Source: Pseudovirgaria hyperparasitica (taxonomy: Eukaryota). Taken from it: 63,680 bases of DNA. The DNA is taken from assembly GCA_010093815.1 (NCBI GenBank), contig ML996577.1, one strand, 5' to 3'. The notes beneath the pieces were generated by a model, which made no database searches, was not told where the DNA came from, and saw nothing but the letters and a program-made list of their open reading frames with translations. Below, in pieces: positions 1-63,680 of the stretch. The translations under genes and the position numbers were made by a program. How positions within the stretch are numbered: position 1 is the first letter of the stretch; every line of letters starts with the position of its first letter.

Positions 1-1042
1 TCGTTTGATACTGATACTGATACTGGGGCGTAGTCTCCTTGCCATAGCCAGGACATCTTTGATGCTTGCGAAGACACTTTGTACAACCGGGGAGTCCTTG
101 GTCGCACTGCAGGATCGGACGGATTAGCGTACGGTGCAGGTCTGGCCTGGTCACTTACTTTGACCTTCTTTTTCCTACAAGCAATACATGCACTGCCCGG
201 GCGCCCGGGAAGTGACATGACGCAGGATTGACCGTGTGTCTATCCAGTGAACAGAAATTAGTTAGTTGTGACAAGATGTAAATAAGTCGAGGATGCATTG
301 GGATAGATAGAGCGTAAGAGCATTCTCAAGAGTCGCGGCCATAATGCATCCATAGTTGCAGAGACAGAGATACCATTAATTACGATACAGACCTCGGAGT
401 CTGGATCCGGATGATGGATAGCATCAAGGCACGTGATTGCGCAATGCGTCTTCTCGTGGTTATTGTTTTGGAAATAACATGATGATGCCTTTTGAGGTAC
501 AGTATGACGATGTTCTCATCAATCATCCACACTTTTCTGCGGTGTCTGTGCCTTCTTAACCGAAACTGGCCGTCTATATTACTCTGCCTCCACTTAAGGA
601 TCATAATCAGCACCGCAGTCAGTTTGAATGGAACGCCAGTACCAAACAGGAAGGCCACTCGAAACACTTATTGTTGTTGACCGCAAACGCCCAAGCCAGC
701 TGGTAGAGGTACATTTCGAATGATATTTATTAATCGTGGCTTCGTGAATGTTAGCCAGGGTGTTTATCCAAGCCTTCTGTCTCCGATTGGCTCCGTTCCG
801 CTTCCGTGACGCGCACTGTTGCTATTGCTCTTCTACCTATGCCAACTACCGTGGCGGCGGCGATTGAGGGACTGAGATGTCCGAGGGCGTCTAACCCTAT
901 GATGGATAGTCTACTGCGGATGCTACCAGAGTACCTGGTCATAGTCTTTAGATACCTACCACAAGCAGTCAAGATTGGCGTCTGAGTCCCCTGCCGGCGA
1001 TAGACGATCAATTGAGCAAGCAGAAGCTCAGCTGCGGCGTTG

Positions 1043-1050
1043 TATATAAA
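1043..1050 (+). promoter_or_regulatory. Candidate TATA box of the S41 peptidase gene
   Basis: TATATAAA ending about 64 nt upstream of the ATG at 1114. Confidence 0.4.
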
Positions 1051-1113
1051 CGACCGTTGTAGCCAGTCTGCGAGCATGTATCTTATCGCAGTGATAGCTC
1101 GTTCTATGCAGCG

Positions 1114-1491
1114 ATGATGCTTCTCGAGAACCTCCTCACGGCCTCGACGTTGGTAGGCCTCGTCTTTGCAGCTCCCACAACTCCAACTCGCAACAACGGC
1201 TCCCCTTGTGCTGCCGTGAGTTCTGCTGTCGCTGCTCAGCCAGGCGTAGCGACTCCTACTGTCGGCGCAGAGCTGGCTTATGAGTGCATCAACAGCGTGC
1301 CACTCAACAAGACGGCTGCCCTGAACCTGATCCAGGCCGTCAAGCCGTACTTTCGCTGGCAGAGCACGACCAGTTGGCTCAAGGACCCGCCGGCTGAGTA
1401 CGTCGCAAAGGTCCAGGAGCCTGTCGACATCTTTGGAGAGCTCGACGTGATTGAGGAGAATGTGAAGAGCAAGTGGACGAAGGAGTACGAG
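1114..1491 (+). CDS. Secreted peptidase S41 family (CPAF-like) protein, exon 1; the gene continues at 20651
   Basis: Signal-peptide-like N-terminus followed by PCAAVS, LAYECINSVP and WQSTTSWLKDPP, typical of fungal S41-family proteins. 126 codons end at KEYE, followed by a GTGAGT donor at 1492. Confidence 0.85.
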
Positions 1492-1734
1492 GTGAGTGCC
1501 CTTTGCTTTCTACTGTATATCAGTCTTCTTCGTCTTCTTCTTCTTGTCCAGCCGTTGGAATTAGGCTCTTTGTTTGGTGGGAACAGCCTGCCTTGCTGTA
1601 CAAAACACGGGCCTGAAGGCGCCACTTCCGGGGGGCTTTGTCTTGGCCGATACGCCCCAAATCTGCGAATCTTCCCGCCAATCTTCCCGCCAAAGATCTG
1701 CCAACTCACACGCAATCTCTCGCTAATCAGGAAT

Positions 1735-1833
1735 CCGTTTGTCCATAGTTACATGGGAAAGCTTGGCGCCCGATGCACGTCTGTGCCACTAACACGCGTT
1801 TTTATATATAATTAATATTTTACGGCATCGTCG
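1735..1833 (+). repeat. Left terminal inverted repeat (99 bp)
   Basis: CCGTTTGTCCATAGTTACATGGGAAAGC...TACGGCATCGTCG is the reverse complement of 20535-20633 except for a C>T at 1790. Confidence 0.95.
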
Positions 1834-1931
1834 CTATACTACACGTATATAGAGTCTATAACTATATAATATAGTATATAAGAGTTAGTATATATAATAT
1901 TTAGTATTTTTAACTTACTAACGCGTATATA

Positions 1932-2590
1932 TATAGTACCCTAGGGCGTTATCTATCCCGATTCCATATATAGACGAATCAACTTCCTCCTATAATATAA
2001 TATACCTATTAATAAGATTATCACTATTACTAAAGTTAGTAAGAATAGAATATATAGGACGAGGTTTAACCTTAAGATATATAGATAGAGGAATAAACCG
2101 CAGTTAACACATCATAGTCCACCTCATTAACTAAGTAATTATATAATACGATAACTACTTAAGAGACTACTTTATAAGAGCTAGCTATACCTTAATAAGA
2201 TAGCTAGATAGATATATAAAGAGTTTAATCTTACTATATCTAAATAGCTTCTATCTAAAGAGTTATCTAAGTAAGAGTAGAATCGTAAGCTATTAAAACG
2301 TATTAGTAGTACGCGCTTAGAGATAGTATATACTTTATACCTTAAGGATATCGCGGAGCTACTAGTAGACTCGTATATCTTCTTAGATAAGGTTATTTTT
2401 AATAAAAAAATTAGATAGAGACGTTAAGCTAGAGTACTAAAAGAATAGACTCTAACTAAGATTAGTACTCTTAATCGAGAATCTACGTATAGCGTATATA
2501 GAGCTATTATAGCTAATGGTTTTATCTACTATTAGATAAAGGAAGGTTATTTCTTAACGGATAAGTTCTATACCTAGCTATAAGTATATC
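1932..2590 (+). pseudogene. DDE transposase, 5' part (RIP-degraded)
   Basis: TTC TTA GAT AAG GTT ATT TTT AAT at 2380 reads FLD(E)VIFN, carrying the first catalytic Asp. Many TAA/TAG stops of RIP type. Start is approximate. Confidence 0.75.
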
Positions 2591-2818
2591 TATAAGAATA
2601 GGGTTATTGGATAGTAGTATAGTTAGATAGAACAATAGGGTGTATTCTATTATAGAACAAATTACTACCGAACCCTTTTGGTAGGAATCCGAGAGTATAT
2701 ATATAAAGGGACGCCGATCTATCTAGCACGTGACTATTTACCGCCCTTTACGTCACCTCCTATCCCTATTAGCTAAGGTACGTATAGGTCGGGTCCTATC
2801 TAAGGCTAAGTCCTAATA
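2591..2818 (-). repeat. 3' LTR of element A (228 bp)
   Basis: Direct repeat of 9746-9954 + 17971-17989. The differences seen are C/T and G/A transitions, and the TG..CA termini are mutated to TA..TA. Confidence 0.95.
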
Positions 2819-3302
2819 ATTATCCCTTCCCTCTAGGAAGCTACCCTTAGCGACCTAGATTATTATCTATCCCTATATCTCTATCCTAAGTCTCGTAAGA
2901 CCTTAGTCGTTCTCTACGCTTTATCTTAGATACTTACCGATATTCGCCGATCTAAGATTTATATAAGCGTTTTCCTAATAAACTAAATTTTATCTATCTT
3001 AACTTCTTATATAGGTGAGATTACCTAATTAGGCCTAGCGTATCACGTGATATAATTAGATAAGCCTAGATACTATCTATATTAAAATCTTTTCTTAGAA
3101 ATATTCCTTTCTTTAAAAAACTTCTTAACTCTTTATAGAGTTTTTTAGATTATTAGGTATATTACCCGATCCTTATAGATATAGATTTATATAGATTTAC
3201 TATAATTTAGTGCGATTTACGTAATTTACTAATTTTCGTACCGTCCTTAGCTAGTAATAATATAATTCGTAATAATCCGTATAAATTAATAATAATCTTA
3301 AT

Positions 3303-4284
3303 ATGGTTTCCCGAAATCTTAATACTCTAAAGTAATTAGTACGGAAATAGGCGCCTTCGAATAATCCCTATCTCGTATACGTTACCGATATATTAAAAGC
3401 TATTAATCTATCCTAACCTAGGCCGGGCTCTAATAATCTAGCTATATATTATTATGGTTATTGCTTTCCGTTATATATTACTCATAGTAGTACTAAATCT
3501 ATAATATATAGCACTTACATGACTAAGAAGCGTTATTACTTATAGGTATTTAAGTAAGTTTAAAGAACTTTACGTAGATTTACTTATATTAGTATAGATT
3601 ACTACTAGGCCTCTAGTAACCCCTACTAATAAGGAGCGTAGTACTACCGATTATAACGCCTTAGAGAAGGCTTTCTACGAGCTATATATCTAAGGTAAGG
3701 GTTACGCCTAGGAGTACGATTCTAATAAGATCTATAAGGATTTATCGGAATCTACTATAGCTATTATTACCGTGATTACTAGGTAATATCGTTTTTCTTA
3801 AATTATTATAGATTCTTACTAATATATATTAATCTCTATAATAGTACTAAAATCTCTACTACTTCGGACTTCTTTCTATATACCGGCGATATTAGAATTC
3901 CTAGAAAAGGTTCTAGTAAAAAGGCTAAGGTTCCTTCCTCGCGCATGCTAAAGAGCCGTAAATTTAGGGAAGATAGCTCTAATCTAGAAGTTTCTATACT
4001 AAAGGTATATAGTTCTATACTAATCGTTAAATCTTTTCGCTAATTTATATAATTCTTAGCGTGCCCGCGCCGGTCCGTCCCTCTCCGTCCCGGGTCCTAC
4101 CGCTCCGTAGGTTTCTATAGAGGAGTTTATAGCTATAAGGCGCGCTATATAGAATTTATAGCGTCGGAATAAAAGGCTAGAGACTTATGTTATAAAGCTC
4201 TATACTATACTAAATAAGAACTAGTGGAAGGAATTAGATGTAACTATCGCGGTAATTAGTACTTCTACTCCTACTCTAACTTAA
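3303..4284 (+). pseudogene. Spliced antisense accessory gene of element A (Cys-cluster-like N-terminus, C-terminal coiled coil), RIP-degraded
   Basis: ATG at 3303. Predicted introns 3546-3597, 3783-3844 and 4005-4059 maintain one reading frame. Internal stops are TAA/TAG, restorable to CAA/CAG/TGG. Confidence 0.6.
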
Positions 4285-4699
4285 TTAGTTTAGATCTATA
4301 CTAATCGGTACTAATATGTCTCTTTTATCTAGCGTTTTTAGTTTTTCGGTTTTAATTTTAAAGCGATCTTACTTCTTCTAGATAGATTAGTACGAGTTTA
4401 TATAGATCTATATAGATCTTTATATTTTCTTTTAGCTTTCTTAATTTTATCTTTCTTTAATAATAACTTCTTTAATCTCTTTAGTAATCTATACCGATCT
4501 ATACCGATCGGCACCGATTTTCGATGTCTATTTCTCTTAGTAAATCATTTTTCTAAGTCTTTTTTTTAGTTAAATTTTTAAAGTTCTAAGTTCGAACTTT
4601 CTAAGGAAGTTCCTTAATTCCTTAGAATATTTTAAAGATCTATGTCTCTTTTACCTTCTTCCTTTTAGACGGCCGTCCTCGGCGCTAAACTATACTAAA

Positions 4700-7600
4700 A
4701 AACGTCGAATCGCCGTACTTTGGCATAATTCTCTGCGATTCTACGGCTTCCTTTACTAATCGCTACTTATATACTAATATCGCTGCTTTGCTAATGTTTA
4801 TTATAGGTTCCCAAGTATCTTCGTTAGGATTATATCCTTTCTAATGAATTTTATATAGCTACGTGCCATCTTCGGCGCGTTACTAGCTAAGTATCTACTT
4901 AACTTCGTAGATATCTATACCTTCTTACGTAACTACTTTATATAGTATCTATTCGGAACGATCTGGTAATAATAAGGCATGAAATGGCTCGAGAAGCGTA
5001 ATATAGAATATATTATATATCTTTAACGTAGGAGGGAGTTATAACTCAAACGCCTAGTTATTAATTACACGAGTAATCTTATATAGACCTATTATCGTAT
5101 AGTTAAGCTTCTTCTTTAGCCTAATACTACGAATATTCTTGCTATTTAGTAAAACTTTATCCCTAATATTAAAGATTATAGGTTTTCTACCCTTATTATA
5201 GTGCGATTTACTATAATTCGTAGTATCTTATAGTAACTTTATAACGCTTCTTTACGTTTAGAATAGTTCTATAGTAATTTCTATTACTTTAACGTTAGGT
5301 TATTCTACTTTAAACTAAGTCCCTAAGAACTACGTATTATAGTTCTAACCAAAGTTTACTTCGAACAGACTTACGTAGGTTAACGTATATCAGCTATTAT
5401 TATACGCGAATTCCGCGATATAGACTAACCTTACCTAGTTATCCTACTTATAGTTGTAATATACGCGTAAATACGCCTCGACTATCTAATTCTACCGCTC
5501 TATCTATCTATCTATTTATAGATAGAACGTAGTACTAAGTTTCCGCTTGATTCCTAGCGTATAGTAGAAATCCTTCTAAAATTTAGACGTTATCTACGGA
5601 CCTCTATCCAAAACTATACTATTTAGTATACTATAGAGCCGGACTACGTTACGGAGTAGTATATCTATAAGATCCGGTACTTAGATCGTCTTCCTTATAG
5701 GGATGTAGTATAATATCTTTATAAATCTATCTAGAACTACGAGTAAACTATTATAAATATACCTAGAATACTTACTTAGGGGTAGATCTATAATGAAATC
5801 TATCGATAATTCCTTCTATGCCTCCTTTAGCATAGGTAATAGCCTTAATTCGCTATATAGTAAGTGTCTATATACTTTCGTATACTGGTAAACGTTATAC
5901 GTTTTTATATAGTCTTTTATATATTTATAAAGACCCAGCTAGTCGTATGTCCTTCGGATTAAATCGACCGTTCTTATAACGCCGAAGTGCTCTACTAACA
6001 CGTAATCGTACTATTCCCTTAAAACATTAATTTATAAGCCGCCTTCCGGCACGTAGAGTCGGTCTTAGAAGTAGATCGCGTCTAATTATCGTTTCTACCT
6101 TAATAACTATGGCGGATCTATAGCGCTTCCTTTTATACTTATAACTTTCTTTACTAATATATCGGAATTCTAGATAGATTTAATTAAGTCTTTAAGGGTT
6201 TTCTTAGTTTCTTAGACATTTATTTAGATTACTTAATACCCGCTCTAATTCCCGCGGAGAATCGCCGAAAGTGTCCTAGCTTCTAGTATTCTATTAGATA
6301 ACTAGTCTTATAGTATCTAAAGTATAGTATAGTCTGAATTACACCGACTATCTACGTTATTCTATGACGATTTCTTATAATCTTTACGCCGCGATAGAGG
6401 ATTAGCTTTATTCTCTCTTCTAGCTTTATATAAGATTTTAAAGTTAAATATTAATATCTACTTAGCCTAATATACTTATTAGTAATTAAGGACCTTAGTC
6501 GACATAAAGTAACGTAGATTTATATAATCTAATAATAATTCGATCTAATGTGCGGAGCCTTCTAAATAATATTGCTATTGCTTAAAACTCTCGACGATTA
6601 TAAGTAGTTCCTAGTCGTGCGTGTTATAACACGTCTCTATATCCGCCATTTTATAGGAAAAGAAAGCGACCGGGTGCTATTATACCTTATCTTTTATATC
6701 TTTATATAGTTAACTAATAATTCTAGTAATTACAAATCCTAACGCATTAGTTTCAACCTAAATATACTTCTTAGAATCAAAATACCTAAGAATCGGCGTA
6801 GTTATAAAGTAATTCTTTAACGATCGGAACGTATCTCGCGCTTCCGGCGTTAACTATATCTCGACCGACTTAGCTTTACGCTATACTCGCCTACTTATAG
6901 GGATTTTACCGCCATTCTCTATGAGTTTATTAAGCGGCGCCGTAATTTATAAGAAGCCTATAATAAATTTACGATAATAGTTCACGAAACCTATGAATAT
7001 TCTAATTTAACGTATAGTAGTAGGTTCTAGCTATTCTATAATGGTCTTTACACGCTCCGGCTCCATTTTTAGGCCGCTATATATTATAATAAAGCCAAGA
7101 AACCTAACTTCTTATTAGTAAAACTCGTATTTAGATAATTTTACGTAGAGTTTATACTGCCTTAGACGATTTAGCACCGATTTCACGTGTTCTTTATAAT
7201 TCTATATACTATCGGAGTAAATTAGTATATTATTAAGATAAACTACGTAAATCACGTTAAGTAATTCTACGAGTATAGTATTAATATATCCTTAAAACGC
7301 TCCTAGCGTATTTATTAGCCCGAATGGCATAATAGTATACTTAAAATAACTATATCTAGTCCGAAATATAGTTTTCTACTTATCTTCGTGACGAATTTAA
7401 AGTCGGTAATATATATCTTATAAATCTAGCTTTATAAAGTACTTTGCCTTCGTTAATTAGTCTAAAGATTTACTAACTAGCGGTAATAGATAACGATTCT
7501 TCTTAGTTACCGTATTTAGTGTCTAATAGTTAACGTATAGACGTAAACTTCCGTCTTTCTTCTTTATAAAGAGAATAGATACGCTAGCCGATAACGTACT

Positions 7601-9720
7601 ACGATGTATCCAGCCTCTTTTAAGGTATTCTTTAATATATTTATAAAGAACTTCGAGTTCTAGTCTCGAAAGTAGGTAAAGTAGACTATAAGGAACGTCT
7701 ACTCCCTCTTCGAGCTCGATCTTTAGCTTATACGGCCTGTGATTAGGGAGAAGTAACGTATCTCCTACCGAAAATATATCCGTATACTATGAATATACGT
7801 CGGGTAGCGTGTCTTCGCCCTAATTATTACTATTATCCTTATCTTTATCGACGATTAATAAGGACGTAAGATAGATTAGCGACGATCGGGTCCGCATGGC
7901 GAGGTTCCATGCCTCCTTACTAATAGTTACGACTTACTAGTATAATTTACTACGGTGTTATCGGAATATTAATATCTCCTTCTAAAAATTAAGGATGGGG
8001 TTTAGGCGTCTAAGCTAAGGTATCCCTAGAATCATATTCTATTAGCTAATATTAGCCACGATGAATTTATTAGATATCTACTATTTTATTATCTTCGAGT
8101 TATGAACTTCGTAATTCGTTATAGCTTTACCTAAAGTTCTAACTTCATGTCTATTAACTATAATAGTTCGGCTAACTTTACCAAGATTATACGATAATCT
8201 ATACTCCTTTATAAGAATCGATAAAATATAGTTATCTTCTATACTAGTATCCACGAGGGCCTATATAGTTTTATTACTATTTACTATAGGTAACGATACT
8301 TTTAGTAAAATTAGGTCTTTACTCGCCGGAAGGCGCTACGGCTCCTCCTAAGTATATATAATTTAGCTAAGAACGCGGTTAGGTCTTGTGTACTAGCCTA
8401 TTCTTTTTTCGGATTCTTATAGTTAGGCGAAATATATTCTATTTCTCTATACTTATAGTAATGAAGTGCGCTATAATCCTACTATTTTACGATAGGCGTT
8501 ATATTTAAGCCTATATCTTATCCTTTTCCGCGTTAAGAAGCACCGCCTCGATTATTTTAGTGTCCTCTTAACGCGTTTCTACCCCGATTTACGCTCTTCT
8601 AGCGCTAATCGCGGTAAGGTTACTCTTAATTAAACGTATTTAATCGACCTCGTTTCTAACCCGTATAGGGTTCGTCGGTTTTACCTAGAGAGCCGCGTTC
8701 CTTAAGGATGTGATAGTATTTATTAGCTTTCTCCTCTAATTCGTATAGATAGTTAAAACTTAATAATACTATTTCTAGTCTTTCGCGGATTAACGGAAGT
8801 AGTACTTCGCGAAACTAGAATATACGAATATTTTCCTATAGCGTAGAGATATTATTCTATAGGTTTTAGAGGTATTATAGTAGTTAAGTAGATGTCTAGT
8901 TCGGTCGTTATGCTACGCTTCTTAACTTAGATAGTACCTTTCTTTTACGTTCTCTATCCGTTCCGAGGGTGTTTAGTATAAATATAGCTAAATATTCCTA
9001 GGTTATCGTAGATAGTGGCTGCACTTCCTTCTATCTATCCTATTAATCGCGGGATTATAAGTCTAGGTATCATTCTCTAAACGAAATGCGTTATACTTTA
9101 GTAGAAAAGAGTAGAGGGTTATTGAGGAAGTACTTTTCGTAGTCTCTCTTCTAGTCTTTCTACTCCTTTTAGTTCTTCCCTATAAATATAGTCGGGTCTT
9201 TAGATTTTAGTATATCTAGGGAAGGAGTAGGGTAAATCGGTAACGAAGCGGCTGGGTATACGGTGGATTATCGTAACTCTAATAGTAGGTGAACTAATTC
9301 TGCCTAAATTGGTATAGGAAGTCGTCTACCTACTATCGTTCGGCGTAGTTCTTTAAGAGACTCCTTAAGTTCTCGTCTCTTTACGAGGAGTTTTGCGCGT
9401 TCTATCTATTCTTTAAGGGTTTAAATCTCTCGAGCCTAATTCGCGACGTATTCCTAAAGTTTAGCGATAGTTTATTATAATACCTCGCGTGGCTCCGCCA
9501 CGACTTATTATCCGGCTTTATATTATTAGAAGTTACTCGGCGTATCTACTATTTCTTCGTCTAAAAGCTCCGTGATTTAGTCTAATATTTCTACTTCTTA
9601 GTTAGAAACGGCCGGGATTAATACCGATTATAGAGGATCCCTATTATTTAATATAGTGTTACTTATCTCTATAGTAGATCGTGTCGACCTTCTCGGTTCT
9701 AGTTAGACTATCTTAACTAT
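4700..9720 (-). pseudogene. gag-pol of element A (RIP-degraded)
   Basis: Zinc knuckle near 8420-8460, protease ALVDT(G) near 8245-8260, RT ~7000-7700, RNase H ~6500-6800, integrase ~5300-6000, chromodomain ~4790-4920. Boundaries are approximate. Confidence 0.85.
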
Positions 9721-9745
9721 AGTACTATATAGGAAGTAATTCGAA

Positions 9746-9954
9746 TATAAGAATAGGGTTATTAGATAGTAGTATAGTTAGATAGAATAATAGGGTATAT
9801 TCTATTATAGAACGAATTACTACCGAACCCTTTCGGTAGGAATCCGAGAGTATATATATAAAGGGACGCCGATCTATCTAGTACGTGACTGTTTACCGCC
9901 CTTCACGTCACCTTCTATCCCTATTAGCTAAGGTACGTGTAGGTCGGGTCCTAC
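9746..9954 (-). repeat. 5' LTR of element A, main part (the remaining 19 bp are at 17971-17989)
   Basis: Matches 2591-2799 and is broken at CCTAC by element B. Confidence 0.95.
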
Positions 9955-10194
9955 TGTTAGGGCTGACACCAGGATGGACTCAACTAGACCACTATGGTCT
10001 AGTACGGTCCGTGACAGGTGGACCCAGGTTAAGCCAGCTAGAATAAGCGAGACCACTATATAAGTAGACCGCACATACTTAATTCCTACTCTTTAGGAAT
10101 CAACCTTATTAGGAGAGTAGACTACCCTTTTAAATATATTCCCGAATCCTCCTATGACCTATTAGACTGCTATCCTACGTCTATAATCCTTACA
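9955..10194 (+). repeat. 5' LTR of element B (240 bp)
   Basis: TG..CA termini; direct repeat of 17726-17965. Confidence 0.95.
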
Positions 10195-10235
10195 TTTTGA
10201 TTCCTCTTTATATAGCACGACGGCAGTTCATAGGA

Positions 10236-13200
10236 ATGGCTCTAACCACTCGTCATAACACTCGTGGCACCGCCTCTTATAGTAGACCTTCTCCTAACCT
10301 GAACGAGGAGAATAGTCTACCTATAACTACCCCCACCGATAACTATACCTTATAGGCTATCGCACCGATAACTCGCACGATATTCCGTGTAACTATAGAA
10401 GATATTATAGAATACGAGGATGGAGTCCATCACACTCCATCTCGGTCTAGTTCAAACCATACTAGACCTAACCTTAACACGAGGCCAGACCTTATTAACG
10501 TTGACGAGTTAATCCGTTAGAATCGTCTAACGTTAACCACACCTTATAACGACGTATATACTAGACTACACGAAGAGAGGTAACGATAGGTTTAACTCGA
10601 GCAATAACTACGCGAACTCGACGAAGCTCGAGAACGCACTACGAGACTTAAAGCTGCATTACGCGCTTTAGTTCTAGTAACGACCAATCTATATTTATAT
10701 GGACCCACACCAACTGAAACGATCCATCCTAGTCCACTACTATCCCAATTGCCCCGACCTAAGAAACTACCTCACTTCGATGGTAAAAGTAGAAAGAGTT
10801 TCCACGCATAGGCTCACTAATATAGCCGATTCTTCTATCTATTCACGAACGACAGCGATAAAATTAGATTCGCCTAGAACTACCTCGACCCGACGCCTTT
10901 AGAACGTTAGATGGCATACCGAATCGAATATTCTAAGGATGCCTATAACTAGGACACGTTCACCGAATTTCTCCTCTAATATTTTGGCGATAGGGCTAAA
11001 CGACGCGACTAGGCCCAGGGCTATATCTTCGAGACTCGATAACGAGATAATTAGTTACCGTTATAACTCCTTGAATACCTTCGGCCCCTCTAGAGAGAAG
11101 CCGAAGAAGATCGTATGATTCGATAGTGCGACGACTTTAAACGGTCCCTCGCCCTAAATGTAAAGGACCGTCTCGACCTTACAACGATAATCTCTATAGA
11201 CCTCTAAGCTCTTATAAACCTTACGGAGCGACACTAGCGTATAATAAATAATTAACGCCGCGCTGGTGTACGACTGTCTCTAACGATCCAATCTAACGCA
11301 AAATCGTCTAACTAAAACCGATTTAGTAACAGATCTCGCGGGACGTCACGAGGCCACTACCACGCCTCGAATTCAAAACCACGCGGATCGTATCGTGGAT
11401 CTCCCTACTAATCGACACATCGAGATACGAGGACCGACTCGCATAAACGATCTAAAGTCACTTACTACACCTATGGTAGAATAGACTATATAGCACCTGA
11501 GTGCCGTTCGGGGAAGCCACCGAGTGCTAATATAACTAACTAACCAGTTATATGCTATAAGTGCTAGTAGCTAGGACATATCGCGCCTAACTACCTAGCA
11601 TAGAACATAAAAAACTAATAGCCTACGAGAAACCCTCGCGACTTATAGGCGCGACCATAATAGAGGGGTAATCCTCCAAATAGTACATCGAACTATAGGC
11701 TAGACCCATCGAGGTCCCTCGTGGATAATATTAGACTATAATGCTCGATAGTAGGTCGGCCACTAACGTTATGTCGACCTAACGAGCACGAGAACTTAAC
11801 GCCGACATCTAAGCTCTAATAAGTACCATGTTCCATGGCATCGACGGTCCCATTAAGTCACACGGCACCTACACTATCAAATACGGTATCTAGGACAGCG
11901 GAGGGAAATGGAAACTCTACTGCTTAACCTTTATCGTGGTAGACAGTCCCTTCGACATGATCCTAGGTATGCCGTGGCTTAAGAAATATAACCTAAAACT
12001 AGACTTCCTTAAGAAGACAGCTGGCTGGCGTATGAACCCACCTTAATAGGAACTAGTGTAGCTTATTAACGACGAATAATTCTAGAAAGATTACGAAAAG
12101 GCGATCTCTACTATCTACGTGCTCTTACTCACGTAAAATGGTAAGCTTAATATTAAAGTGGACGAAAACCTACCACATTAGTATAAAATGTACTAACATG
12201 TCGCGTCAGCGATCGATTCCTCCGAACTACCTTAATACTAACCTACCGACCTTACTATTGATCTCGAAGACGGCCAGTAACCTTTACATGGACCTATCTA
12301 CCCTCTTTTAGAACCTAAGTTATAAGCCCTTCGAGAATATATCGAAAAGAACCTTACGCGAGGGTGGATTAGGCCTAGTGTGTCCCTAGCCGGAGCTCTA
12401 ATCCTCTTTGTAAAGAAGAAGGATAGGAGCCTCCGTCTATATGTCGACTACCGTGGCCTGAATAACATCACGCGAAAGAATCGTTACCTACTACCTCTTA
12501 TCTCCGAGTCTATTAATAGACTAGGGCGCGTAAAGATCTTTACTAAGCTCGATCTACGTGACGCCTACTATCGCCTTCGTATTAAGGAAGGCGACGAATG
12601 GAAAACGGCTTTTAGGACCCGTTATGGACACTTTGAGTATACCGTGGTCCCTTTTGGACTAACTAACGCGTTAGGCACCTTCTAAGCGTACATTAATAAC
12701 GCGCTAGTAGGCCTACTCGACACGACATGTATCGTGTACCTAGATAACATCCTTATCTTCTTAGATAACGAGGAGGAGCATATCTAGCACGTACGTGTAG
12801 TCCTAGACAGGCTAGAAAAGCATAAGCTATATATTAAGCTATCCAAATGCGAGTTCCATTAGGACCATGTTAACTTTCTTAGCTTCGTTATTACTAATCA
12901 AGGTGTAACCATAGAGAGAGATAGAGTTACTACTATTATGGACTGGCCTAAACTAAAATCCGTTCGAGATATACGTGTCTTTATTGGCTTCGCCAACTAC
13001 TACCGAAAATTTGTTAAACACTTCTCCCGTTTAGCCGCACCACTTAATACGCGCACTACTACCACCGACTCGTCTATTACGGTCCGTGGTAGACAGAAAC
13101 AGCGTAATATTAAATTATAACCTATTAAATTAACTAAGGTCGAAAGAACATCCTTCGAGAAGATTAAAGAAGCATTCCTAACCGCCCTATTGCTAGTGTA

Positions 13201-15400
13201 CTTTAACCCGACCAAACCTATTCGCGTCGAAACTAATGCATTAGGATTTGCAATCTCGGGTATACTCTCCCAGCCTAGACCAATAGAGTCTAAAAAGGTC
13301 TAATGGCATCCAGTTGCGTTCTTCTCGCGCAAGATGGCCGACGTCGAGACTAGATATACTATTTATAACCAAGAGCTGCTAGCAATAGTAGAGTCGTTCA
13401 AGTAGTGGCGATATTATCTTAAAGGTGCCATGCATGACGTTAAGTTACTAACTAATCACCATAACTTAAAGGGGTTCATAAGCACGACGGTTTTAAATCG
13501 TCGATAGGTTTAATGGGCTAAGTAGCTTATAAATTTCTACTTTGTAATCCACCATTAACCTAGAAGTATAAACCCAGCTAATAGGATGTTAAGAAGACCT
13601 AACTATGAAGAAGGCGCCTAGGATTATAGTGGCCATAGGGTCCTAGAGTAGCTGTAGGCCCAACTCTTAAGGACGAGGTTAGATAATAAGTTATCCGACG
13701 ATTAGCGAGATGCTAACGCCGATGCCGGTAATCGAATTTATAAGACCGAAGCCGGTGACCAAAGACGCGGTACCGAAGTCCCTAGCGAGCCATTTATCGG
13801 CGCTGTTAGGGAGGGCGATGGTGCCCGGCGTGTATGTTAAGTAGACCTTGCCTAGTTAATCGTGGATCTATAAAAGATAGACCCGATAGTTTTAAAGTTA
13901 CGTAAAATGTAGTAAGATAGGTTATTACGGACCGAAGTGGACTATAAGTAGACCTTCGTGGACGGCTTACTCCACTACGATGGAAAGTACTATATGCCGA
14001 CGGGCAACGCACGATTCACCGTAGTTAGCCGATACCATGACGCTAACCTAGTAGAATATTTCGGGTATGTACGCACCCTAAGCTCGATTCGTTAGTACTA
14101 TTTTTAGGAAGATATACCTAAGTACGTCGAAGAATGGATAGCTACTTATCCGATTTATTAAAGAATAAAGGCACCTAGGCATAAGCCATATGGGAACTTG
14201 CAGCCTCTACCAGTCCCCCTCTTTATATGGGAAGATGTTACTATGGATTTCATAGTTGACTTGCCTCCAAGCGAGATGCTTAGGATAAGTTATGATTCAA
14301 TTCTTATTATCGTGGATAGACTTATAAAGATGTCTAGGTACGTCCCTATGTGGAAGATGATCACATTAAAAGAACTAGTATAAGTATTCTAGAATAAGAT
14401 CATTAAGGTCTATGGTATACTAAAAAGGATCGTTACGGACCGAGGGAGTACATTCACGTCTAAATTCTGGACGTCATTCTGCGAAATGGCCGGTATGAAT
14501 AGAAACATGTTAATAGCATTCCATCCACAAACAGATGGTTAGACAGAGTGATAGAACCAAACGCTCGAGGCCTACCTTCGTGCATTCTATAATTTCGAAT
14601 AAGACGACTGGGCCTCTCTACTAAGCATAGTAGAATTCGCGTATAATAATAGTCGTTATAGTATAATAGGTGTCACGCCCTTCTAGGCGAACCTAGGACG
14701 TAGTCCAAGGATAGGTTTCGAACCTTACACGGTCTAGTTCGACCGAACGATAGATTTTAACGTCCACGCGCAGGAACTAGCGATTAAAATCTTTAAAACC
14801 GCACGCAACTATCACGTAATAATCTAGTAAGCGAATAAGTCGTATACAAAGTACTATAATAGGTTAGTTAAAGATCAAGCGTACGAGGAGGGAGACGAAG
14901 TCCTCCTTAACATCTGTAATATACAAACGTCGCGAGTGAACAAAAAGCTCGATTATAAAATGGCTGGTCCCTTCCGAATCAAACGTCGTATCGGTATAAG
15001 AGCCTACGAGCTCGACCTAGGAAACGACATGAAAGTCCATAATGTATTCCACGTCTCATTGCTTAAAAGGTTTCGACCTAACGTGTACAAACGCACGAAC
15101 GTGCAATTACACTCTATTATACCCTAAGATGGACTAGACGTGTACGAAGTGGACTATATTGTCGAACATAGGCTCGACGAGAACGGTGTCTAAAAGTATC
15201 GAATCCGTTGGAAGAACTACACCGAGGATGAGGATACCTAGGAACCTACGGTGCATATCTTAAGTGCCGCGATGGCTATATATAAACAGAGGTTATAGGA
15301 TAACACGTTACTACCGTAAACCTAGCGCCGTCGGGGCCGTCGCAAAAAGAAGAAGGATGCCGTGGAAAACGAAGTGTCGAATCACGAATCCCAAACGCAC
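10236..15400 (+). pseudogene. gag-pol of element B (RIP-degraded)
   Basis: Two CCHC knuckles at ~11460-11600, AAAAAAC at 11609-11615 directly before the gag stop, RT ORF 12380-12685, RNase H ~13200-13600, integrase 14198-14700, chromodomain ~15140-15260. End is approximate. Confidence 0.88.
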
Positions 15401-15933
15401 ACTAGGAAAACTCTATAAGGCAGCCCCACAATTCAAGCGATATACGGTTACCAAACGCGAAGAAAACGTAAATAACCGTTATAGGCACGCGACGCGATAT
15501 ATCATAATAGAATAACATAGAGAAGTCCAGAATGGACTAATATGGACCATTACACACGAGAAGAACATGGGACTAAGAAACCAAAAAGGTACCCCACTAC
15601 GGAATTAAACTCGTGATATATAATATAAAAGGTTAGAGTACCCGAACCGATGACCACTAGGCCACTGGTTTAGGTGCTCTAATATAATTTAGAGAGATAA
15701 ACCAATTTATATACGATGCCCACACTTAAGTGACTTAAAGGAAATCAGAACCTAAAATTCAATAGTCATAGAATAAATAAGAACGCACACAATATCATTA
15801 AGTTAAGAATTAAATTACTAGAAAACTGGTAGACGGGTATCTAAACGGTCTAAAAAGGACCAAAACGGATAGAAACCAGGCAGATAGAGCCAACACACAC
15901 TATATAGAAACCCTAGTAAATAGAGCCATAGAG

Positions 15934-17238
15934 CTACTCCTCCATCTTATTATTACTCTTAGAGCGTAGCGAACGAACTAACCGAGTAATAGAGCGACGG
16001 AGGTTAGAGACCTTATCCTCTAGAGTAACCACGCGCTCGGTCAGAGCCTAGTAAGACGACGACTAAGCGCTAGAGCGGAGCAACTAGACCTAAAGTTAGC
16101 TAACGCGGTCTAGAATAATCTAGAATAGAATATATACCCTCTTACGAGGTGACTTAGAAGGAGAACTAGTAGATCTCTTGCGAGACCCGTTAGTAGCACG
16201 AGGTGGGCGGGAAGGAACAGCACGAATCTCTTCTGCGGCCTTAGTGGCCAAAACCGACTCCCTAGAATAGGTAGCCTAAGCGCTAGGAATCTCGCGGCGA
16301 CTGAAAATTATAAGCTGAGGTTAATGATAATTAACGGTTTCTAAACTCACACTTTAATGACCTCTAGGAAGAGCTTATAGCGCTCCCTAAACTCCCTGCG
16401 CATAGAAGCCAGGTGACTGCTAGAACCGCCGAGAGTCTCGCGGACGCGAAGATCGTTATATACATCTTACACACGAATAGGAACCTAAAAACGCATTAGC
16501 ATGGACGACTTTAGATTACCCTAGACCAAAACAGCCTAATAGACTCACCTAAAGATAAACTTTACCGAGGACGGCATAGCGGCGGTAGCGGGTAGGGAGC
16601 TTAAAGATTAGGCGTATAGGCCCGTCGCGGTTAGTAGAGTAGTAGCTAATGCTAGAGTTAGAGCGGAAGAGATATTTAGAGCCGGTGGCGTGAGCCTTAA
16701 TGTACTTAAAGCACATCGAACCGTAGTTCGCCGTTTTCCTATGGCGCAAACCGCGACCACGTTTAGTATCTTTGGCGACCTAGGCCTTATTATTACTAGG
16801 GCTGGGTTTAGAGCGAATATTAAGGTCCTAAAAGGACCTAGAGCGACTAAGTCGGTCTATATTAGACCGAAAAGAGGAACGGCGTTTAGAGCAAGGCGGC
16901 GAAGGCGTGAACTCTCGATTATCGTCTACGACGAGATCTTCTTTATCCTCTAAAGGAGGTAGAGTAGACAGGCGGCGCGAGTAGGTGTAGGTAGGCTTTA
17001 TAGCCACCTCTTCCGCAACACCAGTACTAGGATCACCTGGATTAGAGCGACTAGTGGCCACGTCAGTGGTAATAGTAGTAGTAGCCTTAGCTACCTTCTT
17101 CTCTAACTTGGAGCGCGCCTTCACACTACTACGATGAGTGGATTTTTTAGCCGGTATAGCCGGGGTAGAGGTAATCCCTTTAGAGCGGGTCTTGCGAGAG
17201 GAGGAGGCAGGCTTGGGAACAGGACTAGTATTAGACAT
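15934..17238 (-). pseudogene. Spliced antisense accessory gene of element B (basic N-terminus, Cys-cluster-like motif, C-terminal coiled coil), RIP-degraded
   Basis: ORFs 17238-16828 and 16749-16549 share a frame. Canonical minus-strand introns at 16548-16485 (GTGAGT..GCTAAT..TTTAG) and 16350-16301 (GTGAGT..CAG) keep the frame to about 15934. Confidence 0.7.
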
Positions 17239-17725
17239 CTATACACACACGTTAGCTAGAGATCTGAGAGTGGAATACTCGTTCAGCCTCAAAGGCGATT
17301 AAAGAAGCTAAATTAGTGACCGCAACAACGCGAATAGATTATATAGGACCAGCTCTAACGAAAATAGACTACTCTAGACCCGAACGGATCTAAACTAAAG
17401 GAGATAGTATACGAATTAACGACTTACCTTAAGAGTAAGGTGGATGTACTAGAGAAGAAAATTTAGAATAAGAAAACTAAATATAAGCTTAGTTAATGTG
17501 GCGGTTATATGACCCGCGGAGCTACCTCTAAGGTAGCAGCCATGAAGTAAGGGATAAGCGCGTGCATAAATAAAAGTGAACTGGAGCTCAAGTTCACCGA
17601 TGTAAAGACTATCGATAACGTCACATAGATTCAATTGGATGCGCGCATAAACATGACGCTTTTGGAATTACGGATTTACGTATAGCTGAGTACTTCGGGG
17701 CGAAGCATAAAAAGAAGAAGGATAT

Positions 17726-17965
17726 TATTAGGGCTAACACTAGGATGGACTTAACTGGACCACTATGGTCTAGTACGGTCCGTGATAGGTGGACCTAGGT
17801 TAAGCCAGCTAGAATAAGCGAGACCACTATATAAGTAGGCCGCATATACTTGATTCCTACTCTTTAGGAATCAACCTCGTTAGGAGAGTAGACTACCCTT
17901 TTAAATATATTCCCGAATCCTCCTATGACCTGTTAGACTGCTATCCTACGTCTACAATCCTTACA
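17726..17965 (+). repeat. 3' LTR of element B (240 bp)
   Basis: Direct repeat of 9955-10194 with transition differences. Confidence 0.95.
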
Positions 17966-17994
17966 CCTACCTAAGGCTAAGTCCTAACAATATC

Positions 17995-18470
17995 TATTAT
18001 CTACCCTTAAGGTAAACTACCCTAGGTATATAATAATAATTATTATAGATAATCTTGCACTTTATACGAACTAATAGATTAAGCTACTTATACTTAGCGC
18101 TAGCTATATTATACGGTATATACTACCGTACTTACCTAACTTTAATTTTATTAAGCTTATATAGGTAGTAATAAAGGTATAGATTTATAGATAGTATACC
18201 TAGATATATTAGTAATCTCGAACTTTTAAGAACTTTCTCTATATTATATTTATATATAGCTATACTAATTAGTAGACTCTATACTTCTTTAAATATACTA
18301 TAGATAGATACTATATTAACGAGACGCTCTAGTAGAAGGTAGTCGCTAATTTAGAGAGGTTTAGATAAGATAGAGGTGGTAGAGAGATTACTAAAGTTAA
18401 GGAGATTAGGAGACTTTTTTATAAACTTATTAAGTAACTTACTCGTTACTAACTCGCCGATAAGTAAGTT
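17995..18470 (+). pseudogene. DDE transposase, 3' part (RIP-degraded)
   Basis: In frame with the 5' part once element A and one TSD copy are removed. Asp codon at 18048, then 34 codons including LPYLPNFNFI (de-RIP: PPYSPDFNPI), then the Glu position at 18153, giving DD34E. Confidence 0.8.
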
Positions 18471-18536
18471 ACTTAGCTAGCTAGTAATAGTCTATATATA
18501 TATCTATTTTAGGCACTATTCATTAAGTATATAGCC

Positions 18537-20430
18537 TTAATATATAAATATATACTTCTAAATATACTCTAAGAAATACTATACCATCCCTATCTAAATA
18601 CTAGTTATACTAGTTATAGTAAACGCCTAGAGCGAGGACGCCGCCTTACTTACCTTAAGTTACTCCTTATACTTATAAAGGTATAGACGTGCGTCTAGTA
18701 GAATACTAAGTAGAATATCTACTATCTTCGCGGCTTTATAATAAGTAGTTCTAGGCTAAGTTATCTTCTTAATATAGCGGTAAGTATAGTAGTTATTATC
18801 TATATATAGTCTTAATTTATATATTCTAGCCCTCGTCTTATTATAAGTCTCTATCTCCTTACGCTATTTAAGAGCTAATAGTACTATATCCACCTAGTAA
18901 CGCCCTAGTTATACTAGACTACTAAAGGTTTCTATAACTCGTGTCTAAGGGGGTGTTTTATAACGAGTCTTACGAGTTAGTAAATAATTTAAACTATAAG
19001 TAGATAGAGAGCGAGATTAAGGTTAAGATTAAGGAAACATAGGTATCTATATAGGTATTCTAGGATTAAATCTATAATACTATAATTCTATCTAACGAAG
19101 TAGTTAAGTATATATAAGCTTATCTTTATTATCTTAATAATATCTTACTACCGCCTCCTCGTGCTTAATTATTATCTATCTTATCTACTTATCTTAAAGC
19201 CTCGTATTCCGCTCCTTACGATCTAACTTAGCCTTCTTATATTATAATCTCTTTATTTTAAGGCGCTCGAGTATAGAAGTAGTACTTCCGTTAACGGCGG
19301 TTAACGAGGTACTAGTTCTACTACTAGTTCGAGACTTCCTTAGGCATGGTTAAGTAATAATCTTATAGAATAAGTCTATTAACGGCTTATCCTTAGTTAC
19401 CCCTTAAATACTATTAATAATATTATTAGCCTATAGCTCTAAGATAGTCTTATCTATCTTATAGTAGAGTATTCTATTAGGTAATATAATCTTATAGTAC
19501 TAACCTTAGTAGTTTATATATATCGCCTTACTATACTAGAGCTTACTCTAAATATTATTAATAATAACTTCTTAGATACGGTCTCGCTATCTTTGCTCCT
19601 CCTATAATTTAAATAGCTATTTTAAGTATCCCTTAAGGTTCGGATCTATAGGTAATAATACTAGACTAGTAGAAACTATACTAGTAAGTAGTAATAGCGT
19701 AGGAGACTTCAAATTAGATACTATAGCCTTCTTACATCCTAGTAGCTAATAAGACTTATAGATAATAGTATTCTCAAAGATAAGGAATATAGCCTCTAGT
19801 AGATCCTTTCTTACTAGGCTATAGATCTTATTAAGGAAGGTAAGAAGCTTATCCTAGTTATCTAGACTCTAGTCTAGAAGTATTAACTATTTCCTAGTAT
19901 AACTAGATATTCTAAGCTTTATAGTAAAGCCTTAAGTCTTAAATAGCTAGTTATTAGTGCCGAGAGCCTTATTAATTAACTACTAAATCTCCTCCTTATA
20001 TAACTCCTTCTTAAACTTATACTAGGCTTCCGTCTTTAGTAATATAGCCTTAATAATCTTTCTAAAACTATCTACTCTAAGTTACTAATTTATATAGATA
20101 GACTATATTATCTTATTAAGAGCCGCGTTATTATTCTATAGGTTCTCCTTCTTCTTCTTCTTAACTATATCTCTATAAACTAAAGTAGAGTTATTAGTAT
20201 TATTAAGTATATTATTTAGTAAGGCTAGAGAATCGCTTAATAAGGGTACGTTAGAGGGCGCTAGTAGTATATTTTTATACCTTACTACTATCTTTATAGC
20301 CCTTAATACCTTATCTATACTATACTAGAGTGCCTTTAATATAGATATATATAGCTATAGCCTAGGAGGTGGTAGTAGAGGTTCTATTAAGTTATCCTAT
20401 CCGAATTAAATACCTTTACGCTACTTAGAA
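18537..20430 (-). pseudogene. Putative second gene of the DNA transposon, function unknown, RIP-degraded
   Basis: Minus-strand segments read by hand (20160-19770 and 18800-18537) give protein-like frames with scattered RIP-type stops. Boundaries are approximate. Confidence 0.45.
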
Positions 20431-20534
20431 GGTATAATAGATAGTATAAAATAGTTAAAAAAACACTAATATATGGCTAATATCGTATAATACTAATATA
20501 TAATAGGTATTTTAATAGGTATATGAGTATTCGT

Positions 20535-20633
20535 CGACGATGCCGTAAAATATTAATTATATATAAAAACGCGTGTTGGTGGCACAGACGTGCATCGGGC
20601 GCCAAGCTTTCCCATGTAACTATGGACAAACGG
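20535..20633 (-). repeat. Right terminal inverted repeat (99 bp)
   Basis: Reverse complement of 1735-1833. Confidence 0.95.
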
Positions 20634-20650
20634 ATCCTTCACATCTTTAG

Positions 20651-22581
20651 TTCGGCTGGGCTCTGTATATCCTCACACAATCTACCCACGACGGCCATTT
20701 TGTTTACATTCCCGACGTTGTTAGCAAGATCTTCAACTTTGGCCGTCCAATCCCTCTCGTGTCCGTCTCCAAGGATGGCAAGTCACTCCCAGAACCATAC
20801 GCCTATCCAGACATCCTCGCATCGTCCCTCGCCAACGCCACCTTCGAACCCTCAAAGATCGTGAAGATCAACGGAGAGGACGCGAAGACCTACCTCGAGA
20901 CCTTCAGCCAGTTTGGCTCCCTGCAAGATCGCGATGCCCTGTACAACAACATCTTCTATGAGCTCGCCATTGTGAGTCTGGGTAGCTCTGGCGCTGGCTC
21001 AGGTACCTTTACAGGAGGAGGCCGAGGACGATGGGTCTACCCTGGGCCAACCACAGAGCTGACTTTCGCAAACGGCTCTGTTGCCCAGTTCCCCAATTTT
21101 GCTCGTGTTCTTGTTCCATTCACGGGAATTCAGTCAGGTGAGGATGTATACACCCAGTACTTCTCAACGCCTGCAAACACTTCTGCCGGTATCAACATAC
21201 CAAATCAACCCGAAACCACTCCCACTCCCACGCCCACTACCGCTTCTGCCGCTGCTACACCCGCTCCCGGCTACCCACAGCCAGTTGTCCGAGCCTCCAA
21301 CAATGCGATTGGAGGATACTATCTTGAAGAGGATGGGTTTGAGGATGTTGCTGTCCTGAGCATACCAAGTTTCGGCGGTGCGGGCGGCCAAAATTCCCCA
21401 ATGGACTTCCAGACCATTGGTAGAGACTTTGTGCAAAAAGCCAAGGCCGAGGGCAAGAAGAAACTCATTGTCGACCTTTCTGCAAACGGTGGGGGAATCA
21501 TATTGCTTGGTTATGATGCCTTCAAATACCTATTCCCCAAAGCGACAGCTTTCGCTGCATCTGATCGATTTCGCATCTTTGAAGCTACAGATCTCATCGG
21601 CAAGAAGTTCTCAGACGTTGCCGGTCAGTACCCACGCACTTTGGACCCGGCTCTCGGAGAGGTCGAGGCAACCGTTGTAGCCGATATTTTCAACTACCGT
21701 TCGGATCAGAAGCCTGAGGGCGTCCCTTTTACCTCGTGGGATGATAAGAATGGACCTGTTGCAAATAAGGGTGACAAATTCACGTCTCTTATCCGTTGGA
21801 ATCTTTCAGACGTCTTGACTCCGTGAGTACATCCGATGATAGGATGAGTTGATATGTGCTAACATGTCAAAACAGCTACAACGGCGGTATCAATGCGATT
21901 TCCAACGAGCCGGTAGCGACGATGGAGCAACCATTTGCCGCTGAAGACATCGTCGTCGTCACTGACGGCTACTGTGCATCAACTTGCACAATCTTTTCCG
22001 AACTCATGCGCCAAGTCGCTGGTGTCAAATATGTTTCCTTGGGAGGCCGGGCTTTCGATGGACCTAGTCAAGCGGTGGGAGGCGTCAAGGGGACAAACAA
22101 CTTGCCCTGGCCCATCATACAACAGGAGGTCGCCCTGGTCTACAATTACTCGACCCCATCAGAAGCTCAGAAGTATGATACGACGAGCTTGATCGAATAC
22201 AATGACAACCTCCCATTTCTTCGCGCAGGTCCCATTAGCCCAAACACGAACTTCCGCGATGGAATTAGGGTCGGTGACGAGACTGGCACGCCTCTGCAGT
22301 TCGTGTACGAAGAGTCCGATTGCCGAATCTTCTACACTCCAGAGATGACGGTCGATGTTACCAACATCTGGAAAGCGGTTTACGACAGTGCTTGGGGTGG
22401 CCAAAGCCACTGTGTGGCTGGTCAGCTGGGTGGTGGTTACAGCCGTGCTCGAAAGGAGAGGAGTCCAGTCCAAAGACGGGTCAGCTGGAGGCGAGATATG
22501 AGCATTCAGGACTACCCGATGAGTGTTTTCACCGATGAGAGTGCCGTGGACTTTACTGCGGACGGCTTCATGATGCCGTAA
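20651..22581 (+). CDS. Peptidase S41 family protein, exons 2-3 (20651-21822, 21876-22581); 751 aa with exon 1
   Basis: HDGHF, KKLIVDLSANGGG and the catalytic-Ser motif TDGYCASTC. Intron 21823-21875 GTGAGT..GCTAAC..CAG. No internal stops. Confidence 0.9.
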
Positions 22582-23256
22582 TCTATTGTCGGTGTGTAGG
22601 TAGATCTAGCGAAGTCGGCCTTGTTCCAGCTTGAAGTATGAATGTCTAATGAAAGCTATCCCAAGCTTGCCATCCACAGCATATTTGGTCCAGAAAGCCA
22701 CAACCGTGTGGGAACCATAACGAATGTATGAATAAGGATGTACAAGCGGTCTGATTGGCCGACATGCATCCGCGCGGAACCGAACGAAGCCAAGCTTTTT
22801 ATACGCGCCACTGTGGTGTGATATCATCGCTACGAAACTGCGACACTTCATGGATAATTACATCCGTCTCACACATTCGAAGGGTTATGCCAACTACAGG
22901 TATCCCGTAAATATGCCATGTTCCACACTTACTGCACTCCTGCAGGGCTGTCACTTTGTGTACATCATGAGACTATCACCAGTCCTCTCGCTGTCTGTGT
23001 TGGAATGGCATATGTTCATACCTGCAACTGAATGACATCAGAACATGCTACTGTCGAGCAGCGTCACCTACGTATCGTCCGATACTCCCGATACTTATTC
23101 ACTACCGTGAATCTGCCGCTTCTCCTCTAGCCCACTGTTTTGCCTGGTCTGCTCGCTTTATAAGCGTCACAACCTCCTCTACACTCAACAAACCTTCTCC
23201 GCTTCACTGCTTCTTCAACAGACAATTAGACTAGACACTCTCTCGTGGTCACCAGC

Positions 23257-25832
23257 ATGACCTCGAAAAGCGATCAATCGCTCTCCGCCTACGGGCCTGC
23301 GCGATCAACCGTTCAAGAGAAGCCATTGACTGAAGACGAAGTCCGCAAATTCGATGCCTACTTCCGAGCCACCATGTACCTGTGTCTCGGCATGATCTAT
23401 CTGAAAGATAACCCGCTCTTACGCGAGCCGCTCAAGAAAGAGCATCTCAAGACCCGTCTTCTGGGCCACTGGGGCAGTGACGCCGGTCAGAGTTTCACAT
23501 ACATTCATTTCAACCGCCTCATCAAGAAGTACGATCTTGATGCCATCTTTATTTCCGGACCTGGACATGGTGCGCCTGCTGTCCTTTCTAACGGCTACCT
23601 CGAGGGTACATATTCGGAGGTGTATCCAGACAAGAGCGAGGATGTGGATGGCATGAGACGTTTCTTCAAGTACTTCTCCTTCCCTGGTGGCATCGGCAGC
23701 CATGCTACTCCTGAGACGCCGGGTTCGCTTCATGAAGGTGGTGAGTTGGGATATTCCATCTCCCACGCCTTTGGAACGGTGTTTGATCATCCCAATCTGA
23801 TCACTCTCACCATGGTTGGAGATGGGGAGGCCGAAACGGGACCGCTGGCTACGAGTTGGCATAGGTAAGCATATCTACAAGTCATGTGACTTACATGACC
23901 GTGGCTGATTCTTTGTAGCAATAAGTATCTGAACGTAAGAATAGTCAGTACTCTCAAGTCGAGACACTAACGATATTCTAGCCTGTCACCGATGGTGCTG
24001 TTCTTCCCGTGTTACATCTGGTATGAAGTCGCACTCTCCATGCTTTGGATCATGCTAACACCTCCAAGAATGGATACAAGATCAACAACCCAACACTTCT
24101 ATCCCGTATTTCCCATGATGAGCTCGAAATGCTGTTCAAGGGCTATGGATGGGAGCCGTTCTTTGTCGAGGGATCTGAATTCGACACCATGCATCAAGCT
24201 ATGGCAGGTACCCTCGAGACCTGCGTGAAGAAGATTCGCGAGTATCAGAAGCAAGCTCGTGACAGCAACAAAGCTTTCCGCCCACGCTGGCCTATGATCG
24301 TCCTCCGGACGCCAAAGGGCTGGACTGGGCCGCGAAAAATCAACGGCCACTACGTTGAAGGCTTCTGGCGTGCACATCAAGTCCCCATCACGGATGTATG
24401 GGAGAAACCTGAAAGCCTGAAGTTGCTTGAAGACTGGATGCGCTCATATGAACCGGATAAGCTCTTTGATGAGTCGGGGAAGCTTGTATCGGAGCTCAAG
24501 GAGTTGCCTCCTTCGGGCACCCGACGCATGTCTGCCAATCCAGTCACCAATGGTGGTACTATCAAGCGCAAGCTCAATTTGCCCGACTTTCGCGAGTACG
24601 GGCTCAAGGTACACAAGGCTGGAGCAGAGTCAGCAGGTTCCATGGCGATCTTTGCGCAGTTCCTCAAGGAGACCGTGGCGCGTAACATGGACCAGTTCCG
24701 CGTCATGGGTCCTGATGAGACACAATCGAACAAGCTTTCTGCCATCTACGAAGCTGGCAAGAAGGTTTGGCACGCTGAGCATTTCGAAGAGGATGATGAT
24801 GGCGGCGAGCTGACAGACACTGCCAACGGCCGCGTCATGGAGATTCTCTCCGAACACACCTGTGAGGGCTGGCTCGAAGGCTACGTCCTCTCCGGCCGCC
24901 ACGGTCTCTTCAACTCGTACGAGCCCTTCATCCACATCGTGACCTCCATGGTCAACCAGCACTGCAAATGGATCGAGAAATGTCTCGAAGTGCCCTGGCG
25001 TGCCAAGGTCGCCTCCCTCAACATCCTCCTCACCTCCACAGTCTGGCGTCAAGACCACAACGGCTTCACCCACCAAGACCCCGGCTTCCTCGACGTCGTC
25101 GTCAACAAATCCCCCGACGTCGTCCGCATCTACCTGCCCCCCGACGCAAACTGCCTCCTCTCCACCATGGACCACGCCCTCCGCAGCCAAAACTACGTCA
25201 ACGTCATCGTCGCCGACAAACAAGACCACCTCCAATTCCTCCCCATGCCCGACGCAATCGAGCACTGCACAAAGGGCATCGGCATCTGGAAATGGGCGTC
25301 CAACGACGCCGGCACCGAGCCCGACGTCGTCATCGCCTCCTGCGGCGACGTCCTCACCCAGGAGGCCCTCGCCGCCGTCGCCCTCCTCCGCGACCTCGTC
25401 CCGGACCTGAAAATCCGCTTCGTCAACGTCGTAGACCTCTTCAAGCTGATCTCCCCCGACGAGCACCCGCACGGCCTCAACGCAACCGAGTTCCGCGCCA
25501 TCTTCACTGACGACAGACCCGTCGTCTTCAACTTCCACTCCTACCCTTGGCTGATCCATCGTCTCACGTATCAGCGTGCGGGCGCGGCAAACTTGCATGT
25601 GCACGGGTATCGCGAGAAGGGCAATATCGACACCCCACTTGAGCTCGCCATCAGGAATGGCACCGATCGCTTCACGATTGCGATTGATGCCATTGATCGC
25701 GTCAAGGGCCTTGGCAACAAGGCTTCTGGGGCGAGGGAGGAGCTGTTGAATAGGCAGATTACGGCACGGAACTATGCCTTTCATGAGGGCATCGATCCAG
25801 ATGAGCTGAGGAACTGGAAATGGCCGTTCTAG
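23257..25832 (+). CDS. xfp: Xylulose-5-phosphate/fructose-6-phosphate phosphoketolase
   Basis: [19 protein letters not shown], ThDP motif [20 protein letters not shown]. Exons 23257-23864, 23919-23934, 23982-24020, 24069-25832. Confidence 0.95.
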
Positions 25833-26649
25833 ATTGGCTTGCAGAGATGGACTTAACTCTTTGTCGAGTGGGTGGTTTGGTGGGTGGCGCTGGGATGATG
25901 ACAAAAAGCTTGGTTTACATGAAGTTTGGGTAGCAAAGCGAGAATAAATGAGTTCATGGATGGTTCTTTGTGGTCTTACTGTTCATGCCTTCGTATATGC
26001 AGAGACATGAGACTCATGCACTTCTCCTTTCCGCACCACTACACCATACATGCTAAGTTCACATCCTATCCATGAATCTCTAAATCTCTAGCCACATTAT
26101 CTCAGTCCCCTGTATTCGCCTGGCTTCCACCACACTTCACCTCTGACACGCGAGAAGAGGACTTGTGCCATTGAAGATCAAATTATGGTTGACTGAGAGA
26201 CTGATAGACCAACACATGCAACACGCAAAGGTGAGAGCATATGTGTGAGAGAGGAGTACGGACAGAATGGGAAGTGTGCAAATGAGTGAGTAATTAATTG
26301 GGTACGGTTAGCATACAAAGTGCTATTAGATAGTTGTTTACATGTCATTTGGTTTGATACTCGGCTAGGGTCGGTATATGGAATCTGGGCGCTAGCAACT
26401 CAGCATCTGATGTTTCGATTTTATATGTAGACGGACGACGGCTCACAACGTAAGAAGCACGGCTAGCATTCGGCCGAGTAGTCTGAGCTTAAAGGTCTGT
26501 GTCATGAGATCCGTCTATTGCCTAATGCTATTCATATCGCGATGCGTGTTGTTCGCTGTCTTTAGTAATGCTAGCACCCCTTCCTTTCGGAACCGCAGTA
26601 TTATTACAAGCTTACTTCCGAGCCAGTGACCCATACGCCCGATAGTTCT

Positions 26650-27551
26650 CTACACAATCGTCTCCAGCTCCCGCGCATAGCCCAGAGTATTCTCAATAAC
26701 TGTTCCGCTGGTGACTAGGATATCATTCGCAGCATTTGCACTTTCTGCATTCTGCTGTGGGAAATAGAGTCGTCCGTCGCGAGCCACCCAGCCTCGCTCT
26801 TTGGCGAACGAAACGACCGAGCCTTCGGAGTCGAGGAACAGGAGTGATTTGGCGTCGGAGATAGGAATCGAAGCGTATGCTTTCTCAGAACAAGATGCGA
26901 TTTCGGCGCGGATGGTGCCGATAATGCTCTACATATATATTAGCCTTCAACTCTAGACGATAAGAATTCCTCAAGCCTCGGCGAGGTGATGTCAATACAT
27001 ACCTGCGAAAAAACACCAAACTCGGGGCTCGGCACTCGCTCTCTCTTTGTCGCGCCCCACACGCGGTCATAGCTTCCCTCCATGAGCGCCTGCTCTAATT
27101 TTATCGGATACTGGATATACTGGTCCTCTTCCAGGCCACCCTTTCCAGCTTGCGCTGCCGCCAACTCCAGCGTCTCTAGCAGTGTGTGAAAGCCCGCATA
27201 GTCGCCCTGGCTGAGCAGCAGGAGCAGGTAGAGGCCTGTAATCTTACTTGAATTGCTCTTCTCGCGAGCTAGGATCTGCTGAGGGAGGGAGTAGAAGGGT
27301 TGGAGTTGTTGGAAGTAGCGCTCGAAGCCCTCGGCGTCTTGCAGGCGGATGGAGATGAGGGCGCCGAGCTCGAGGGTTTCACGCGCGAGGAGGAGATGTG
27401 CTTGTGGTGTGCGTGGGCCGGGTATCAAGGCATTGAGTTTTAGAAGTGCGAGTTTGGCGCGGGAGAGGAGTGCGGGAGCGGTGGATGGGTTGGCGGCGTT
27501 GAGAGCTTGGTGTAGTTGTTTGAGCGCCGTCTGGAGCTCGTTCTCGGCCAT
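26650..27551 (-). CDS. RPN12: 26S proteasome regulatory subunit Rpn12
   Basis: ARETLELGALISIR, FERYFQQLQPFY, LEQALMEGSY and C-terminal LGYARELETIV. Intron 27002-26929. Confidence 0.93.
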
Positions 27552-29478
27552 GGCGGTCGGTGATGTGATGGTCTGGGCGGATGTAGTGGGAGTGGGAGTG
27601 TTATGGGGTCGAGCCGTAGGGGTGTTGGGGGGTTTGTGGTTAGTTCGAGATACTTGATGTCGTGTGTCTTGATACGAAGCTTCTGGTGATGATGAATGAC
27701 AATGGCGCTCCGTGTCCGTGCACGTCTGCTCTTTGGATGCCTCAGGCCAAAAGTCATGTCCACCAACGCCCGCGTAGCCTTCTAGAATGCGGTTTCTAAA
27801 ATATAGAATATTCATCTTCTGTCGAAGCACATTGAGAACACATGTGCAACGACCACGGTGGCCTCCTGCTTTTATCGATCGCAGCTCATGTCTGCCCTAT
27901 GCTTCGACCACGCCCGCGTGGGGAGTCGGATGATCAGCTGCTGAAAACGGTGTGAGACACGCGACTCGTCACTGTACAGTATGCATCGAGCTTCACATCC
28001 ATCTTATGTGCAGTCGTATGACAACGCTCACCTTCCGAACCTTCTGAACGATCTAATTTTCAGATATAGGGAGCTCCATGTTGTCCGAGATGGTGGGATC
28101 GGCAGTTACAGCAGGGACTATTGCCATATGCATTCGACACAGCTACAACTAATCATGTAGCATTCGTGAATCGCGATCGAGAAAACACCACTTATTCTTG
28201 TATGATCGGACAAACCCACAAGGATCTGTCCTCAGCCTCATCTAAACGAATACTTGATCGTAGCTCTTTGACCGCTGCAGCCCGCCGTTTTCCGTGTTGG
28301 AATATCAGGCAAATCTGATCCTGCGCTCCTGGACAATATCTCGCAGAAATAAGCTCAAGTACAAGCGAACCGAGGACCGGAGAGAGCCATCTAATCGACC
28401 AAAGAGAAGAGACCAAGTCCGACCCACCCCTGCTCTACAGGCTTATGAAGAGGAAAACCAGGCCCTCGTACCTGTTCTTCGACCACTAAAACACAATCCG
28501 GTAGCCTATTAGGGTTGTTCTACAAAGTAAAGACTGCAATTCATTCCAAATCTGGAACTCTATGGCCTCTGTCAGCGGTGTATGACCACTGATCCTCATG
28601 CATACATAATCACCAGTCTTTGGCCGAGCTGGGCTATTCATTCGAAGCATCGGCGCGATGACATACAAGTCCTAAACTTCGACAAGCTTCTGTCATCAGG
28701 CGTCTGACACTAATAAGCTTTGCAGATACTGAGACCAATGCTTACGCAGAAGGACTATCTTGCGGTGTGCGTATTCCCTGTAGATGATATGTACTGGACA
28801 GAAGGCAATTCCGTTCGAGATGTATGCTGACGCTCTGTGCTACAAAATTGATAGCCCTGGTCCATTGTGACAGGGTACACGTACTTGTACCTGTCAACTT
28901 CAACCTGTAGGGATCGCCCTACTACTTTCGTCGAATCTGACTGTGCAATTGTGTTTAGGCGGAGCCCACTGTGACCAGAGAATTTCGTTAGTAGGGCCGT
29001 TCTATACTAGAAAGTTCTCCTATGATAAGACGATTCACCTTTAGAGCTCTGTGAATTGGCGAACATGACCGTGGAAGACTGCGCTTATATTTATATACAT
29101 GATAGTATATAGATTCACCCACAGGAACCTCGGTGTTCTGTAATCTTCGTAGAGCCATGATGGAAGCCAAATTCCGTCCATGGGAGATTTATAGACCCGC
29201 AGGGCAAGGGACTTGGCACCATCTTCTTCGGTCGTGCCCATAATCAAGCTGCTTACATGCTAAACAGCACAAGGTAAAAGTTCTAGAGCAGAAGTTCTTC
29301 GATATTGATTCATAGTGGGTAGTATGCCCTCGTGCGTTCAGCAGATGAATATGCGGTCAAGAATGGCACGGATAATCATTCTCCATGTAGTTTGGACGCG
29401 TATGACCAATTCTCGACCTTTATATTGTCCCTCGAGCTTTTCATGATTGCAAGAGTCGATACTTATACGCCACCTTGA

Positions 29479-31245
29479 TCAAGCCAACTTCAGTCCATAC
29501 GTCGCAGGCTTGAACCACTCTGTTAATAGATCTTCAAGTACCTTCTCAGCAGCCCTCTTCGCCTTTTCTGCACTCCCGGCTTTGCCTTCAATGTACAGCT
29601 TAATCTTAGGTTCGGTGCCTGATCCACGTACTGTGAATCTTACCTGGGCCTCTAGAAAATGTGGCTCCAAGTCGCAGGTTATCATCTGGCTGTCCTTCGA
29701 CACTGGCAGATCAGGGACGTGGTCCTTGGTCGCTGAGTCATAGCCGGCTGTCAAGTCTCGCCAGCGTGCGATCTTATGCTTACCAAGATGCGAGGGGTGC
29801 GGAGAGCCCAGCGCACGAATCTCCGAGAAGACTGTGTTTGTTGTCTCTGGAGAGGGGGAGATGAGATATGTGTTGGCATCTTCGAAGTGGCCGTACTTCT
29901 TGAAGAGCTTTTGAAGCTTATGGTATGGCGTCTCTGCATCGTTCATCTGCCATCTAGCAACAGCGGAGAGGAAAACGGCCGCAGCACTGAGACCGTCCTT
30001 GTCTTTGACGACCTTGGGCACCATATATCCGATAGCCTCTTCGAAGGCAAAAAGAACGTGGTAGCCTTGCTCTTGCAGCTCTATTGCTTTGTTGCCGAGC
30101 CATTTGAAGCCCGTCAGTGTCTCTTGAAAATGGATGCCCTCTGCATGACTATACGCACTGAGCATCTGAGATGAGACTGTCGATGCAAGCATGGCTTGTT
30201 TCTCACTCTCCTTTGTGCCTTCATAGGTCTCGTGTACATGAGCGGCAAGGAGAATGCCTAGTTCATTTCCTGTAAATTGGTGCCATTTGCCATCAACTTT
30301 CTCGGCTACAGCAAGTCGGTCTGCGTCCGGGTCTGTTGCAAGAATGAAGTGGACTTTGGTAACATCTGCAGTTTTGATGGCGAGATCTAAAGCTCCCTTT
30401 TCTTCCGGATTAGGAAAAGGAACGGTTGGAAAGTCGCCATCGGGATAAGATTGGTCCACGACGCGGACCATGTTGAATCGCAAGTCTAGAGCATCCATTA
30501 TCTCCTCCATGAATTGCAAACCGACTCCGTGCATCGGAGTGTACGCAAATCTGGGATATACTGATGAAGGAATGTTGGGCAGAGCGGCAGCAGCGCGTAC
30601 TGCATTACAGTACTTGCGCAGTACTAAATTCAGACAGCCCTTGACTAGGAGATTATCGTCGTCGATAACAGAAGTGTCCCACGTAATCGGTTCCAGGTTT
30701 TCCTCGATCGACTTTGCGATACCAGTATCGTGCGGTGGGATGATCTGACAGCCATTCTGCCAGTATACTTTGTATCCATTGTCGGCCGCTGGGTTATGGC
30801 TTGCAGTGATAACAATACCGGCAGCAGCGTGAAGCTCGCCAACTGCGAACGGGACGAGTGGTGTTGGCGCTGGCTTCTCAAACCACCAGACCTTGATCCC
30901 CTTCGCAACAAAGGCAGCAGCAGTGAGCCTCGCAAACTGTTCCGACTTGTGGCGGGCGTCCCGACCAAGCACGATGCCCAGCTTTTGGGCTTCTGGTATG
31001 GTCTGCAAAATGTATGCAGCCAGACCTTGGGATGCCTGGATGACTGTGAGAGAATTCATTCGTGAGAATCCAGCCTCCATGCGAGCCCTGAGGCCAGCGG
31101 TGCCGAACGCGATCCGGTTGCGCAGTCGGCTCTCCAGCTCATCATGCTTGTTACCGAGAAGTAGTTTGTAAATCTCATCTCGCGTTTCTCTATCTTCGTC
31201 CAAACGCAGCCATTCCTCGGCGAGGTTCGTGATGCTTGGCGGCAT
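29479..31245 (-). CDS. Phosphoglucomutase/phosphopentomutase (PGM2/Prm15-like alpha-D-phosphohexomutase)
   Basis: FGTAGLR, catalytic TASHNP, metal loop DPDADR, FEEA and RGSGTEPKIK. Single exon. Confidence 0.92.
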   Translation of the reverse strand: MPPSITNLAEEWLRLDEDRETRDEIYKLLLGNKHDELESRLRNRIAFGTAGLRARMEAGFSRMNSLTVIQASQGLAAYILQTIPEAQKLGIVLGRDARHKSEQFARLTAAAFVAKGIKVWWFEKPAPTPLVPFAVGELHAAAGIVITASHNPAADNGYKVYWQNGCQIIPPHDTGIAKSIEENLEPITWDTSVIDDDNLLVKGCLNLVLRKYCNAVRAAAALPNIPSSVYPRFAYTPMHGVGLQFMEEIMDALDLRFNMVRVVDQSYPDGDFPTVPFPNPEEKGALDLAIKTADVTKVHFILATDPDADRLAVAEKVDGKWHQFTGNELGILLAAHVHETYEGTKESEKQAMLASTVSSQMLSAYSHAEGIHFQETLTGFKWLGNKAIELQEQGYHVLFAFEEAIGYMVPKVVKDKDGLSAAAVFLSAVARWQMNDAETPYHKLQKLFKKYGHFEDANTYLISPSPETTNTVFSEIRALGSPHPSHLGKHKIARWRDLTAGYDSATKDHVPDLPVSKDSQMITCDLEPHFLEAQVRFTVRGSGTEPKIKLYIEGKAGSAEKAKRAAEKVLEDLLTEWFKPATYGLKLA

Positions 31246-31805
31246 GACTGCACAGATTCTTCGCACAAGCAGCTATTTCAACTTCGATGGCGAGACGATA
31301 GATATGACGGAAGAAGATACGGTACGCGATTGATATTCAGATGCTGGACAGCTGCCTCATGTCAATTCATGGAGGCAGCGAAATTATGAGCCTAAGCCAC
31401 TTCCGTGCTCTTCCCTTGTTTATCGCTCAGTCAAACTGTACAACGTACGTTTTAGCACTAGTAAATCGGCCTAGATCGCAGATTCACTTCCGATGCTCTT
31501 GACAAACGCAAATATCCTATAGACTTTTGTGTTTGCTCCTGCGCTCGCAACAACCACGATTATAAAGCCCGGTTATGTATGAAGCTAGACCGGATGAGAC
31601 ATAGATCGACCTCGCAAGTCAGGACCGTACCTAAGCCAAGGTATCTACTAATATCAGATTCAGGGTCCACCGGGCGCCACCCCTCGAACAGTTATTTTGC
31701 AATGCAGGTGGATAATTCTATATTGAAGCTCTAAACCTCCCTTTCTCCTTCCTAACGACCGACAATCTCTCTCCTCCTCTGCATCCAGAAGCGCCGCTCC
31801 GCACC

Positions 31806-33547
31806 ATGGGACGTCTCCGCAATCGCGAACAGCGGGATCAACTGCTCAGTCCCCGCGAAGTCGAAAACTTGATTGCGGAGGGAAAGACTGTTATAATTGT
31901 CGATGGCAAAGTGTTGAGAGTAGATGCCTGGCTGCCGTATCATCCAGGCGGCCAGACGTCAATCAAGCATATGGTAGGAAGGGACGCAACGGACGAGGTC
32001 AACGGGTATGTATTCAGGTACTTCTGAGGAAGGGTTGGAATTGACTTTAGCCGTTTAGGTTCCACTCTCCAGAAGCGAAGCAGCGCATGTACTCATATCA
32101 AATTGGTCGCATAGAAGGACCATGGACGAACTTCCTTCCACCAATTCAGGGCGGAAAGTTCCGACGACTGAACGACTTGGATAAAGAGCAAGAGGTGGAA
32201 AACAAAGGGCATTCGGACGACGACTCGCAGCATTCACTTGATCCTTCACCCACATTCGATCCCGCCGACTGTCCAGCTTCTACCTTGAGATCACGAAATC
32301 ACGGTCTTGACCGCTCATCTTCAGCATCTTCCATATCCTCTGTCGATCTTGACGACGACATCATAAAGCCGAGACTGTCGCATTTCGACGCACGCACACA
32401 GAAAGAAATCGACTTGGACAAGGCAAAATATCCCTCACTGGACGCGGCTACGCAGGCGGCAATCGTCGAGAAATACCGCTTGCTCAACCTGCAGATTGAG
32501 GCGGAGGGGCTATATCAATGCAGATACTACTCATATGCCATCGAGGCGCTGCGATACTCCCTGCTCTTCGCAGGCTTCCTCTACTTCCTTCGGAAAGAAT
32601 GGTACGCGCTGAGTGCGCTCTTCCTGGGCATATTCTGGCATCAGCTCGCATTCACAGCGCATGACGCAGGGCATTGTGGCATCACGCACGGCTTCCACAC
32701 CGACTCTGTAATCGGCATCCTTGTCGCGGACTTTTGCGGAGGCCTGAGTCTGGGCTGGTGGAAGCGCTCGCACAACGTGCACCACGTTGTGACCAACTCG
32801 GCCGAGCACGATCCGGACATCCAGCATATGCCCTTTTTCGCCATCTCGCACCAGTTCTTCGACTCGCTGTTTTCCACCTACCACAACCGGGTCCTGACCT
32901 ACGATCGGGCGGCCCAGTTCTTCATCCAGATACAACACTTCCTGTACTATCCCATCCTCGCGTTCGGCCGCTTCAACCTCTACGTCCAGAGCTGGATCTA
33001 CCTGCTCGGCGGCCAGGCACCGCGACGCGGGCCGGCGTGGTGGCATCTATGGCTTGAGTTTGCCGGACAGGCCTTTTTCTGGACCTGGTTCGGCTACCTT
33101 GTCGTGTACAGGAGCGTGCACGGTGGCTGGAACCGGGCCCTGTTCGTCATGATCTGCCACGCCGTCACAATGCCGCTCCACGTGCAGATCACGCTCTCCC
33201 ACTTCGCCATGAGCACGGCAGACCTTGGCCCGCGGGAGTCGTTCCCGCAGAAGATGCTGCGCACGACCATGGACGTCGACTGTCCGCAGTGGCTCGACTT
33301 CTTCCACGGCGGCCTGCAGTTCCAGGCCATCCATCATCTGTATCCCCGCATCCCGCGACACAACCTGAGGAGGACGCAGAAGCTGGTGCAAGGGTTCTGC
33401 GAGGACGTCGAGATTCCGTATGCGCTGTATGGGTTTGTGGATGGGAATCGGACGGTGATTGGGAAGCTGGGCGATGTTGCACGTCAGGCGGCCATCCTGG
33501 CGGAGTGCAGGAAGTCCATCTCAGATGGTGGGATATGGGCTCACTGA
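31806..33547 (+). CDS. SLD1: Delta-8 sphingolipid desaturase with fused cytochrome b5 domain
   Basis: HPGG heme motif and His boxes HDAGH, HNVHH and QAIHH. Intron 32006-32058. Confidence 0.88.
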
Positions 33548-36500
33548 GACTGAGATTGATGTTGATCTTGATCTTGACGTTTCAGGGAGGCAGTCTGAGA
33601 TTTTTGAGCGCGTTCAGCGATGCATTCTCGTATAGAGGCATGTTGGATATTGATAGAAAATATGTAATTATGACCAGTCTTGGTGTGGTTGACATGAGTT
33701 TCTTAACTTCTGCTTCATCTTATGGTGAATATACAGGGCATGCCTAATGCGGTTAGCATGGGACTGGATTGCCGCCTGATACGTCGACTGTCATGTCAAG
33801 AGTAGACTATCATGTCAAATCTAGGCTGCGGGTTGGTCAGTCTGTGACCTGTTGAATGATGGATGGGATGCAATGATCTATTACAGATGCATATATATAT
33901 CTCTATATGCTGAATGAATATCTTGTATTAGCACGCATACCGCTTAATATAGGTATTATGCATTTTAGCAATGTCATCAAGTATTGCATCGTTGTTAGTG
34001 GTACAGTAGTAGTAGTACATGTGACTTCACGTGTCTGACCATCGTGTTGATGCCAGACTAGCCCTAGACCTCGGTCGTTGGGAATCCATCGAATGGACCC
34101 GTAACAGTCCGACGCGCACCCCACATCGGATGATATTGGAGTTCGGGCATGATTAGGGTGTGATCTAGACCTGGACGAGCTTGGGTATTTTGGTTGAATG
34201 ACTGTTGTGATGGACAGAAAGAAGATTGAAGGGGGTTGCAGGTGCGGTACAGGTGCAGGTGCAATGAAACAGCAGGTAAGTAGTACAGCAGCAGAAGACA
34301 CAAGACGGCAGATCGATAGATTCATGCCGTTGAACGAGCGGAGGCGGTGCTCTCAGTCAGGAAATTGACCTTTATCTTTTGGGGTTTGACAGTCACACGA
34401 TGTAGGCGTGGGAGTGCATGGCATGGCATCGCGTCGCATGGCATGGCAGTGCATTGCAGTTGCAGGTGTGGCTGAAACTGTCGTGTGAGGAGATGTTGAG
34501 GAGGGGAGAGAGTTGGCGGGGCTCCGAGGCCGGACGTGGCTGGACAATGAAGATAGGTATGATTAGAGGATGAGCAACGGTTTCGACAAAAGATGACGGC
34601 GGCGGACTACTATCAATTAGCAGCATTGATTAGAGACAAGAATTCAAGCGACGTCGATAGCTGCCCGTCGACAAAACGACGCGACTCGAGTCAGCAAGCC
34701 GTATGGGCCCGAGAGAGATGACGAAGAATCCCACTTGTTCCGTCCGGTCTGTGGATGGATGATGGATGATACGAGGGTTTCAAGCAGCAGGAGTTTAGAA
34801 AAGAAGAAAGTATCAAATTCACCATGAACACGGAGGACAGGATCATGGGAGGTAATTAGTGAGTAAGTAATACGGCGATTGGCGAGCTCAGCGGTGGTGA
34901 GTGAGCAACGACATCCCGTCGTCATCCACGAGCTACATACAGGGCTGGATCTGCAGGCTTATTATTATCTTGCTGGATCTGACTTGACCCCACGAACAAC
35001 AAAGACCCTTGCAAGATAGCAGCACGTCGACAGAGTCAGAGAGACATGGGGAGAGGTGAAAATACGAGATTCGGCGTGCAGATACAGAGGATATCACTTG
35101 GCGCTGGCTGTAGTTCGGGCGTGGAATCGAGAGAGCAGTGCTTGGACATGGCAGTGGCTGTGATAAGAAGACGAGAGCCGGCCGGATGAAGAGTCAATAG
35201 GAGCGAGAATTGTGGATGATTTGACTGATGGATAGATAATAAGTCATAGGTCGGTTGTTGTAATGGTTGGGTCAAGTCAGGTAAGCAGATGGGACAATGA
35301 ATGACAATTCCGGCCAGTAATCGCTATCTCTGGCAAATAGAGGGCCGTCTCGGCGGTCTTGATTGCGTTGGTCGCTTAATTCGGGGGCGTTATCCGGCTG
35401 GCTGGCCGCGTACCTGACTGACCAGCTGTCCCTCAGCCTACTGCCTACTACCTACTAATTACTGCCTACCCACCCACACACACCTACTGTAGCTATCAAG
35501 CAGCCTGACTGACTGACCCGACAACAGCTGCCCCCCTTTCCTTTCCGGGTGCCCCTCCCGGCTGGCCCTGTTCCTCTCCGGCCAACCCAATCTGCTATTC
35601 AACAATTCGCCATTCGCATCAGCCATCAGCCATCAGCCATCTGCACGCACGTAAAGCTGTTACCAAAACACCGATAACGATTCATCTGCCTCTCTCCTCT
35701 ATCGCATCTCTCTGCCAAGCTGTCTATCTACGGCATATTCCTGTAATGGCAGACCCTCAACCTCAATCGCACGTTCCAAGTGTCAGCCCGTCTGCTTCCT
35801 TTCTTCATTCATCATCTTCGTCTGTATCACCCTGACATCCAATTGTGTAATTAATTGTTGTGTTCGAATGATTGTGTTCGATTCGAATGAAGGATATAAA
35901 AACGATGGGATCTGCATGGCCTCCTTCCCCCACGCCCGCCCACGCCCGTCACTCTGTCTGCCCTGATGACTCTCTCGTGCGTGCGGCTTGCCAATATGCT
36001 AATAATTGATGTGCCAATCTTTCTCCCCACCCCAATCGCTCGCGTCGGCCGTGGCGTTCGTCCAAGCTTTTCTTCCATGACCTCTTACCATTCATTCATC
36101 ACTTTCCACACCCCCCCCGCCCGGTCCGTCTGCACAGAAGTCGTTCCCTTTCGAGGTCATTGTGCATGCTGAACCGTGTGGGTTTTCTGCGGATTGTGGA
36201 CTGTGGACTGTGGACTGTGTGGATCGTGGATGATGGATGATGGATTGTGGCTTGTCCTTTATCATTGTCAACTTGTCCACACCACCCACCACTTTCTCGT
36301 CTAATACCCATATTCATTCATACCCGCTGCGATAAGCCCTGAAGCCTCCTCCATCCAGCCATCCAGCCCGTCCATCTATCCCATCATACTACATACTATC
36401 CATCACTCTGTCTCTGTACTGCTACTACTACTACTGCTAATGATACTGCTACTACTGCCGCCCCGTCCTGCCCTGAACCTGTCTGTCTGTTCTTCTATCT

Positions 36501-36796
36501 GTGCGGTCCTCGGGTGATGGCTTGTCCTCCTCTGCCCTAGAACATCAGTCCGTTCATTATCCCCGCCGATCCCCTATAATAACACCCGTCCCCAACTCCA
36601 GTCCCTACTTGTGCTCGTGCGTCTTTTTTTTATTAAATATCCTACTTCTGCTCACTTTGCCCTCTCGTCCCAGCTTACACCCCCTCGAGCTGACCTTCTC
36701 CTCCTTCCTCTCCCTTCCTCTGATTCCCTTGCGTCTCTGTCAATTCGCCTCGCAGCTTCACTGCTCCCGCGAGCCGTCTCACCCTCGTCGTCCATC

Positions 36797-38562
36797 ATGG
36801 CGTCTCCCGACGATCCCAATGGGGGTGATTCCAGTAAGTCGCCATAGTCCCTTGCATCTTGCATCTGCTGCACTGCCGGAGAATTGCGCAACTTAAACTA
36901 TTTTGATCACGTGGCCGCGCTGCTGCCACAATCAAAGAGAGTTGATGTCGATGATACAAAGTGTTCCGGGACCGTAAAACTGGATGCCTCAGGCCAATGC
37001 TAACCACCGTCTCGCAGATACCATCGATTTAAACACCCCCTTCCAATCCGGTGATCAGGCTTACATCATCGTGGCTTCGGCCATGGTCATGATCATGATA
37101 CCGGGTCTGGGTTTCCTCTACTCTGGTCTTGCACGCAGAAAGTCTGCCCTGAGCATGATTTGGGCCTGCATGGCCTCATGCTCCGTCATTACTGTGCAAT
37201 GGTATTTCTGGGGCTTTTCCCTTGCTTTTAGCAGATATGCAAATAATCCTTTCATTGGCGACGTCCAATCTTTGGGTCTCATGAAGACTCTCGGCCAGCC
37301 CAGCCAGGGTAGTCCATTGATCCCAGATCTCCTGTACGCTTTCTATCAGGTAAACTCTCCCCCTTGCCCTGCCATCTTGCCTCTCTCTAACGCATATCCA
37401 GATGCAATTCTGCGCTGTGACAGCTGCCATTACCATTGGTGCCGTAGCAGAGCGGGGTCGCCTCATCCCCGCGCTCGTCTTCATCTTCTGCTGGGCCACC
37501 GTCGTCTACTGTCCTATCGCATACTGGATCTGGAATGCGCAGGGGTGGGCATACAAATGGGGTGTCTTCGATTATGCTGGCGGCGGTCCTGTCGAGATTG
37601 GCTCAGGTCTCTCTGCCCTTGCCTACTCCATGGTGCTCGGAAGACGCCAAGAAAAGATGATGTTGAACTTCCGCCCGCACAACGTGTCCTTGATTACCCT
37701 TGGTACTATCCTGCTCTGGTTCGGATGGTTAGGCTTCAACGGTGGCTCTGCGTTCGGCGCCAATCTTCGTGCCACCATGGCGTGCTGGAACTCCAACATT
37801 ACTGCCATGTTCGCCGCCATCACCTGGACGCTTCTTGACTGGAGACTTGCACGCAAGTGGTCCATGGTCGGCTGGTGCTCTGGTACCATTTCGGGTCTGG
37901 TCGCTGCTACGCCCGCTTCTGGTTTCATCGACCCCTGGGCCTCGGTTGTTCTTGGCATAGTCACCGGTGTAGTCTGCAATTTTGGTACCAAAATCAAGTT
38001 CTGGGTCAAGATCGACGACTCCATGGATGTCTTTGCTGAGCACGGCATCGCCGGAATCCTCGGTCTGCTCGCCAACGGTGTGTTTGGTGCAAACCACATC
38101 ATCGGTCTGGATGGTGTCAACATGGGCGTGTACGTTGGCGGCTGGGTTGACGGCGAATGGATCCAGCTCGCAAAACAGATTGGCTATATCGCTGCTACCT
38201 GTGCCTACGCATTCGTCGTCAGTGCACTCCTGGCGTTTGCCATTGACAAGATTCCCGGTCTCAAGCTTCGTGCTTCTGAGGAGGCCGAACTTCTTGGCAT
38301 GGACGACGACCAGCTCGGCGAGTTTGCCTACGACTACGTCGAGGTCCGCCGTGACTACCTCGCCTGGACACCTGCCAAGAACGATCCCATCGACGGCGAG
38401 CACGCGATCCCTCAGGGCGACCGCCATGGAATCCAACAACACAGCGAGATGCTCGAAGGTCAGGCACCTAGTGAGAGCAACAGTGACAAGGACCACGCGC
38501 ACACCGGCATCGGTGGCGATCGCCACGGCATCGCTGCGGAAGAGAAGCTCCGCACCCAGTGA
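36797..38562 (+). CDS. Ammonium transporter, Amt/Mep family (MeaA-like)
   Basis: GLGFLYSGL, DYAGGGPVE, LWFGWLGFNGGS, DDSMDVFAEHG and LGMDDDQLGEFAYDY. Exons 36797-36833, 37018-37349, 37402-38562. Confidence 0.93.
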
Positions 38563-40219
38563 ATATAGGCTGGGCTGGTTTGACTTGTACAAAGAATGTG
38601 TTCTAGCGCAATTTTATTCGTTTGATCTACGCAGGGAAACGGAGGTGTTGAGAGAGAAATTTCTCGGAGCATGCACGGAGTTGGATACCAATTGATACAT
38701 ACATAACGCTTTCGCGGCACTGTCTTTTTCGGGGAGAAAATAAACAAATGCCAGTGCGGCATATTAGAAGAAGGAGCGACGATATACGCCTGGATGATGA
38801 TTATTAGACATCTATCATTTTATTTTTTGGGGGGCTTGGATTTGGCTATGTCGCGTTGTGCCCCCTTTGGTGGAGCCGCGCTGTACTACACTTATTTTTA
38901 ATGCAAATAGACCTGTCCATCTTGCTTGAGGTGACGTGAAGTGTACCGAGTACCGTTTGATATAGCCATGGTTTGCAACGTGCAATGAATGCATAACACA
39001 GCACGTAATTTGCGGGGTATAACCTTTTTGCCCATGACAATTATCCAACATTCGTAATATTGACGTCTCCACAAAACAGCGCCAGACAACAATATTCCCG
39101 GCCGTGTCAAACAAACTGCCCAAACTATTTTCGCACTGCAACTCTACAATCTACACAGCCGGCGTGTGTGATGCATGCCGAGCCAGTATCTTCTTAAAAG
39201 AAGCCTGTTGCAACAACACGTTGGATGCACACACCATGTATGTCTGCGCCATCGACCCGCAACTCGGTAAAATGCTTGGAAGAAAAAAAGGGCTTGGGAG
39301 ATAATAGATAGGGTAAGAAGGGAGAGAGACGGGTTGGACGAATGAGCGATTGCCGAGTTCTCGATGGGAGATATGGATGCCTTAATACCACACAAACGGT
39401 TCGTGTCACCAGCCAGCCGCTCGCGACAAGAGATCCATCTAGATCAAGTATCTGACGAGAGCGTAACCAGCCCTATTCCTATTGCCCACTCGAATTTCTA
39501 CTCTATATCCAATGTCCAATGTCCAATGTCCAACGTCCAACATTTACGACTGCAGCCCGGAGCTAGACAAGCCTGCAAGATCTCGCTGTGCTGGTCTGGT
39601 ATTGCTAACTTCCCTTCCTATGACCCTGACACGACATTCGACCATTTCATTCGATCAACGATCAATGATTATCAGAGATAAGGCCGCTGAACGCGCTAGA
39701 TGCGGCATCTATCCATGCCATGCGAGTGTTGGAGGCCAGGCAGGCAGACAGGCAGCTTTACACGCGGATGGATCCATTTGCTGCGGTTTTCGCGACTTGG
39801 CGCTTGTCTAGACCATTTCATCCCGCGTAGAGCGTTCTGTCTGGTATTTAGGGGGCGTTCTTCTTGGCTGGCTGGCTGGCTGGCTGGATAGATTGATAGA
39901 TGTGTGCCTACGAGAGCGCAAGGAGTTATGGATACAGACACGGCTTGTTGGATGGATGGATGAATGGTAATGGATACACTGATCTGCTAATTATGGATCG
40001 ATTCGCGGTTGGTGTGGCGGATGGATCCCTGTACCACCTCTAGATGAATAAAATCCATTGATGCTGTATGAACAGCGACTAAACCGGATTGGTTCAATGA
40101 GGAATCCATTGCTCCTGTCGTCCACGATCCCTTTCCAGACTCACCTGTTGTAGCTCCCTGGTCAACAGTTCGTCATTCCCACGTGCAAACGGAAAGTAGG
40201 TAGGGTTTGGCATCTTTGT

Positions 40220-40248
40220 ACTACTACTACTACTACTACTACTACTAC
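40220..40248 (+). repeat. (CTA)n microsatellite
   Basis: Visible ACTACTACT tract. Confidence 0.85.
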
Positions 40249-40979
40249 CACTAGCCGCTCGTTTGGTCCATTGAGTAATTACATACATACTCCCTTTGTC
40301 GTTCTTTGCGCTTTCAGGGGTGCTGTTATGTCTTGTTTGTCTGACTCGCAGAACGTGTAGACGCTTGAAGTCACAGGTAGATATATTACTTCTTGTGCAT
40401 GTCTACAGGGCTTCCTGGGAAGGGTATTGGATTGTATATCTTGGGTTGTTGTCGATACGTTGTGTGTATTGTTTTGTATTACTCATGATACTCCGTGTCG
40501 CGAAGTCGAGAACGTAGTGTCTTGGAGACGTTCAGCATAGTGACTGCGCTGTATAGATCATGGCGTCACATCGCATGGAGACATCCATCATGTCGACTGC
40601 ACTGTATAGATGATGGTGCAACATTGCCTGCACAAAGCTAGAGTAACAAGGCAATCTCTTTGTCCAAATACAATGTAAGTCGGACGGAACAATGGCTTCG
40701 AGAGACAAACTTCACACGCGACCGCCCATGTTGATATCGTATCTTCACCGGCACTGTTCCTTCATCCTTTTTATTTATTTCTAGCATTCGCTTTCTTGCT
40801 TTCGTTTGCGTCCATGGTTGCTTGGTCGGTTGTATACTTCTATCAGGCCTGCTCACTGCCTGCGCTGTCTGTCTTCTTTCTGTATATTATATGCACTATT
40901 GAGCATTCGTCACTCTCGTCGGTATTCATACGTTTTAAGAGAAACACACAGAGTCTGTATACTTCGTTCGCTTCGCACC

Positions 40980-42701
40980 ATGGGTCTCCGAAACCTCACT
41001 GCCATGGTCTTCAAGTCCTCCCTCCTTTCCATCCCCCCCTCGCCATGCTCTCCACGCTCTCCCCTATTCTCGAAATCAATATCCCAGCCTCGCACCGCGT
41101 CTCTACCGTACTCCAAACCCAGCACGACCACAGGCCGTCAGGACTCCCAGGTCGACGTCAAGCCCCCGGTCGAGCCCCTAGCATGGATCTGGAAATGCCA
41201 TATGTGCCAGCGCCAATACCCCCTCGGCGCAACACGTCGCTGTCCCATCGACGGCCACTACTTCTGCTCCGGCACCACGAAGCTCCACGCCTGGAGGACG
41301 CAGGGCAAGGCCAAGGGAAACGGAAAGGCGAAGAAGCACTACCACGAGGCATGTGCTCATGAGTTTGACTTCAATGGCTGGCTGGCATACGGCGACTGGC
41401 GGCGTGCGCAGAAGAAGAAGAAGACGACGGCCTCGCCGACCAACGCCAGAATCGACTCGCCGATGCATCAGTATTTTACAAACACCGTTGCGGCTGCTAC
41501 TAGTCCGGCTGCGAGGACTCGGGCTGGAGAGCCTCGCGATTGCTGGCATGCGTGCAATTATCCGAGTGAGTGTCGGCATGGTCCGCTGGCTATGGCCATC
41601 GATCGACCCCCTGAGCCAGTGCAATTTGCTGCGTCGGATCAGTATCAGTATGCTGGTGCCCAATGTCCGCCTGGCTTGCCAGGGGATAGCCAGGAGTTCG
41701 TTATCCAGGATCTCATGGAGACGATTGAGGATGTCGCCGTGGACTACGGGCTTGGCTCCTTGCAAGACCTTCTTGCTGCCTCGCAGGCAGATTTATATGA
41801 GCCTACTCCTCCTCCCCCACACGGCTTGCAGTCACCTAGATCGCCGCCCACCTCCCCGCCGTACGAGTACGCTGATGGCATGTACGACATGGACATCGAT
41901 ATGTGCGATCAACTAGATGCTACAGCCTCCACAATCGATCATCCAGACCCCATAGATCCCAATCTACAGCCTCCTGCTCCTCCTTCATCCTCTACCAGTT
42001 CCACGTTCAAGGCACCAGGCACATCAACATCATCTGCCCAACCAACACCCAGTACAATACATCCCCCCTCACCCACTACCTCTCCAGACCCCCCGAGCCC
42101 CGACACCGACAGCTTCATAAACGCATGCGTCGACTTCACCGGCGCAACCTCACCCTCACCCACCCTCGACGCACACGCACACACCCATCCCAACTCCCCT
42201 CCCCTACCCCCGCAGCACTCATCCGCTCTCCACCCCGCCGCCACTCCAACCATGCGCAGCCGCACTGAGAACCCCACGAATTCACCCTTGCCCGCCCTTC
42301 CGCCTAAACCTCCACATGCCAACGTCAACAACGCAACGCCGTGTTCGGCCCCGTACACTAACAGCATGCCTCCTCCTCCTTCTTCATTATGCTGGGAGTA
42401 TGAGCGCCATGCCGGAGACAGAAAGGGTGGAAGTCATGATGCTTGGGATGAGCAGACGAGGAGTGGTCGTAGTCGTGGCGCTGCAGACGGGGCAGGAGGA
42501 GGAGGAGGAGGAGGAGGAGGTGGAGGTAGTGGTGGTGGATTTGGGGACCTGTATTTCACGCTTGATAGTGAGTTTTTCAAGGGGGGTGCGAAGAGGGGGC
42601 GGAGAGGAAATGAGGTGGATGGGCGGAAAGTTAGGAGGGTGGGGTGGGGATTGGGATTGGGGATGGGGTTGGGGCGAGGGGATTGGGGTGTTGAGGTTTG
42701 A
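40980..42701 (+). CDS. Fungal hypothetical protein with Cys/His zinc-binding-like motifs and a long Pro/Ser-rich tail
   Basis: WKCHMCQRQYPLGATRRCPIDGHYFC, CAHEFDFNGW and DCWHACNYPSEC. First ATG of the long ORF is at 40980. Confidence 0.7.
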   Translation: MGLRNLTAMVFKSSLLSIPPSPCSPRSPLFSKSISQPRTASLPYSKPSTTTGRQDSQVDVKPPVEPLAWIWKCHMCQRQYPLGATRRCPIDGHYFCSGTTKLHAWRTQGKAKGNGKAKKHYHEACAHEFDFNGWLAYGDWRRAQKKKKTTASPTNARIDSPMHQYFTNTVAAATSPAARTRAGEPRDCWHACNYPSECRHGPLAMAIDRPPEPVQFAASDQYQYAGAQCPPGLPGDSQEFVIQDLMETIEDVAVDYGLGSLQDLLAASQADLYEPTPPPPHGLQSPRSPPTSPPYEYADGMYDMDIDMCDQLDATASTIDHPDPIDPNLQPPAPPSSSTSSTFKAPGTSTSSAQPTPSTIHPPSPTTSPDPPSPDTDSFINACVDFTGATSPSPTLDAHAHTHPNSPPLPPQHSSALHPAATPTMRSRTENPTNSPLPALPPKPPHANVNNATPCSAPYTNSMPPPPSSLCWEYERHAGDRKGGSHDAWDEQTRSGRSRGAADGAGGGGGGGGGGGSGGGFGDLYFTLDSEFFKGGAKRGRRGNEVDGRKVRRVGWGLGLGMGLGRGDWGVEV

Positions 42702-42781
42702 GGGGTGTTTTCTTTTCGTCTTGTGTGGTTTTGGGTTGGACTCGTTTTACTTTTGTGTTGTGTTGTGTTGTGGTGTGGTAT

Positions 42782-42835
42782 TGCGGTATTCTTGTGCGGT
42801 ATTCTTGTGCGGTATTCTTGTGCGGTATTCTTGTG
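42782..42835 (+). repeat. Tandem repeat, 4 x 13 bp (TGCGGTATTCTTG)
   Basis: Four perfect adjacent units. Confidence 0.9.
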
Positions 42836-43460
42836 TTCCCTCGTGCACATAGTGTGAGCCAGTTCCTCACCGTGCCTGTGTTGGCAGATTATATGCAAAT
42901 AGATTCCATTTCGCCAACCTCCTCTCTTCTACGCTCGCACACCCTCTCTCGCTAGTATGCCCATATGGTGTCTAGTTTCGTCCGTCGGGTACGTCGTCGT
43001 GCGAAGGTGGGTGTGCTGAATGACATATAAAGTAGCTGGAGTAAGCAGATGCTGTCGAAGCATGATCTGAGGCTTGATCGTCAAGGCCACGCACCGGGTT
43101 GTCACGAGTACCCCAGTATGAGCTTGACGACATGGAAGATAAGCATCGAGCACGTGGGACGAGGGGATAGCTGGTCACGGCTGCGGATGGAATCCGTGAA
43201 TACATCATCGTATACGTTCACCAGTAGGATAATGTAGACTGAGTCTGACTCACGGACAGCTAGAACGGTGAGACAACATCACTGGCCGGCCGTGACCACT
43301 TGATCGATCGCACACATACAGCTGATATGTATATGCTGTAATGCCAATATATTTTACTTTTCCCTGTCCGTACCCTGTGCTGTGCTGCGTTATATCAATT
43401 CTATAATACACTCGCCCCACCAATAAGAACTTTACAGATCGTGTTCCGTCACTAAATGGC

Positions 43461-44551
43461 TTAGAAAGGGGGTAGGAAGAACGGATATCCCCCATTCTTG
43501 ATCCGAAAGATACTGAGGAGAAAACTGTACATGGCGAACATCACGCCAGACCAGATGAAAACAGAGGCCTGTTGGAGCCTGGGATCGGTGATACGAGGAA
43601 CTTTGAGTGCAATGGAGATGGTAGCGAAGGACAAGATCCCATCTAAAGAAGGGTTAGTGGGTCATCTATACCCAGATCAATGCAATGACTTACAAATGGC
43701 AGCGACAATCTGGGTTTCGATGCCAAATTGGTTCTGAAAGCCTCCAGCAAAGTACGTTGCTCCACCTCGACCATTACCTGTGAAATATGGCACTTTGCGA
43801 ATGTGATTGAACATGTGTCCGCTGGTGAACAGCAGCACAGCGATAATGCTAACGGCAGCCCATAGGTTTCGGTTCTGTATCACAGGAGTGATGTAAGGAG
43901 CGGCGACATAAATTGCGCTGATTCCACCTAACACTGCGACGGTCGTCGACACGATCTTCACCCAATTGACCGGTCGATTGACTGGCGGATGCGGTCCGTC
44001 TGGAAGGTGTCGGGCAATGAAGCTTTGCAGAAATTCAGCGGTCACTAGCCCTTGCGTGAAGTCATATCTCGTCGGTGAGTTCTCCACCTTCGCGTTTGGG
44101 CCGGTGGTGGGGTGGAATAGCAAGAGTACGGGAGCGGTTTGCAGCATTAACTATTCCGTAGTCAGCATGTATTCATCGCCATAGTCTCGCAGAGCCATCC
44201 TACCGACTGAAAGACCGGTTTTCCATTCAAGAAGTCCAAAGTACCGAAAAGAAGCCTGCTCTCTCCCTCTTTGTCGCCTTTATTCCAGCTCTTAGCAAGG
44301 AGATCCCATTCTGGCTGGAATTCTTGACAGAGTTGGCATCCGAACTGACTCGGCAATGCTGTCAAAAGAATAGCGACAGCATAGTCTCGGGGTGCAGCAG
44401 TCAGTTTGTTGTACAGCTTGTCATCAAGCTTCAGATTCGGTGTCGATAGGCTTTGGGCGCGAAGGCTGTCGTACGTGCTGTCACCAAACTTCTTGGCCGC
44501 TAGCGTGGCAATTGGCAGCAGTGAAGCTGTAAAAAGACTGAATATTCTCAT
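43461..44551 (-). CDS. OST3: Oligosaccharyltransferase OST3/OST6 subunit
   Basis: Signal peptide, CQLC thioredoxin-like motif, SGHMFNHIRKVP, QFGIETQIVA and C-terminal GYPFFLPPF. Two introns at about 44203-44151 and 43691-43643. Confidence 0.9.
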
Positions 44552-44846
44552 CTTAATCCCTTGCACCTAGGTAACGTGCTGTCTTCAGATGCGAAACTGC
44601 TATCGTCGTATCGAGTATCATCTTTTTGGTCTGGTGTCCTTTCCACGGGCTCCACCCCAGATCCCGAGCTTCAGCCACAACTAAGGTAAGACTGCGACCG
44701 GTAGCGCGTTCCGAGATACCAGGTATTACATACCTAGTGTTTACATTGGAGTGTCAAGCTGTCAACGCGTCGATGCGGAGAATATTCCTAATATATTTAT
44801 ATATTTGATCTACTTGTTGCACAACCCATACGGGCACATTCGACGA

Positions 44847-47100
44847 ATGGCACCCAACAAAGGCGAGCGGGAGAGCCCGCTTGAGGTTAACGAGGTTACT
44901 CATATCTGTATTTTCGTGTAAACAAACGATATACTGACATAAACACAGCTGCGACGGTCGCTGCAAACTACAAAATTCGAACTTGACTACGAGAGGTCTG
45001 CGCGTGTGGTCGAGATCGTCGCTAAAGACGAGGAGCTTCGCAAATTGCGCGTACACCTCCAGCTACTTGAAGATGAGAATGACGAGTTGCACGAGCAGCT
45101 TGGCGATGAGGAGGGAAGAGCTGAGGATCTGGAAGCAAAGATCGACGACACCCACGCACTTCTTGAAGAGGCTGAGCTGGCCAAAGTCAATCTCACGAAT
45201 GAGCTTCGTTTGAAAGAGCGTGAATTGAATAACATGCAAGTATGTGTATCGAGTGCTTATCTCAAGTCTGCCACTGATTGATTAGGCGGAGTTGAATGCC
45301 ATGCTGAATATCTCTGCCGACACAACAAAAGTCTTGACGGAGAAGCTGTCTCTAGCGAGGGAATTGGCTACCTTAAGACCGGAATTGGAACACCTCCGGT
45401 CAACTGCTGCATCCCACGCAACGCTTTTATCGGAGAAACTCTGCCTACAGCGCCAGTTGAGCACCGTCCAAGTCGAACTCGAAACAGAGAAGCGGACAGC
45501 ACAGCGCCTCATGTCCAAAGAGGGAAAGAGCTCTGAATCTAGTGCCCAACTCAGGACTGAAATCTCCAGTCTTCAAAAAGCCTTACAAACGGAAAGGTTG
45601 CAGCGAGAGAACGCTGAGTTGTCAGCGGCGCAGGCTCAGGCTGAACTTGACAAAGAAAAGGCTGCAGCAAAGGACGCCAAGAATAATAAGGACATTGACG
45701 CCACAAAGACTGCAGAACTTGAAGAAGAAGTCGCGGACTTGCGCAAAGAGCTCATCAAAGAGAGGCGTTCTCGAGAAAAGCTTGAGCAAGATGCCCAGGA
45801 GGCTGCGGCAGATTATGCGGCGGAAAAACAGCGTGCTGAAAAGCAAGCATCCAGGATTAAGCAGGGCAAGAAGAATGCCGAGGCAGAACAAAGTGCTGAA
45901 CTCGAGGGCTTGCGTGAAGAGATTGGCGCGCTCAAGAAGCAGGTCAAAGCAGCTGAGAAGTCAGCCAGGAACACTCAAGACGATATAGAGACTGAGAGGA
46001 GCAATATACAGAAAGTCACCAAGAAGGTCATCGAGAGATCTGACGAGCTTGACGAGCTCAGGAACCAATTGATCGAAGAGCAGAAGGAACGCAAGAAGGC
46101 AGAAAGGGACCACGATCGAGCCCGCAAAGACTGGGAAGCGAAGAAGGCACTCCTTGATGAGAAGCTGGATGCTTTCAGGTCTAAGCTACGATCAACCAAG
46201 GAAACTTTGAAGGAGACGGAAGCAGAGCTGCTGCAAGCACAGACGCGATCTGTTGCGAAAGCTGCAAGTTCCATTGTTACAACGGCGGCTACCAAAGGGA
46301 CGAAAGGTCCTCGCAAACGCAAAGCACAAGTGGACCCTAGCGATGCTACCACTCTAGGCACACCTGGAGATATGCCAACGAAGAGAGCCAGGCGTAGCTA
46401 CTCTGTGGCCCCTAGTGAGAAGTCGACGTTCTCGATTACCCCATTCCTTAGCAGGACGGCCAGTGTTCCGCCAGAAAGTACTACAGCTGGGGAGGAACTA
46501 GGTTATAACCCTGTCGAAACCGTAACAGAAGCTACCCCGACTGGCCCTCCGAAGCAAAGTAGAGGAGGCTCTGCAGAAACAAAGCCTCTGGCTGTAGCTA
46601 CTGCGAGCAAGGCCAATCCCAAGATGAAGCAGGCCCGAAAGCCCACCAAGGCTCTTTCGACACTGGAAATCGTCGCAGAGGAAGGCGATGGCGATGAAAA
46701 CATCGATCCGACGGTCGTACCAGAGAAGACGATGGAGACCATGCAGGCGCCGAAATTAAAATCTGGTTCCATGCCTTCCAAAGCTCCTCGGAAGTCACTC
46801 ATGTCGTTTGCAACATTTGACTCAGAGGCCCCCGAGAAGAAGAAAAAGCGCAAACTTGGGGGTCTTGGACTGCAGAAAACACTCTTCGATGATGACGAGG
46901 GTGCACCGCCTGTCAAGCCAATTCCTGGAAAAGGCTTCATCGCAAACAGAGCCGTTGGAAGAAGCATATTTGGGGCGAAGGGGCCTGGACCTGCGATTTC
47001 TGGTGGACTCAGGCACATGACTGAAGAAGGATTCATGTTCAGTCCATTAAAGAAAGAACGAAAAGCCATGAAGGAAGCTAGCATGTTAATTGGAAAATGA
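44847..47100 (+). CDS. Coiled-coil protein of unknown function
   Basis: Long heptad-rich E/K/L/A region plus SEKSTFSITPFL and FSPLKKERK motifs. Introns at about 44886-44948 and 45240-45285. Start is tentative. Confidence 0.75.
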
Positions 47101-47214
47101 GCCAATATACCTCGCAGCGCTGACTGCTTGGATTGTGCCGATGGATCCGGAGTATATTGTGGCATTTCATATGCGGTAAAGCGTTTCCATACATAGCGAT
47201 CTGGTCGTCTGGTC

Positions 47215-48459
47215 TCAAGATATTTCCACCACGTCCTCGCGTAATGCATCTTCTTTTCTTTTCGTTGCGACAAAGTAGGACTCTTTGGATTCCTTTGGCA
47301 TGTCAGCGATTTATCCCGATATCGCGTGTACTAGGCTTACAGCTCTCGAGCTCTCAGGCTTCTCTCTGTGCACTTTTTTGAATAGTCTTTTGAGGCGCTT
47401 CTCCAACTCTTTATCTTCTCCACCTTGGTAGAATTTACACACAAAGTGACCACCGGTTTTCAGGGTATCGAAAGCGAACGTTAAAGCGGCATTACATAAG
47501 TCCTGTGCTTTAATCAGTAGAGTGCTTACACCTACCAACGTACTTCCTACCATGCTTCCTACATGGTCCTTGAATGATACACCGCTCGTGTTCATCATCC
47601 TGTTGTAGGGGTTACTAATGCTGTTCTTGTTGAATCCATCGGTCTGATCCCAGGGTGCGGACATGTCACTCAACACGACATCGACAACTCTTCCGTGTCG
47701 AAGGTCCCTCTGAGAAAGCTTCGATTTTTTTGCTCCCTCCCTCAACGCATCTATGCCGGAGTCTTCAGACTCATCTGAACTGACTCGTCGTTCCAGGTCA
47801 ATGTAACCACTTTCCAGCGCATCGACCCCTTCTTCGCTCTGTACACTCGTGATCGTATGTTGTCGTGATCGTCCTCGTGACCAGTCCTGGATGTACGCAC
47901 GCACCTCGGCTTGTATTTCGGGGGAGAGAAAGTTGCCTTGTATCGTTGAGACGCCGCGAGGAGGTTGTGCAGGGATGATGTCTATACCGACAACTCGGCC
48001 ACCGGGTGAAGTTCGATTGATGGCCACTTGGGACCAAGAGCCTGGCGCATAGCCCTGTACGTGTCAAAAAATTGCACGACTTGAAAGTCAGTAGTCTATA
48101 CCAGGTCGACTACAGTGTCTCCAGCGTGGAAAAGCTTATATTTTTCATTCATCTGCAGCCGCTATCAGCGTCACGGTTGGGTACGAAGACTAAAAGAGTA
48201 CCTCAAGGAGCTTAAATGCAGCGCGACTTTTGAGACCTTTGACTTTAGCTTCTTTGGCGAAGGAGTCTTTCCCCTGGCGAGTCTTCCAACGCGTTGATGA
48301 AGACGAGGCGCAACGTCGCAATATACAGTGTTGCTGAAAGTGGCCTGTTTGTCCTGTATTGCCTATACGCGCGCGTGTGCGAAGGCATTGAGGCGAGTAC
48401 TTGAAGACATCAATTAAGAGGCTGTGCCTAAGCTCTTGGAAGAGCCATCCTGAAAGCAT
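47215..48459 (-). CDS. MRM2: Mitochondrial rRNA methyltransferase 2 (FtsJ/RrmJ family)
   Basis: KSRAAFKLL, VVDL|GYAPGSWSQVA, DVVLSDMSAP, CKFYQG and KPESSR..SKESY. Four introns. Confidence 0.9.
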
Positions 48460-48692
48460 CGAGGAGTGATCTTTGTCGAGAGGAGAACGTTTACTGTAAT
48501 ATCTTCATGACAAAAGTTCGATATGTGGCTACCACTTGTGGCGCAAGCTAAGGTAGCCCGTCATCCTTGCTACCTCCACATCTAGGGTCCTGGCCTTAAA
48601 AAAAAATCTAGTCAATTTCCCTCCTGATTGCAGCAGGATACATACCAACTTTGGTTCGTTTTGATTGGTGCTTTTACATCCAAAATTCAAGC

Positions 48693-50611
48693 ATGGGAAA
48701 AAGATCGCTTGGAGATGCGATCGAGCCAGCAGAAAGTCTCGTGCGAAAAAAAAGCAAGAAGAACAAGCATGGCGACATTCCGCCTGAGTCGGAGACTGCC
48801 ACAATCGTTACCGCTGCTCCATTCAAACTCGCGAAGACTAAGTCTACAACTGAAGCCAAGAGCAAGACAGTAAACAAAGAAAAGCAGTCAGGAACTTCAT
48901 TCGTGGACGACGAAGAGAGTCAGAAGAAGGCCAAGGCAGCACGGAAAGAAGCTAAAAGAGCCAAAAAGGCCGCTCTGGCGGCGCAAAACACTCCTCCATT
49001 GAAAAACGACTTGACCGAAAATGATACTGCCAATGAGGACGCAAAGGCCACTCGAAAGGCTGCGCGCAGAGCTGAGAAAGAGCAGGCCAAAACTGAGAAG
49101 CTGAACAAATCCTTGGGCACACCCAAAAGTTCTGGAGATGTCAACACTGCTGCATCAATCCCGTTGAAGTCCTCCACCAAGTCAGCCTTCAGATATGTTC
49201 AGAACTCAGAGTTAGCAGCTCTGTCCCAAGCAGCAATCGACAAGTACCTGGCTTCAAACGAAATTACCATTACGGATCCCCTTTCTCAATCATCTCTCCG
49301 GCCTATCACCCAATTCTCATATCTGCCAATTTCTGACAAGAGTCAGCTTGCGCCATTTGCTTCCTTCGATTCTCCAACACCTATACAAGCGGCGGCTTGG
49401 CCATGCCTCCTATCCGGACGCGATGTCATTGGTGTTGCTGAAACAGGGTCCGGGAAGACGTTTGCCTTCGGCGTTCCTTGCATACAAGCTATCTTGGCCA
49501 CTGTCAAAATGGGCCCAACAGTCAACGGCGTCCGAGCCCTGGTTGTTTCGCCTACACGAGAGCTAGCTTCCCAAATTCATGAGCAAATCACACAGATCGC
49601 AAAACCTGCTGGTCTCCATGTGGCTTGTATCTATGGTGGGGTGCCTAAAGAACCACAATATGAGGCTATGAAGAAAGCGAACATCGTCGTGGCAACTCCT
49701 GGGCGTTTGAACGACCTGATTAGCGAGGGCGTAGTAGACCTCGGTCAAGTCCAATATATGGTACTAGATGAAGCTGACCGCATGCTCGAGAAAGGATTCG
49801 AGGAGGAAATCAAGAAAATCATTGGCCAAACCTTACCTGTTGGGAGACAGACTCTTATGTTTACTGCAACATGGCCGCCGTCTGTCAGGGATCTGGCTAT
49901 GACTTTTATGAACAATCCCATCAAGATCTCCATCGGAGATAACCCCACTGGGGAGCTCCGCGCCAATACACGTATCATCCAGCAGGTCGAAGTAGTCGAA
50001 CCGTATGTAAAGAACACGCGCTTGATGGAGCTTCTCAAACAGCATCAGTCTGGCAGGAAGAAAGATGACCGGATTCTTGTGTTTTGTTTGTATAAGAAGG
50101 AGGCCACGCGTGTTGAAGGATTCATCAAGTCGAAGGGCTTCCGGGTGGCTGGTATACATGGGGATCTAAGCCAGGCACAGCGGACAGCTAGTCTAGACTC
50201 TTTTAAGAAAGGCAGCGTCCCGATATTGGTGGCGACTGATGTAGCTGCTAGAGGTCTCGATATACCCGCGGTCAAGGTGGTCATCAATGTGACGTTCCCC
50301 CTTACAGCAGAGGACTATGTGCACAGGATTGGCCGCACCGGAAGAGCAGGTCAGGATGGGCTCGCCGTTACGCTGTTCACTGAGCATGACAAGGGCTTGT
50401 CTGGAGCGTAAGTTGTGATTCACAAAGCACTGTAGAAACCCTGCTAACAAACACTAGGCTAATCAACGTACTCAAGGCGGCTAATCAACCAGTTCCAGAG
50501 GAGCTGCTCAAATTCGGCGGAACTGTCAAAAAGAAAGGGCATGAAGCTTATGGTGCTTTCTACAAGGATACGGGTGACATGAAAAAGGCCACTAAGATCA
50601 CTTTTGATTGA
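48693..50611 (+). CDS. DBP3: DEAD-box RNA helicase Dbp3
   Basis: Lys-rich N-terminus, [27 protein letters not shown] and C-terminal [16 protein letters not shown]. Intron 50409-50457. Confidence 0.93.
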
Positions 50612-50719
50612 GTCTGTTATACTTTGCTAGAAAGCATATCTAATATCAAATAAACTGTTTGGAATGAATGGTAAACATCTGGGATGGCTGCGTTGAGCAT
50701 TGATCATGGATTGACAGGC

Positions 50720-52447
50720 CTATACTGTACTGATCGTATTACTTATGACTTTGATACCACGTACGTTTCCTTGGACTCTGGTCTGAACATTCGATAACAA
50801 CGCATCAAATATGCGCGCTCGCCCATTGCTCTGGTCGTAGCAGTCAGTATTTGCGGACAAGCCAGCAGCATATTGGAACTCACATGGCGGCGAGATGTAC
50901 GACAGCCATTACACCGACTCTGACTAAAGTGCCAAGGAGTCCTTTCGTTGAGACATCCACCGAGGGTGCCATCAGAATCGCCGTCACAGCAATGGTACTG
51001 GTGATACTGGTAGCCGATGGGAGTGTTGAAGTAATAGTGAAGGCGATGTTTCGCCCTGAGAAGTAAGCCCGGACAAAGGATATGTTGAACACTATCCGCA
51101 AGGCCATATTCACGCAGTTAGCGTATACCAGTCCCTTTGCCCCATAAGCGAAGGTCACCACGAACAGATATGCTGACAGGCCATATGCTGCAAAGAAGAC
51201 GCCCATGGTGAGTGACTGGGCGTTCAGTTCAGCATTGGAAGCAACTGCCGCGACGAAAGCCTCGGATACACCATTAATAGCCATCAAAGGGATGTAGTAA
51301 CAATAATGGGCGAGAATCTCGCTGGCTCCGGTCGCTGACCATCTGTCTCCGGCGATGACTTGTAGGAGTAGAGGGGCCAACGTTGGGCCAACCGATATAA
51401 CAACGAGAGACATTACGTTGTATAGTTTCAAAATGGCACTGAGGATGTTTGAGGCCTTCTCGAGGTCTGATGTTGAAGACTCTTCTTTCTTGGCATTTGG
51501 GAAGCATAATCTGGCAAACAGAGTGCGGCTACTTTCCTCGATGGGTTGAAACAGCATGCGAGCAATTAAACCTCCATAATTCGATGCAAGGGCATAACCT
51601 CCCTGGTCTTGTAGCGATGCCATCGACGAGATCAGAATTGAGTCACCTTGGGTCAGAACATATCTGAAAGCAGACTGCAGATAAAGGCTGAAGCTCAACC
51701 TGATGAGTGGCAAGGGAAGGATGCCTAGGATTGCATTCTCAGACTCACTGTGTAAAAGTCAGGAAAACACATCAACCTAGGGTGGAAGGTAGGAGCTTAC
51801 CCTGGCGGCAAGCGTTTGGGAAGCAGATAATCTCCATGTCTGCTCTGAACCGGGTATAATTGAATGGTATATGCTGCAAGTAAAGACACAGCATAACTCA
51901 TTTGACCCACAGCAAAGGGTAGGGCGCCCAGGTAGATTCCAGATCTTCCTCCGTATATGACAATCCCACAAGTCATTGCGCACCTCATAACTGTAGCTAC
52001 GGTCTCCGCAGATGCACGAACCCTATATAGCAGTTGTTGCTGTGCGACAGCAAAGCCAGGCTCTGAACATAGTTCTACCATGGTAGCCAAACCATAGATC
52101 TCCAGTGATTCGCGGAAATATGGAACCGCAGCATCTGCGCTTTGGGGGTAGAAACGTAGTAGAATGAATGCCAATGGCCAGCCTATGAGGATGGCGAGGT
52201 AAGCTAGATTGACCACGGATTGCGTACCTCTGGTTTGCCTCTGCAACGCTACTCGAATGGATTCTCTTGCGAATACCAGAACGGTGATCGAAAAAAGTTC
52301 CAGCTGTGCAGAAACACCAAGCAGCTCCGGTGAGAGGAACCGTAGAAGTACCTGATTTGCAGCAAAAGTCAATAGGCGCGAACCAACCTGTAAAAGTATC
52401 AGGAAACTTGCGCCCTGAGCCGAGACCGATAGCACCGAATCTGTCAT
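50720..52447 (-). CDS. RFT1: Lipid-linked oligosaccharide translocation protein Rft1
   Basis: GASFLILLQVGSRLLTF, ARESIRVALQR, QGGYALASNYGGLIARMLFQPIEESSR and NGVSEAF. The 3' end is approximate. Confidence 0.9.
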
Positions 52448-52820
52448 GATTATAGCATGGACAAATTTTCCATATAATAGGGCGATGTTGGACGAAATAG
52501 ATTTTGGTAAATGGTCCCAGGGTGCCGGTCAACAAGCCCGGGCGCTCGCGGCGGGCACTTCATACAATTTATTACCTAAGCCAGGAATAACACAGGAATG
52601 ATGACACACAACCGTCGATATATACCTTGACTCATCTTTCATAATAATAGCTACCGTGTGTGTATATATGTAAAAACCGGAGAGCACCTGTAATATTTCT
52701 TAAACACCACAATATACATCGCAATACTCACTACACATAGCGAACTACACTCAGACATTGTCACACTGTACACAGCACAGCACACAACACTCTGACCCCC
52801 AACTTGACAAGACCCTCAAG

Positions 52821-53460
52821 ATGAGTCTTGAGCGGAAGTACGTTGAGGTGAAGACACCAAGACTACTCATCAGGCCGCTTCAGCCCTACGATGCTCCCAG
52901 TATCTTCACCATGCGTAGTGATCCAGAAGTAGTGAAGTACACGTACGGGAACACATCAGTTAATCTATGTCTGACTGAGCGACTGATCTAAGAGCAGGTC
53001 ACATTCGCCCGACAAAGACGTTGAAACTACCATGAAAGCTATGCAGGAATGGCAAGAGGCCGGTCGTTACAATTTTGTTGTAGAGCTCCTAACCCAGGAC
53101 GACAAGGAATCCGGGATCAAAACAGATCATCCAGTGGCGAAGCGCAAGTTTGTTGGAGTCATAGGAATAGTACGTAGTCCAGAGATTGGATACTGCTTTT
53201 CACGGGAATTCTGGCGGAAAGGTTATGCAACTGAGGCTATGCAGGCTTTTCTCGGACTTGCTTGGGATCATCTCAGCCAGTCTGGAGGCTTTGGTTACGT
53301 AACTGCGCAAGTTGATACCGAGAACATTGGTAGTAATCGGCTGCTCGAGAAGGTAGGCTTCAAGAAACAAAAGACAACCGTTGCCGACTACGAAAGTCCA
53401 GTACTTGGTAGTGTTCGAGACAGTTTTCTTTGGCAACTTGATAAGCCGCTTTCTTCATAG
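52821..53460 (+). CDS. GNAT (RimJ/RimL-type) acetyltransferase
   Basis: TPRLLIRPL, EIGYCFSREFWRKGYATEA and N..S.RLLEKVGF. Intron about 52942-52997. Confidence 0.88.
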
Positions 53461-53613
53461 ATTCAAGGACGGAAACGTTGTTTCCACATGTGTAGGTCCA
53501 ATTCATGTTTAATGCGCGCGAGGGCGACGCAGCGAGCCGTCGTGAATAATACATTTCATAACACACGATGCGAAGCAAGATAAGGCCACATTTTTTCAAA
53601 GACTGACTCTGAA

Positions 53614-54270
53614 TTACTCTCTCGATAGAGCACCGACAGCAGCGGCCATATCAGGGATCTCGTCGGCGGACCTGGCTGGTCGACCCCATCGAATTATTCC
53701 CTCAGAGTCGACAGCCCAAGCTCCTGCAGTCTGCCATCGACTACCGGATTCGGTGGATCTGACATCGATTCCCTCTGTTTTCTTTAGGGTGCTAAGCGTG
53801 CTAAATGTAGTCGGGTTTAAAACATGCCATAATGAACTAATGCCAAGACCCCAGCGCGCATAAAGATCCCGAGTATCATCAATGATCAGTTTTAGGTTTG
53901 ATGCTTCTGCATCCCCCTGGGACTGGAGAATTGCCCTCAACCAATTATCCGTAGACGGCTGGTCGCTATGTGAGACGGCCACAAAGGTGTAGGATGGATG
54001 CGCACTCGCAGAAGTGCGCATGCTCAAGTAGGTCTTTTCTGCGACTGAGTGCAATTGTCAGGTTGTCAGGCACTGATACTCTAATATGGCTGCGTAGAGC
54101 TTACAAGGACAACCGCAATGTCTGAGGAACACTACAACGGTCGGCTTCCCATCCTCACATGGGATTTTCATCTTTGCAGTGGATGGTGCTGGCCTCCCGA
54201 TCTCAGGCGTATCGGACACAATGAGACGCTTGGGTGACAGCCAGGATTTTAACTCTTGAGTAAAAGTCAT
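53614..54270 (-). CDS. AhpC/TSA-like thioredoxin-fold protein
   Basis: VVVFLRHCGCP|.AEKT, D..R.LY..WGLG and RWQTAGAWAVD. One intron near 54107-54047. Confidence 0.8.
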
Positions 54271-54630
54271 GGGGCTGGATGTACGTAGATTGAGTATGTT
54301 AACTTTGACCTTCAGCGTCTCCTACCTGAGAATCAGGAATAGTGACTAGCTGATCAACAGATACAATATTACCCTAGTATTGCCAACCCGACAACCGCGG
54401 GAGCAGATCCATATCCTGAGTGGACCGTCGTCCTTGGCGGCCTTGCTTGTCCCTGGCCAGCAGGAAAATCTGCTCCCGGCTGGCAACACGCCAATATGGT
54501 CTGCCACCATCCACCAAGGCAGCCTTCGTACATCTTCTAGCAGACTTCTTGTTCTCAGCAACACCTCAAACATGATGCTTCAGTCGCTTTTTGGTCCTTT
54601 CTATGAGATAATAACTGCAATCTGGTAGCA

Positions 54631-55525
54631 ATGCCGATACATACTCTCCGTCTACCCGCCAGGCGAGCTGGCATGTTCCTCCATACGCAAGCACATTCGA
54701 CTCTCAAAAGGCAGAAACGAACACAGTTTTCACCCATTGAGAAGGATCCAGAGCAAAATATAACAAAAGGGCGATCATGGTATATCCCAGGCCCTGCATG
54801 GCTCTGGTTGGAGCCAGTCGTGCAACCGTTTCGCGCCTATGGTGCTGCGCAAAGAAGAAGACCACATTTGGTACAATGGCTGAGCACCATAACAATCTAC
54901 TTCTTGGGCGACTTGTCGGCACAGAGAGCCTTGCAAGAGTCCGTAGACGAAGTTGAGCAGGAGCCTTGGTATGATACTGGCCGCGCACTCCGGTCGCTGA
55001 CAATTGGCGCAATCTCATCGATTCCATCATACAGATGGTTCATCTGGTTGGGAGAATCATTCAACTATTCCTCAAAATTCTTGTCTCTTGCAACGAAAGT
55101 CGCAGTGAATCAGGTCATCTTCACGCCCGTATTCAATACCTACTTCTTCGGTATGCAAAGCTTGCTCAGCGGCGCAACATTAGCTGAGGCTGGCGGAAGG
55201 ATCAAGAATACAGTGCCAACGAGTTGGTGGAATAGTTGTAAATTGTGGCCGGCAGTGACGGCTTTCAGCTTCACTTTCATTCCTTTGGAATATCGTAGTG
55301 TCTTTGCTGGTGAGTCATAGCCACAGGCTTGCAGCTCGTTTCTTAACTCGCTCGTGAAACAATGAACATTAGCAACATTACGCCCAAACAGACGAGCACT
55401 GAGTTCAAAGATACTGACTACGTTTATCAGGAGTGATAGCTATTGGGTGGCAGACCTATCTTTCCATGCTGAACCAAAAAGCAGCTAAAGCTGAACGTGA
55501 CGCAATAGAGTGTGCCGTTGTGTAG
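54631..55525 (+). CDS. Mpv17/PMP22 (Sym1-like) membrane protein
   Basis: LGDLSAQ, KVAVNQVIFTP, WPAVTAFSF and IAIGWQTYLS. Intron 55310-55430. Start is uncertain. Confidence 0.85.
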
Positions 55526-55821
55526 CCATTTAATCAAGAACCTAAGCAGTGTTTTGGGTGACTAAAGTTGGGATTTGGCGTTGTCATAATGTACCATACT
55601 ACGGTGCGAATCACTACAAATAGCTCTTGGAGCGAAAATCGAGCACTAGATGAAGTATGACTTGTCGTCCATTCATCGGGTAGTCAACTGATTAATATAC
55701 AATGCAAAAGGCACGGATTCGTGCACTAGCCCCCGTAACCGTCATAACCAGTGGGCATATCAACCAAAACGCCTAGTGAACCCCTTCATCCTCCGAAGAC
55801 ACGAAATAAGAAAGACGGCGC

Positions 55822-56385
<564 letters not shown>

Positions 56386-56931
56386 TGCGAGGGATTTCCG
56401 ATGAGTTGAAGATGGAGATGTGTTGATGATGATGAAGTGGAGCGGTTGGTTGGTGGATGGAAGAGGAATGGAGCGAGGCGGGCGGTGACAAGTACTTATG
56501 GGAGGAAGCGCGGGGCGACGGCTGCCTGGAAAATCGAGATCAGGGATCAGGCGCGTTGCGTGGGTCGGTGTCGTTGGTGCGGGATGACTGTTTTAGCGCG
56601 TTGTTCATTCACGAAAATAAACCCCAAAAAGGTGCTGGAATCCAGCCGCTCTTTCTGACTATTTACCGGGGCTGCTGATTGGCCGATGTAGCAAGTTTGA
56701 TAAGCGAGACGGTCGGAGCAAAGCACTAAGCCCGATGCAACGCCTTAGCGTGAGTCCCAATGTTGATGGTCGCGCCACTACGGTGTCTCATAAGATATCC
56801 TCTCCTTCGCCTCAACTAATCCCGTTATCCTCACATCATCCAAGTCATCCATTCTCAGACCAGCCAGACGTCTTCAGCTCGTCATCTCCCTACCACTAAA
56901 AACTTCCTTCTACAAATAACTCTCAATCAAA

Positions 56932-57390
<459 letters not shown>

Positions 57391-58120
57391 GCGTTCTTCT
57401 TTTGCATGCATCATGACTTTTCTCTTTGGCCTCGCGACGTCACGATCGCGCTCTTGGTAGGCCTGTTGGTTCCGGGAATGGGGTTTGCTGTATCATACTG
57501 GCATCTGGAGTTTTGTGGACAATGGGGTTTGTTGAATGATACCGGGCTAGCTGAATAATCATATTATCCGTCTATACCGTTATACTGGTCGTGTTCCCTG
57601 GTCGTGCAGTGTTTGTTCGTCTATTCCATATGATTGCACTCTTGGTCAGCTACACGTTCGAAGTCTGGTATGGTTTGTTTCTTAAGGGCATATTTCAAGT
57701 GACACCTACCTCTCCTGCGACGACCTGGTAGCTCATGTAGGTACTCGTCAAAGTTGACTGGTGTCCGAACGTGACTGCATGATGTCCTACAATAACAGCA
57801 ATCACTACCAGTCTTTACCAGCAATCACTACCATTCTTTACCAACTCATGGACAGAGGACTCTGCTTTTGCGTATCTCTGATGCCTTACTTTCTGTTAAA
57901 CACATACCTAGTGTATGCACATGCTCTATCGTTCGTTCAGCAATCCAAACCCGATCATCATTTTTCTACCATGGCTTTACTACCGACAAGGATACCACGA
58001 GGCCACAATATTGACTGTTTGAAGTAGTGTTTCTATTTTTAAAAGAAATGCTCATGGGCTGATTTTCGAAGGTCCCCTGTGCCTCTACCTTCGCTTTCAT
58101 CAACCCAACCTATCTCACTT

Positions 58121-58951
58121 ATGGTTCTCACGCACGCCCCACGCGCTTTGTTGTTTGACATTTTCGGAACCTGCGTTAATTGGAGAAACACTGTCACTAG
58201 AGTACTCAACGATACAGTTCGCTTGCGCTTGAGTGATGCGACAGCGTCCTTGGCTACTTCAGTTCGCATCAGAGCTTCTGACATGACGATCGAACGCTGG
58301 GGTGACTTTGCTCAAGAATGGCACAACGCATACTATCATTTCACTCAATCAGTTGCTGCGAAGCCCACCGCCACCTGGAAATCTGTCGATGAACACCACC
58401 ATGAGTCTTTGAGGGGTTTATTGGAGAAGTGGCAGTTGGTTGGCCTCTACGACGACGAACAGATCCGCGCCTTAAGTCTTGTCTGGCATAGCCTAGACGC
58501 ATGGGCAGATTCATCGGCAGGTGTCACAGAGTTAAACAAGTATTTCTGGACGGTAACGCTATCGAATGGCAACACCAGTCTCCTTAGTGATCTCAAAACC
58601 CACGCGCAGATACCTTTTACACATGTATTCTCCGCCGAAGATTTTGGTGCGTACAAACCTAATCAAGGAATATATCTGGGGGCAGTACACAAGCTTGGCC
58701 TGCAGCCCAAGGACTGTGCTATGGTCGCTGCGCACTTGGCTGATCTCAAGGCTGCCAAGTCGTGTGGTCTGCAGACTATCTATGTTGAACGTCCTCATGA
58801 GGAAGCATGGACTGACGACCAGATTGAGGCAGCCAAGAAAGATGGATTTGTAGACCTCTGGGTGGCCAGTGACGAGGAAGGTTTTATTGCTGTCGCTGAA
58901 CGGCTCGGTATTGAGGTGGATAGAACACGAAAGAGGAGTCGGTCAACCTGA
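58121..58951 (+). CDS. Haloacid dehalogenase type II (HAD superfamily)
   Basis: LLFDIFGT, LSNGN, YKP and MVAAHLADL. Confidence 0.9.
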   Translation: MVLTHAPRALLFDIFGTCVNWRNTVTRVLNDTVRLRLSDATASLATSVRIRASDMTIERWGDFAQEWHNAYYHFTQSVAAKPTATWKSVDEHHHESLRGLLEKWQLVGLYDDEQIRALSLVWHSLDAWADSSAGVTELNKYFWTVTLSNGNTSLLSDLKTHAQIPFTHVFSAEDFGAYKPNQGIYLGAVHKLGLQPKDCAMVAAHLADLKAAKSCGLQTIYVERPHEEAWTDDQIEAAKKDGFVDLWVASDEEGFIAVAERLGIEVDRTRKRSRST

Positions 58952-59285
58952 GGAACTTCGCCCCCTGGTACGAGGTTAGATGAGACTATTCAGGGTTCAT
59001 AACTCCTAGCCCAACTGAGAAAGCTATTGACAGCACGCCGTTTGGCCGAGAGCGGGGGTGGAGCGGTTTAGAGCTCTATCTTAGCCGGACGTAATAAGGT
59101 ACTTGACCTGCTGTTTTTTGCATTGTAGTGATCGCAGCTCTATATAGCTCGAACTCAAATTCTTAGATTTACCTTAAGGGTCTCTATCCTACCTAGACCG
59201 AGTTGTATGACGTAGGTAGCCTACGCCACCAGCAGTGTCCCTCCTTCGCAAGGACGACTCAATCTCAAGCTCGCGACTGGTCGAT

Positions 59286-61570
59286 ATGGCTCCCAATCAT
59301 GTACAGGATGATATACATGCCGAGTCGCTTCGCGACCCGGAAACCTTTTGGATGAATCAAGCCTCCCATCTCGTCTGGGCACGTCAGCCTATTTGCGCAC
59401 TTGAGCGCTCGACTAAGAAGCTCCAAGACGTCTCACATGATCATTGGGCTTGGTTTCCAGGCGGTGAGATCAATACTACGTATAATTGTGTTGATAGGCA
59501 TGTGGAGGCGGGTAACGGAAATAATGCTGCAATATGTTATGACTCGCCAGTGACCAAGAAGAAGGAGCGGTTCACGTACAACCAGGTGCTGGTTGAAGTT
59601 GAACACCTGGCTGGAGTGTTGAGAGAGGAGGGCGTTCGAAGGGGAGACGTTGTCTTAATATATAGTAAGTTGTCTCCCCTCCTTAATAAACACTAGGTAT
59701 AAAAGTGCTGTTGCTGATATGCGCTGAAAAGTGCCAATGATACCTGCTGCTATATTCGGCATGCTTGCCAGTGCACGACTGGGTGCTATTCATGCCGTCG
59801 TATTTGGTGGATTTGCGCCGCAGGCTCTCGCTCAGCGCGTAGAAGCTTCCAGGCCGAAAGTTATTCTTACGGCATCATGTGGCATCGAAGGTCTGAAAGA
59901 ACCAACCAGCTACCGCCCTTTGGTTCGGAGGGCCATTGAGATTAGTAAATATAAACCAGAAAAGGTTCTGATATGGCAGAGGGAGGAGTTGCGCTGGGAT
60001 GATGTAGACAGAAGGCAGGGCGAGAGCCAATGGGCTCGTTTAGTCAAAAGTGCGAGAAATAGAGGCCTGAAAGCAGCATGTGTGCCGGTGAAAAGCGAGG
60101 AAGCGCTCTATATAATATACACCTCGGGTGAGTCCAGGATTATTGTTGCACCATCAACTACCACTCGCAACAGCTAATCAGATAATGCACAGGGACCACG
60201 GGACTTCCTAAGGGTGTCGTTCGTAATTCGGGAGGCCACGCAGTCAATCTACACTTTTCGATGAAGTATCTGTTTGGGATTCACGGGCCTGGTGACACTA
60301 TGTTCTGTGCTTCGGACATTGGCTGGGTTGTCGGCCACAGCTACATCGTATATGCGCCTCTACTTGTAGGCGCGACGACGTTGTTGTTCGAGGGCAAGCC
60401 CGTGGGCACTCCCGATGCTGGCACATTCTGGCGAATACTTGAGGAGTATCAAGTCAATTCGATGTTCACTGCACCAACCGCTTTAAGGGCTATTCGAAAT
60501 ACCGATAACAACAACGAGTTCTTCAAGGCAAGGGGCAATAGAGAGGGTCTCCGAAACCTACGAGCACTGTTCCTCGCTGGTGAACGAAGCGAACCTTCCA
60601 TAGTGACGATGTATCAAAATCTCCTGGTTAAGTACTGCGCACCGAATGCCGTGGTCATTGACAACTGGTGGAGTTCTGAGTCGGGCTCACCCATTACTGG
60701 CCTGGCGCTATCTCCAATGACCGGAAAGGATTTTCAGAACAACGAGAGGAGTTTACCTATCAGTATGAAGCCCGGTAGTGCTGGGAAACCATGTCCAGGG
60801 TTTGATGTTCAGATCGTCGACGATGACGGCGAGGTCGTTCCTAGAGGCACCATGGGCAATATTGTCCTGGGCGTTCCTCTTGCACCGAGTGCATTCACCA
60901 CTCTATGGGAGGATGAACAGAGGTTCTATAGTAGCTACTTGAAGCGCTTCGCAGGCAAATGGGTGGATACTGGCGATGCGGGTATGTTGGACCAGGACGG
61001 TTTCGTGCACGTTATGTCAAGATCCGATGATATTATCAATGTTGCAGCACATCGCTTTAGCACAGGTAGGTCCTTGACCCGTTTCATCGGATCGGTCATG
61101 ACGAGCTGATGGTCTACACAGGATCCATAGAACAGGCGGTATCTTCGCACCCAAGCATCGCCGAGTGCTGTGTCGTTGGCATCCCAGATGCTCTGAAGGG
61201 ACAATTGCCATTCGCATTCGTTATCCTATCAGGGTCAGATAACTCAGACTCACCTCTACCTTCCGAGGCCCTATTACGTGAGGTGCAGAATTTGGTACGA
61301 GACCAGATTGGCGGTATCGCGTCTCTTGGCGGGATGCTACAGGGTAAGGGAATGATCCCTAAAACAAGATCAGGTAAGACGTTACGAAGGGTACTTAGGG
61401 AACTCATTGAAAACGGTGTTCATGGTGATTTCGATAAGGAGGTTGGGGTACCGAGTACAATCGAAGACTATGATGTGGTAATTGTTGCTAGACAAAGAGT
61501 TAAGATGTATTTCCAAGCAGCTGGTAAGGATTTGCATAAGGCCATAGAGCCTAAATGTAGTAAGCTTTAG
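59286..61570 (+). CDS. Acetate/propionate-CoA ligase (propionyl-CoA synthetase/ACSS3-like)
   Basis: YNCVDRHV, YTSGTTGLPKG, SDIGWVVGHSY, DNWWSSESG and PKTRSGKTLRR. Three introns. Confidence 0.92.
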
Positions 61571-61923
61571 TTATTTCTACTCTCCCTTATGGAGAGATAA
61601 TTTATCTCTACTTTATTCTTATAGAATTTTCTTAAATAGGTAATGTCATCTATCTATAAATTGGGTTCTCTAATTATAGTTTTTAATAAGTATAGTGAAG
61701 TTAATATAGATACTCAGAGTTATGCATAAATCACGTGGTTCGATAGTTGGGTAATCCATTCATTAGTGGGATGTGTGTATACCATTTCAGCTCTCTATAG
61801 ACTTCCAAAACCCACAACCTCCAAACACATCGCCCTCACCCATTCACTCGCAGAGCATTAACTCGTTTACCGCGGAAGAGTGATTTCTGGTTTCCTCACG
61901 CACAAACTTTATCGTTCAATCCT

Positions 61924-63458
61924 ATGGAAAGCTGGCTGAAACGGTCTGGCGCGTCGGGCTTGGATGACTTTGAACTTGTTGATTTTTCGGATACTGGGCG
62001 CGGCATCCGAACGCTGCGGCGATTCGAGGAAGGAGAGGAGATCCTCACCATCCCACATAGCGTTCTTTGGACAGTGAAGCACGCATATGCTGACCCAGTC
62101 CTTGGGCCAGCCCTTCTCTCGGCGCAGCCGCCCTTATCTGTCGATGACACGCTGGCCACATACATTCTCTTTGTTCGGTCGCGCAGGTCGGGATACGATG
62201 GTCTCCGAAGCCATGTAGCAGTACTTCCTGACAGCTATACCTCGAGCATCTTTTTTACGGAGGCTGAGTTGGATGTTTGCGCAGGAACATCGCTCTACAC
62301 TATCACGAAGCACCTGGTTCACCAGATCGAGATCGACTATAAGGAATTGGTAGTGCGACTGTTTAGACAACACCACGAATTATTCCCACGCGACAAGTTC
62401 ACGATCGATGACGTAGGTATTCAATATAGGGATACTGCAAATCGGCTACTGACACTTGTCTTTAATTTTTCAGTACAAGTGGGCACTCTGCACCGTGTGG
62501 AGCCGTGCAATGGACTTCAAGCTACATAATGGAGATTCGTTTCGACTGTTGACGCCCTTCGCAGATATGTTAAATCATTCCATCGAGGTTGGGCAGTGTC
62601 ATAGCTACGATCCTATGTCTGGAAAACTCTCTATTTCAGCCGGAAAGAAATACGAACCTGGAGATCAGGTACGTCGGTCTTATTTTCTAAACCGCTAGTC
62701 GGCGCGCTTAACTAGATGTGTTCTTCTAGGTTTTCATCAATTACGGACCTGTTCCAAACAATCGCCTTTCACGTCTCTATGGGTTTGTCGTGCCCGGTAA
62801 TCCCAATGACAGCTATGATCTTGTCCTCGCGACGCATCCCATGGCACCATTCTTTGAGCAAAAGCACAAACTCTGGAAATCGGCAGGGCTAGATTCGACC
62901 TCTACTATTTCTCTTACTCTTACGGAGCCACTACCAAGTAGCGTACTTCGGTACCTACGTATTCAACGACTTGACGAATCTGATCTTGCCGATGTGACAT
63001 TACGTCATCAAAACGAAGCTGCATTGGAAAAGATCAACGATTTGAACGAAGTGGAAGTCCTGAAGTTTTTAGTAGAATCGATATCCAGTATACTTGATGG
63101 TTTTGGGACCAATCTAGAAAAACTAGAGGAGCAACTTGCAGAGCGCTTCTATACTCCGGCAGGGAACGCATGGTCGGCAGCGCACGTTAGTTTGGGTGAA
63201 CAGCGGGTGTTAAGATTGACTAGGAAGACAGCCAAGGACTTGTTAGAGGCGGTGGAAAACAGGAATGGGAATAATAAGGCCTTCTTGTCGACAACGGACC
63301 AATGTGCGCTGTGTAACAAATTTTCCACGCAGTTGATGCGGTGCGGAAGGTGCAACGGGGCCATGTATTGCGGGCGGGCTTGCCAGGTGGCCCATTATAG
63401 AGAGCATAAGGCAATTTGTCGAGCTATAACAGCTAATAATAGCTCTAGAAAGGGCTGA
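61924..63458 (+). CDS. SET-domain (Rubisco LSMT-type) lysine methyltransferase with a C-terminal MYND zinc finger
   Basis: GRGI, PFADMLNH, INYG..N..L..LYGF and C-terminal CALC..CGRC..YCGRACQVAH..HKAIC. Two introns. Confidence 0.88.
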
Positions 63459-63583
63459 AAGCGAAATATCGATCGGCTTATATATATTAATAAGTCTCTT
63501 TCTTATGATTAAATTTTATAAACTTAACCTCTACTATAGGTTTTATATATATAATAACCTTATTCCTACGGAATTATAAAAAG

Positions 63584-63586
<3 letters not shown>

Positions 63587-63680
<94 letters not shown>
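63587..63680 (+). repeat. (AAT)n tract, at least 31 units, running off the window end
   Basis: Perfect trinucleotide repeat preceded by TpA-rich sequence. Confidence 0.95.

Follow-up and report, generated by a model that had tools for sequence, protein, structure and literature searches.

A nested transposon insertion has probably disabled an S41/CPAF-like peptidase gene of Pseudovirgaria hyperparasitica by separating the acceptor of an old intron from its putative branch point

Introners (introner-like elements) are transposons that create new introns, and Hop, a Mutator-like element of Fusarium, measures about 3.3 kb, with inverted ends of about 99 bp and a 9-bp duplication. In Fusarium oxysporum, insertions of Fot1 in niaD reportedly give rise to truncated or chimeric transcripts; these are said to be laboratory-selected events that involve active elements and TA duplications. 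For Aspergillus nidulans pacX, a Fot1-like insertion mutant is described in one paper (PMC4832277). Two others connect intronic mobile-element insertions among mouse germ-line mutations with mis-splicing or premature ends (PMC6466679) and deal with premature termination triggered by an ERV (PMC3337433).

Here we describe a peptidase gene of Pseudovirgaria hyperparasitica, located in a window (the whole stretch of DNA analysed, 63,680 nucleotides of contig ML996577.1), whose first two exons lie 19 kb apart. We consider it probable that this gene is a recently disabled allele, an insertional knock-out, and not a gene working across a giant intron. As in such intronic insertions, the element appears to redirect splicing to a cryptic site of its own, the product is truncated and the exons are intact; here, however, the host is a filamentous ascomycete, and the element sits between branch point and acceptor and was later nested twice and RIPped. 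The likeness to Fot1 in niaD is that a fungal DNA transposon with inverted ends inactivates a host gene, whereas the present case is a natural allele fixed in the sequenced strain, without recognisable duplication or transposase. Leaving the nested elements aside, the transposon is comparable to Hop in size (3.5 kb) and in inverted-end length (101 nt), but it has neither a 9-bp duplication nor a transposase match and is a candidate member only. With introners it shares a transposon end that provides a used splice site; in contrast to them, the intron here is old, and the element supplies an accidental acceptor only and stays in, leaving a broken gene and no new intron.

The host gene has the following parts.

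1114-1491, plus strand: exon 1, 126 codons, with its ATG at 1114, ending before the donor GTGAGT (1492-1497)
20651-21822, plus strand: exon 2, following ...TTTAG, with the CPAF-like PDZ domain and the start of the S41 domain
21823-21875, plus strand: intron 2, 53 nt, phase 2, with GTGAGT ... CTAAC ... CAG
21876-22581, plus strand: exon 3, with the invariant D-G-Y-C-A-S-T-C block and the stop codon at 22579-22581

As the sequence-only reading had claimed, exon 1 can be joined to exon 2 in frame over a gap of 19,159 nt (1492-20650), and the joined coding sequence of 2256 nt (378 + 1172 + 706) holds 751 codons and a stop codon, with no internal stop. The N-terminus encoded by exon 1 is hydrophobic and resembles a signal peptide. 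With the Pfam gathering score as threshold for family membership, the annotated protein that corresponds to exons 2 and 3 (P0124) matches PF23658 (CPAF-like PDZ) with 131.3 bits (cut-off 27) and PF03572 (Peptidase_S41) with 30.1 bits (cut-off 24); on exon 2 alone the latter family scores 22.7 bits, under the cut-off. The gene is predicted to encode a secreted-type serine peptidase of the S41/CPAF-like kind. The best homologue is 61% identical, and the predicted protein has the domain content common to this fungal family, many Dothideomycete members of which, some 750-770 aa long, are about 60% identical to it; it differs from them in that the copy here is interrupted and annotated as two proteins. 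Searches for solved structures matching the host protein, by sequence and by profile, returned none. The D-G-Y-C-A-S-T-C block, whose Ser we take by analogy to be the nucleophile, is present; it is among the 152 of 154 columns at least 95% conserved in 120 homologues that the window protein retains, and 18 of the columns are in exon 1. The homologues' own leave-one-out median is 2 deviations, the same as for the window protein.

At the exon 1/exon 2 junction the residues ...EYE/FGW... align without a gap in 26 of 27 homologues, and the remaining one has a 10-residue gap exactly there. The motif is also found in 28 of 38 short ORF calls of relatives; all 28 leave the family right after the end of exon 1 with a V, the GT being read through, and none of them continues into exon-2 sequence. 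On these ORF calls, intron 1 is old and predates the transposon. What remains of it lies on the two sides of the insert.

1492-1732, plus strand: 5' remainder of intron 1, 241 nt, not RIPped
20636-20650, plus strand: 3' remainder of intron 1, 15 nt, with the old acceptor AG at 20649-20650

At the old junction all canonical signals survive except a nearby branch point, and the frame is without decay. CTAAT at 1723-1727 is the only match to the branch-point consensus CTRAY between the donor and the cryptic acceptor described below; the 116 nt before exon 2 (20535-20650) contain none, so that the sole match after the donor lies 18.9 kb upstream of the old acceptor. The insert begins 6 nt past this motif, and its landing site would have been the gap of about 21 nt between the branch point and the AG of the 3' splice site.

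Contigs of four public runs were compared with the window. Two runs, X1 and X2, are DNA; X3 and X4, which come from one sample and one study, are of a kind not on record and are called RNA-like here on account of a GT..AG joint and of contigs that end at exon borders. The insert proved to be a single 18.9-kb unit in which a 3.5-kb DNA transposon contains a Gypsy element that in turn contains a second one (G1 and G2 below).

1733-1833, no strand assigned: left terminal inverted repeat, 101 nt
1834-2590, no strand assigned: DNA transposon body, left part, with heavy RIP and GC 28%
2591-17989, minus strand (putative): G1, a Gypsy-like LTR element, heavily RIPped, GC 33%, with LTRs at 2591-2820 and 9746-9954 + 17966-17989
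9955-17965, plus strand: G2, a Gypsy LTR element inside the right LTR of G1, starting with TG and ending with CA, with LTRs at 9955-10194 and 17726-17965
17995-20534, no strand assigned: DNA transposon body, right part, with heavy RIP and GC 29%
20535-20635, no strand assigned: right terminal inverted repeat, 101 nt

The terminal inverted repeats, 99% complementary along 101 nt, identify the outer element as a TIR DNA transposon. Its 30-nt end has two matches in the window as against none in 100 shuffles, and contigs from other copies, which occur in the runs with other flanks, part from the window at 1732/1733. No Pfam family, a transposase included, was matched when the transposon body was translated in 12 frames with X in place of stops, or in its stop-free pieces; the transposase may have been destroyed by RIP. 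Inspection by eye of the flanks, ...AATCAGGA and CCTTCACA..., gave no direct repeat (2-9 nt) at the repeat ends that could be a target-site duplication. The nesting of the Gypsy elements is proven by their 5-bp duplications, CCTAC around G2 (9950-9954 and 17966-17970) and ATATC around G1 (2586-2590 and 17990-17994), and a DNA contig of X1 that joins 2585 to 17990 represents other copies of the DNA transposon without G1. The minus orientation of G1 is suggested by a weak SH3_Tf2-1 match and by an inverted 350-nt match to G2. G2 is a Ty3/Gypsy LTR retrotransposon by its TG..CA ends, its 5-bp duplication and the order of its remnants, namely protease, reverse transcriptase, RNase H, integrase and Tf2-type SH3 (plus strand, 11894-15124). 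RVT_1 (50.1 bits, cut-off 29.6), RT_RNaseH_2 (39.2, cut-off 29.8) and SH3_Tf2-1 (66, cut-off 30) exceed their cut-offs, RVP_2 is just under its own (19.8, cut-off 20.3) and rve is under it (23.2, cut-off 32.6). The LTRs of G2 are 94.5% alike over 238 nt. The DNA transposon would accordingly have entered the conserved intron 1 first and the two Gypsy elements would have nested in it later.

An assembly artefact, in which a repeat block was misplaced within an uninterrupted gene, seems to us very improbable. The insert does consist of high-copy repeats on which thousands of short contigs pile up, no listed contig spans it as a whole, and the assembly may itself have been built from the DNA runs. 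However, a 9019-nt DNA contig of X1 connects unique sequence flanking exon 1 with the left repeat and reaches 1761, both X1 and X2 have DNA contigs that pass from the right repeat, at 20611, into exon 2, and RNA-like contigs share both borders (1462-1762, and 20611 onward). A contig joining 1732 to 20636 is absent from those listed, and a mis-assembled interior would not alter the fact that each flank adjoins a transposon end.

RIP was assessed by two indices, a high TpA/ApT and a low (CpA+TpG)/(ApC+GpT) in repeats and normal values of both in unique DNA. In the parts of the insert TpA/ApT is 1.55-1.78, (CpA+TpG)/(ApC+GpT) 0.10-0.54 and GC 28-43%; in exons and flanks the indices are 0.62-0.88 and 1.11-1.25, respectively, with the second at 1.11-1.20 and GC at 52-59% in the exons alone. 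All 70 variant places between X1 and the window are transitions. RIP is therefore strong in the insert and absent from the exons, which bears out the earlier observation of unmutated exons around a heavily mutated insert. On the knock-out reading, the 751-codon frame would still be open because there has been too little time for decay and because RIP stayed inside the repeats.

The RNA-like contigs show where splicing from exon 1 ends.

1492-1748, plus strand: intron removed in X4, 257 nt, GT..AG (joint listed as 1489 to 1747, cut shifted by +2)
1749-1811, plus strand: transposon-derived coding tail, 20 codons followed by TAA (1809-1811)

Exon 1 is covered by contigs of both RNA-like runs (X3 record 17 and X4 record 24). 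The latter, of 3402 nt, matches 1040-1489/91 and then 1747/49-1776, that is, it joins 1491 to 1749; the direct joint is listed in X4 only, and in X3 it is implied by the break of record 17 exactly at 1491 and by a contig starting at 1747. Another X3 contig (record 18, 301 nt) is unspliced across 1462-1762. The spliceosome would thus keep the old donor at 1491/1492 and, we infer, the old CTAAT branch point, and would then take the first usable AG downstream. AGs follow CTAAT at 1729, 1747 and 1760; the first, 3 nt behind the putative branch A (1726), was judged too close, and the AG at 1747-1748 lies 15-16 nt into the left terminal repeat. Because the insertion point falls exactly in the interval from branch point to acceptor, the cryptic site is no more than the following AG, and such an insertion makes splicing end within the transposon and cuts the gene in two. 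The resulting mRNA would extend into transposon sequence, and translation would pass through 20 foreign codons before a stop: codon 147 of the mis-spliced frame is a stop codon, and the 146-aa product of this frame, identical to the annotated P0244 with the same junction, would be a stub with the N-terminal signal-like segment only and without PDZ or catalytic parts. The other half, P0124, annotated as 625 aa and 'partial', is identical to exons 2+3 and starts exactly at 20651. These two models may themselves derive from the same RNA data or from ab initio prediction and so are not independent evidence.

On the downstream side, an X3 contig of 1212 nt (record 23) and an X4 contig of 2425 nt (record 27) both start at 20611, in the right repeat, and continue into exon 2 without a break at 20650/20651; the former, if colinear, stops at the final base of exon 2 (21822). 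Exons 2-3 would then persist in RNA that carries the right end of the transposon and the unspliced 15-nt intron remainder. The start of these contigs within the right repeat, upstream of exon 2, in both RNA-like runs, and a TATA-like run in the inner repeat, about 50-90 nt upstream of exon 2, could also point to an outward promoter in the transposon end and to an exon 2-3 transcript that yields an N-terminally truncated intracellular protein with a function of its own. We give this little credence: contigs cannot show transcript starts, exon 2 is immediately preceded by a TAG in its own frame (20648-20650), the ORF that begins at the first upstream ATG (20622) is out of frame and about 80 codons long, within exon 2 no in-frame Met occurs until after the entire PDZ domain, and the downstream half has no signal peptide. 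Owing to the in-frame TAG and the out-of-frame ATG the exon 2-3 transcripts cannot give the full enzyme, and active peptidase is presumably absent.

The sequence-only reading had left two outcomes side by side, a gene still spliced across the giant intron and a recently disabled allele. A working giant intron would require that a substantial share of transcripts be spliced from 1491 to 20651, giving the full 751-aa peptidase. The intact donor, old acceptor and frame, the 152 retained columns and the presence of exons 2-3 in the RNA-like runs (shares of words held, 0.98 and 0.96) are in its favour, yet no joint of 1491 to 20651 is listed in the contigs of the four runs, which drop rare variants. 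The X4 exon-1 contig instead proceeds to 1749; no break occurs at 20651 in the exon-2 contigs of either X3 or X4, whereas X3 contigs are broken at two places that have alternatives, 1491 and (judged by length) 21822; a consensus branch point is absent near 20651; and the annotation split the locus into two genes. Mis-splicing within 1492-1900 (1491 to 1749 in X4), with no 1491/20651 junction, is thus what the contigs contain, the very pattern that had been named beforehand as telling against splicing across the insert. We therefore hold a working giant intron to be unlikely and retain the disabled allele, for which the mis-spliced contig, the read-through into exon 2 and the 146-aa and 625-aa half-models speak together.

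A variant of the giant intron invokes the paired 101-nt ends, which, being 99% complementary, make a long stem possible on paper; they might loop out the transposon, hide the cryptic AG and reunite the branch point with the old acceptor. Such pairing needs delayed splicing, because the AG of the left repeat is transcribed about 19 kb before its partner. Contigs show presence and not absence, so that a minority 1491/20651 junction would go unseen, and there is a slight chance that a minority of pre-mRNAs escape the cryptic splice in this way, with 18.9 kb looped out, the old acceptor once more at about 21 nt from the branch point and some full-length peptidase made. If true, the intron would be exceptional among ascomycetes for its length, RIPped and probably heterochromatic, and the transposon would bring its own splicing bypass.

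If the gene is, as we consider probable, a disabled allele, an apparent 19-kb ascomycete intron becomes a well-understood event with a clear mechanism. The locus would show cleanly, in a natural case, how position decides which 3' splice site is chosen: once an insertion parts branch point from acceptor, the next AG is used, whatever DNA holds it. It would also illustrate that, where a gene was disabled recently and RIP has kept to the repeats, an open frame of 751 codons does not count as evidence that the gene works. The deposited 146-aa and 625-aa 'partial' models would be the halves of one disrupted peptidase gene, which matters for gene counts.

The secreted-type S41/CPAF-like peptidase gene is probably a recent insertional knock-out in which splicing has been redirected. 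Its structure is as the sequence-only reading had described it, with exon 1 joining exon 2 in frame: the frame of exon 1 opens with ATG at 1114 and ends at 1491 directly before GTGAGT, that of exon 2 resumes at 20651 after ...TTTAG ending at 20650, and 19,159 nt separate the two.

Parts of the host peptidase gene
1114-1491: exon 1
20651-21822: exon 2
21823-21875: intron 2, 53 nt
21876-22581: exon 3

Joined, the three exons make 2256 nt, or 751 codons and a stop, with no internal stop. In exons 2 and 3 Pfam gives 131 bits for a CPAF-like PDZ domain and, with the cut-off at 24, 30.1 bits for Peptidase_S41; among solved structures there was no match for the peptidase protein or for a 27-sequence profile. 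A homologue search yielded 320 proteins at E <= 0.001, and the best 120 of these, nearly all of them Dothideomycete and about 690-900 aa long, were used for conservation; the top homologue is 61% identical to the protein of the window. Residues at the exon 1/2 junction are continuous in 26 of 27 aligned homologues, and the remaining one shows a gap of 10 residues at precisely this place. At columns conserved in at least 95% of the 120 homologues, the window protein agrees in 152 of 154 (18 of those columns lie in exon 1), and among the homologues the median number of deviations is 2, with 73 of the 120 deviating at 2 or fewer. Because this agreement equals the homologues' median, the peptidase reading frame is intact and undecayed. 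Where the window protein does depart from these columns, it does so twice, close together and just after the exon 2/3 junction (in the region 21800-21920 around that border): one departure is a missing S and the other a change from G to S, no more than in the median homologue. RIP indices split sharply between the insert and the exons.

The intron had been called transposon-filled; transposons do fill it, but as a single bounded unit with inverted-repeat ends rather than a loose stretch. The 101-nt inverted repeats at 1733-1833 and 20535-20635 are 99% complementary and differ by a single C/T transition. Inside the insert lie three LTR-like direct repeats, whose borders resolve two nested elements, G1 and G2.

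Elements of the insert in intron 1
9955-17965, plus strand: G2, Gypsy-type element starting with TG and ending with CA, CCTAC on either side, LTRs 94.5% alike
2591-17989, probably minus strand: G1, Gypsy-like element flanked by ATATC, its right LTR housing G2
1733-2590 and 17995-20635: remainder of the outer element, a 3.5-kb inverted-repeat DNA transposon, GC 28-29%

Both 5-bp duplications are kept (CCTAC at 9950-9954 and 17966-17970, ATATC at 2586-2590 and 17990-17994), giving a clean three-level nesting, and RIP is much weaker in G2, the youngest element (GC 43%), than in its hosts (GC 28-33%); nesting and contrast together indicate the relative order of the insertions. G1 is older and more heavily RIPped than G2. 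A Pfam search of 82 stop-free pieces of the insert, each at least 45 aa, found families in six, five in G2 and one, a weak match, in G1. The domain remnants of G2 follow the Gypsy order on the plus strand (protease, RT, RNase H, integrase, Tf2-type SH3), and one of its five pieces has a second, weak integrase C-terminal match. The weak SH3 match in G1 and an inverted 350-nt match to G2 (64.6%) suggest that G1 probably lies on the minus strand. No transposase was found in the outer element, for which 12 frames with X at stops gave no Pfam family, and no target-site duplication is visible at its ends (1725-1732 and 20636-20643). Its 101-nt inverted ends are essentially RIP-free, with indices near 1, and the DNA directly inside them (1834-2590 and 17995-20534) has a GC content of 28-29% and extreme RIP indices, the boundary being the inner edge of the repeats; possibly RIP came first and the element was mobilised in trans only afterwards.

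Four public sequencing runs under a single organism label were read as contigs. X1 and X2 are DNA, possibly the very data behind the assembly. The other two, X3 and X4, stem from a different sample in a different study, have no recorded kind and were taken as RNA-like from their behaviour on 1040-21039. One X1 contig links 2585 to 17990, and other copies of the outer element therefore exist without G1. The flanks of other copies in X3 and X4 diverge at 1732/1733 and at 20636/20640, and two left flanks both finish ...CAGACC; a few more bases on the outside may belong to the true termini of the outer element, or to a target preference. The empty-site joint 1732/20636 was found in none of these four runs.

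Intron 1 itself is old, a pre-existing, conserved, phase-0 intron. Among short ORF calls of relatives, 28 of 38 contain the motif that ends exon 1, and at that point all 28 depart from the family with a V, a translated GT. In 19 this V stands right behind the motif; in 9, whose match to the search pattern fell one repeat too early, it comes after a further four residues. Exon-2 sequence follows in none of the 28. CTRAY, the fungal branch-point consensus, is matched just once between the donor and 1748, by CTAAT at 1723-1727, and the transposon starts 6 nt further on; the last 116 nt upstream of exon 2 contain no CTRAY. Were the insert absent, branch A and old acceptor would stand about 21 nt apart, which is a normal spacing; in intron 2 CTAAC lies 12 nt ahead of its AG. 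Given this branch-point position in an old intron, the DNA transposon dropped into the short interval that separates branch point from 3' splice site. On the 5' side, what is left of intron 1 is not RIPped and contains a short tandem duplication at 1655-1695, with AATCTTCCCGCC present twice; before the insertion the intron, at about 250 nt, would already have exceeded intron 2 in length.

The choice of a 3' splice site is governed by the first-AG rule. AG 1747-1748 is the first AG after the branch motif at a workable distance, since AG 1729, only 3 nt past the presumed branch A (1726), is taken as too close; it is therefore the predicted acceptor. Splicing would then go from the old donor to this next workable AG, within the left end of the transposon, and the mRNA would read 20 transposon-derived codons before stopping, to give a 146-aa product. 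In keeping with the rule, a 3402-nt contig of X4 runs through exon 1 and then passes from 1491 to 1749 ('skips 257, GT..AG (cut +2)'), and the frame past 1749 has 20 codons followed by the stop TAA at 1809-1811. This direct joint is in one run only, the RNA-like contigs all being from one study. In X3, a 4368-nt contig stops exactly at 1491, a 301-nt contig covers 1462-1762 unspliced, and another starts at 1747.

Of the words of exons 2 and 3, X3 holds 0.98 and X4 0.96. A 1212-nt contig of X3, whose length would take it to 21822, where exon 2 ends, and a 2425-nt contig of X4 both start at 20611 and cross 20650/20651 unbroken. Transcripts that keep the unspliced 40 nt upstream of exon 2 would be unable to encode the peptidase, because exon 2 is immediately preceded by an in-frame TAG (20648-20650), an ORF in another frame starts at ATG 20622 and the first in-frame Met of exon 2 sits past the PDZ domain. 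The contigs of exons 2 and 3 begin within the right end of the transposon (20535-20650), and X3 and X4 also contain transcripts in which various copies of the transposon end sit on other flanks (contigs of 1674-2604 nt), which suggests that outward transcription may be driven by this end or pass through it. Mean word depth is 608 in exon-2 against 97 in exon-1 contigs of X3, and 204 against 42 in X4, contig depths being unable to rank parts of a gene. Both runs cover next to nothing of the transposon interior, where the uncovered part is no evidence.

Two alternatives had been put forward from the sequence, a gene still spliced across the 19-kb intron and a recently disabled allele. The 1491/1749 joint and the unspliced exon-2 contigs make the second the best reading. 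The first finds no support, the 1491/20651 joint being absent from the contigs of all four runs, in which rare junctions are hidden; that a minority of transcripts undergoes canonical 1491/20651 splicing, perhaps aided by the two inverted ends pairing with each other, is likewise unsupported and very unlikely. On the knock-out reading, the frame would still be open because RIP is confined to repeats and the time has been short.

The predicted 146-aa product is letter for letter the deposited protein P0244, which comes from the same contig, and exons 2 and 3 are identical to P0124, a deposited 625-aa "partial" protein; both have Pseudovirgaria hyperparasitica as source label. The annotators therefore saw two genes, in models that may have that RNA as their basis and do not count as independent proof. 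P0281, a UniRef record labelled as a mitovirus RNA-dependent RNA polymerase (344 aa), also matches the exon-1 query (E 6e-16, over 38% of the query); the record seems to be chimeric or to bear a wrong label.

That intronic mobile elements can divert splicing has long been known, and Fot1 in niaD of Fusarium is reportedly a precedent for transposon insertion. Mouse and human cases of such diversion are reported (PMC6466679, PMC3337433). The literature searched contains no direct fungal precedent for an intronic transposon with cryptic splicing, from which we claim no absence from print, and passages of the genome paper (PMC7082219) say nothing on the peptidase gene. The biology of the present case is of a known kind; a mycoparasitic Dothideomycete now adds an instance, distinctive for its tidy mechanism and its three-level nested, RIPped insert, and of use as an annotation note and a teaching example.

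Follow-up and report, generated by a model that had tools for sequence, protein, structure and literature searches.

Plant LTR retrotransposons are known to carry antisense accessory genes; among fungi, to our knowledge, the Boty/brtn system is the only example. HBZ of the retrovirus HTLV-1 is also antisense to gag-pol, starts from the 3′ LTR side, is spliced, and combines a basic region with a leucine-heptad tail. Coding regions on the opposite strand between pol and the 3′ LTR have been termed aORF-3R (Vicient and Casacuberta, 2020). The fungal gene, brtn, is described in passages of PMC8365987, PMC7264820, PMC4227169 and PMC5987419, which cite Zhao et al. (2011), as an antisense gene of Boty-like Ty3/gypsy chromoviruses in Botrytis cinerea and Sclerotinia, and the same citing passages mention BRTN-like transcripts in Monilinia. 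Plant antisense additional open reading frames between pol and the 3′ LTR are described for Grande, RIRE2, Retand (with a TRP28 domain) and PvRetro13 in passages of PMC7264820 and PMC11963269, where retroviral antisense proteins are mentioned as well. In a survey of fungal LTR elements (PMC3248453), the word ‘antisense’ does not occur. Here we compare with these systems a locus of the fungus Pseudovirgaria hyperparasitica, within a 63,680-nucleotide stretch of contig ML996577.1 (assembly GCA_010093815.1; hereafter the window). In what we consider the likely explanation, positions 3303–4224 (+) are left over from a spliced accessory gene of four exons that RIP has inactivated here; the gene would belong to one lineage of fungal chromoviruses and be preserved intact in a metagenome element, L003.

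The window contains two adjacent RIP-mutated chromoviruses, element A (2591–9953, minus strand) and element B (about 9955–17965, plus strand), the second inserted at the end of an LTR of the first with a 5-bp target duplication (CCTAC, 9950–9954 and 17966–17970; boundaries and polypurine tract were read from the sequence). The LTR of A that is 5′ in the element's own orientation (9746–9953, −) is 95% identical to the one adjoining the tail, which is its 3′ LTR (2591–2798, −), and the LTR pair of B (9952–10194 and 17723–17965) is 94% identical. Gag-pol of A (RT, RNase H, integrase and SH3; 4910–9745, −) has stops at 70 of 1040 in-frame codons and still matches the Pfam families RVT_1 (3.2e-21), RT_RNaseH_2 (1.9e-15), Integrase_H2C2 (2.9e-06) and SH3_Tf2-1 (4e-10). 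It ends in a chromodomain (Pfam Chromo, E 7.1e-06) at 4783–4909 (−), coordinates calculated from a match to residues 1613–1654 of the read-through translation starting at 9745. Among the Pfam domains of B, Chromo (1.7e-07) lies at about 15143–15269, and in both elements RVT_1, RT_RNaseH(_2), Integrase_H2C2, SH3_Tf2-1 and Chromo share a single frame, which together with the LTR pairs identifies them as chromoviruses. Between the LTRs of A and those of B, blastn found no similarity, in agreement with an earlier note on this DNA that had seen none. RIP is evident from the (CpA+TpG)/(ApC+GpT) ratio, which is 1.3 in the genic part but falls to 0.21 in A and to 0.55 in B, from a TpA/ApT ratio of 1.5–1.6 in A and B against 0.63, and from differences among same-species contigs that are almost all transitions.

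In both elements the tail that separates the chromodomain end of pol from the 3′ LTR is unusually long, 1985 nt in A and 2453 nt in B, as it is in L003 (2238 nt); at 11 loci with clean LTR pairs from other clades (6 families), the 3′ LTR begins 84–626 nt past the integrase or chromodomain match. Coverage by same-species contigs, which points to very many copies of each family, is as dense over both tails as over pol, so the tails belong to the element families and are not private insertions. A second copy of A is absent to the right of B (17966–20500), where only about 22 nt resemble the start of A's tail. Sequencing runs X3 and X4, of unspecified kind, yielded few short, low-depth pieces, including 4103–4250 and 15869–16023, with no intron joints among them.

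The earlier note had proposed that A carries, antisense to gag-pol, a gene parallel to one in B, and the features on which it drew (the ATG at 3303, PYLVY, 42 residues and TAG, the heptad-like tail, and three GT..AG pairs) all lie where it placed them on the plus strand. Exon 1 (3303–3545; 81 codons) has three internal stops, at codons 11, 16 and 38; PYLVY at 3366–3380 (codons 22–26) is followed by 42 residues and then by YSTYMTKKRYYL and the final TAG (3507–3545). Intron 1 (3546–3597; 52 nt, phase 0) has the weak donor GTATTT that the note had remarked upon and the acceptor TATAG; splicing from the stronger GTAAGT at 3554 would lose the frame. Exon 2 (3598–3782; 61 codons plus 2 nt) has two stops and purine fractions of 0.689/0.475/0.344 at the three codon positions of the model frame, and intron 2 (3783–3844; 62 nt, phase 2) runs from GTAATA through a branch-like TACTAAT to AATAG. 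Exon 3 (3845–4004; 1 nt plus 53 codons) has no stop in its 53 codons, purine fractions of 0.642/0.472/0.396 and a basic, Ser/Lys/Arg-rich product. Intron 3 (4005–4059; 55 nt, phase 0) has GTATAT, TACTAAT/GCTAAT and CTTAG, and exon 4 (4060–4224; 55 codons, three internal stops, terminal TAG at 4222–4224) holds in its frame the heptad-like tail EEFIAIRRAI*NL*RRNKRLETYVIKL. The whole 251-codon model thus has nine internal stops and a terminal one. By the signals of fungal spliceosomal introns only intron 3 is good, introns 1 and 2 having weak donors, and because the introns of A were picked with B in mind, the agreement of their phases with those of B is not independent evidence. The GTATAT donor of intron 3, with which intron 3 of B also starts, would read GTATGT before a RIP-type change. 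Upstream, about 0.5 kb at 2799–3302 (+) is the putative promoter and 5′ UTR, where the model frame has many stops and no purine/pyrimidine (R/Y) periodicity; on the opposite strand, this segment is the polypurine-tract side of A. The 3′ LTR and the ATG are about 0.5 kb apart in A; the corresponding spacing is 485 nt for B and 592 nt for L003.

In B the corresponding model lies on the minus strand, with four exons as in A and intron phases 0, 2 and 0. Exon 1 (16549–17238; 230 codons, closed by TAG after two internal stops) includes a 136-aa open frame at 16828–17238 and ends in YRRYAVLGKVYL-TAG at 16587–16549. It is followed by intron 1 (16548–16485; GTGAGT..GCTAAT..TAG), exon 2 (16484–16351), intron 2 (16350–16301; GTGAGT..TTAAC..CAG), exon 3 (16300–16138), intron 3 (16137–16090; GTATAT..GCTAAC..TAG) and exon 4 (16089–15934), which has Leu at four successive heptad positions. 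All three introns carry the full set of fungal spliceosomal signals. The antisense strand of the 2.45-kb tail contains only three intron-like patterns, each starting at a model donor (for intron 2 the pattern ends at an earlier YAG, giving 36 nt against the 50 of the model), and the sense strand contains none. As part of the same overall explanation, B likely holds the less damaged of the two copies.

The metagenome element L003 is complete and apparently young: its LTRs are 98.9% identical, gag and pol are open, a TSD (TAAGG) is present, and it is free of RIP mutation, yet its flanks are RIP-mutated. In the same place and orientation as the models of A and B, its minus strand has an uninterrupted 297-codon CDS in four exons (267, 197, 238 and 192 nt), open across them only after removal of three canonical introns. 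These introns, in phases 0, 2 and 0, have donors GTAAGG, GTGAGT and GTGAGT and branch sites TACTGAC, GCTAAC and TACTAAC, in full accord with fungal introns (GTRNGT-like donor, CTRAY branch, YAG acceptor, about 45–120 nt); the agreement with the previously stated phase pattern has a chance probability of 1/27. Exons 1 and 2 of A (243 and 185 nt) are near those of L003 in size, and across A, B and L003 exon 1 measures 243, 690 and 267 nt and exon 3 160, 163 and 238 nt. The N-terminal part of the 297-aa product is rich in Cys, with 13 in all, some of them arranged as C-x2-C and C-x-C-x2-C-x6-C; a basic Ser/Lys/Arg-rich stretch follows, and the C terminus is a heptad or coiled-coil tail. This order of parts is common to A, B and L003. 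A 15-nt palindrome, GGCCCAWWATGGGCC, is repeated in each L003 intron, in the LTRs and in the untranslated parts. As an aORF-3R, that is, coding sequence on the opposite strand between pol and the 3′ LTR, the L003 gene is a clear case; those of A and B are degraded and supported by codon periodicity. The gene was seen in A, B and L003 only, with the RIP-mutated and truncated element L011 as a possible fourth carrier.

The comparison with L003 changes how the Tyr pattern is to be read, which the earlier note had taken as a motif shared by A and B. A scan of all six frames over the 63.7 kb of the window gives exactly two occurrences of Y..Y......YL*, one in A (3507, +) and one in B (16587, −). 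RIP-type change turns TGY into TAY, and since Cys residues of L003, at −13, −10 and −3 from the exon 1 donor, sit exactly at the positions of the A and B Tyr, the simplest reading is that the ‘Tyr motif’ is probably a RIP-converted C-x2-C-x6-C motif. For three positions named beforehand, the match has a probability of about 5e-4 (7 Cys in 89 residues), or about 4e-3 when either Cys or Tyr is counted. None of the 40 contig differences listed, of 1072, falls at motif codons. RIP would have turned the TGY codons of exon 1 into TAY and created the TAA and TAG stops, and both window copies are dead pseudogenes. The motif is not a Zn2Cys6 binuclear cluster (C-x2-C-x6-C-x5-12-C-x2-C-x6-8-C): L003 has the first half only, the next Cys following 18 residues after the C-x2-C-x6-C at the end of exon 1 and without C-x2-C, and there is no Pfam match.

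Searches for relatives of the product covered several databases. No Pfam family, TRP28 included, matched the three antisense frames of the A and B tails or the four L003 exons, which leaves bZIP without a match as well, and the spliced L003 protein matched L003 alone in a local tblastn search of 80 metagenome loci and the window. For the RIP-damaged exon 1 of B, a word-index protein search found no homolog, and phmmer against 1.84 billion representatives found no true one; its sole match, P0001, is an eightfold tandem-repeat protein whose score sums weak stretches. Exon 1 of L003 (89 aa) gave nothing in the word index, among proteins of similar length and longer ones, beyond an identical copy, P0002, and neither this word search nor the phmmer search with B exon 1 returned a BRTN-like protein from databases expected to include BRTN. 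A search of the ESM Atlas gave no usable match, and a single-sequence AlphaFold2 model of L003 exon 1 has a pLDDT of 36, unstructured by confidence. Matches of L003 exon 2 to designed ‘Cake’ repeat proteins (PDB, phmmer) are repeat-summing artefacts, and the matches that link exon 3 with SLD3 (E 0.74) and exon 4 with a JIP4 coiled coil (E 0.39) lack significance. Residues 7–49 of L003 exon 1 align with the BIR domains of XIAP and NAIP (PDB, phmmer E 0.28–1.3), agreeing in LA..YY.G...V...C.G.L..WE.G....E...FP. For the BIR zinc finger itself (PF00653; C-x2-C-x16-H-x6-C, about 70 aa), the L003 exons gave no Pfam match at E ≤ 10.

In an alternative explanation only the genes of B and L003 are real, and that of A arose by chance from RIP-mutated sequence, its introns having been fitted to B; RIP enriches DNA in TA and thereby multiplies Tyr codons, TAA/TAG stops and GTA..TAG pairs. 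In keeping with this, shuffling produces [CY]x2[CY]x6[CY]x2 followed by GT in 6% of cases for the A tail and in 9% for the B tail, and splice-like signals are no more frequent than chance allows in A (3 where 1.69 are expected, P = 0.24) or in B (P = 0.16). The 2-kb tail of A holds 85 GT dinucleotides, and an unbiased donor, branch and YAG pattern recovered one of the three model introns, intron 3. Nor are stops depleted in A beyond chance (10 against 13.8 ± 2.6 in free-frame shuffles, P = 0.10), 34% of same-strand slid placements equalling the count, and its modelled protein resembles neither that of B nor that of L003. The purine/pyrimidine codon periodicity, a RIP-invariant measure, speaks against chance: in the modelled frame of A it is 0.196, against 0.043 ± 0.039 in shuffles with free choice of frame (P = 0.0005), and it was never attained when the model was slid to 304 placements on the two strands; the value for B, 0.229, is reached by none of 2000 shuffles. 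Along A the best frame runs 0, 1, 0, 1 and switches at the three proposed introns, with frame 0 best from about 3340 to 3550 and giving way to frame 1 at intron 1, and the return to frame 0 falling between about 3745 and 3840, at intron 2. The tail periodicity is strongest in exon 3 (up to 0.41) and weak, in frame 1, in exon 4, and outside 3340–4270 the tail of A has no such signal. Purine fractions at codon positions 1, 2 and 3 are 0.594/0.478/0.394 in the antisense gene of A, 0.551/0.483/0.320 in that of B and 0.628/0.540/0.359 in that of L003, whereas pol has 0.576/0.524/0.528 in A and 0.574/0.542/0.544 in L003. The Tyr positions of A also coincide with L003 Cys when counted from the phase-0 GT, and A's tail matches those of B and L003 in length and layout. 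A chance origin of the model in A is, on this evidence, unlikely.

The antisense genes might also be real but not homologous, having been picked up independently in long tails from different host genes or de novo frames, with the shared phases and motif coincidental. In shuffle tests the proteins modelled for A and B are not significantly similar (P = 0.72 plain, 0.21 RIP-aware), the very outcome that the earlier note had named beforehand as one that would refute its shared gene; tblastn of A against B gave nothing in the tails at E ≤ 1, and A–B, A–L003 and B–L003 comparisons, whole or by exon apart from exon 4, gave P values of 0.14–0.97. Exon 4 alone is nominally similar between A and B (P = 0.006 global and 0.04 local, uncorrected for eight tests) and between B and L003 (P = 0.0095 RIP-aware and 0.06 plain, before multiple-test correction), the RIP-aware scores being too permissive to discriminate. 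The gag proteins of A and B, homologous and fast-evolving, are equally undetectable (P = 0.057), so the similarity test has little power at this divergence. Separate origins would also fit the differing lengths of exons 1 and 3, the GC3 of the L003 gene (0.785, unlike 0.598 in pol), which would suit a host origin, and the plant lineage with different antisense domains noted in a passage of PMC11963269. Such origins would, however, leave to coincidence the equal exon number and phases in all three genes, the agreement of Cys and Tyr at three donor-counted positions, the common order of Cys-rich, basic and heptad parts, and the placement of the carriers in one clade. In an integrase tree (FastTree only, SH-like support), (A, B, L011) at 99 is sister to (L003, L006, L013) at 100 with a joint value of 93, apart from a 62-row clade, on branches that are long and compositionally odd. 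We hold independent pickup to be improbable, and the earlier note's proposal of an old, inherited module rather than a single capture to be partly supported: the L003 gene, the phases, the Cys match and the single clade favor it, while the A–B similarity and the breadth of the module are unproven. Highly improbable, finally, is that the region acts as RNA or regulatory DNA, for example in copy-number control or as a source of small RNA, with incidental open frames. The lack of a protein family or homolog, the low-confidence fold of L003 exon 1 and the palindrome shared by the L003 introns, LTRs and untranslated parts could be so explained, but a 297-codon frame that opens only on removal of three canonical introns, the strong third-position bias of L003 (in GC3 and purine content) and the persistence of its codon-position signature in A and B speak against it.

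Under the accessory-gene explanation that we prefer, the gene would lie antisense to gag-pol, between the end of pol that carries the chromodomain and the 3′ LTR, and a promoter of its own, within about 0.5 kb of that LTR, would drive its transcription convergently with gag-pol. Three short introns would be spliced from the antisense transcript only; in the sense-strand genomic RNA they would be reverse-complemented, never spliced, and would persist through reverse transcription. We propose that, as introns survive reverse transcription only in antisense, a gene that bears them can ride a retroelement only in that orientation, and the conserved four-exon structure would thus explain the need for it. 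Judged from its Cys-rich, basic and coiled-coil parts, the product would most likely bind zinc, oligomerize and act, probably in the nucleus, to regulate either expression of the element or silencing by the host, in analogy to antisense accessory proteins of HTLV and of plant LTR retrotransposons. It is a concrete candidate protein for the control of retrotransposition or genome defense in fungi. A bolder version, which we put forward tentatively and think rather doubtful, is that this ascomycete chromovirus clade has kept an antisense gene that has introns, resembles host genes and is unrelated to brtn. Its Cys-rich coiled-coil product, possibly a BIR-like zinc binder, would act on the host and not on the element, for instance by weakening the silencing or cell-death response that retrotransposition provokes. 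With pol divergence across the clade reaching down to about 35–40% identity, this would, if true, be the first retroelement accessory gene with an exon structure traceable at such depth, hidden in most genomes by the RIP conversion of Cys to Tyr. For annotation, the lesson is that a Cys-rich domain appears as a Tyr-rich pseudo-motif in RIP-mutated genomes and that purine/pyrimidine periodicity can still recover the reading frame after RIP.

Set beside known systems, the likeness of L003 exon 1 to BIR domains is a lead only: residues 7–49 share many consensus positions with XIAP and NAIP, but only one of the four zinc ligands is Cys or His at the aligned position, and nothing corresponds to the N-terminal half of the domain. 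With brtn, as far as the cited passages describe it, the locus shares an ascomycete chromovirus background (gag, RT, IN and chromodomain) and an extra antisense gene between pol and the 3′ LTR, a likeness of description to which the searches with B exon 1 and L003 exon 1 added no sequence link. The plant antisense frames resemble it, according to the passages cited, in position, orientation, the long pol-to-LTR region and conservation within a lineage, and in a suspected nuclear or DNA-binding regulatory role, with an own promoter in Grande. They differ in that the plant elements are, from the same passages, mostly non-chromoviral and their frames are described as continuous, in contrast to the three conserved introns found here. 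The modelled chromovirus gene is like HBZ in its antisense orientation, 3′ LTR-side start, splicing, and basic region with heptad tail, and unlike it in having no bZIP match, a basic cluster that in B is not directly joined to the heptads, an added Cys-rich N-terminal part and a fungal retrotransposon as host. To these systems the present case adds an intact, apparently young exemplar, L003, beside its degraded relatives.

G+C is about 50% in the genic part of the window, whereas an AT-rich block (about 1834-20534) carries the RIP signature in its dinucleotide indices. The (CpA+TpG)/(ApC+GpT) ratio is 0.21 in A, 0.55 in B and 0.10-0.15 in the remaining block, compared with 1.3 in the genic part, and TpA/ApT is 1.5-1.8 in the block against 0.63 in the genic part. 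A (2591-9953, minus strand) is bounded by LTRs at 2591-2798 and 9746-9953 (95% identity), and B (about 9955-17965, plus strand) by LTRs at 9952-10194 and 17723-17965 (94% identity). When the pol frames were translated through, with stops written as X, a single minus-strand frame of A and a single plus-strand frame of B contained the RVT_1, RNase H, integrase zinc-binding, Tf2-type SH3 and Chromo domains in that order. This makes both elements chromoviruses, oriented oppositely to each other. The insertion point of B is the extreme end of A's LTR, where 5 bp of target (CCTAC; left copy at 9950-9954) were duplicated, and a polypurine tract precedes the 3′ LTR of B. The tails between chromodomain and 3′ LTR span 1985 nt in A (2799-4783) and 2453 nt in B (15270-17722). 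Public contigs from the same species include tens of thousands of pieces with at least 80% likeness over A and B, differing mostly by transitions and covering the tails too; A and B are therefore families with many copies, of which the tails form part.

The surroundings of the two elements show further structure. Some same-species contigs (sequencing runs X1 and X2) join 2556-2592 to 17990-18029 with 32-37 other letters between, so A and B together seem to nest inside another repeated sequence. About 22 nt to the right of B (17966-17992) repeat the sequence following A's other LTR (2799-2822; CTAAGGCTAAGTCCTAA..), as if left by a second, tandem A copy sharing the LTR; no further A-like sequence was found beyond them. 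A 101-bp inverted repeat (1733-1833 and 20535-20635; 99% identical, without RIP mutation) flanks the whole transposon nest at 1834-20534, and could mark the termini of a larger mobile unit, an inversion or a duplication. In run X3, a 2840-nt record overlaps part of A's LTR (2685-2814, 86% likeness) and continues into unrelated sequence, with a depth of 2604 compared with 4-12 for other X3 pieces.

An earlier note had proposed parallel antisense genes in the tails of A and B. Every feature that it described in A is present: an ATG at 3303, PYLVY, 42 residues and YSTYMTKKRYYL followed by TAG, then GT..AG pairs at 3546-3597, 3783-3844 and 4005-4059 with phases 0, 2 and 0, and a heptad-like tail. 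Its Tyr pattern, Y..Y......YL-stop, occurs just twice when all six frames of the window are read, antisense in the A tail and antisense in the B tail. The four-exon model of A (3303-4224, plus strand; 251 codons) has nine internal stops overall; three in-frame stops in exon 1 had gone unmentioned. Our own reading of B places four exons on the minus strand (17238-16549, 16484-16351, 16300-16138 and 16089-15934), giving 381 codons with eight internal TAA/TAG stops, intron phases of 0, 2 and 0, donors GTGAGT, GTGAGT and GTATAT, branch sites GCTAAT, TTAAC and GCTAAC, and Leu in four consecutive heptad positions of the last exon. An unbiased donor, branch and YAG pattern found three sites on the antisense strand of the B tail, starting at all three model donors (intron 2 ending at an earlier YAG, 36 nt versus 50 in the model), and none on the sense strand. 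Both window copies of the gene are pseudogenes.

A search of B by tblastn with the six A frames matched pol (44% identity over 569 residues and 34% over 443), with no tail match at E ≤ 1. The modelled A and B proteins lack significant similarity, the outcome that the earlier note had itself taken to count against a shared gene: their Smith-Waterman score of 35 compares with 38.2 ± 5.9 in shuffles (P = 0.72), and scoring that permits RIP reversal gives P = 0.21. Among eight exon-wise tests, nominal similarity is confined to exon 4 (P = 0.006 in end-free global and 0.04 in local alignment). Nor does A stand out in stop depletion, with 10 stops against 13.8 ± 2.6 in shuffles under free frame choice per segment (P = 0.10), and one in three placements slid along that strand does equally well. 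GT..AG pairs arise easily, with 85 GT in the tail, and intron-like patterns show no enrichment (P = 0.24). In the A-B similarity test, the gag regions of the two elements, used as a control, also miss significance (P = 0.057), while RT scores 987 versus 233 ± 16; a fast-evolving homologous protein would likewise escape detection at this divergence.

Since RIP is limited to C-to-T and G-to-A changes, it leaves the purine/pyrimidine pattern intact, and this pattern favours the modelled frames. Purine fractions at codon positions 1/2/3 are 0.594/0.478/0.394 in the modelled frames of A and 0.551/0.483/0.320 in those of B, compared with 0.576/0.524/0.528 and 0.589/0.516/0.464 in the respective pol genes. 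The position-1 minus position-3 difference of 0.196 in A exceeds that of best-frame dinucleotide shuffles (0.043 ± 0.039, P = 0.0005) and is reached by no slid placement on either strand; the 0.229 of B is reached by none of 2000 shuffles. A scan of A in 120-nt sliding windows gave no signal upstream of about 3340 or downstream of about 4270. Between these points the best frame runs 0, 1, 0 and then weakly 1, changing at about 3530, 3745-3840 and 4010-4030, the positions of the three proposed introns.

The integrase-chromodomain part of B retrieved 80 loci from metagenome contigs, one of which (L003) is a complete 7.67-kb element with LTRs of 98.9% identity, TG..CA ends, a TAAGG target duplication and a polypurine tract; its frames for gag (352 aa) and pol (388 + 810 aa) are open. 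Its G+C is 0.555 without RIP mutation, whereas its flanks are strongly RIP-mutated. In its 2238-nt tail (pol end 8908, 3′ LTR start 11146), an antisense gene begins at ATG 10554 and runs through minus-strand exons 10554-10288, 10220-10024, 9908-9671 and 9602-9411, which splice into 297 uninterrupted codons. The introns (67, 115 and 68 nt) have donors GTAAGG, GTGAGT and GTGAGT, branch sites TACTGAC, GCTAAC and TACTAAC, YAG acceptors and phases 0, 2 and 0, the pattern recorded for A and B in advance. Its codon-position signature (purine 0.628/0.540/0.359, GC3 0.785) resembles the A and B models and differs from its own pol (0.574/0.542/0.544, GC3 0.598). An overlapping 318-codon stop-to-stop frame (10043-10996, minus strand), in a different frame across exon 1 and the sequence upstream of it, probably arose by chance, as it has almost no Met and the DNA is G+C-rich. 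The element also contains a 15-nt palindrome, GGCCCA-NNN-TGGGCC (mostly GGCCCATWATGGGCC), at 3683, 9236, 9620, 9933, 9992, 10238, 10764, 11177 and other sites. Allowing at most one mismatch, it lies in all three antisense-gene introns, both LTRs, the spacer, the upstream region and twice in pol, and could be a binding site or RNA hairpin; no recognisable form was seen in A and B.

Exon 1 of the intact gene ends in C-E-C-G-R-C-F-L-L-N-R-E-C-Y-A before the GT, with Cys at donor-relative positions -13, -10 and -3, where A and B have Tyr. Cys is encoded by TGY and Tyr by TAY, and RIP changes TpG to TpA. The Tyr codons are TAT, TAC and TAC in A and TAC, TAT and TAT in B. The motif is probably a Cys motif that RIP has masked. 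By arithmetic, three Cys at three pre-named positions have a chance of about 5e-4 (exon 1 of L003 has 89 residues, 7 of them Cys), or about 4e-3 when Cys or Tyr is counted (14 of 89). The pattern [CY]x2[CY]x6[CY]x2 followed by GT arises in 6% of shuffles of the A tail and in 9% of those of the B tail, and occurs three times in six frames of the 18.5-kb RIP block, two of these being the A and B sites. By eye, Y-P-C-T-G-C of L003 resembles N-P-Y-L-V-Y of A at near-equal distance from the start codon, and E-Y-G-C-N-F-P-D-I resembles Y-Y-G-Y-C-F-P-L-Y-I in A, N-Y-G-S-M-C-F-K-Y-I in B and V-Y-G-F-P-I-Y in L011, a RIP-mutated fragment. At the protein level overall, neither A nor B shows significant similarity to L003; B exon 4 is a nominal exception among 16 tests (P = 0.0095 RIP-aware, 0.06 plain).

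A FastTree phylogeny of the integrase-chromo part (77 rows, with a tool warning of long, compositionally odd branches) groups A, B and L011 (support 99) as sister to L003, L006 and L013 (100; joint 93), separate from a 62-row clade. L006 and L013 stop before the tail or 31 codons inside it. In L011, one stretch of the antisense strand is open and contains a basic part and a heptad-like end, but shows no significant similarity. On this 2.1-kb contig, 1486-1887 (minus strand) holds 134 codons with one stop in a single frame without evident intron, in the order YGFPIY, Ser/Thr/Lys-rich part, heptad-like end. In other clades, 11 loci of about six families with a clean LTR pair (L024, L028, L029, L031, L033, L037, L040, L045, L074, L078 and L080) have the 3′ LTR starting 84-626 nt past the match. 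This count leaves out one truncated locus (L057), three cut or tandem loci (L039, L041 and L048) and seven with low-identity or composite repeat pairs (L001, L002, L025, L056, L064, L069 and L079). The L003 antisense protein gave no tblastn match in the other 79 loci or the window.

For the antisense products, no Pfam family was found, protein database searches gave no homologue apart from one identical copy, and an Atlas search gave no neighbour. The L003 protein has 13 Cys within residues 1-190, a basic stretch rich in Lys, Arg and Ser, and a charged helical tail. Residues 7-49 of its exon 1 (10288-10554, minus strand) align weakly (E 0.28-1.3) to XIAP and NAIP BIR domains among solved structures, with agreement at many consensus positions; as Cys/His is missing from the places aligned to three of the four zinc ligands, this is a lead only. 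Among solved structures, exon 4 resembles coiled coils only. A single-sequence fold of exon 1 was unusable (pLDDT 36). Composition and analogy suggest a zinc-binding, oligomerising, probably nuclear regulator.

The observation of the earlier note is confirmed. Its interpretation, a shared antisense gene in A and B, is right in substance, on grounds other than those that the note gave. The survey 'LTR retrotransposons in fungi' does not contain the word 'antisense', and a search of the main texts of openly accessible articles turned up no account of fungal chromoviruses with an antisense gene that is spliced and Cys-rich. Additional ORFs lying antisense between pol and 3′ LTR are described in passages on the plant elements Grande, RIRE2, Retand with TRP28 and PvRetro13 (PMC7264820, PMC11963269) and, in fungi, on brtn of Boty-like chromoviruses in Botrytis and Sclerotinia (PMC7264820, PMC8365987, PMC4227169, PMC5987419). 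An antisense accessory gene is of a known kind, and this variant, which is spliced and conserved and has an intact exemplar, merits further study. [quoted passage not shown]

Follow-up and report, generated by a model that had tools for sequence, protein, structure and literature searches.

The window analysed here, the whole stretch of 63,680 nucleotides from contig ML996577.1 of Pseudovirgaria hyperparasitica (assembly GCA_010093815.1), holds a complete Ty3/gypsy chromovirus on the plus strand, here called element B, which is inserted inside an LTR of an older element, element A. Between the chromodomain and the 3' LTR, the minus strand of element B holds the remains of a gene that by predicted splicing has three introns and a Cys-rich product. 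The features are:

9950..9954, plus strand: 5' target duplication CCTAC, the same five bases as at 17966-17970
9955..10194, plus strand: 5' LTR of element B (TGTTAG...CCTTACA), a direct repeat with 17726-17965
11894..15127, plus strand: pol, with protease remnant, reverse transcriptase, RNase H, integrase and SH3_Tf2-1
15143..15268, plus strand: C-terminal chromodomain of pol (Pfam Chromo, E 1e-8; 35.4 bits, cut-off 25.1)
15934..16089, minus strand: exon 4, 51 codons and a stop, with a heptad (leucine-zipper-like) tail at 15967-16047
16090..16137, minus strand: intron 3, 48 nt, phase 0 (GTATAT..GCTAAC..TTTAG), 4 stops in its 16 codons
16138..16300, minus strand: exon 3, 163 nt, basic, ending ..SPRKR, the best match to L001 among the exons
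16301..16350, minus strand: intron 2, 50 nt, phase 2 (GTGAGT..ATTAAC..CAG)
16351..16484, minus strand: exon 2, 134 nt, with one TAA stop at a position where L001 has Gln
16485..16548, minus strand: intron 1, 64 nt, phase 0 (GTGAGT..GCTAAT..TAG)
16549..17238, minus strand: exon 1, 230 codons, a basic Ser/Thr/Pro-rich N-terminal part and then the Cys/Tyr motif
16549..16713, minus strand: decayed form of the cysteine motif, C-x2-Y-x38-Y-x2-Y-x6-Y-L-(TAG), adjoining the exon 1 donor
17239..17708, minus strand: 470 nt from the ATG to the polypurine tract, likely antisense promoter and 5' UTR
17709..17722, plus strand: polypurine tract AAAAAGAAGAAGGA, just upstream of the 3' LTR
17726..17965, plus strand: 3' LTR of element B (TATTAG...CCTTACA)
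17966..17970, plus strand: 3' target duplication CCTAC

The marks of a chromovirus are all present in element B, with LTR ends of the TG..CA type (the 3' LTR has TA in place of TG at its start), a 5-bp target duplication, a polypurine tract, and a pol in which Pfam finds reverse transcriptase, RNase H, integrase and a C-terminal chromodomain in that order. The matches above the Pfam cut-offs were RVT_1 (E 1.6e-29), RT_RNaseH (1.2e-24), SH3_Tf2-1 (1.4e-16), Integrase_H2C2 (3.8e-6) and Chromo, and rve came in under its cut-off. Pol is a single frame throughout, interrupted by RIP-type stops, 51 in the 1145 codons of the read-through to 15330. The two LTRs are 94.5% identical over 238 nt. The empty-site joint 9949->17966, with 5 shared letters, was found in contigs of the sequencing runs X1 and X2, which probably stem from the source sample, and element A's other LTR copy has the insertion site uninterrupted, around 2795-2822. 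Short contigs of the same two runs covered all 30 bins of element B, the antisense gene included; the letter-by-letter reading is of one copy only.

An earlier note, made from the letters alone, had placed an antisense gene between pol and the 3' LTR, starting at ATG 17238 and interrupted by two introns (16548-16485, phase 0, and 16350-16301, phase 2), with a CFKY motif followed by 38 residues and with a heptad tail. All of these are present in the sequence, and the ATG is immediately preceded by an in-frame stop. The spliced model itself needed correction, for it lacked the third intron at 16137-16090, and with only two introns it has 11 internal stops. The third intron takes out four stops, so that 8 remain in 380 codons, all of them TAG or TAA, and there is no frameshift. 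Exon 1 has three TAG stops, one of which is its last codon; the motif there reads CFKY, 38 residues and YRRYAVLGKVYL, followed by this TAG adjoining the first donor. All three introns run from GT to AG and have fungal branch-site motifs, and of the 20 matches that a strict fungal-intron pattern had in the window, counting both strands, two are introns of the antisense gene. In the heptad tail four d positions in a row are Leu, and the a positions are V, V, I and L, so that 8/8 a/d positions are hydrophobic over 28 residues.

The base composition follows the spliced model closely. The codon position that is poorest in A (A 0.06-0.13) is the third position of the model in 5/5 exon segments, including the phase change in exon 2, and period-3 chi-square tests gave p values of 7e-9 and 2e-5 for the two segments of exon 1 and 0.026, 2e-5 and 0.039 for the other three. 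Neither flank of the gene shows any periodicity (p 0.23, for 17239..17708, and 0.4). One observation counts against this reading: the antisense gene has no surviving Gln or Trp against its 8 stops, and pol predicts that about one third should have survived (p ~0.06).

Period-3 signals alone cannot separate the strands, and the plus frame that mirrors exon 1 has few stops, with a 113-codon open stretch at 16612-16953. It could thus be argued that element B had a third sense ORF after pol and that the minus-strand frame is its mirror image. This is highly improbable, since the same plus frame has about 18 stops over the gene, and the GT..AG signals on either side of the phase-shifted exon 2 lie on the minus strand. 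In the intact relatives L001 and L003, described below, the spliced reverse frames have at least three stops each and the antisense frame has its terminal stop only; their spliced sequences have no other stop-free frame on either strand. Nor do we give any real credence to chance, that is, to an ordinary non-coding 3' region that reads open after imaginative splicing. RIP does make stops TAG or TAA in every frame, and exons 3 and 4 have parts in which a second frame is just as open, but the periodicity fits the model in every segment, a motif scan found no matches elsewhere in the bases it covered, and the relatives, which have intact genes at the same place, already contradict this explanation.

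The relatives are metagenome contigs, 78 loci obtained from a metagenome scan with the reverse transcriptase of element B. Five of them (L001, L002, L003, L011 and L016) have an antisense gene at the same place, and in the first three it is intact. L001 encodes 266 aa and has introns of 44, 47 and 51 nt, and L003 encodes 296 aa; in both, the intron phases are 0, 2 and 0 as in element B, and the periodicity is strong (p 2e-10 and 3e-12). The L003 exon that corresponds to exon 3 of element B ends ..SPAKR. L002 has two introns and, judged by eye, a different second half. The first exon of the relatives ends with CxxC...CxxC-x5-7-C and two more residues, and the phase-0 intron follows two codons past the last Cys in all five loci, as in element B. 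The claim of a real gene carried by the element is thereby upheld: because intact relatives carry the same gene, it is a genuine accessory gene rather than a frame that is open by chance, and we are confident that it is conserved, element-borne, spliced and antisense.

Over 737,307 bases, read on both strands, a scan for the Cys/Tyr motif followed by its donor had 8 matches in 6 elements, namely element B and the five related loci. All eight are antisense and lie in the region that separates pol from the LTR, and there is no other match in these bases; as the pattern was drawn up after seeing B, L001 and L003, only L002, L011 and L016 are independent finds. The six carriers fall within one pol clade (10 tips out of 57, support 1.0), in which the motif is absent in four tips (L009, L020, L032 and L037). 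A further 16 related ORFs, mostly of the L002 subfamily, come from metagenomes. The gene thus has the traits of an aORF-3R, a class of antisense additional ORFs (PMC7264820), being antisense to gag-pol and located between pol and the 3' LTR in element B and the five related loci, and conserved across relatives. The older element A has about 1.9 kb between chromodomain and LTR, with no similarity to the gene of element B (best E 0.12) and no clear periodicity.

Sequence similarity within the family is very weak. An exon-by-exon alignment of B and L001 gave z = 3.0, a score reached by 0/500 shuffles, but the exon-anchored scores of B with L003 (z 0.9) and L001 with L003 (z -0.9) were not above shuffles. 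RIP-collapsed DNA alignments of the gap regions scored as shuffles do (the pol control gave 382 against 34), tblastx of the gap region of B against the 78 loci had 0 matches, tblastn with the L001 protein gave nothing credible, and BLAST between family members finds nothing. For L003 and L002 the case for homology is therefore built on where the gene lies, on its strand, on the placement of its introns and on the pattern of Cys.

The motif itself has been decayed by RIP. The earlier note proposed that the Tyr residues of the motif had formerly been Cys, and that RIP had turned Cys into Tyr and Gln into stops. At the level of sequence the first proposal is borne out, as L001, L002 and L003 have Cys at 5/5 matching positions, then [LV]-[EA] and then the same phase-0 intron, and RIP-mutated sister copies show decay of the motif from Cys to Tyr (L016 at 6/8 Cys, L011 at 2/8). 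Both kinds of change are also found in the pol of element B when it is compared with relatives: where these have Cys it has Tyr at 5/10, 7/13 and 3/9 positions and has kept Cys at 1, 2 and 3, and where they have Gln it has a stop at 7, 11 and 14 positions and has kept Gln at 4, 6 and 4. Four of the five invariant Cys in the antisense gene of element B have become Tyr, and all Gln and Trp codons have become stops, by RIP, and this copy of the gene is therefore dead. MAFFT misaligns the motif of element B because Tyr does not pair with Cys, and the mapping of its Tyr to the Cys of the relatives therefore rests on spacing and on the donor as an anchor. The spacing between the two CxxC pairs is 35 residues in L002, 37 in L001, 38 in B and 49 in L003, and the middle (third) Cys has no fixed position and is not aligned among members. 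None of the three findings that the earlier note had listed as contradicting its proposal, namely Tyr or His kept at these positions, no continuous ORF, or the region missing in relatives, was made. Taken together, we consider it highly probable that this region of element B is a copy, inactivated by RIP, of a genuine accessory gene belonging to a fungal chromovirus clade.

Searches for homologues and folds gave little. Pfam found nothing in the exons of B at E <= 0.1 and no family at E <= 1, Zn_clus included, in exon 1 of L001 and L003; the last exon of L003 had only coiled-coil-type matches, below cut-offs. For exon 1 of B, 0/1137 candidate homologues passed and 0/533 metagenome pattern matches were confirmed. 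Its sole match among 1.84 billion representatives was a 677-residue tandem-repeat protein with 8 weak stretches, which we judged spurious. In a set of 5.8 billion proteins, the matches were metagenome ORFs near-identical to exon 1 of L001 and L002. A PDB profile search gave no match (best E 0.56), and in the ESM Atlas a 76-residue piece of B had no usable match and exon 1 of L003 only small proteins with scores <= 0.85. AlphaFold gave the Cys module a pLDDT of 43.1 from a three-row alignment (A2), too poor a model for a fold or zinc binding to be judged from it, and the predicted homodimer of the 37-residue tail of B had a score of 0.03, which speaks neither for nor against pairing.

The suggestion in the earlier note of a Zn2Cys6-like cluster is not supported. 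The consensus of that family is CX2CX6CX5-12CX2CX6-8C, with CxxC pairs about 15-25 residues apart. There are likenesses, as the antisense products have at least six Cys, their CxxC-x5-7-C agrees with the latter half of this consensus, a part further along is helical or a coiled coil, and the hosts are fungal, but with CxxC pairs 35-49 residues apart, a third Cys that is not fixed and no match to the Pfam Zn_clus profile, they do not pass as members of the Zn2Cys6 family. A bZIP reading of the tail was also rejected, because neither B nor its relatives match a bZIP profile, although the four Leu at heptad spacing are there.

The absence of any homologue that ties the gene to other retroelement genes could point to a passenger, a fragment of a host gene captured in reverse by the ancestor of the clade and without function for the element, its open frames reflecting recent capture. 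The third codon position, which is poor in A, rich in C/T and unlike that of pol, could reflect such a host origin, and presence within the clade is patchy. We think this unlikely, as spliced frames of 266 and 296 codons have stayed intact although the reverse transcriptases of the elements concerned share only about 70-76% identity with that of B, and neither the 1.84 billion representatives (searched with exon 1 of B) nor the 5.8 billion proteins yielded a host paralogue. The introns have moreover kept their positions and the Cys residues their pattern while the rest has diverged beyond detection by BLAST, which points to selection on the protein.

Another view would be that the antisense RNA is the product that matters, as a dsRNA partner or through transcriptional interference, with the protein secondary. 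In B, L001, L002 and L003 the gene and pol converge tail to tail, 220-420 nt apart, and related Botrytis gypsy elements are described as strong sources of small RNA (PMC8365987). The two roles are not exclusive, but a role for RNA only leaves the kept frames, the invariant Cys and the codon periodicity unexplained, and as the main explanation it is quite improbable.

An accessory gene of this kind in a fungal element is not without precedent. The earlier note knew of no characterised fungal equivalent, but the antisense gene brtn of the fungal Boty-like elements (Zhao et al. 2011, Virology 417:248) is in print, as cited in PMC8365987 and PMC7264820. By these descriptions, brtn is located between pol and the 3' LTR, antisense to gag-pol (PMC7264820), in elements of a type that carries gag, reverse transcriptase, integrase and a chromodomain (PMC4227169), and is thus like the gene of B in its fungal host, its chromodomain element, its orientation and its place. 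A Monilinia transcript is said to resemble BRTN (PMC5987419). None of the database matches of the B-gene family is named as BRTN. With brtn as the fungal precedent for an antisense extra gene, the B family is therefore a further variant of an already known kind. We found no spliced Cys-rich antisense gene in a fungal gypsy element in the literature searched; Zhao et al. (2011) and Figure S1 of PMC8365987, on further extra ORFs of Botrytis elements, may bear on the matter.

Antisense ORFs at the same place and in the same orientation occur in the plant Ty3/gypsy elements Grande, RIRE2, Retand and PvRetro13, where, according to the review PMC7264820, most copies of a family retain them and their function is not known. 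The text of this review does not contain the word "intron", whereas the gene of B has three introns with conserved phases. The hosts are plants, and no sequence similarity to the gene of B was found. For the most part, these plant elements are not known to be chromoviruses. To our knowledge, plants have for decades furnished examples of extra antisense genes in LTR retrotransposons and a fungus has furnished one, and none of these genes has a known function.

How such a gene may work can be outlined. Introns that are antisense to the genomic RNA of the element stay in that RNA; they are not removed from it and are therefore copied into every new insertion. Conserved splicing only makes sense if an antisense mRNA is made. 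This would come from a gene with three short spliceosomal introns that lies past the chromodomain of pol, ahead of the 3' LTR, and is read in the direction opposite to gag-pol. The mRNA might start from a promoter inside the element, within the 470 nt that separate the ATG from the polypurine tract, or in the 3' LTR. The predicted protein would have a basic disordered N-terminal part (long in B), a Cys module CxxC...CxxC-x5-7-C ending at the first intron, a basic middle part and, for B, L001 and L003, a tail of helical heptads. With pI values of 11.0, 9.1 and 8.4, the products are basic, and they contain basic clusters. The protein might bind zinc through the Cys module, pair through the tail and enter the nucleus, where it could bind nucleic acid or chromatin and tune the expression or silencing of the element itself. 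A function as a zinc-binding nuclear regulator is possible, but we hold it to be doubtful.

The closest model for how the gene might work is HBZ of HTLV-1, a protein with basic regions and a leucine-zipper end that is made from a spliced antisense transcript, its gene lying near the 3' LTR. It is an analogy only, as HBZ is a bZIP protein of an animal retrovirus and has no Cys module, whereas the gene of B and its relatives match no bZIP model and have one. As a still more speculative and less probable step, we suggest a fast-evolving zinc-binding nuclear protein that pairs by a coiled coil, is made from a spliced antisense transcript starting near the 3' LTR, and controls transcription of the element or blocks host defence (RNA silencing, heterochromatin or RIP-linked silencing). 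It would then be a retrotransposon counterpart of HBZ, and its rapid divergence would reflect an arms race with the host.

To the known kind, the family adds a clear signature, a Cys module that ends at a conserved intron, and intact natural members suited to expression and assay in fungi that are easy to handle. With unmutated relatives as a guide, a motif that had decayed to a Tyr-rich form in RIP-mutated DNA was here traced back correctly, an approach of use in the annotation of AT-rich compartments in fungal genomes. As a minor observation, a TATATAA can be seen by eye about 100 nt upstream of ATG 17238; such motifs are common in RIP-mutated DNA.

Element B lies in a block of AT-rich, RIP-like DNA that extends from about 2 to 20.5 kb of the window and has a GC content of 0.29-0.48, and the adjoining genic DNA has about 0.5. 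There are two LTR pairs in the window, 2591-2798 with 9746-9953 and 9952-10194 with 17723-17965, and the second, which belongs to element B, has 94.5% identity over 238 nt. Base-level reading of the element, and Pfam for the chromodomain, gave the following features:

9955-10194 and 17726-17965, + strand: LTRs of element B (the first TGTTAG..CCTTACA)
17709-17722, + strand: polypurine tract (PPT)
9950-9954 and 17966-17970: target duplication CCTAC, 5 bp
15143-15268, + strand: chromodomain

The pol gene is a single frame on the + strand, in which Pfam finds RVT_1 (1.6e-29), RT_RNaseH, Integrase_H2C2 and SH3_Tf2-1. Element B sits inside an LTR of element A, and its insertion site is uninterrupted in the other LTR copy of A. 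The empty-site joint (9949 to 17966, five shared letters) is also present in contigs of X1 and X2, two of four sequencing runs that were compared with B, and B has thus moved as one unit, including the about 2.2 kb from the end of pol to the PPT. Element A (2591-9954 and 17971 to about 17993) is a different, older chromovirus on the minus strand, much more RIP-mutated than B (GC 0.30-0.34), and the stretch of about 1.9 kb from its chromodomain (about 4757) to its LTR (2798) has no similarity to the B gene and no clear coding signal. After B and the short remainder of the LTR of A there is a further AT-rich stretch, 18000-20500, with GC 0.29-0.39.

Contigs of the four runs were matched to element B at a likeness of at least 80%. 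There were 16,925 short matching contigs in X1 and 6,737 in X2, covering all 30 bins, and most differences from B were C>T (232 places in X1) or G>A (189). This coverage and bias show that the B family is multi-copy and affected by RIP, with copies that span the gene region too; X1 and X2 are probably from the source sample, and their summed contig depth is not equal to copy number. The runs X3 and X4, which carry the species label of the probable source, are nearly devoid of B, with 5 and 1 contigs against 16,925 and 6,737 (window 9700-18200). Another strain may lack the family or have few copies of it, or X3 and X4 may be runs of another kind.

Every feature of the antisense gene that the earlier note described between pol and the 3' LTR is present in the sequence: the ATG at 17238 on the minus strand, the introns 16548-16485 (phase 0) and 16350-16301 (phase 2), the CFKY-38-YRRYAVLGKVYL-TAG string that ends at the first donor, and the heptad tail. 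As written the model contains 11 internal stops, and it missed a third intron:

16137-16090, minus strand: intron 3, 48 nt, GTATAT..GCTAAC..TTTAG, phase 0, four stops in 16 codons

When this intron is taken out the model has 380 codons with 8 internal stops, all of them TAG or TAA, and no frameshift. The copy in element B is dead.

The best test of the gene in a single copy is codon periodicity. In all five exon segments A is rarest (0.06-0.13, with T about 0.35-0.49) at the codon position that the splice model predicts to be the third (p 7e-9, 2e-5, 0.026, 2e-5 and 0.039), and the periodicity tracks the phase change in exon 2 and its return in exon 3. It is not found in the flanks, 482 nt upstream and 434 nt downstream (p 0.23 and 0.4). 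Both strands of the window together hold 20 matches to a strict intron pattern (GTRAGT, branch site and YAG, length up to 100 nt), among them the two introns described in the earlier note. Stop counts by themselves are weaker evidence than periodicity: the frames of exon 1 have 3, 8 and 35 stops, and exons 3 and 4 have a second frame that is open to about the same degree. On the + strand, the mirror frame of exon 1 is fairly open as well, and evidence from outside is therefore needed to choose the strand. The gene of B matches no Pfam family, and no homologue of its exon 1 was found among 1137 word-sharing candidates or in metagenome contigs. One tandem-repeat match to exon 1 among 1.84 billion representatives was judged spurious.

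A metagenome scan with a stop-free stretch of the B reverse transcriptase gave 78 loci (L001, L002 and so on) with 49-76% identity. The gap region of B, between pol and the 3' LTR, had no tblastx match in any of the 78. The closest loci have at least 2 kb after the chromodomain, with Cys-rich minus-strand ORFs, and L001 carries an intact antisense gene of 266 codons:

6844-6551, L001, minus strand: exon 1
6506-6343, L001, minus strand: exon 2
6295-6154, L001, minus strand: exon 3
6102-5902, L001, minus strand: exon 4

The introns of L001 are 44, 47 and 51 nt long with phases 0, 2 and 0 and branch sites ACTGAC or ACTAAT, and the gene of L003, with 296 codons, has the same phases; its intron 1 has a possible second in-frame acceptor. 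Periodicity of the spliced frame is strong in L001 and L003 (p 2e-10 and 3e-12, third-position A 0.16 and 0.13), and this frame is the only one of the six without internal stops, which fixes the coding strand as antisense. The gene of L002 ends its exon 1 in the same way as these two but, as read by eye, has only two introns and a different second half. The subfamily of L002 (6580-7529, minus strand), to which L011 and L016 belong, retains the Cys module and intron 1; its two introns are both of phase 0, and its differing second half has no heptad tail. This suggests that the Cys module is the conserved core and that the remainder of the gene is exchangeable.

Exon 1 of L001, L002 and L003 ends with CxxC, 5-7 residues, C, two residues and the donor, with a first CxxC 35-49 residues upstream of the terminal one, and alignment of these three unmutated modules gives five invariant Cys. 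Element B has a motif of equal geometry, C-x2-Y-x38-Y-x2-Y-x6-Y-L-TAG, followed by the donor. A pattern that allowed Cys or Tyr and required the donor was scanned through the 78 loci and the window (737,307 bases, both strands, all frames), and gave 8 overlapping matches in six elements (B, L001, L002, L003, L011 and L016), all antisense in the gap between pol and LTR and none elsewhere in these bases. The pattern was written after B, L001 and L003 had been seen, so the independent finds are L002, which a Cys-only pattern also recovers, L011 and L016.

The last two belong to the L002 subfamily and have been mutated by RIP. By eye count, Tyr replaces two of the 8 Cys of the L002 module in L011 and six in L016, where the Trp has become a stop. 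The same decay from Cys to Tyr is seen in 16 ORFs from the protein collection, in many contigs, and one of these, a mutated copy resembling L001, has Tyr in place of the first Cys. The pol of B served as control: Cys of L001, L003 and L002 are Tyr at 5/10, 7/13 and 3/9 positions and retained at 1, 2 and 3, and Gln are stops at 7, 11 and 14 and retained at 4, 6 and 4. In the antisense gene of B, four of the five invariant Cys positions hold Tyr, there are 8 stops, and neither Gln nor Trp is left (the intact genes hold 8 Gln in L001, and 13 Gln and 2 Trp in L003). The four Tyr and the stops fit the mutation intensity of pol, and the absence of any Gln or Trp goes slightly beyond expectation (p about 0.06). 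The Cys in the relatives, the decaying sister copies and the pol control thus support the proposal that the Tyr of the B motif were once Cys, and no outcome that the earlier note had named as refuting the gene or the motif was found. The integrase H2C2 zinc finger family has CxxCQ where the finger of B (window 13950-14160) reads ..ATYPIYX.., a second site in the same copy where RIP has changed CxxC-Q to YxxY-stop.

A pol tree (FastTree, query-anchored rows; 57 of 79 rows, the 22 with less than 60% coverage being left out) groups the six carriers in a single 10-tip clade (support 1.0). The motif is not found in the remaining four tips: L009 ends 1.5 kb past pol, the gap in L020 is about 1 kb, and L032 and L037 are heavily mutated. 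The integrase end is reached by 51 of the 78 loci, and 34 of these have at least 1.5 kb beyond it, L016 being missed by this count for its fragmented pol matches. Exon-by-exon alignment of B with L001 gave z 3.0; none of 500 shuffles scored as high, and exon 3 matched best. For B with L003 z was 0.9, and for L001 with L003 it was -0.9. Even with a RIP-collapsed alphabet no alignment of the gap regions was obtained, whereas pol does align. Similarity beyond the Cys pattern is faint, and the antisense gene evolves far faster than pol, with its place, strand, intron placement and Cys pattern kept.

The elements thus carry a conserved, spliced antisense gene of their own. Introns antisense to the genomic RNA stay unspliced in that RNA, and in this way they survive retrotransposition. 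An antisense mRNA would start from a candidate promoter in the 470 nt that separate the ATG from the PPT, or in the 3' LTR. The products are basic (pI 11.0, 9.1 and 8.4) with short basic clusters, and the last exons of B, L001 and L003 have a heptad pattern at 8/8, 6/8 and 6/8 of the a/d positions. The reading we favour, though only tentatively, is that the product may bind zinc, pair with itself and work in the nucleus, where it would influence how the element is expressed or silenced. The profile searches and structure prediction that were run gave no support for a fold, for pairing, for zinc binding or for a cellular location. As a working analogy, HBZ of HTLV-1 comes closest. The earlier interpretation holds for a real gene that has lost its cysteines, and not for membership of the Zn2Cys6 family, which failed the tests made; bZIP membership failed them too.

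The plant elements Grande, RIRE2, Retand and PvRetro13 have an additional antisense ORF in the interval from pol to the 3' LTR (PMC7264820), and Boty of Botrytis and Sclerotinia carries an antisense gene, brtn; in the parts of these papers that concern them, their function is unknown in each case (PMC7264820, PMC8365987, PMC4227169, PMC5987419). By place and strand, which is what the comparison with brtn covers, the gene of B forms one class with them. The class is already known, and for the spliced, Cys-rich form in a fungal gypsy element the literature searches gave no earlier description. Natural intact members make the question of the antisense gene testable, which gives it moderate to high value for transposon biology. 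An unrelated chromovirus, L026, has a sense ORF downstream of pol (8064-8591, + strand) with the motif W-x-x-C-Y-D-D-x-C-x-V-H twice, and this could be an extra ORF of a different type, or gag from an adjacent element.
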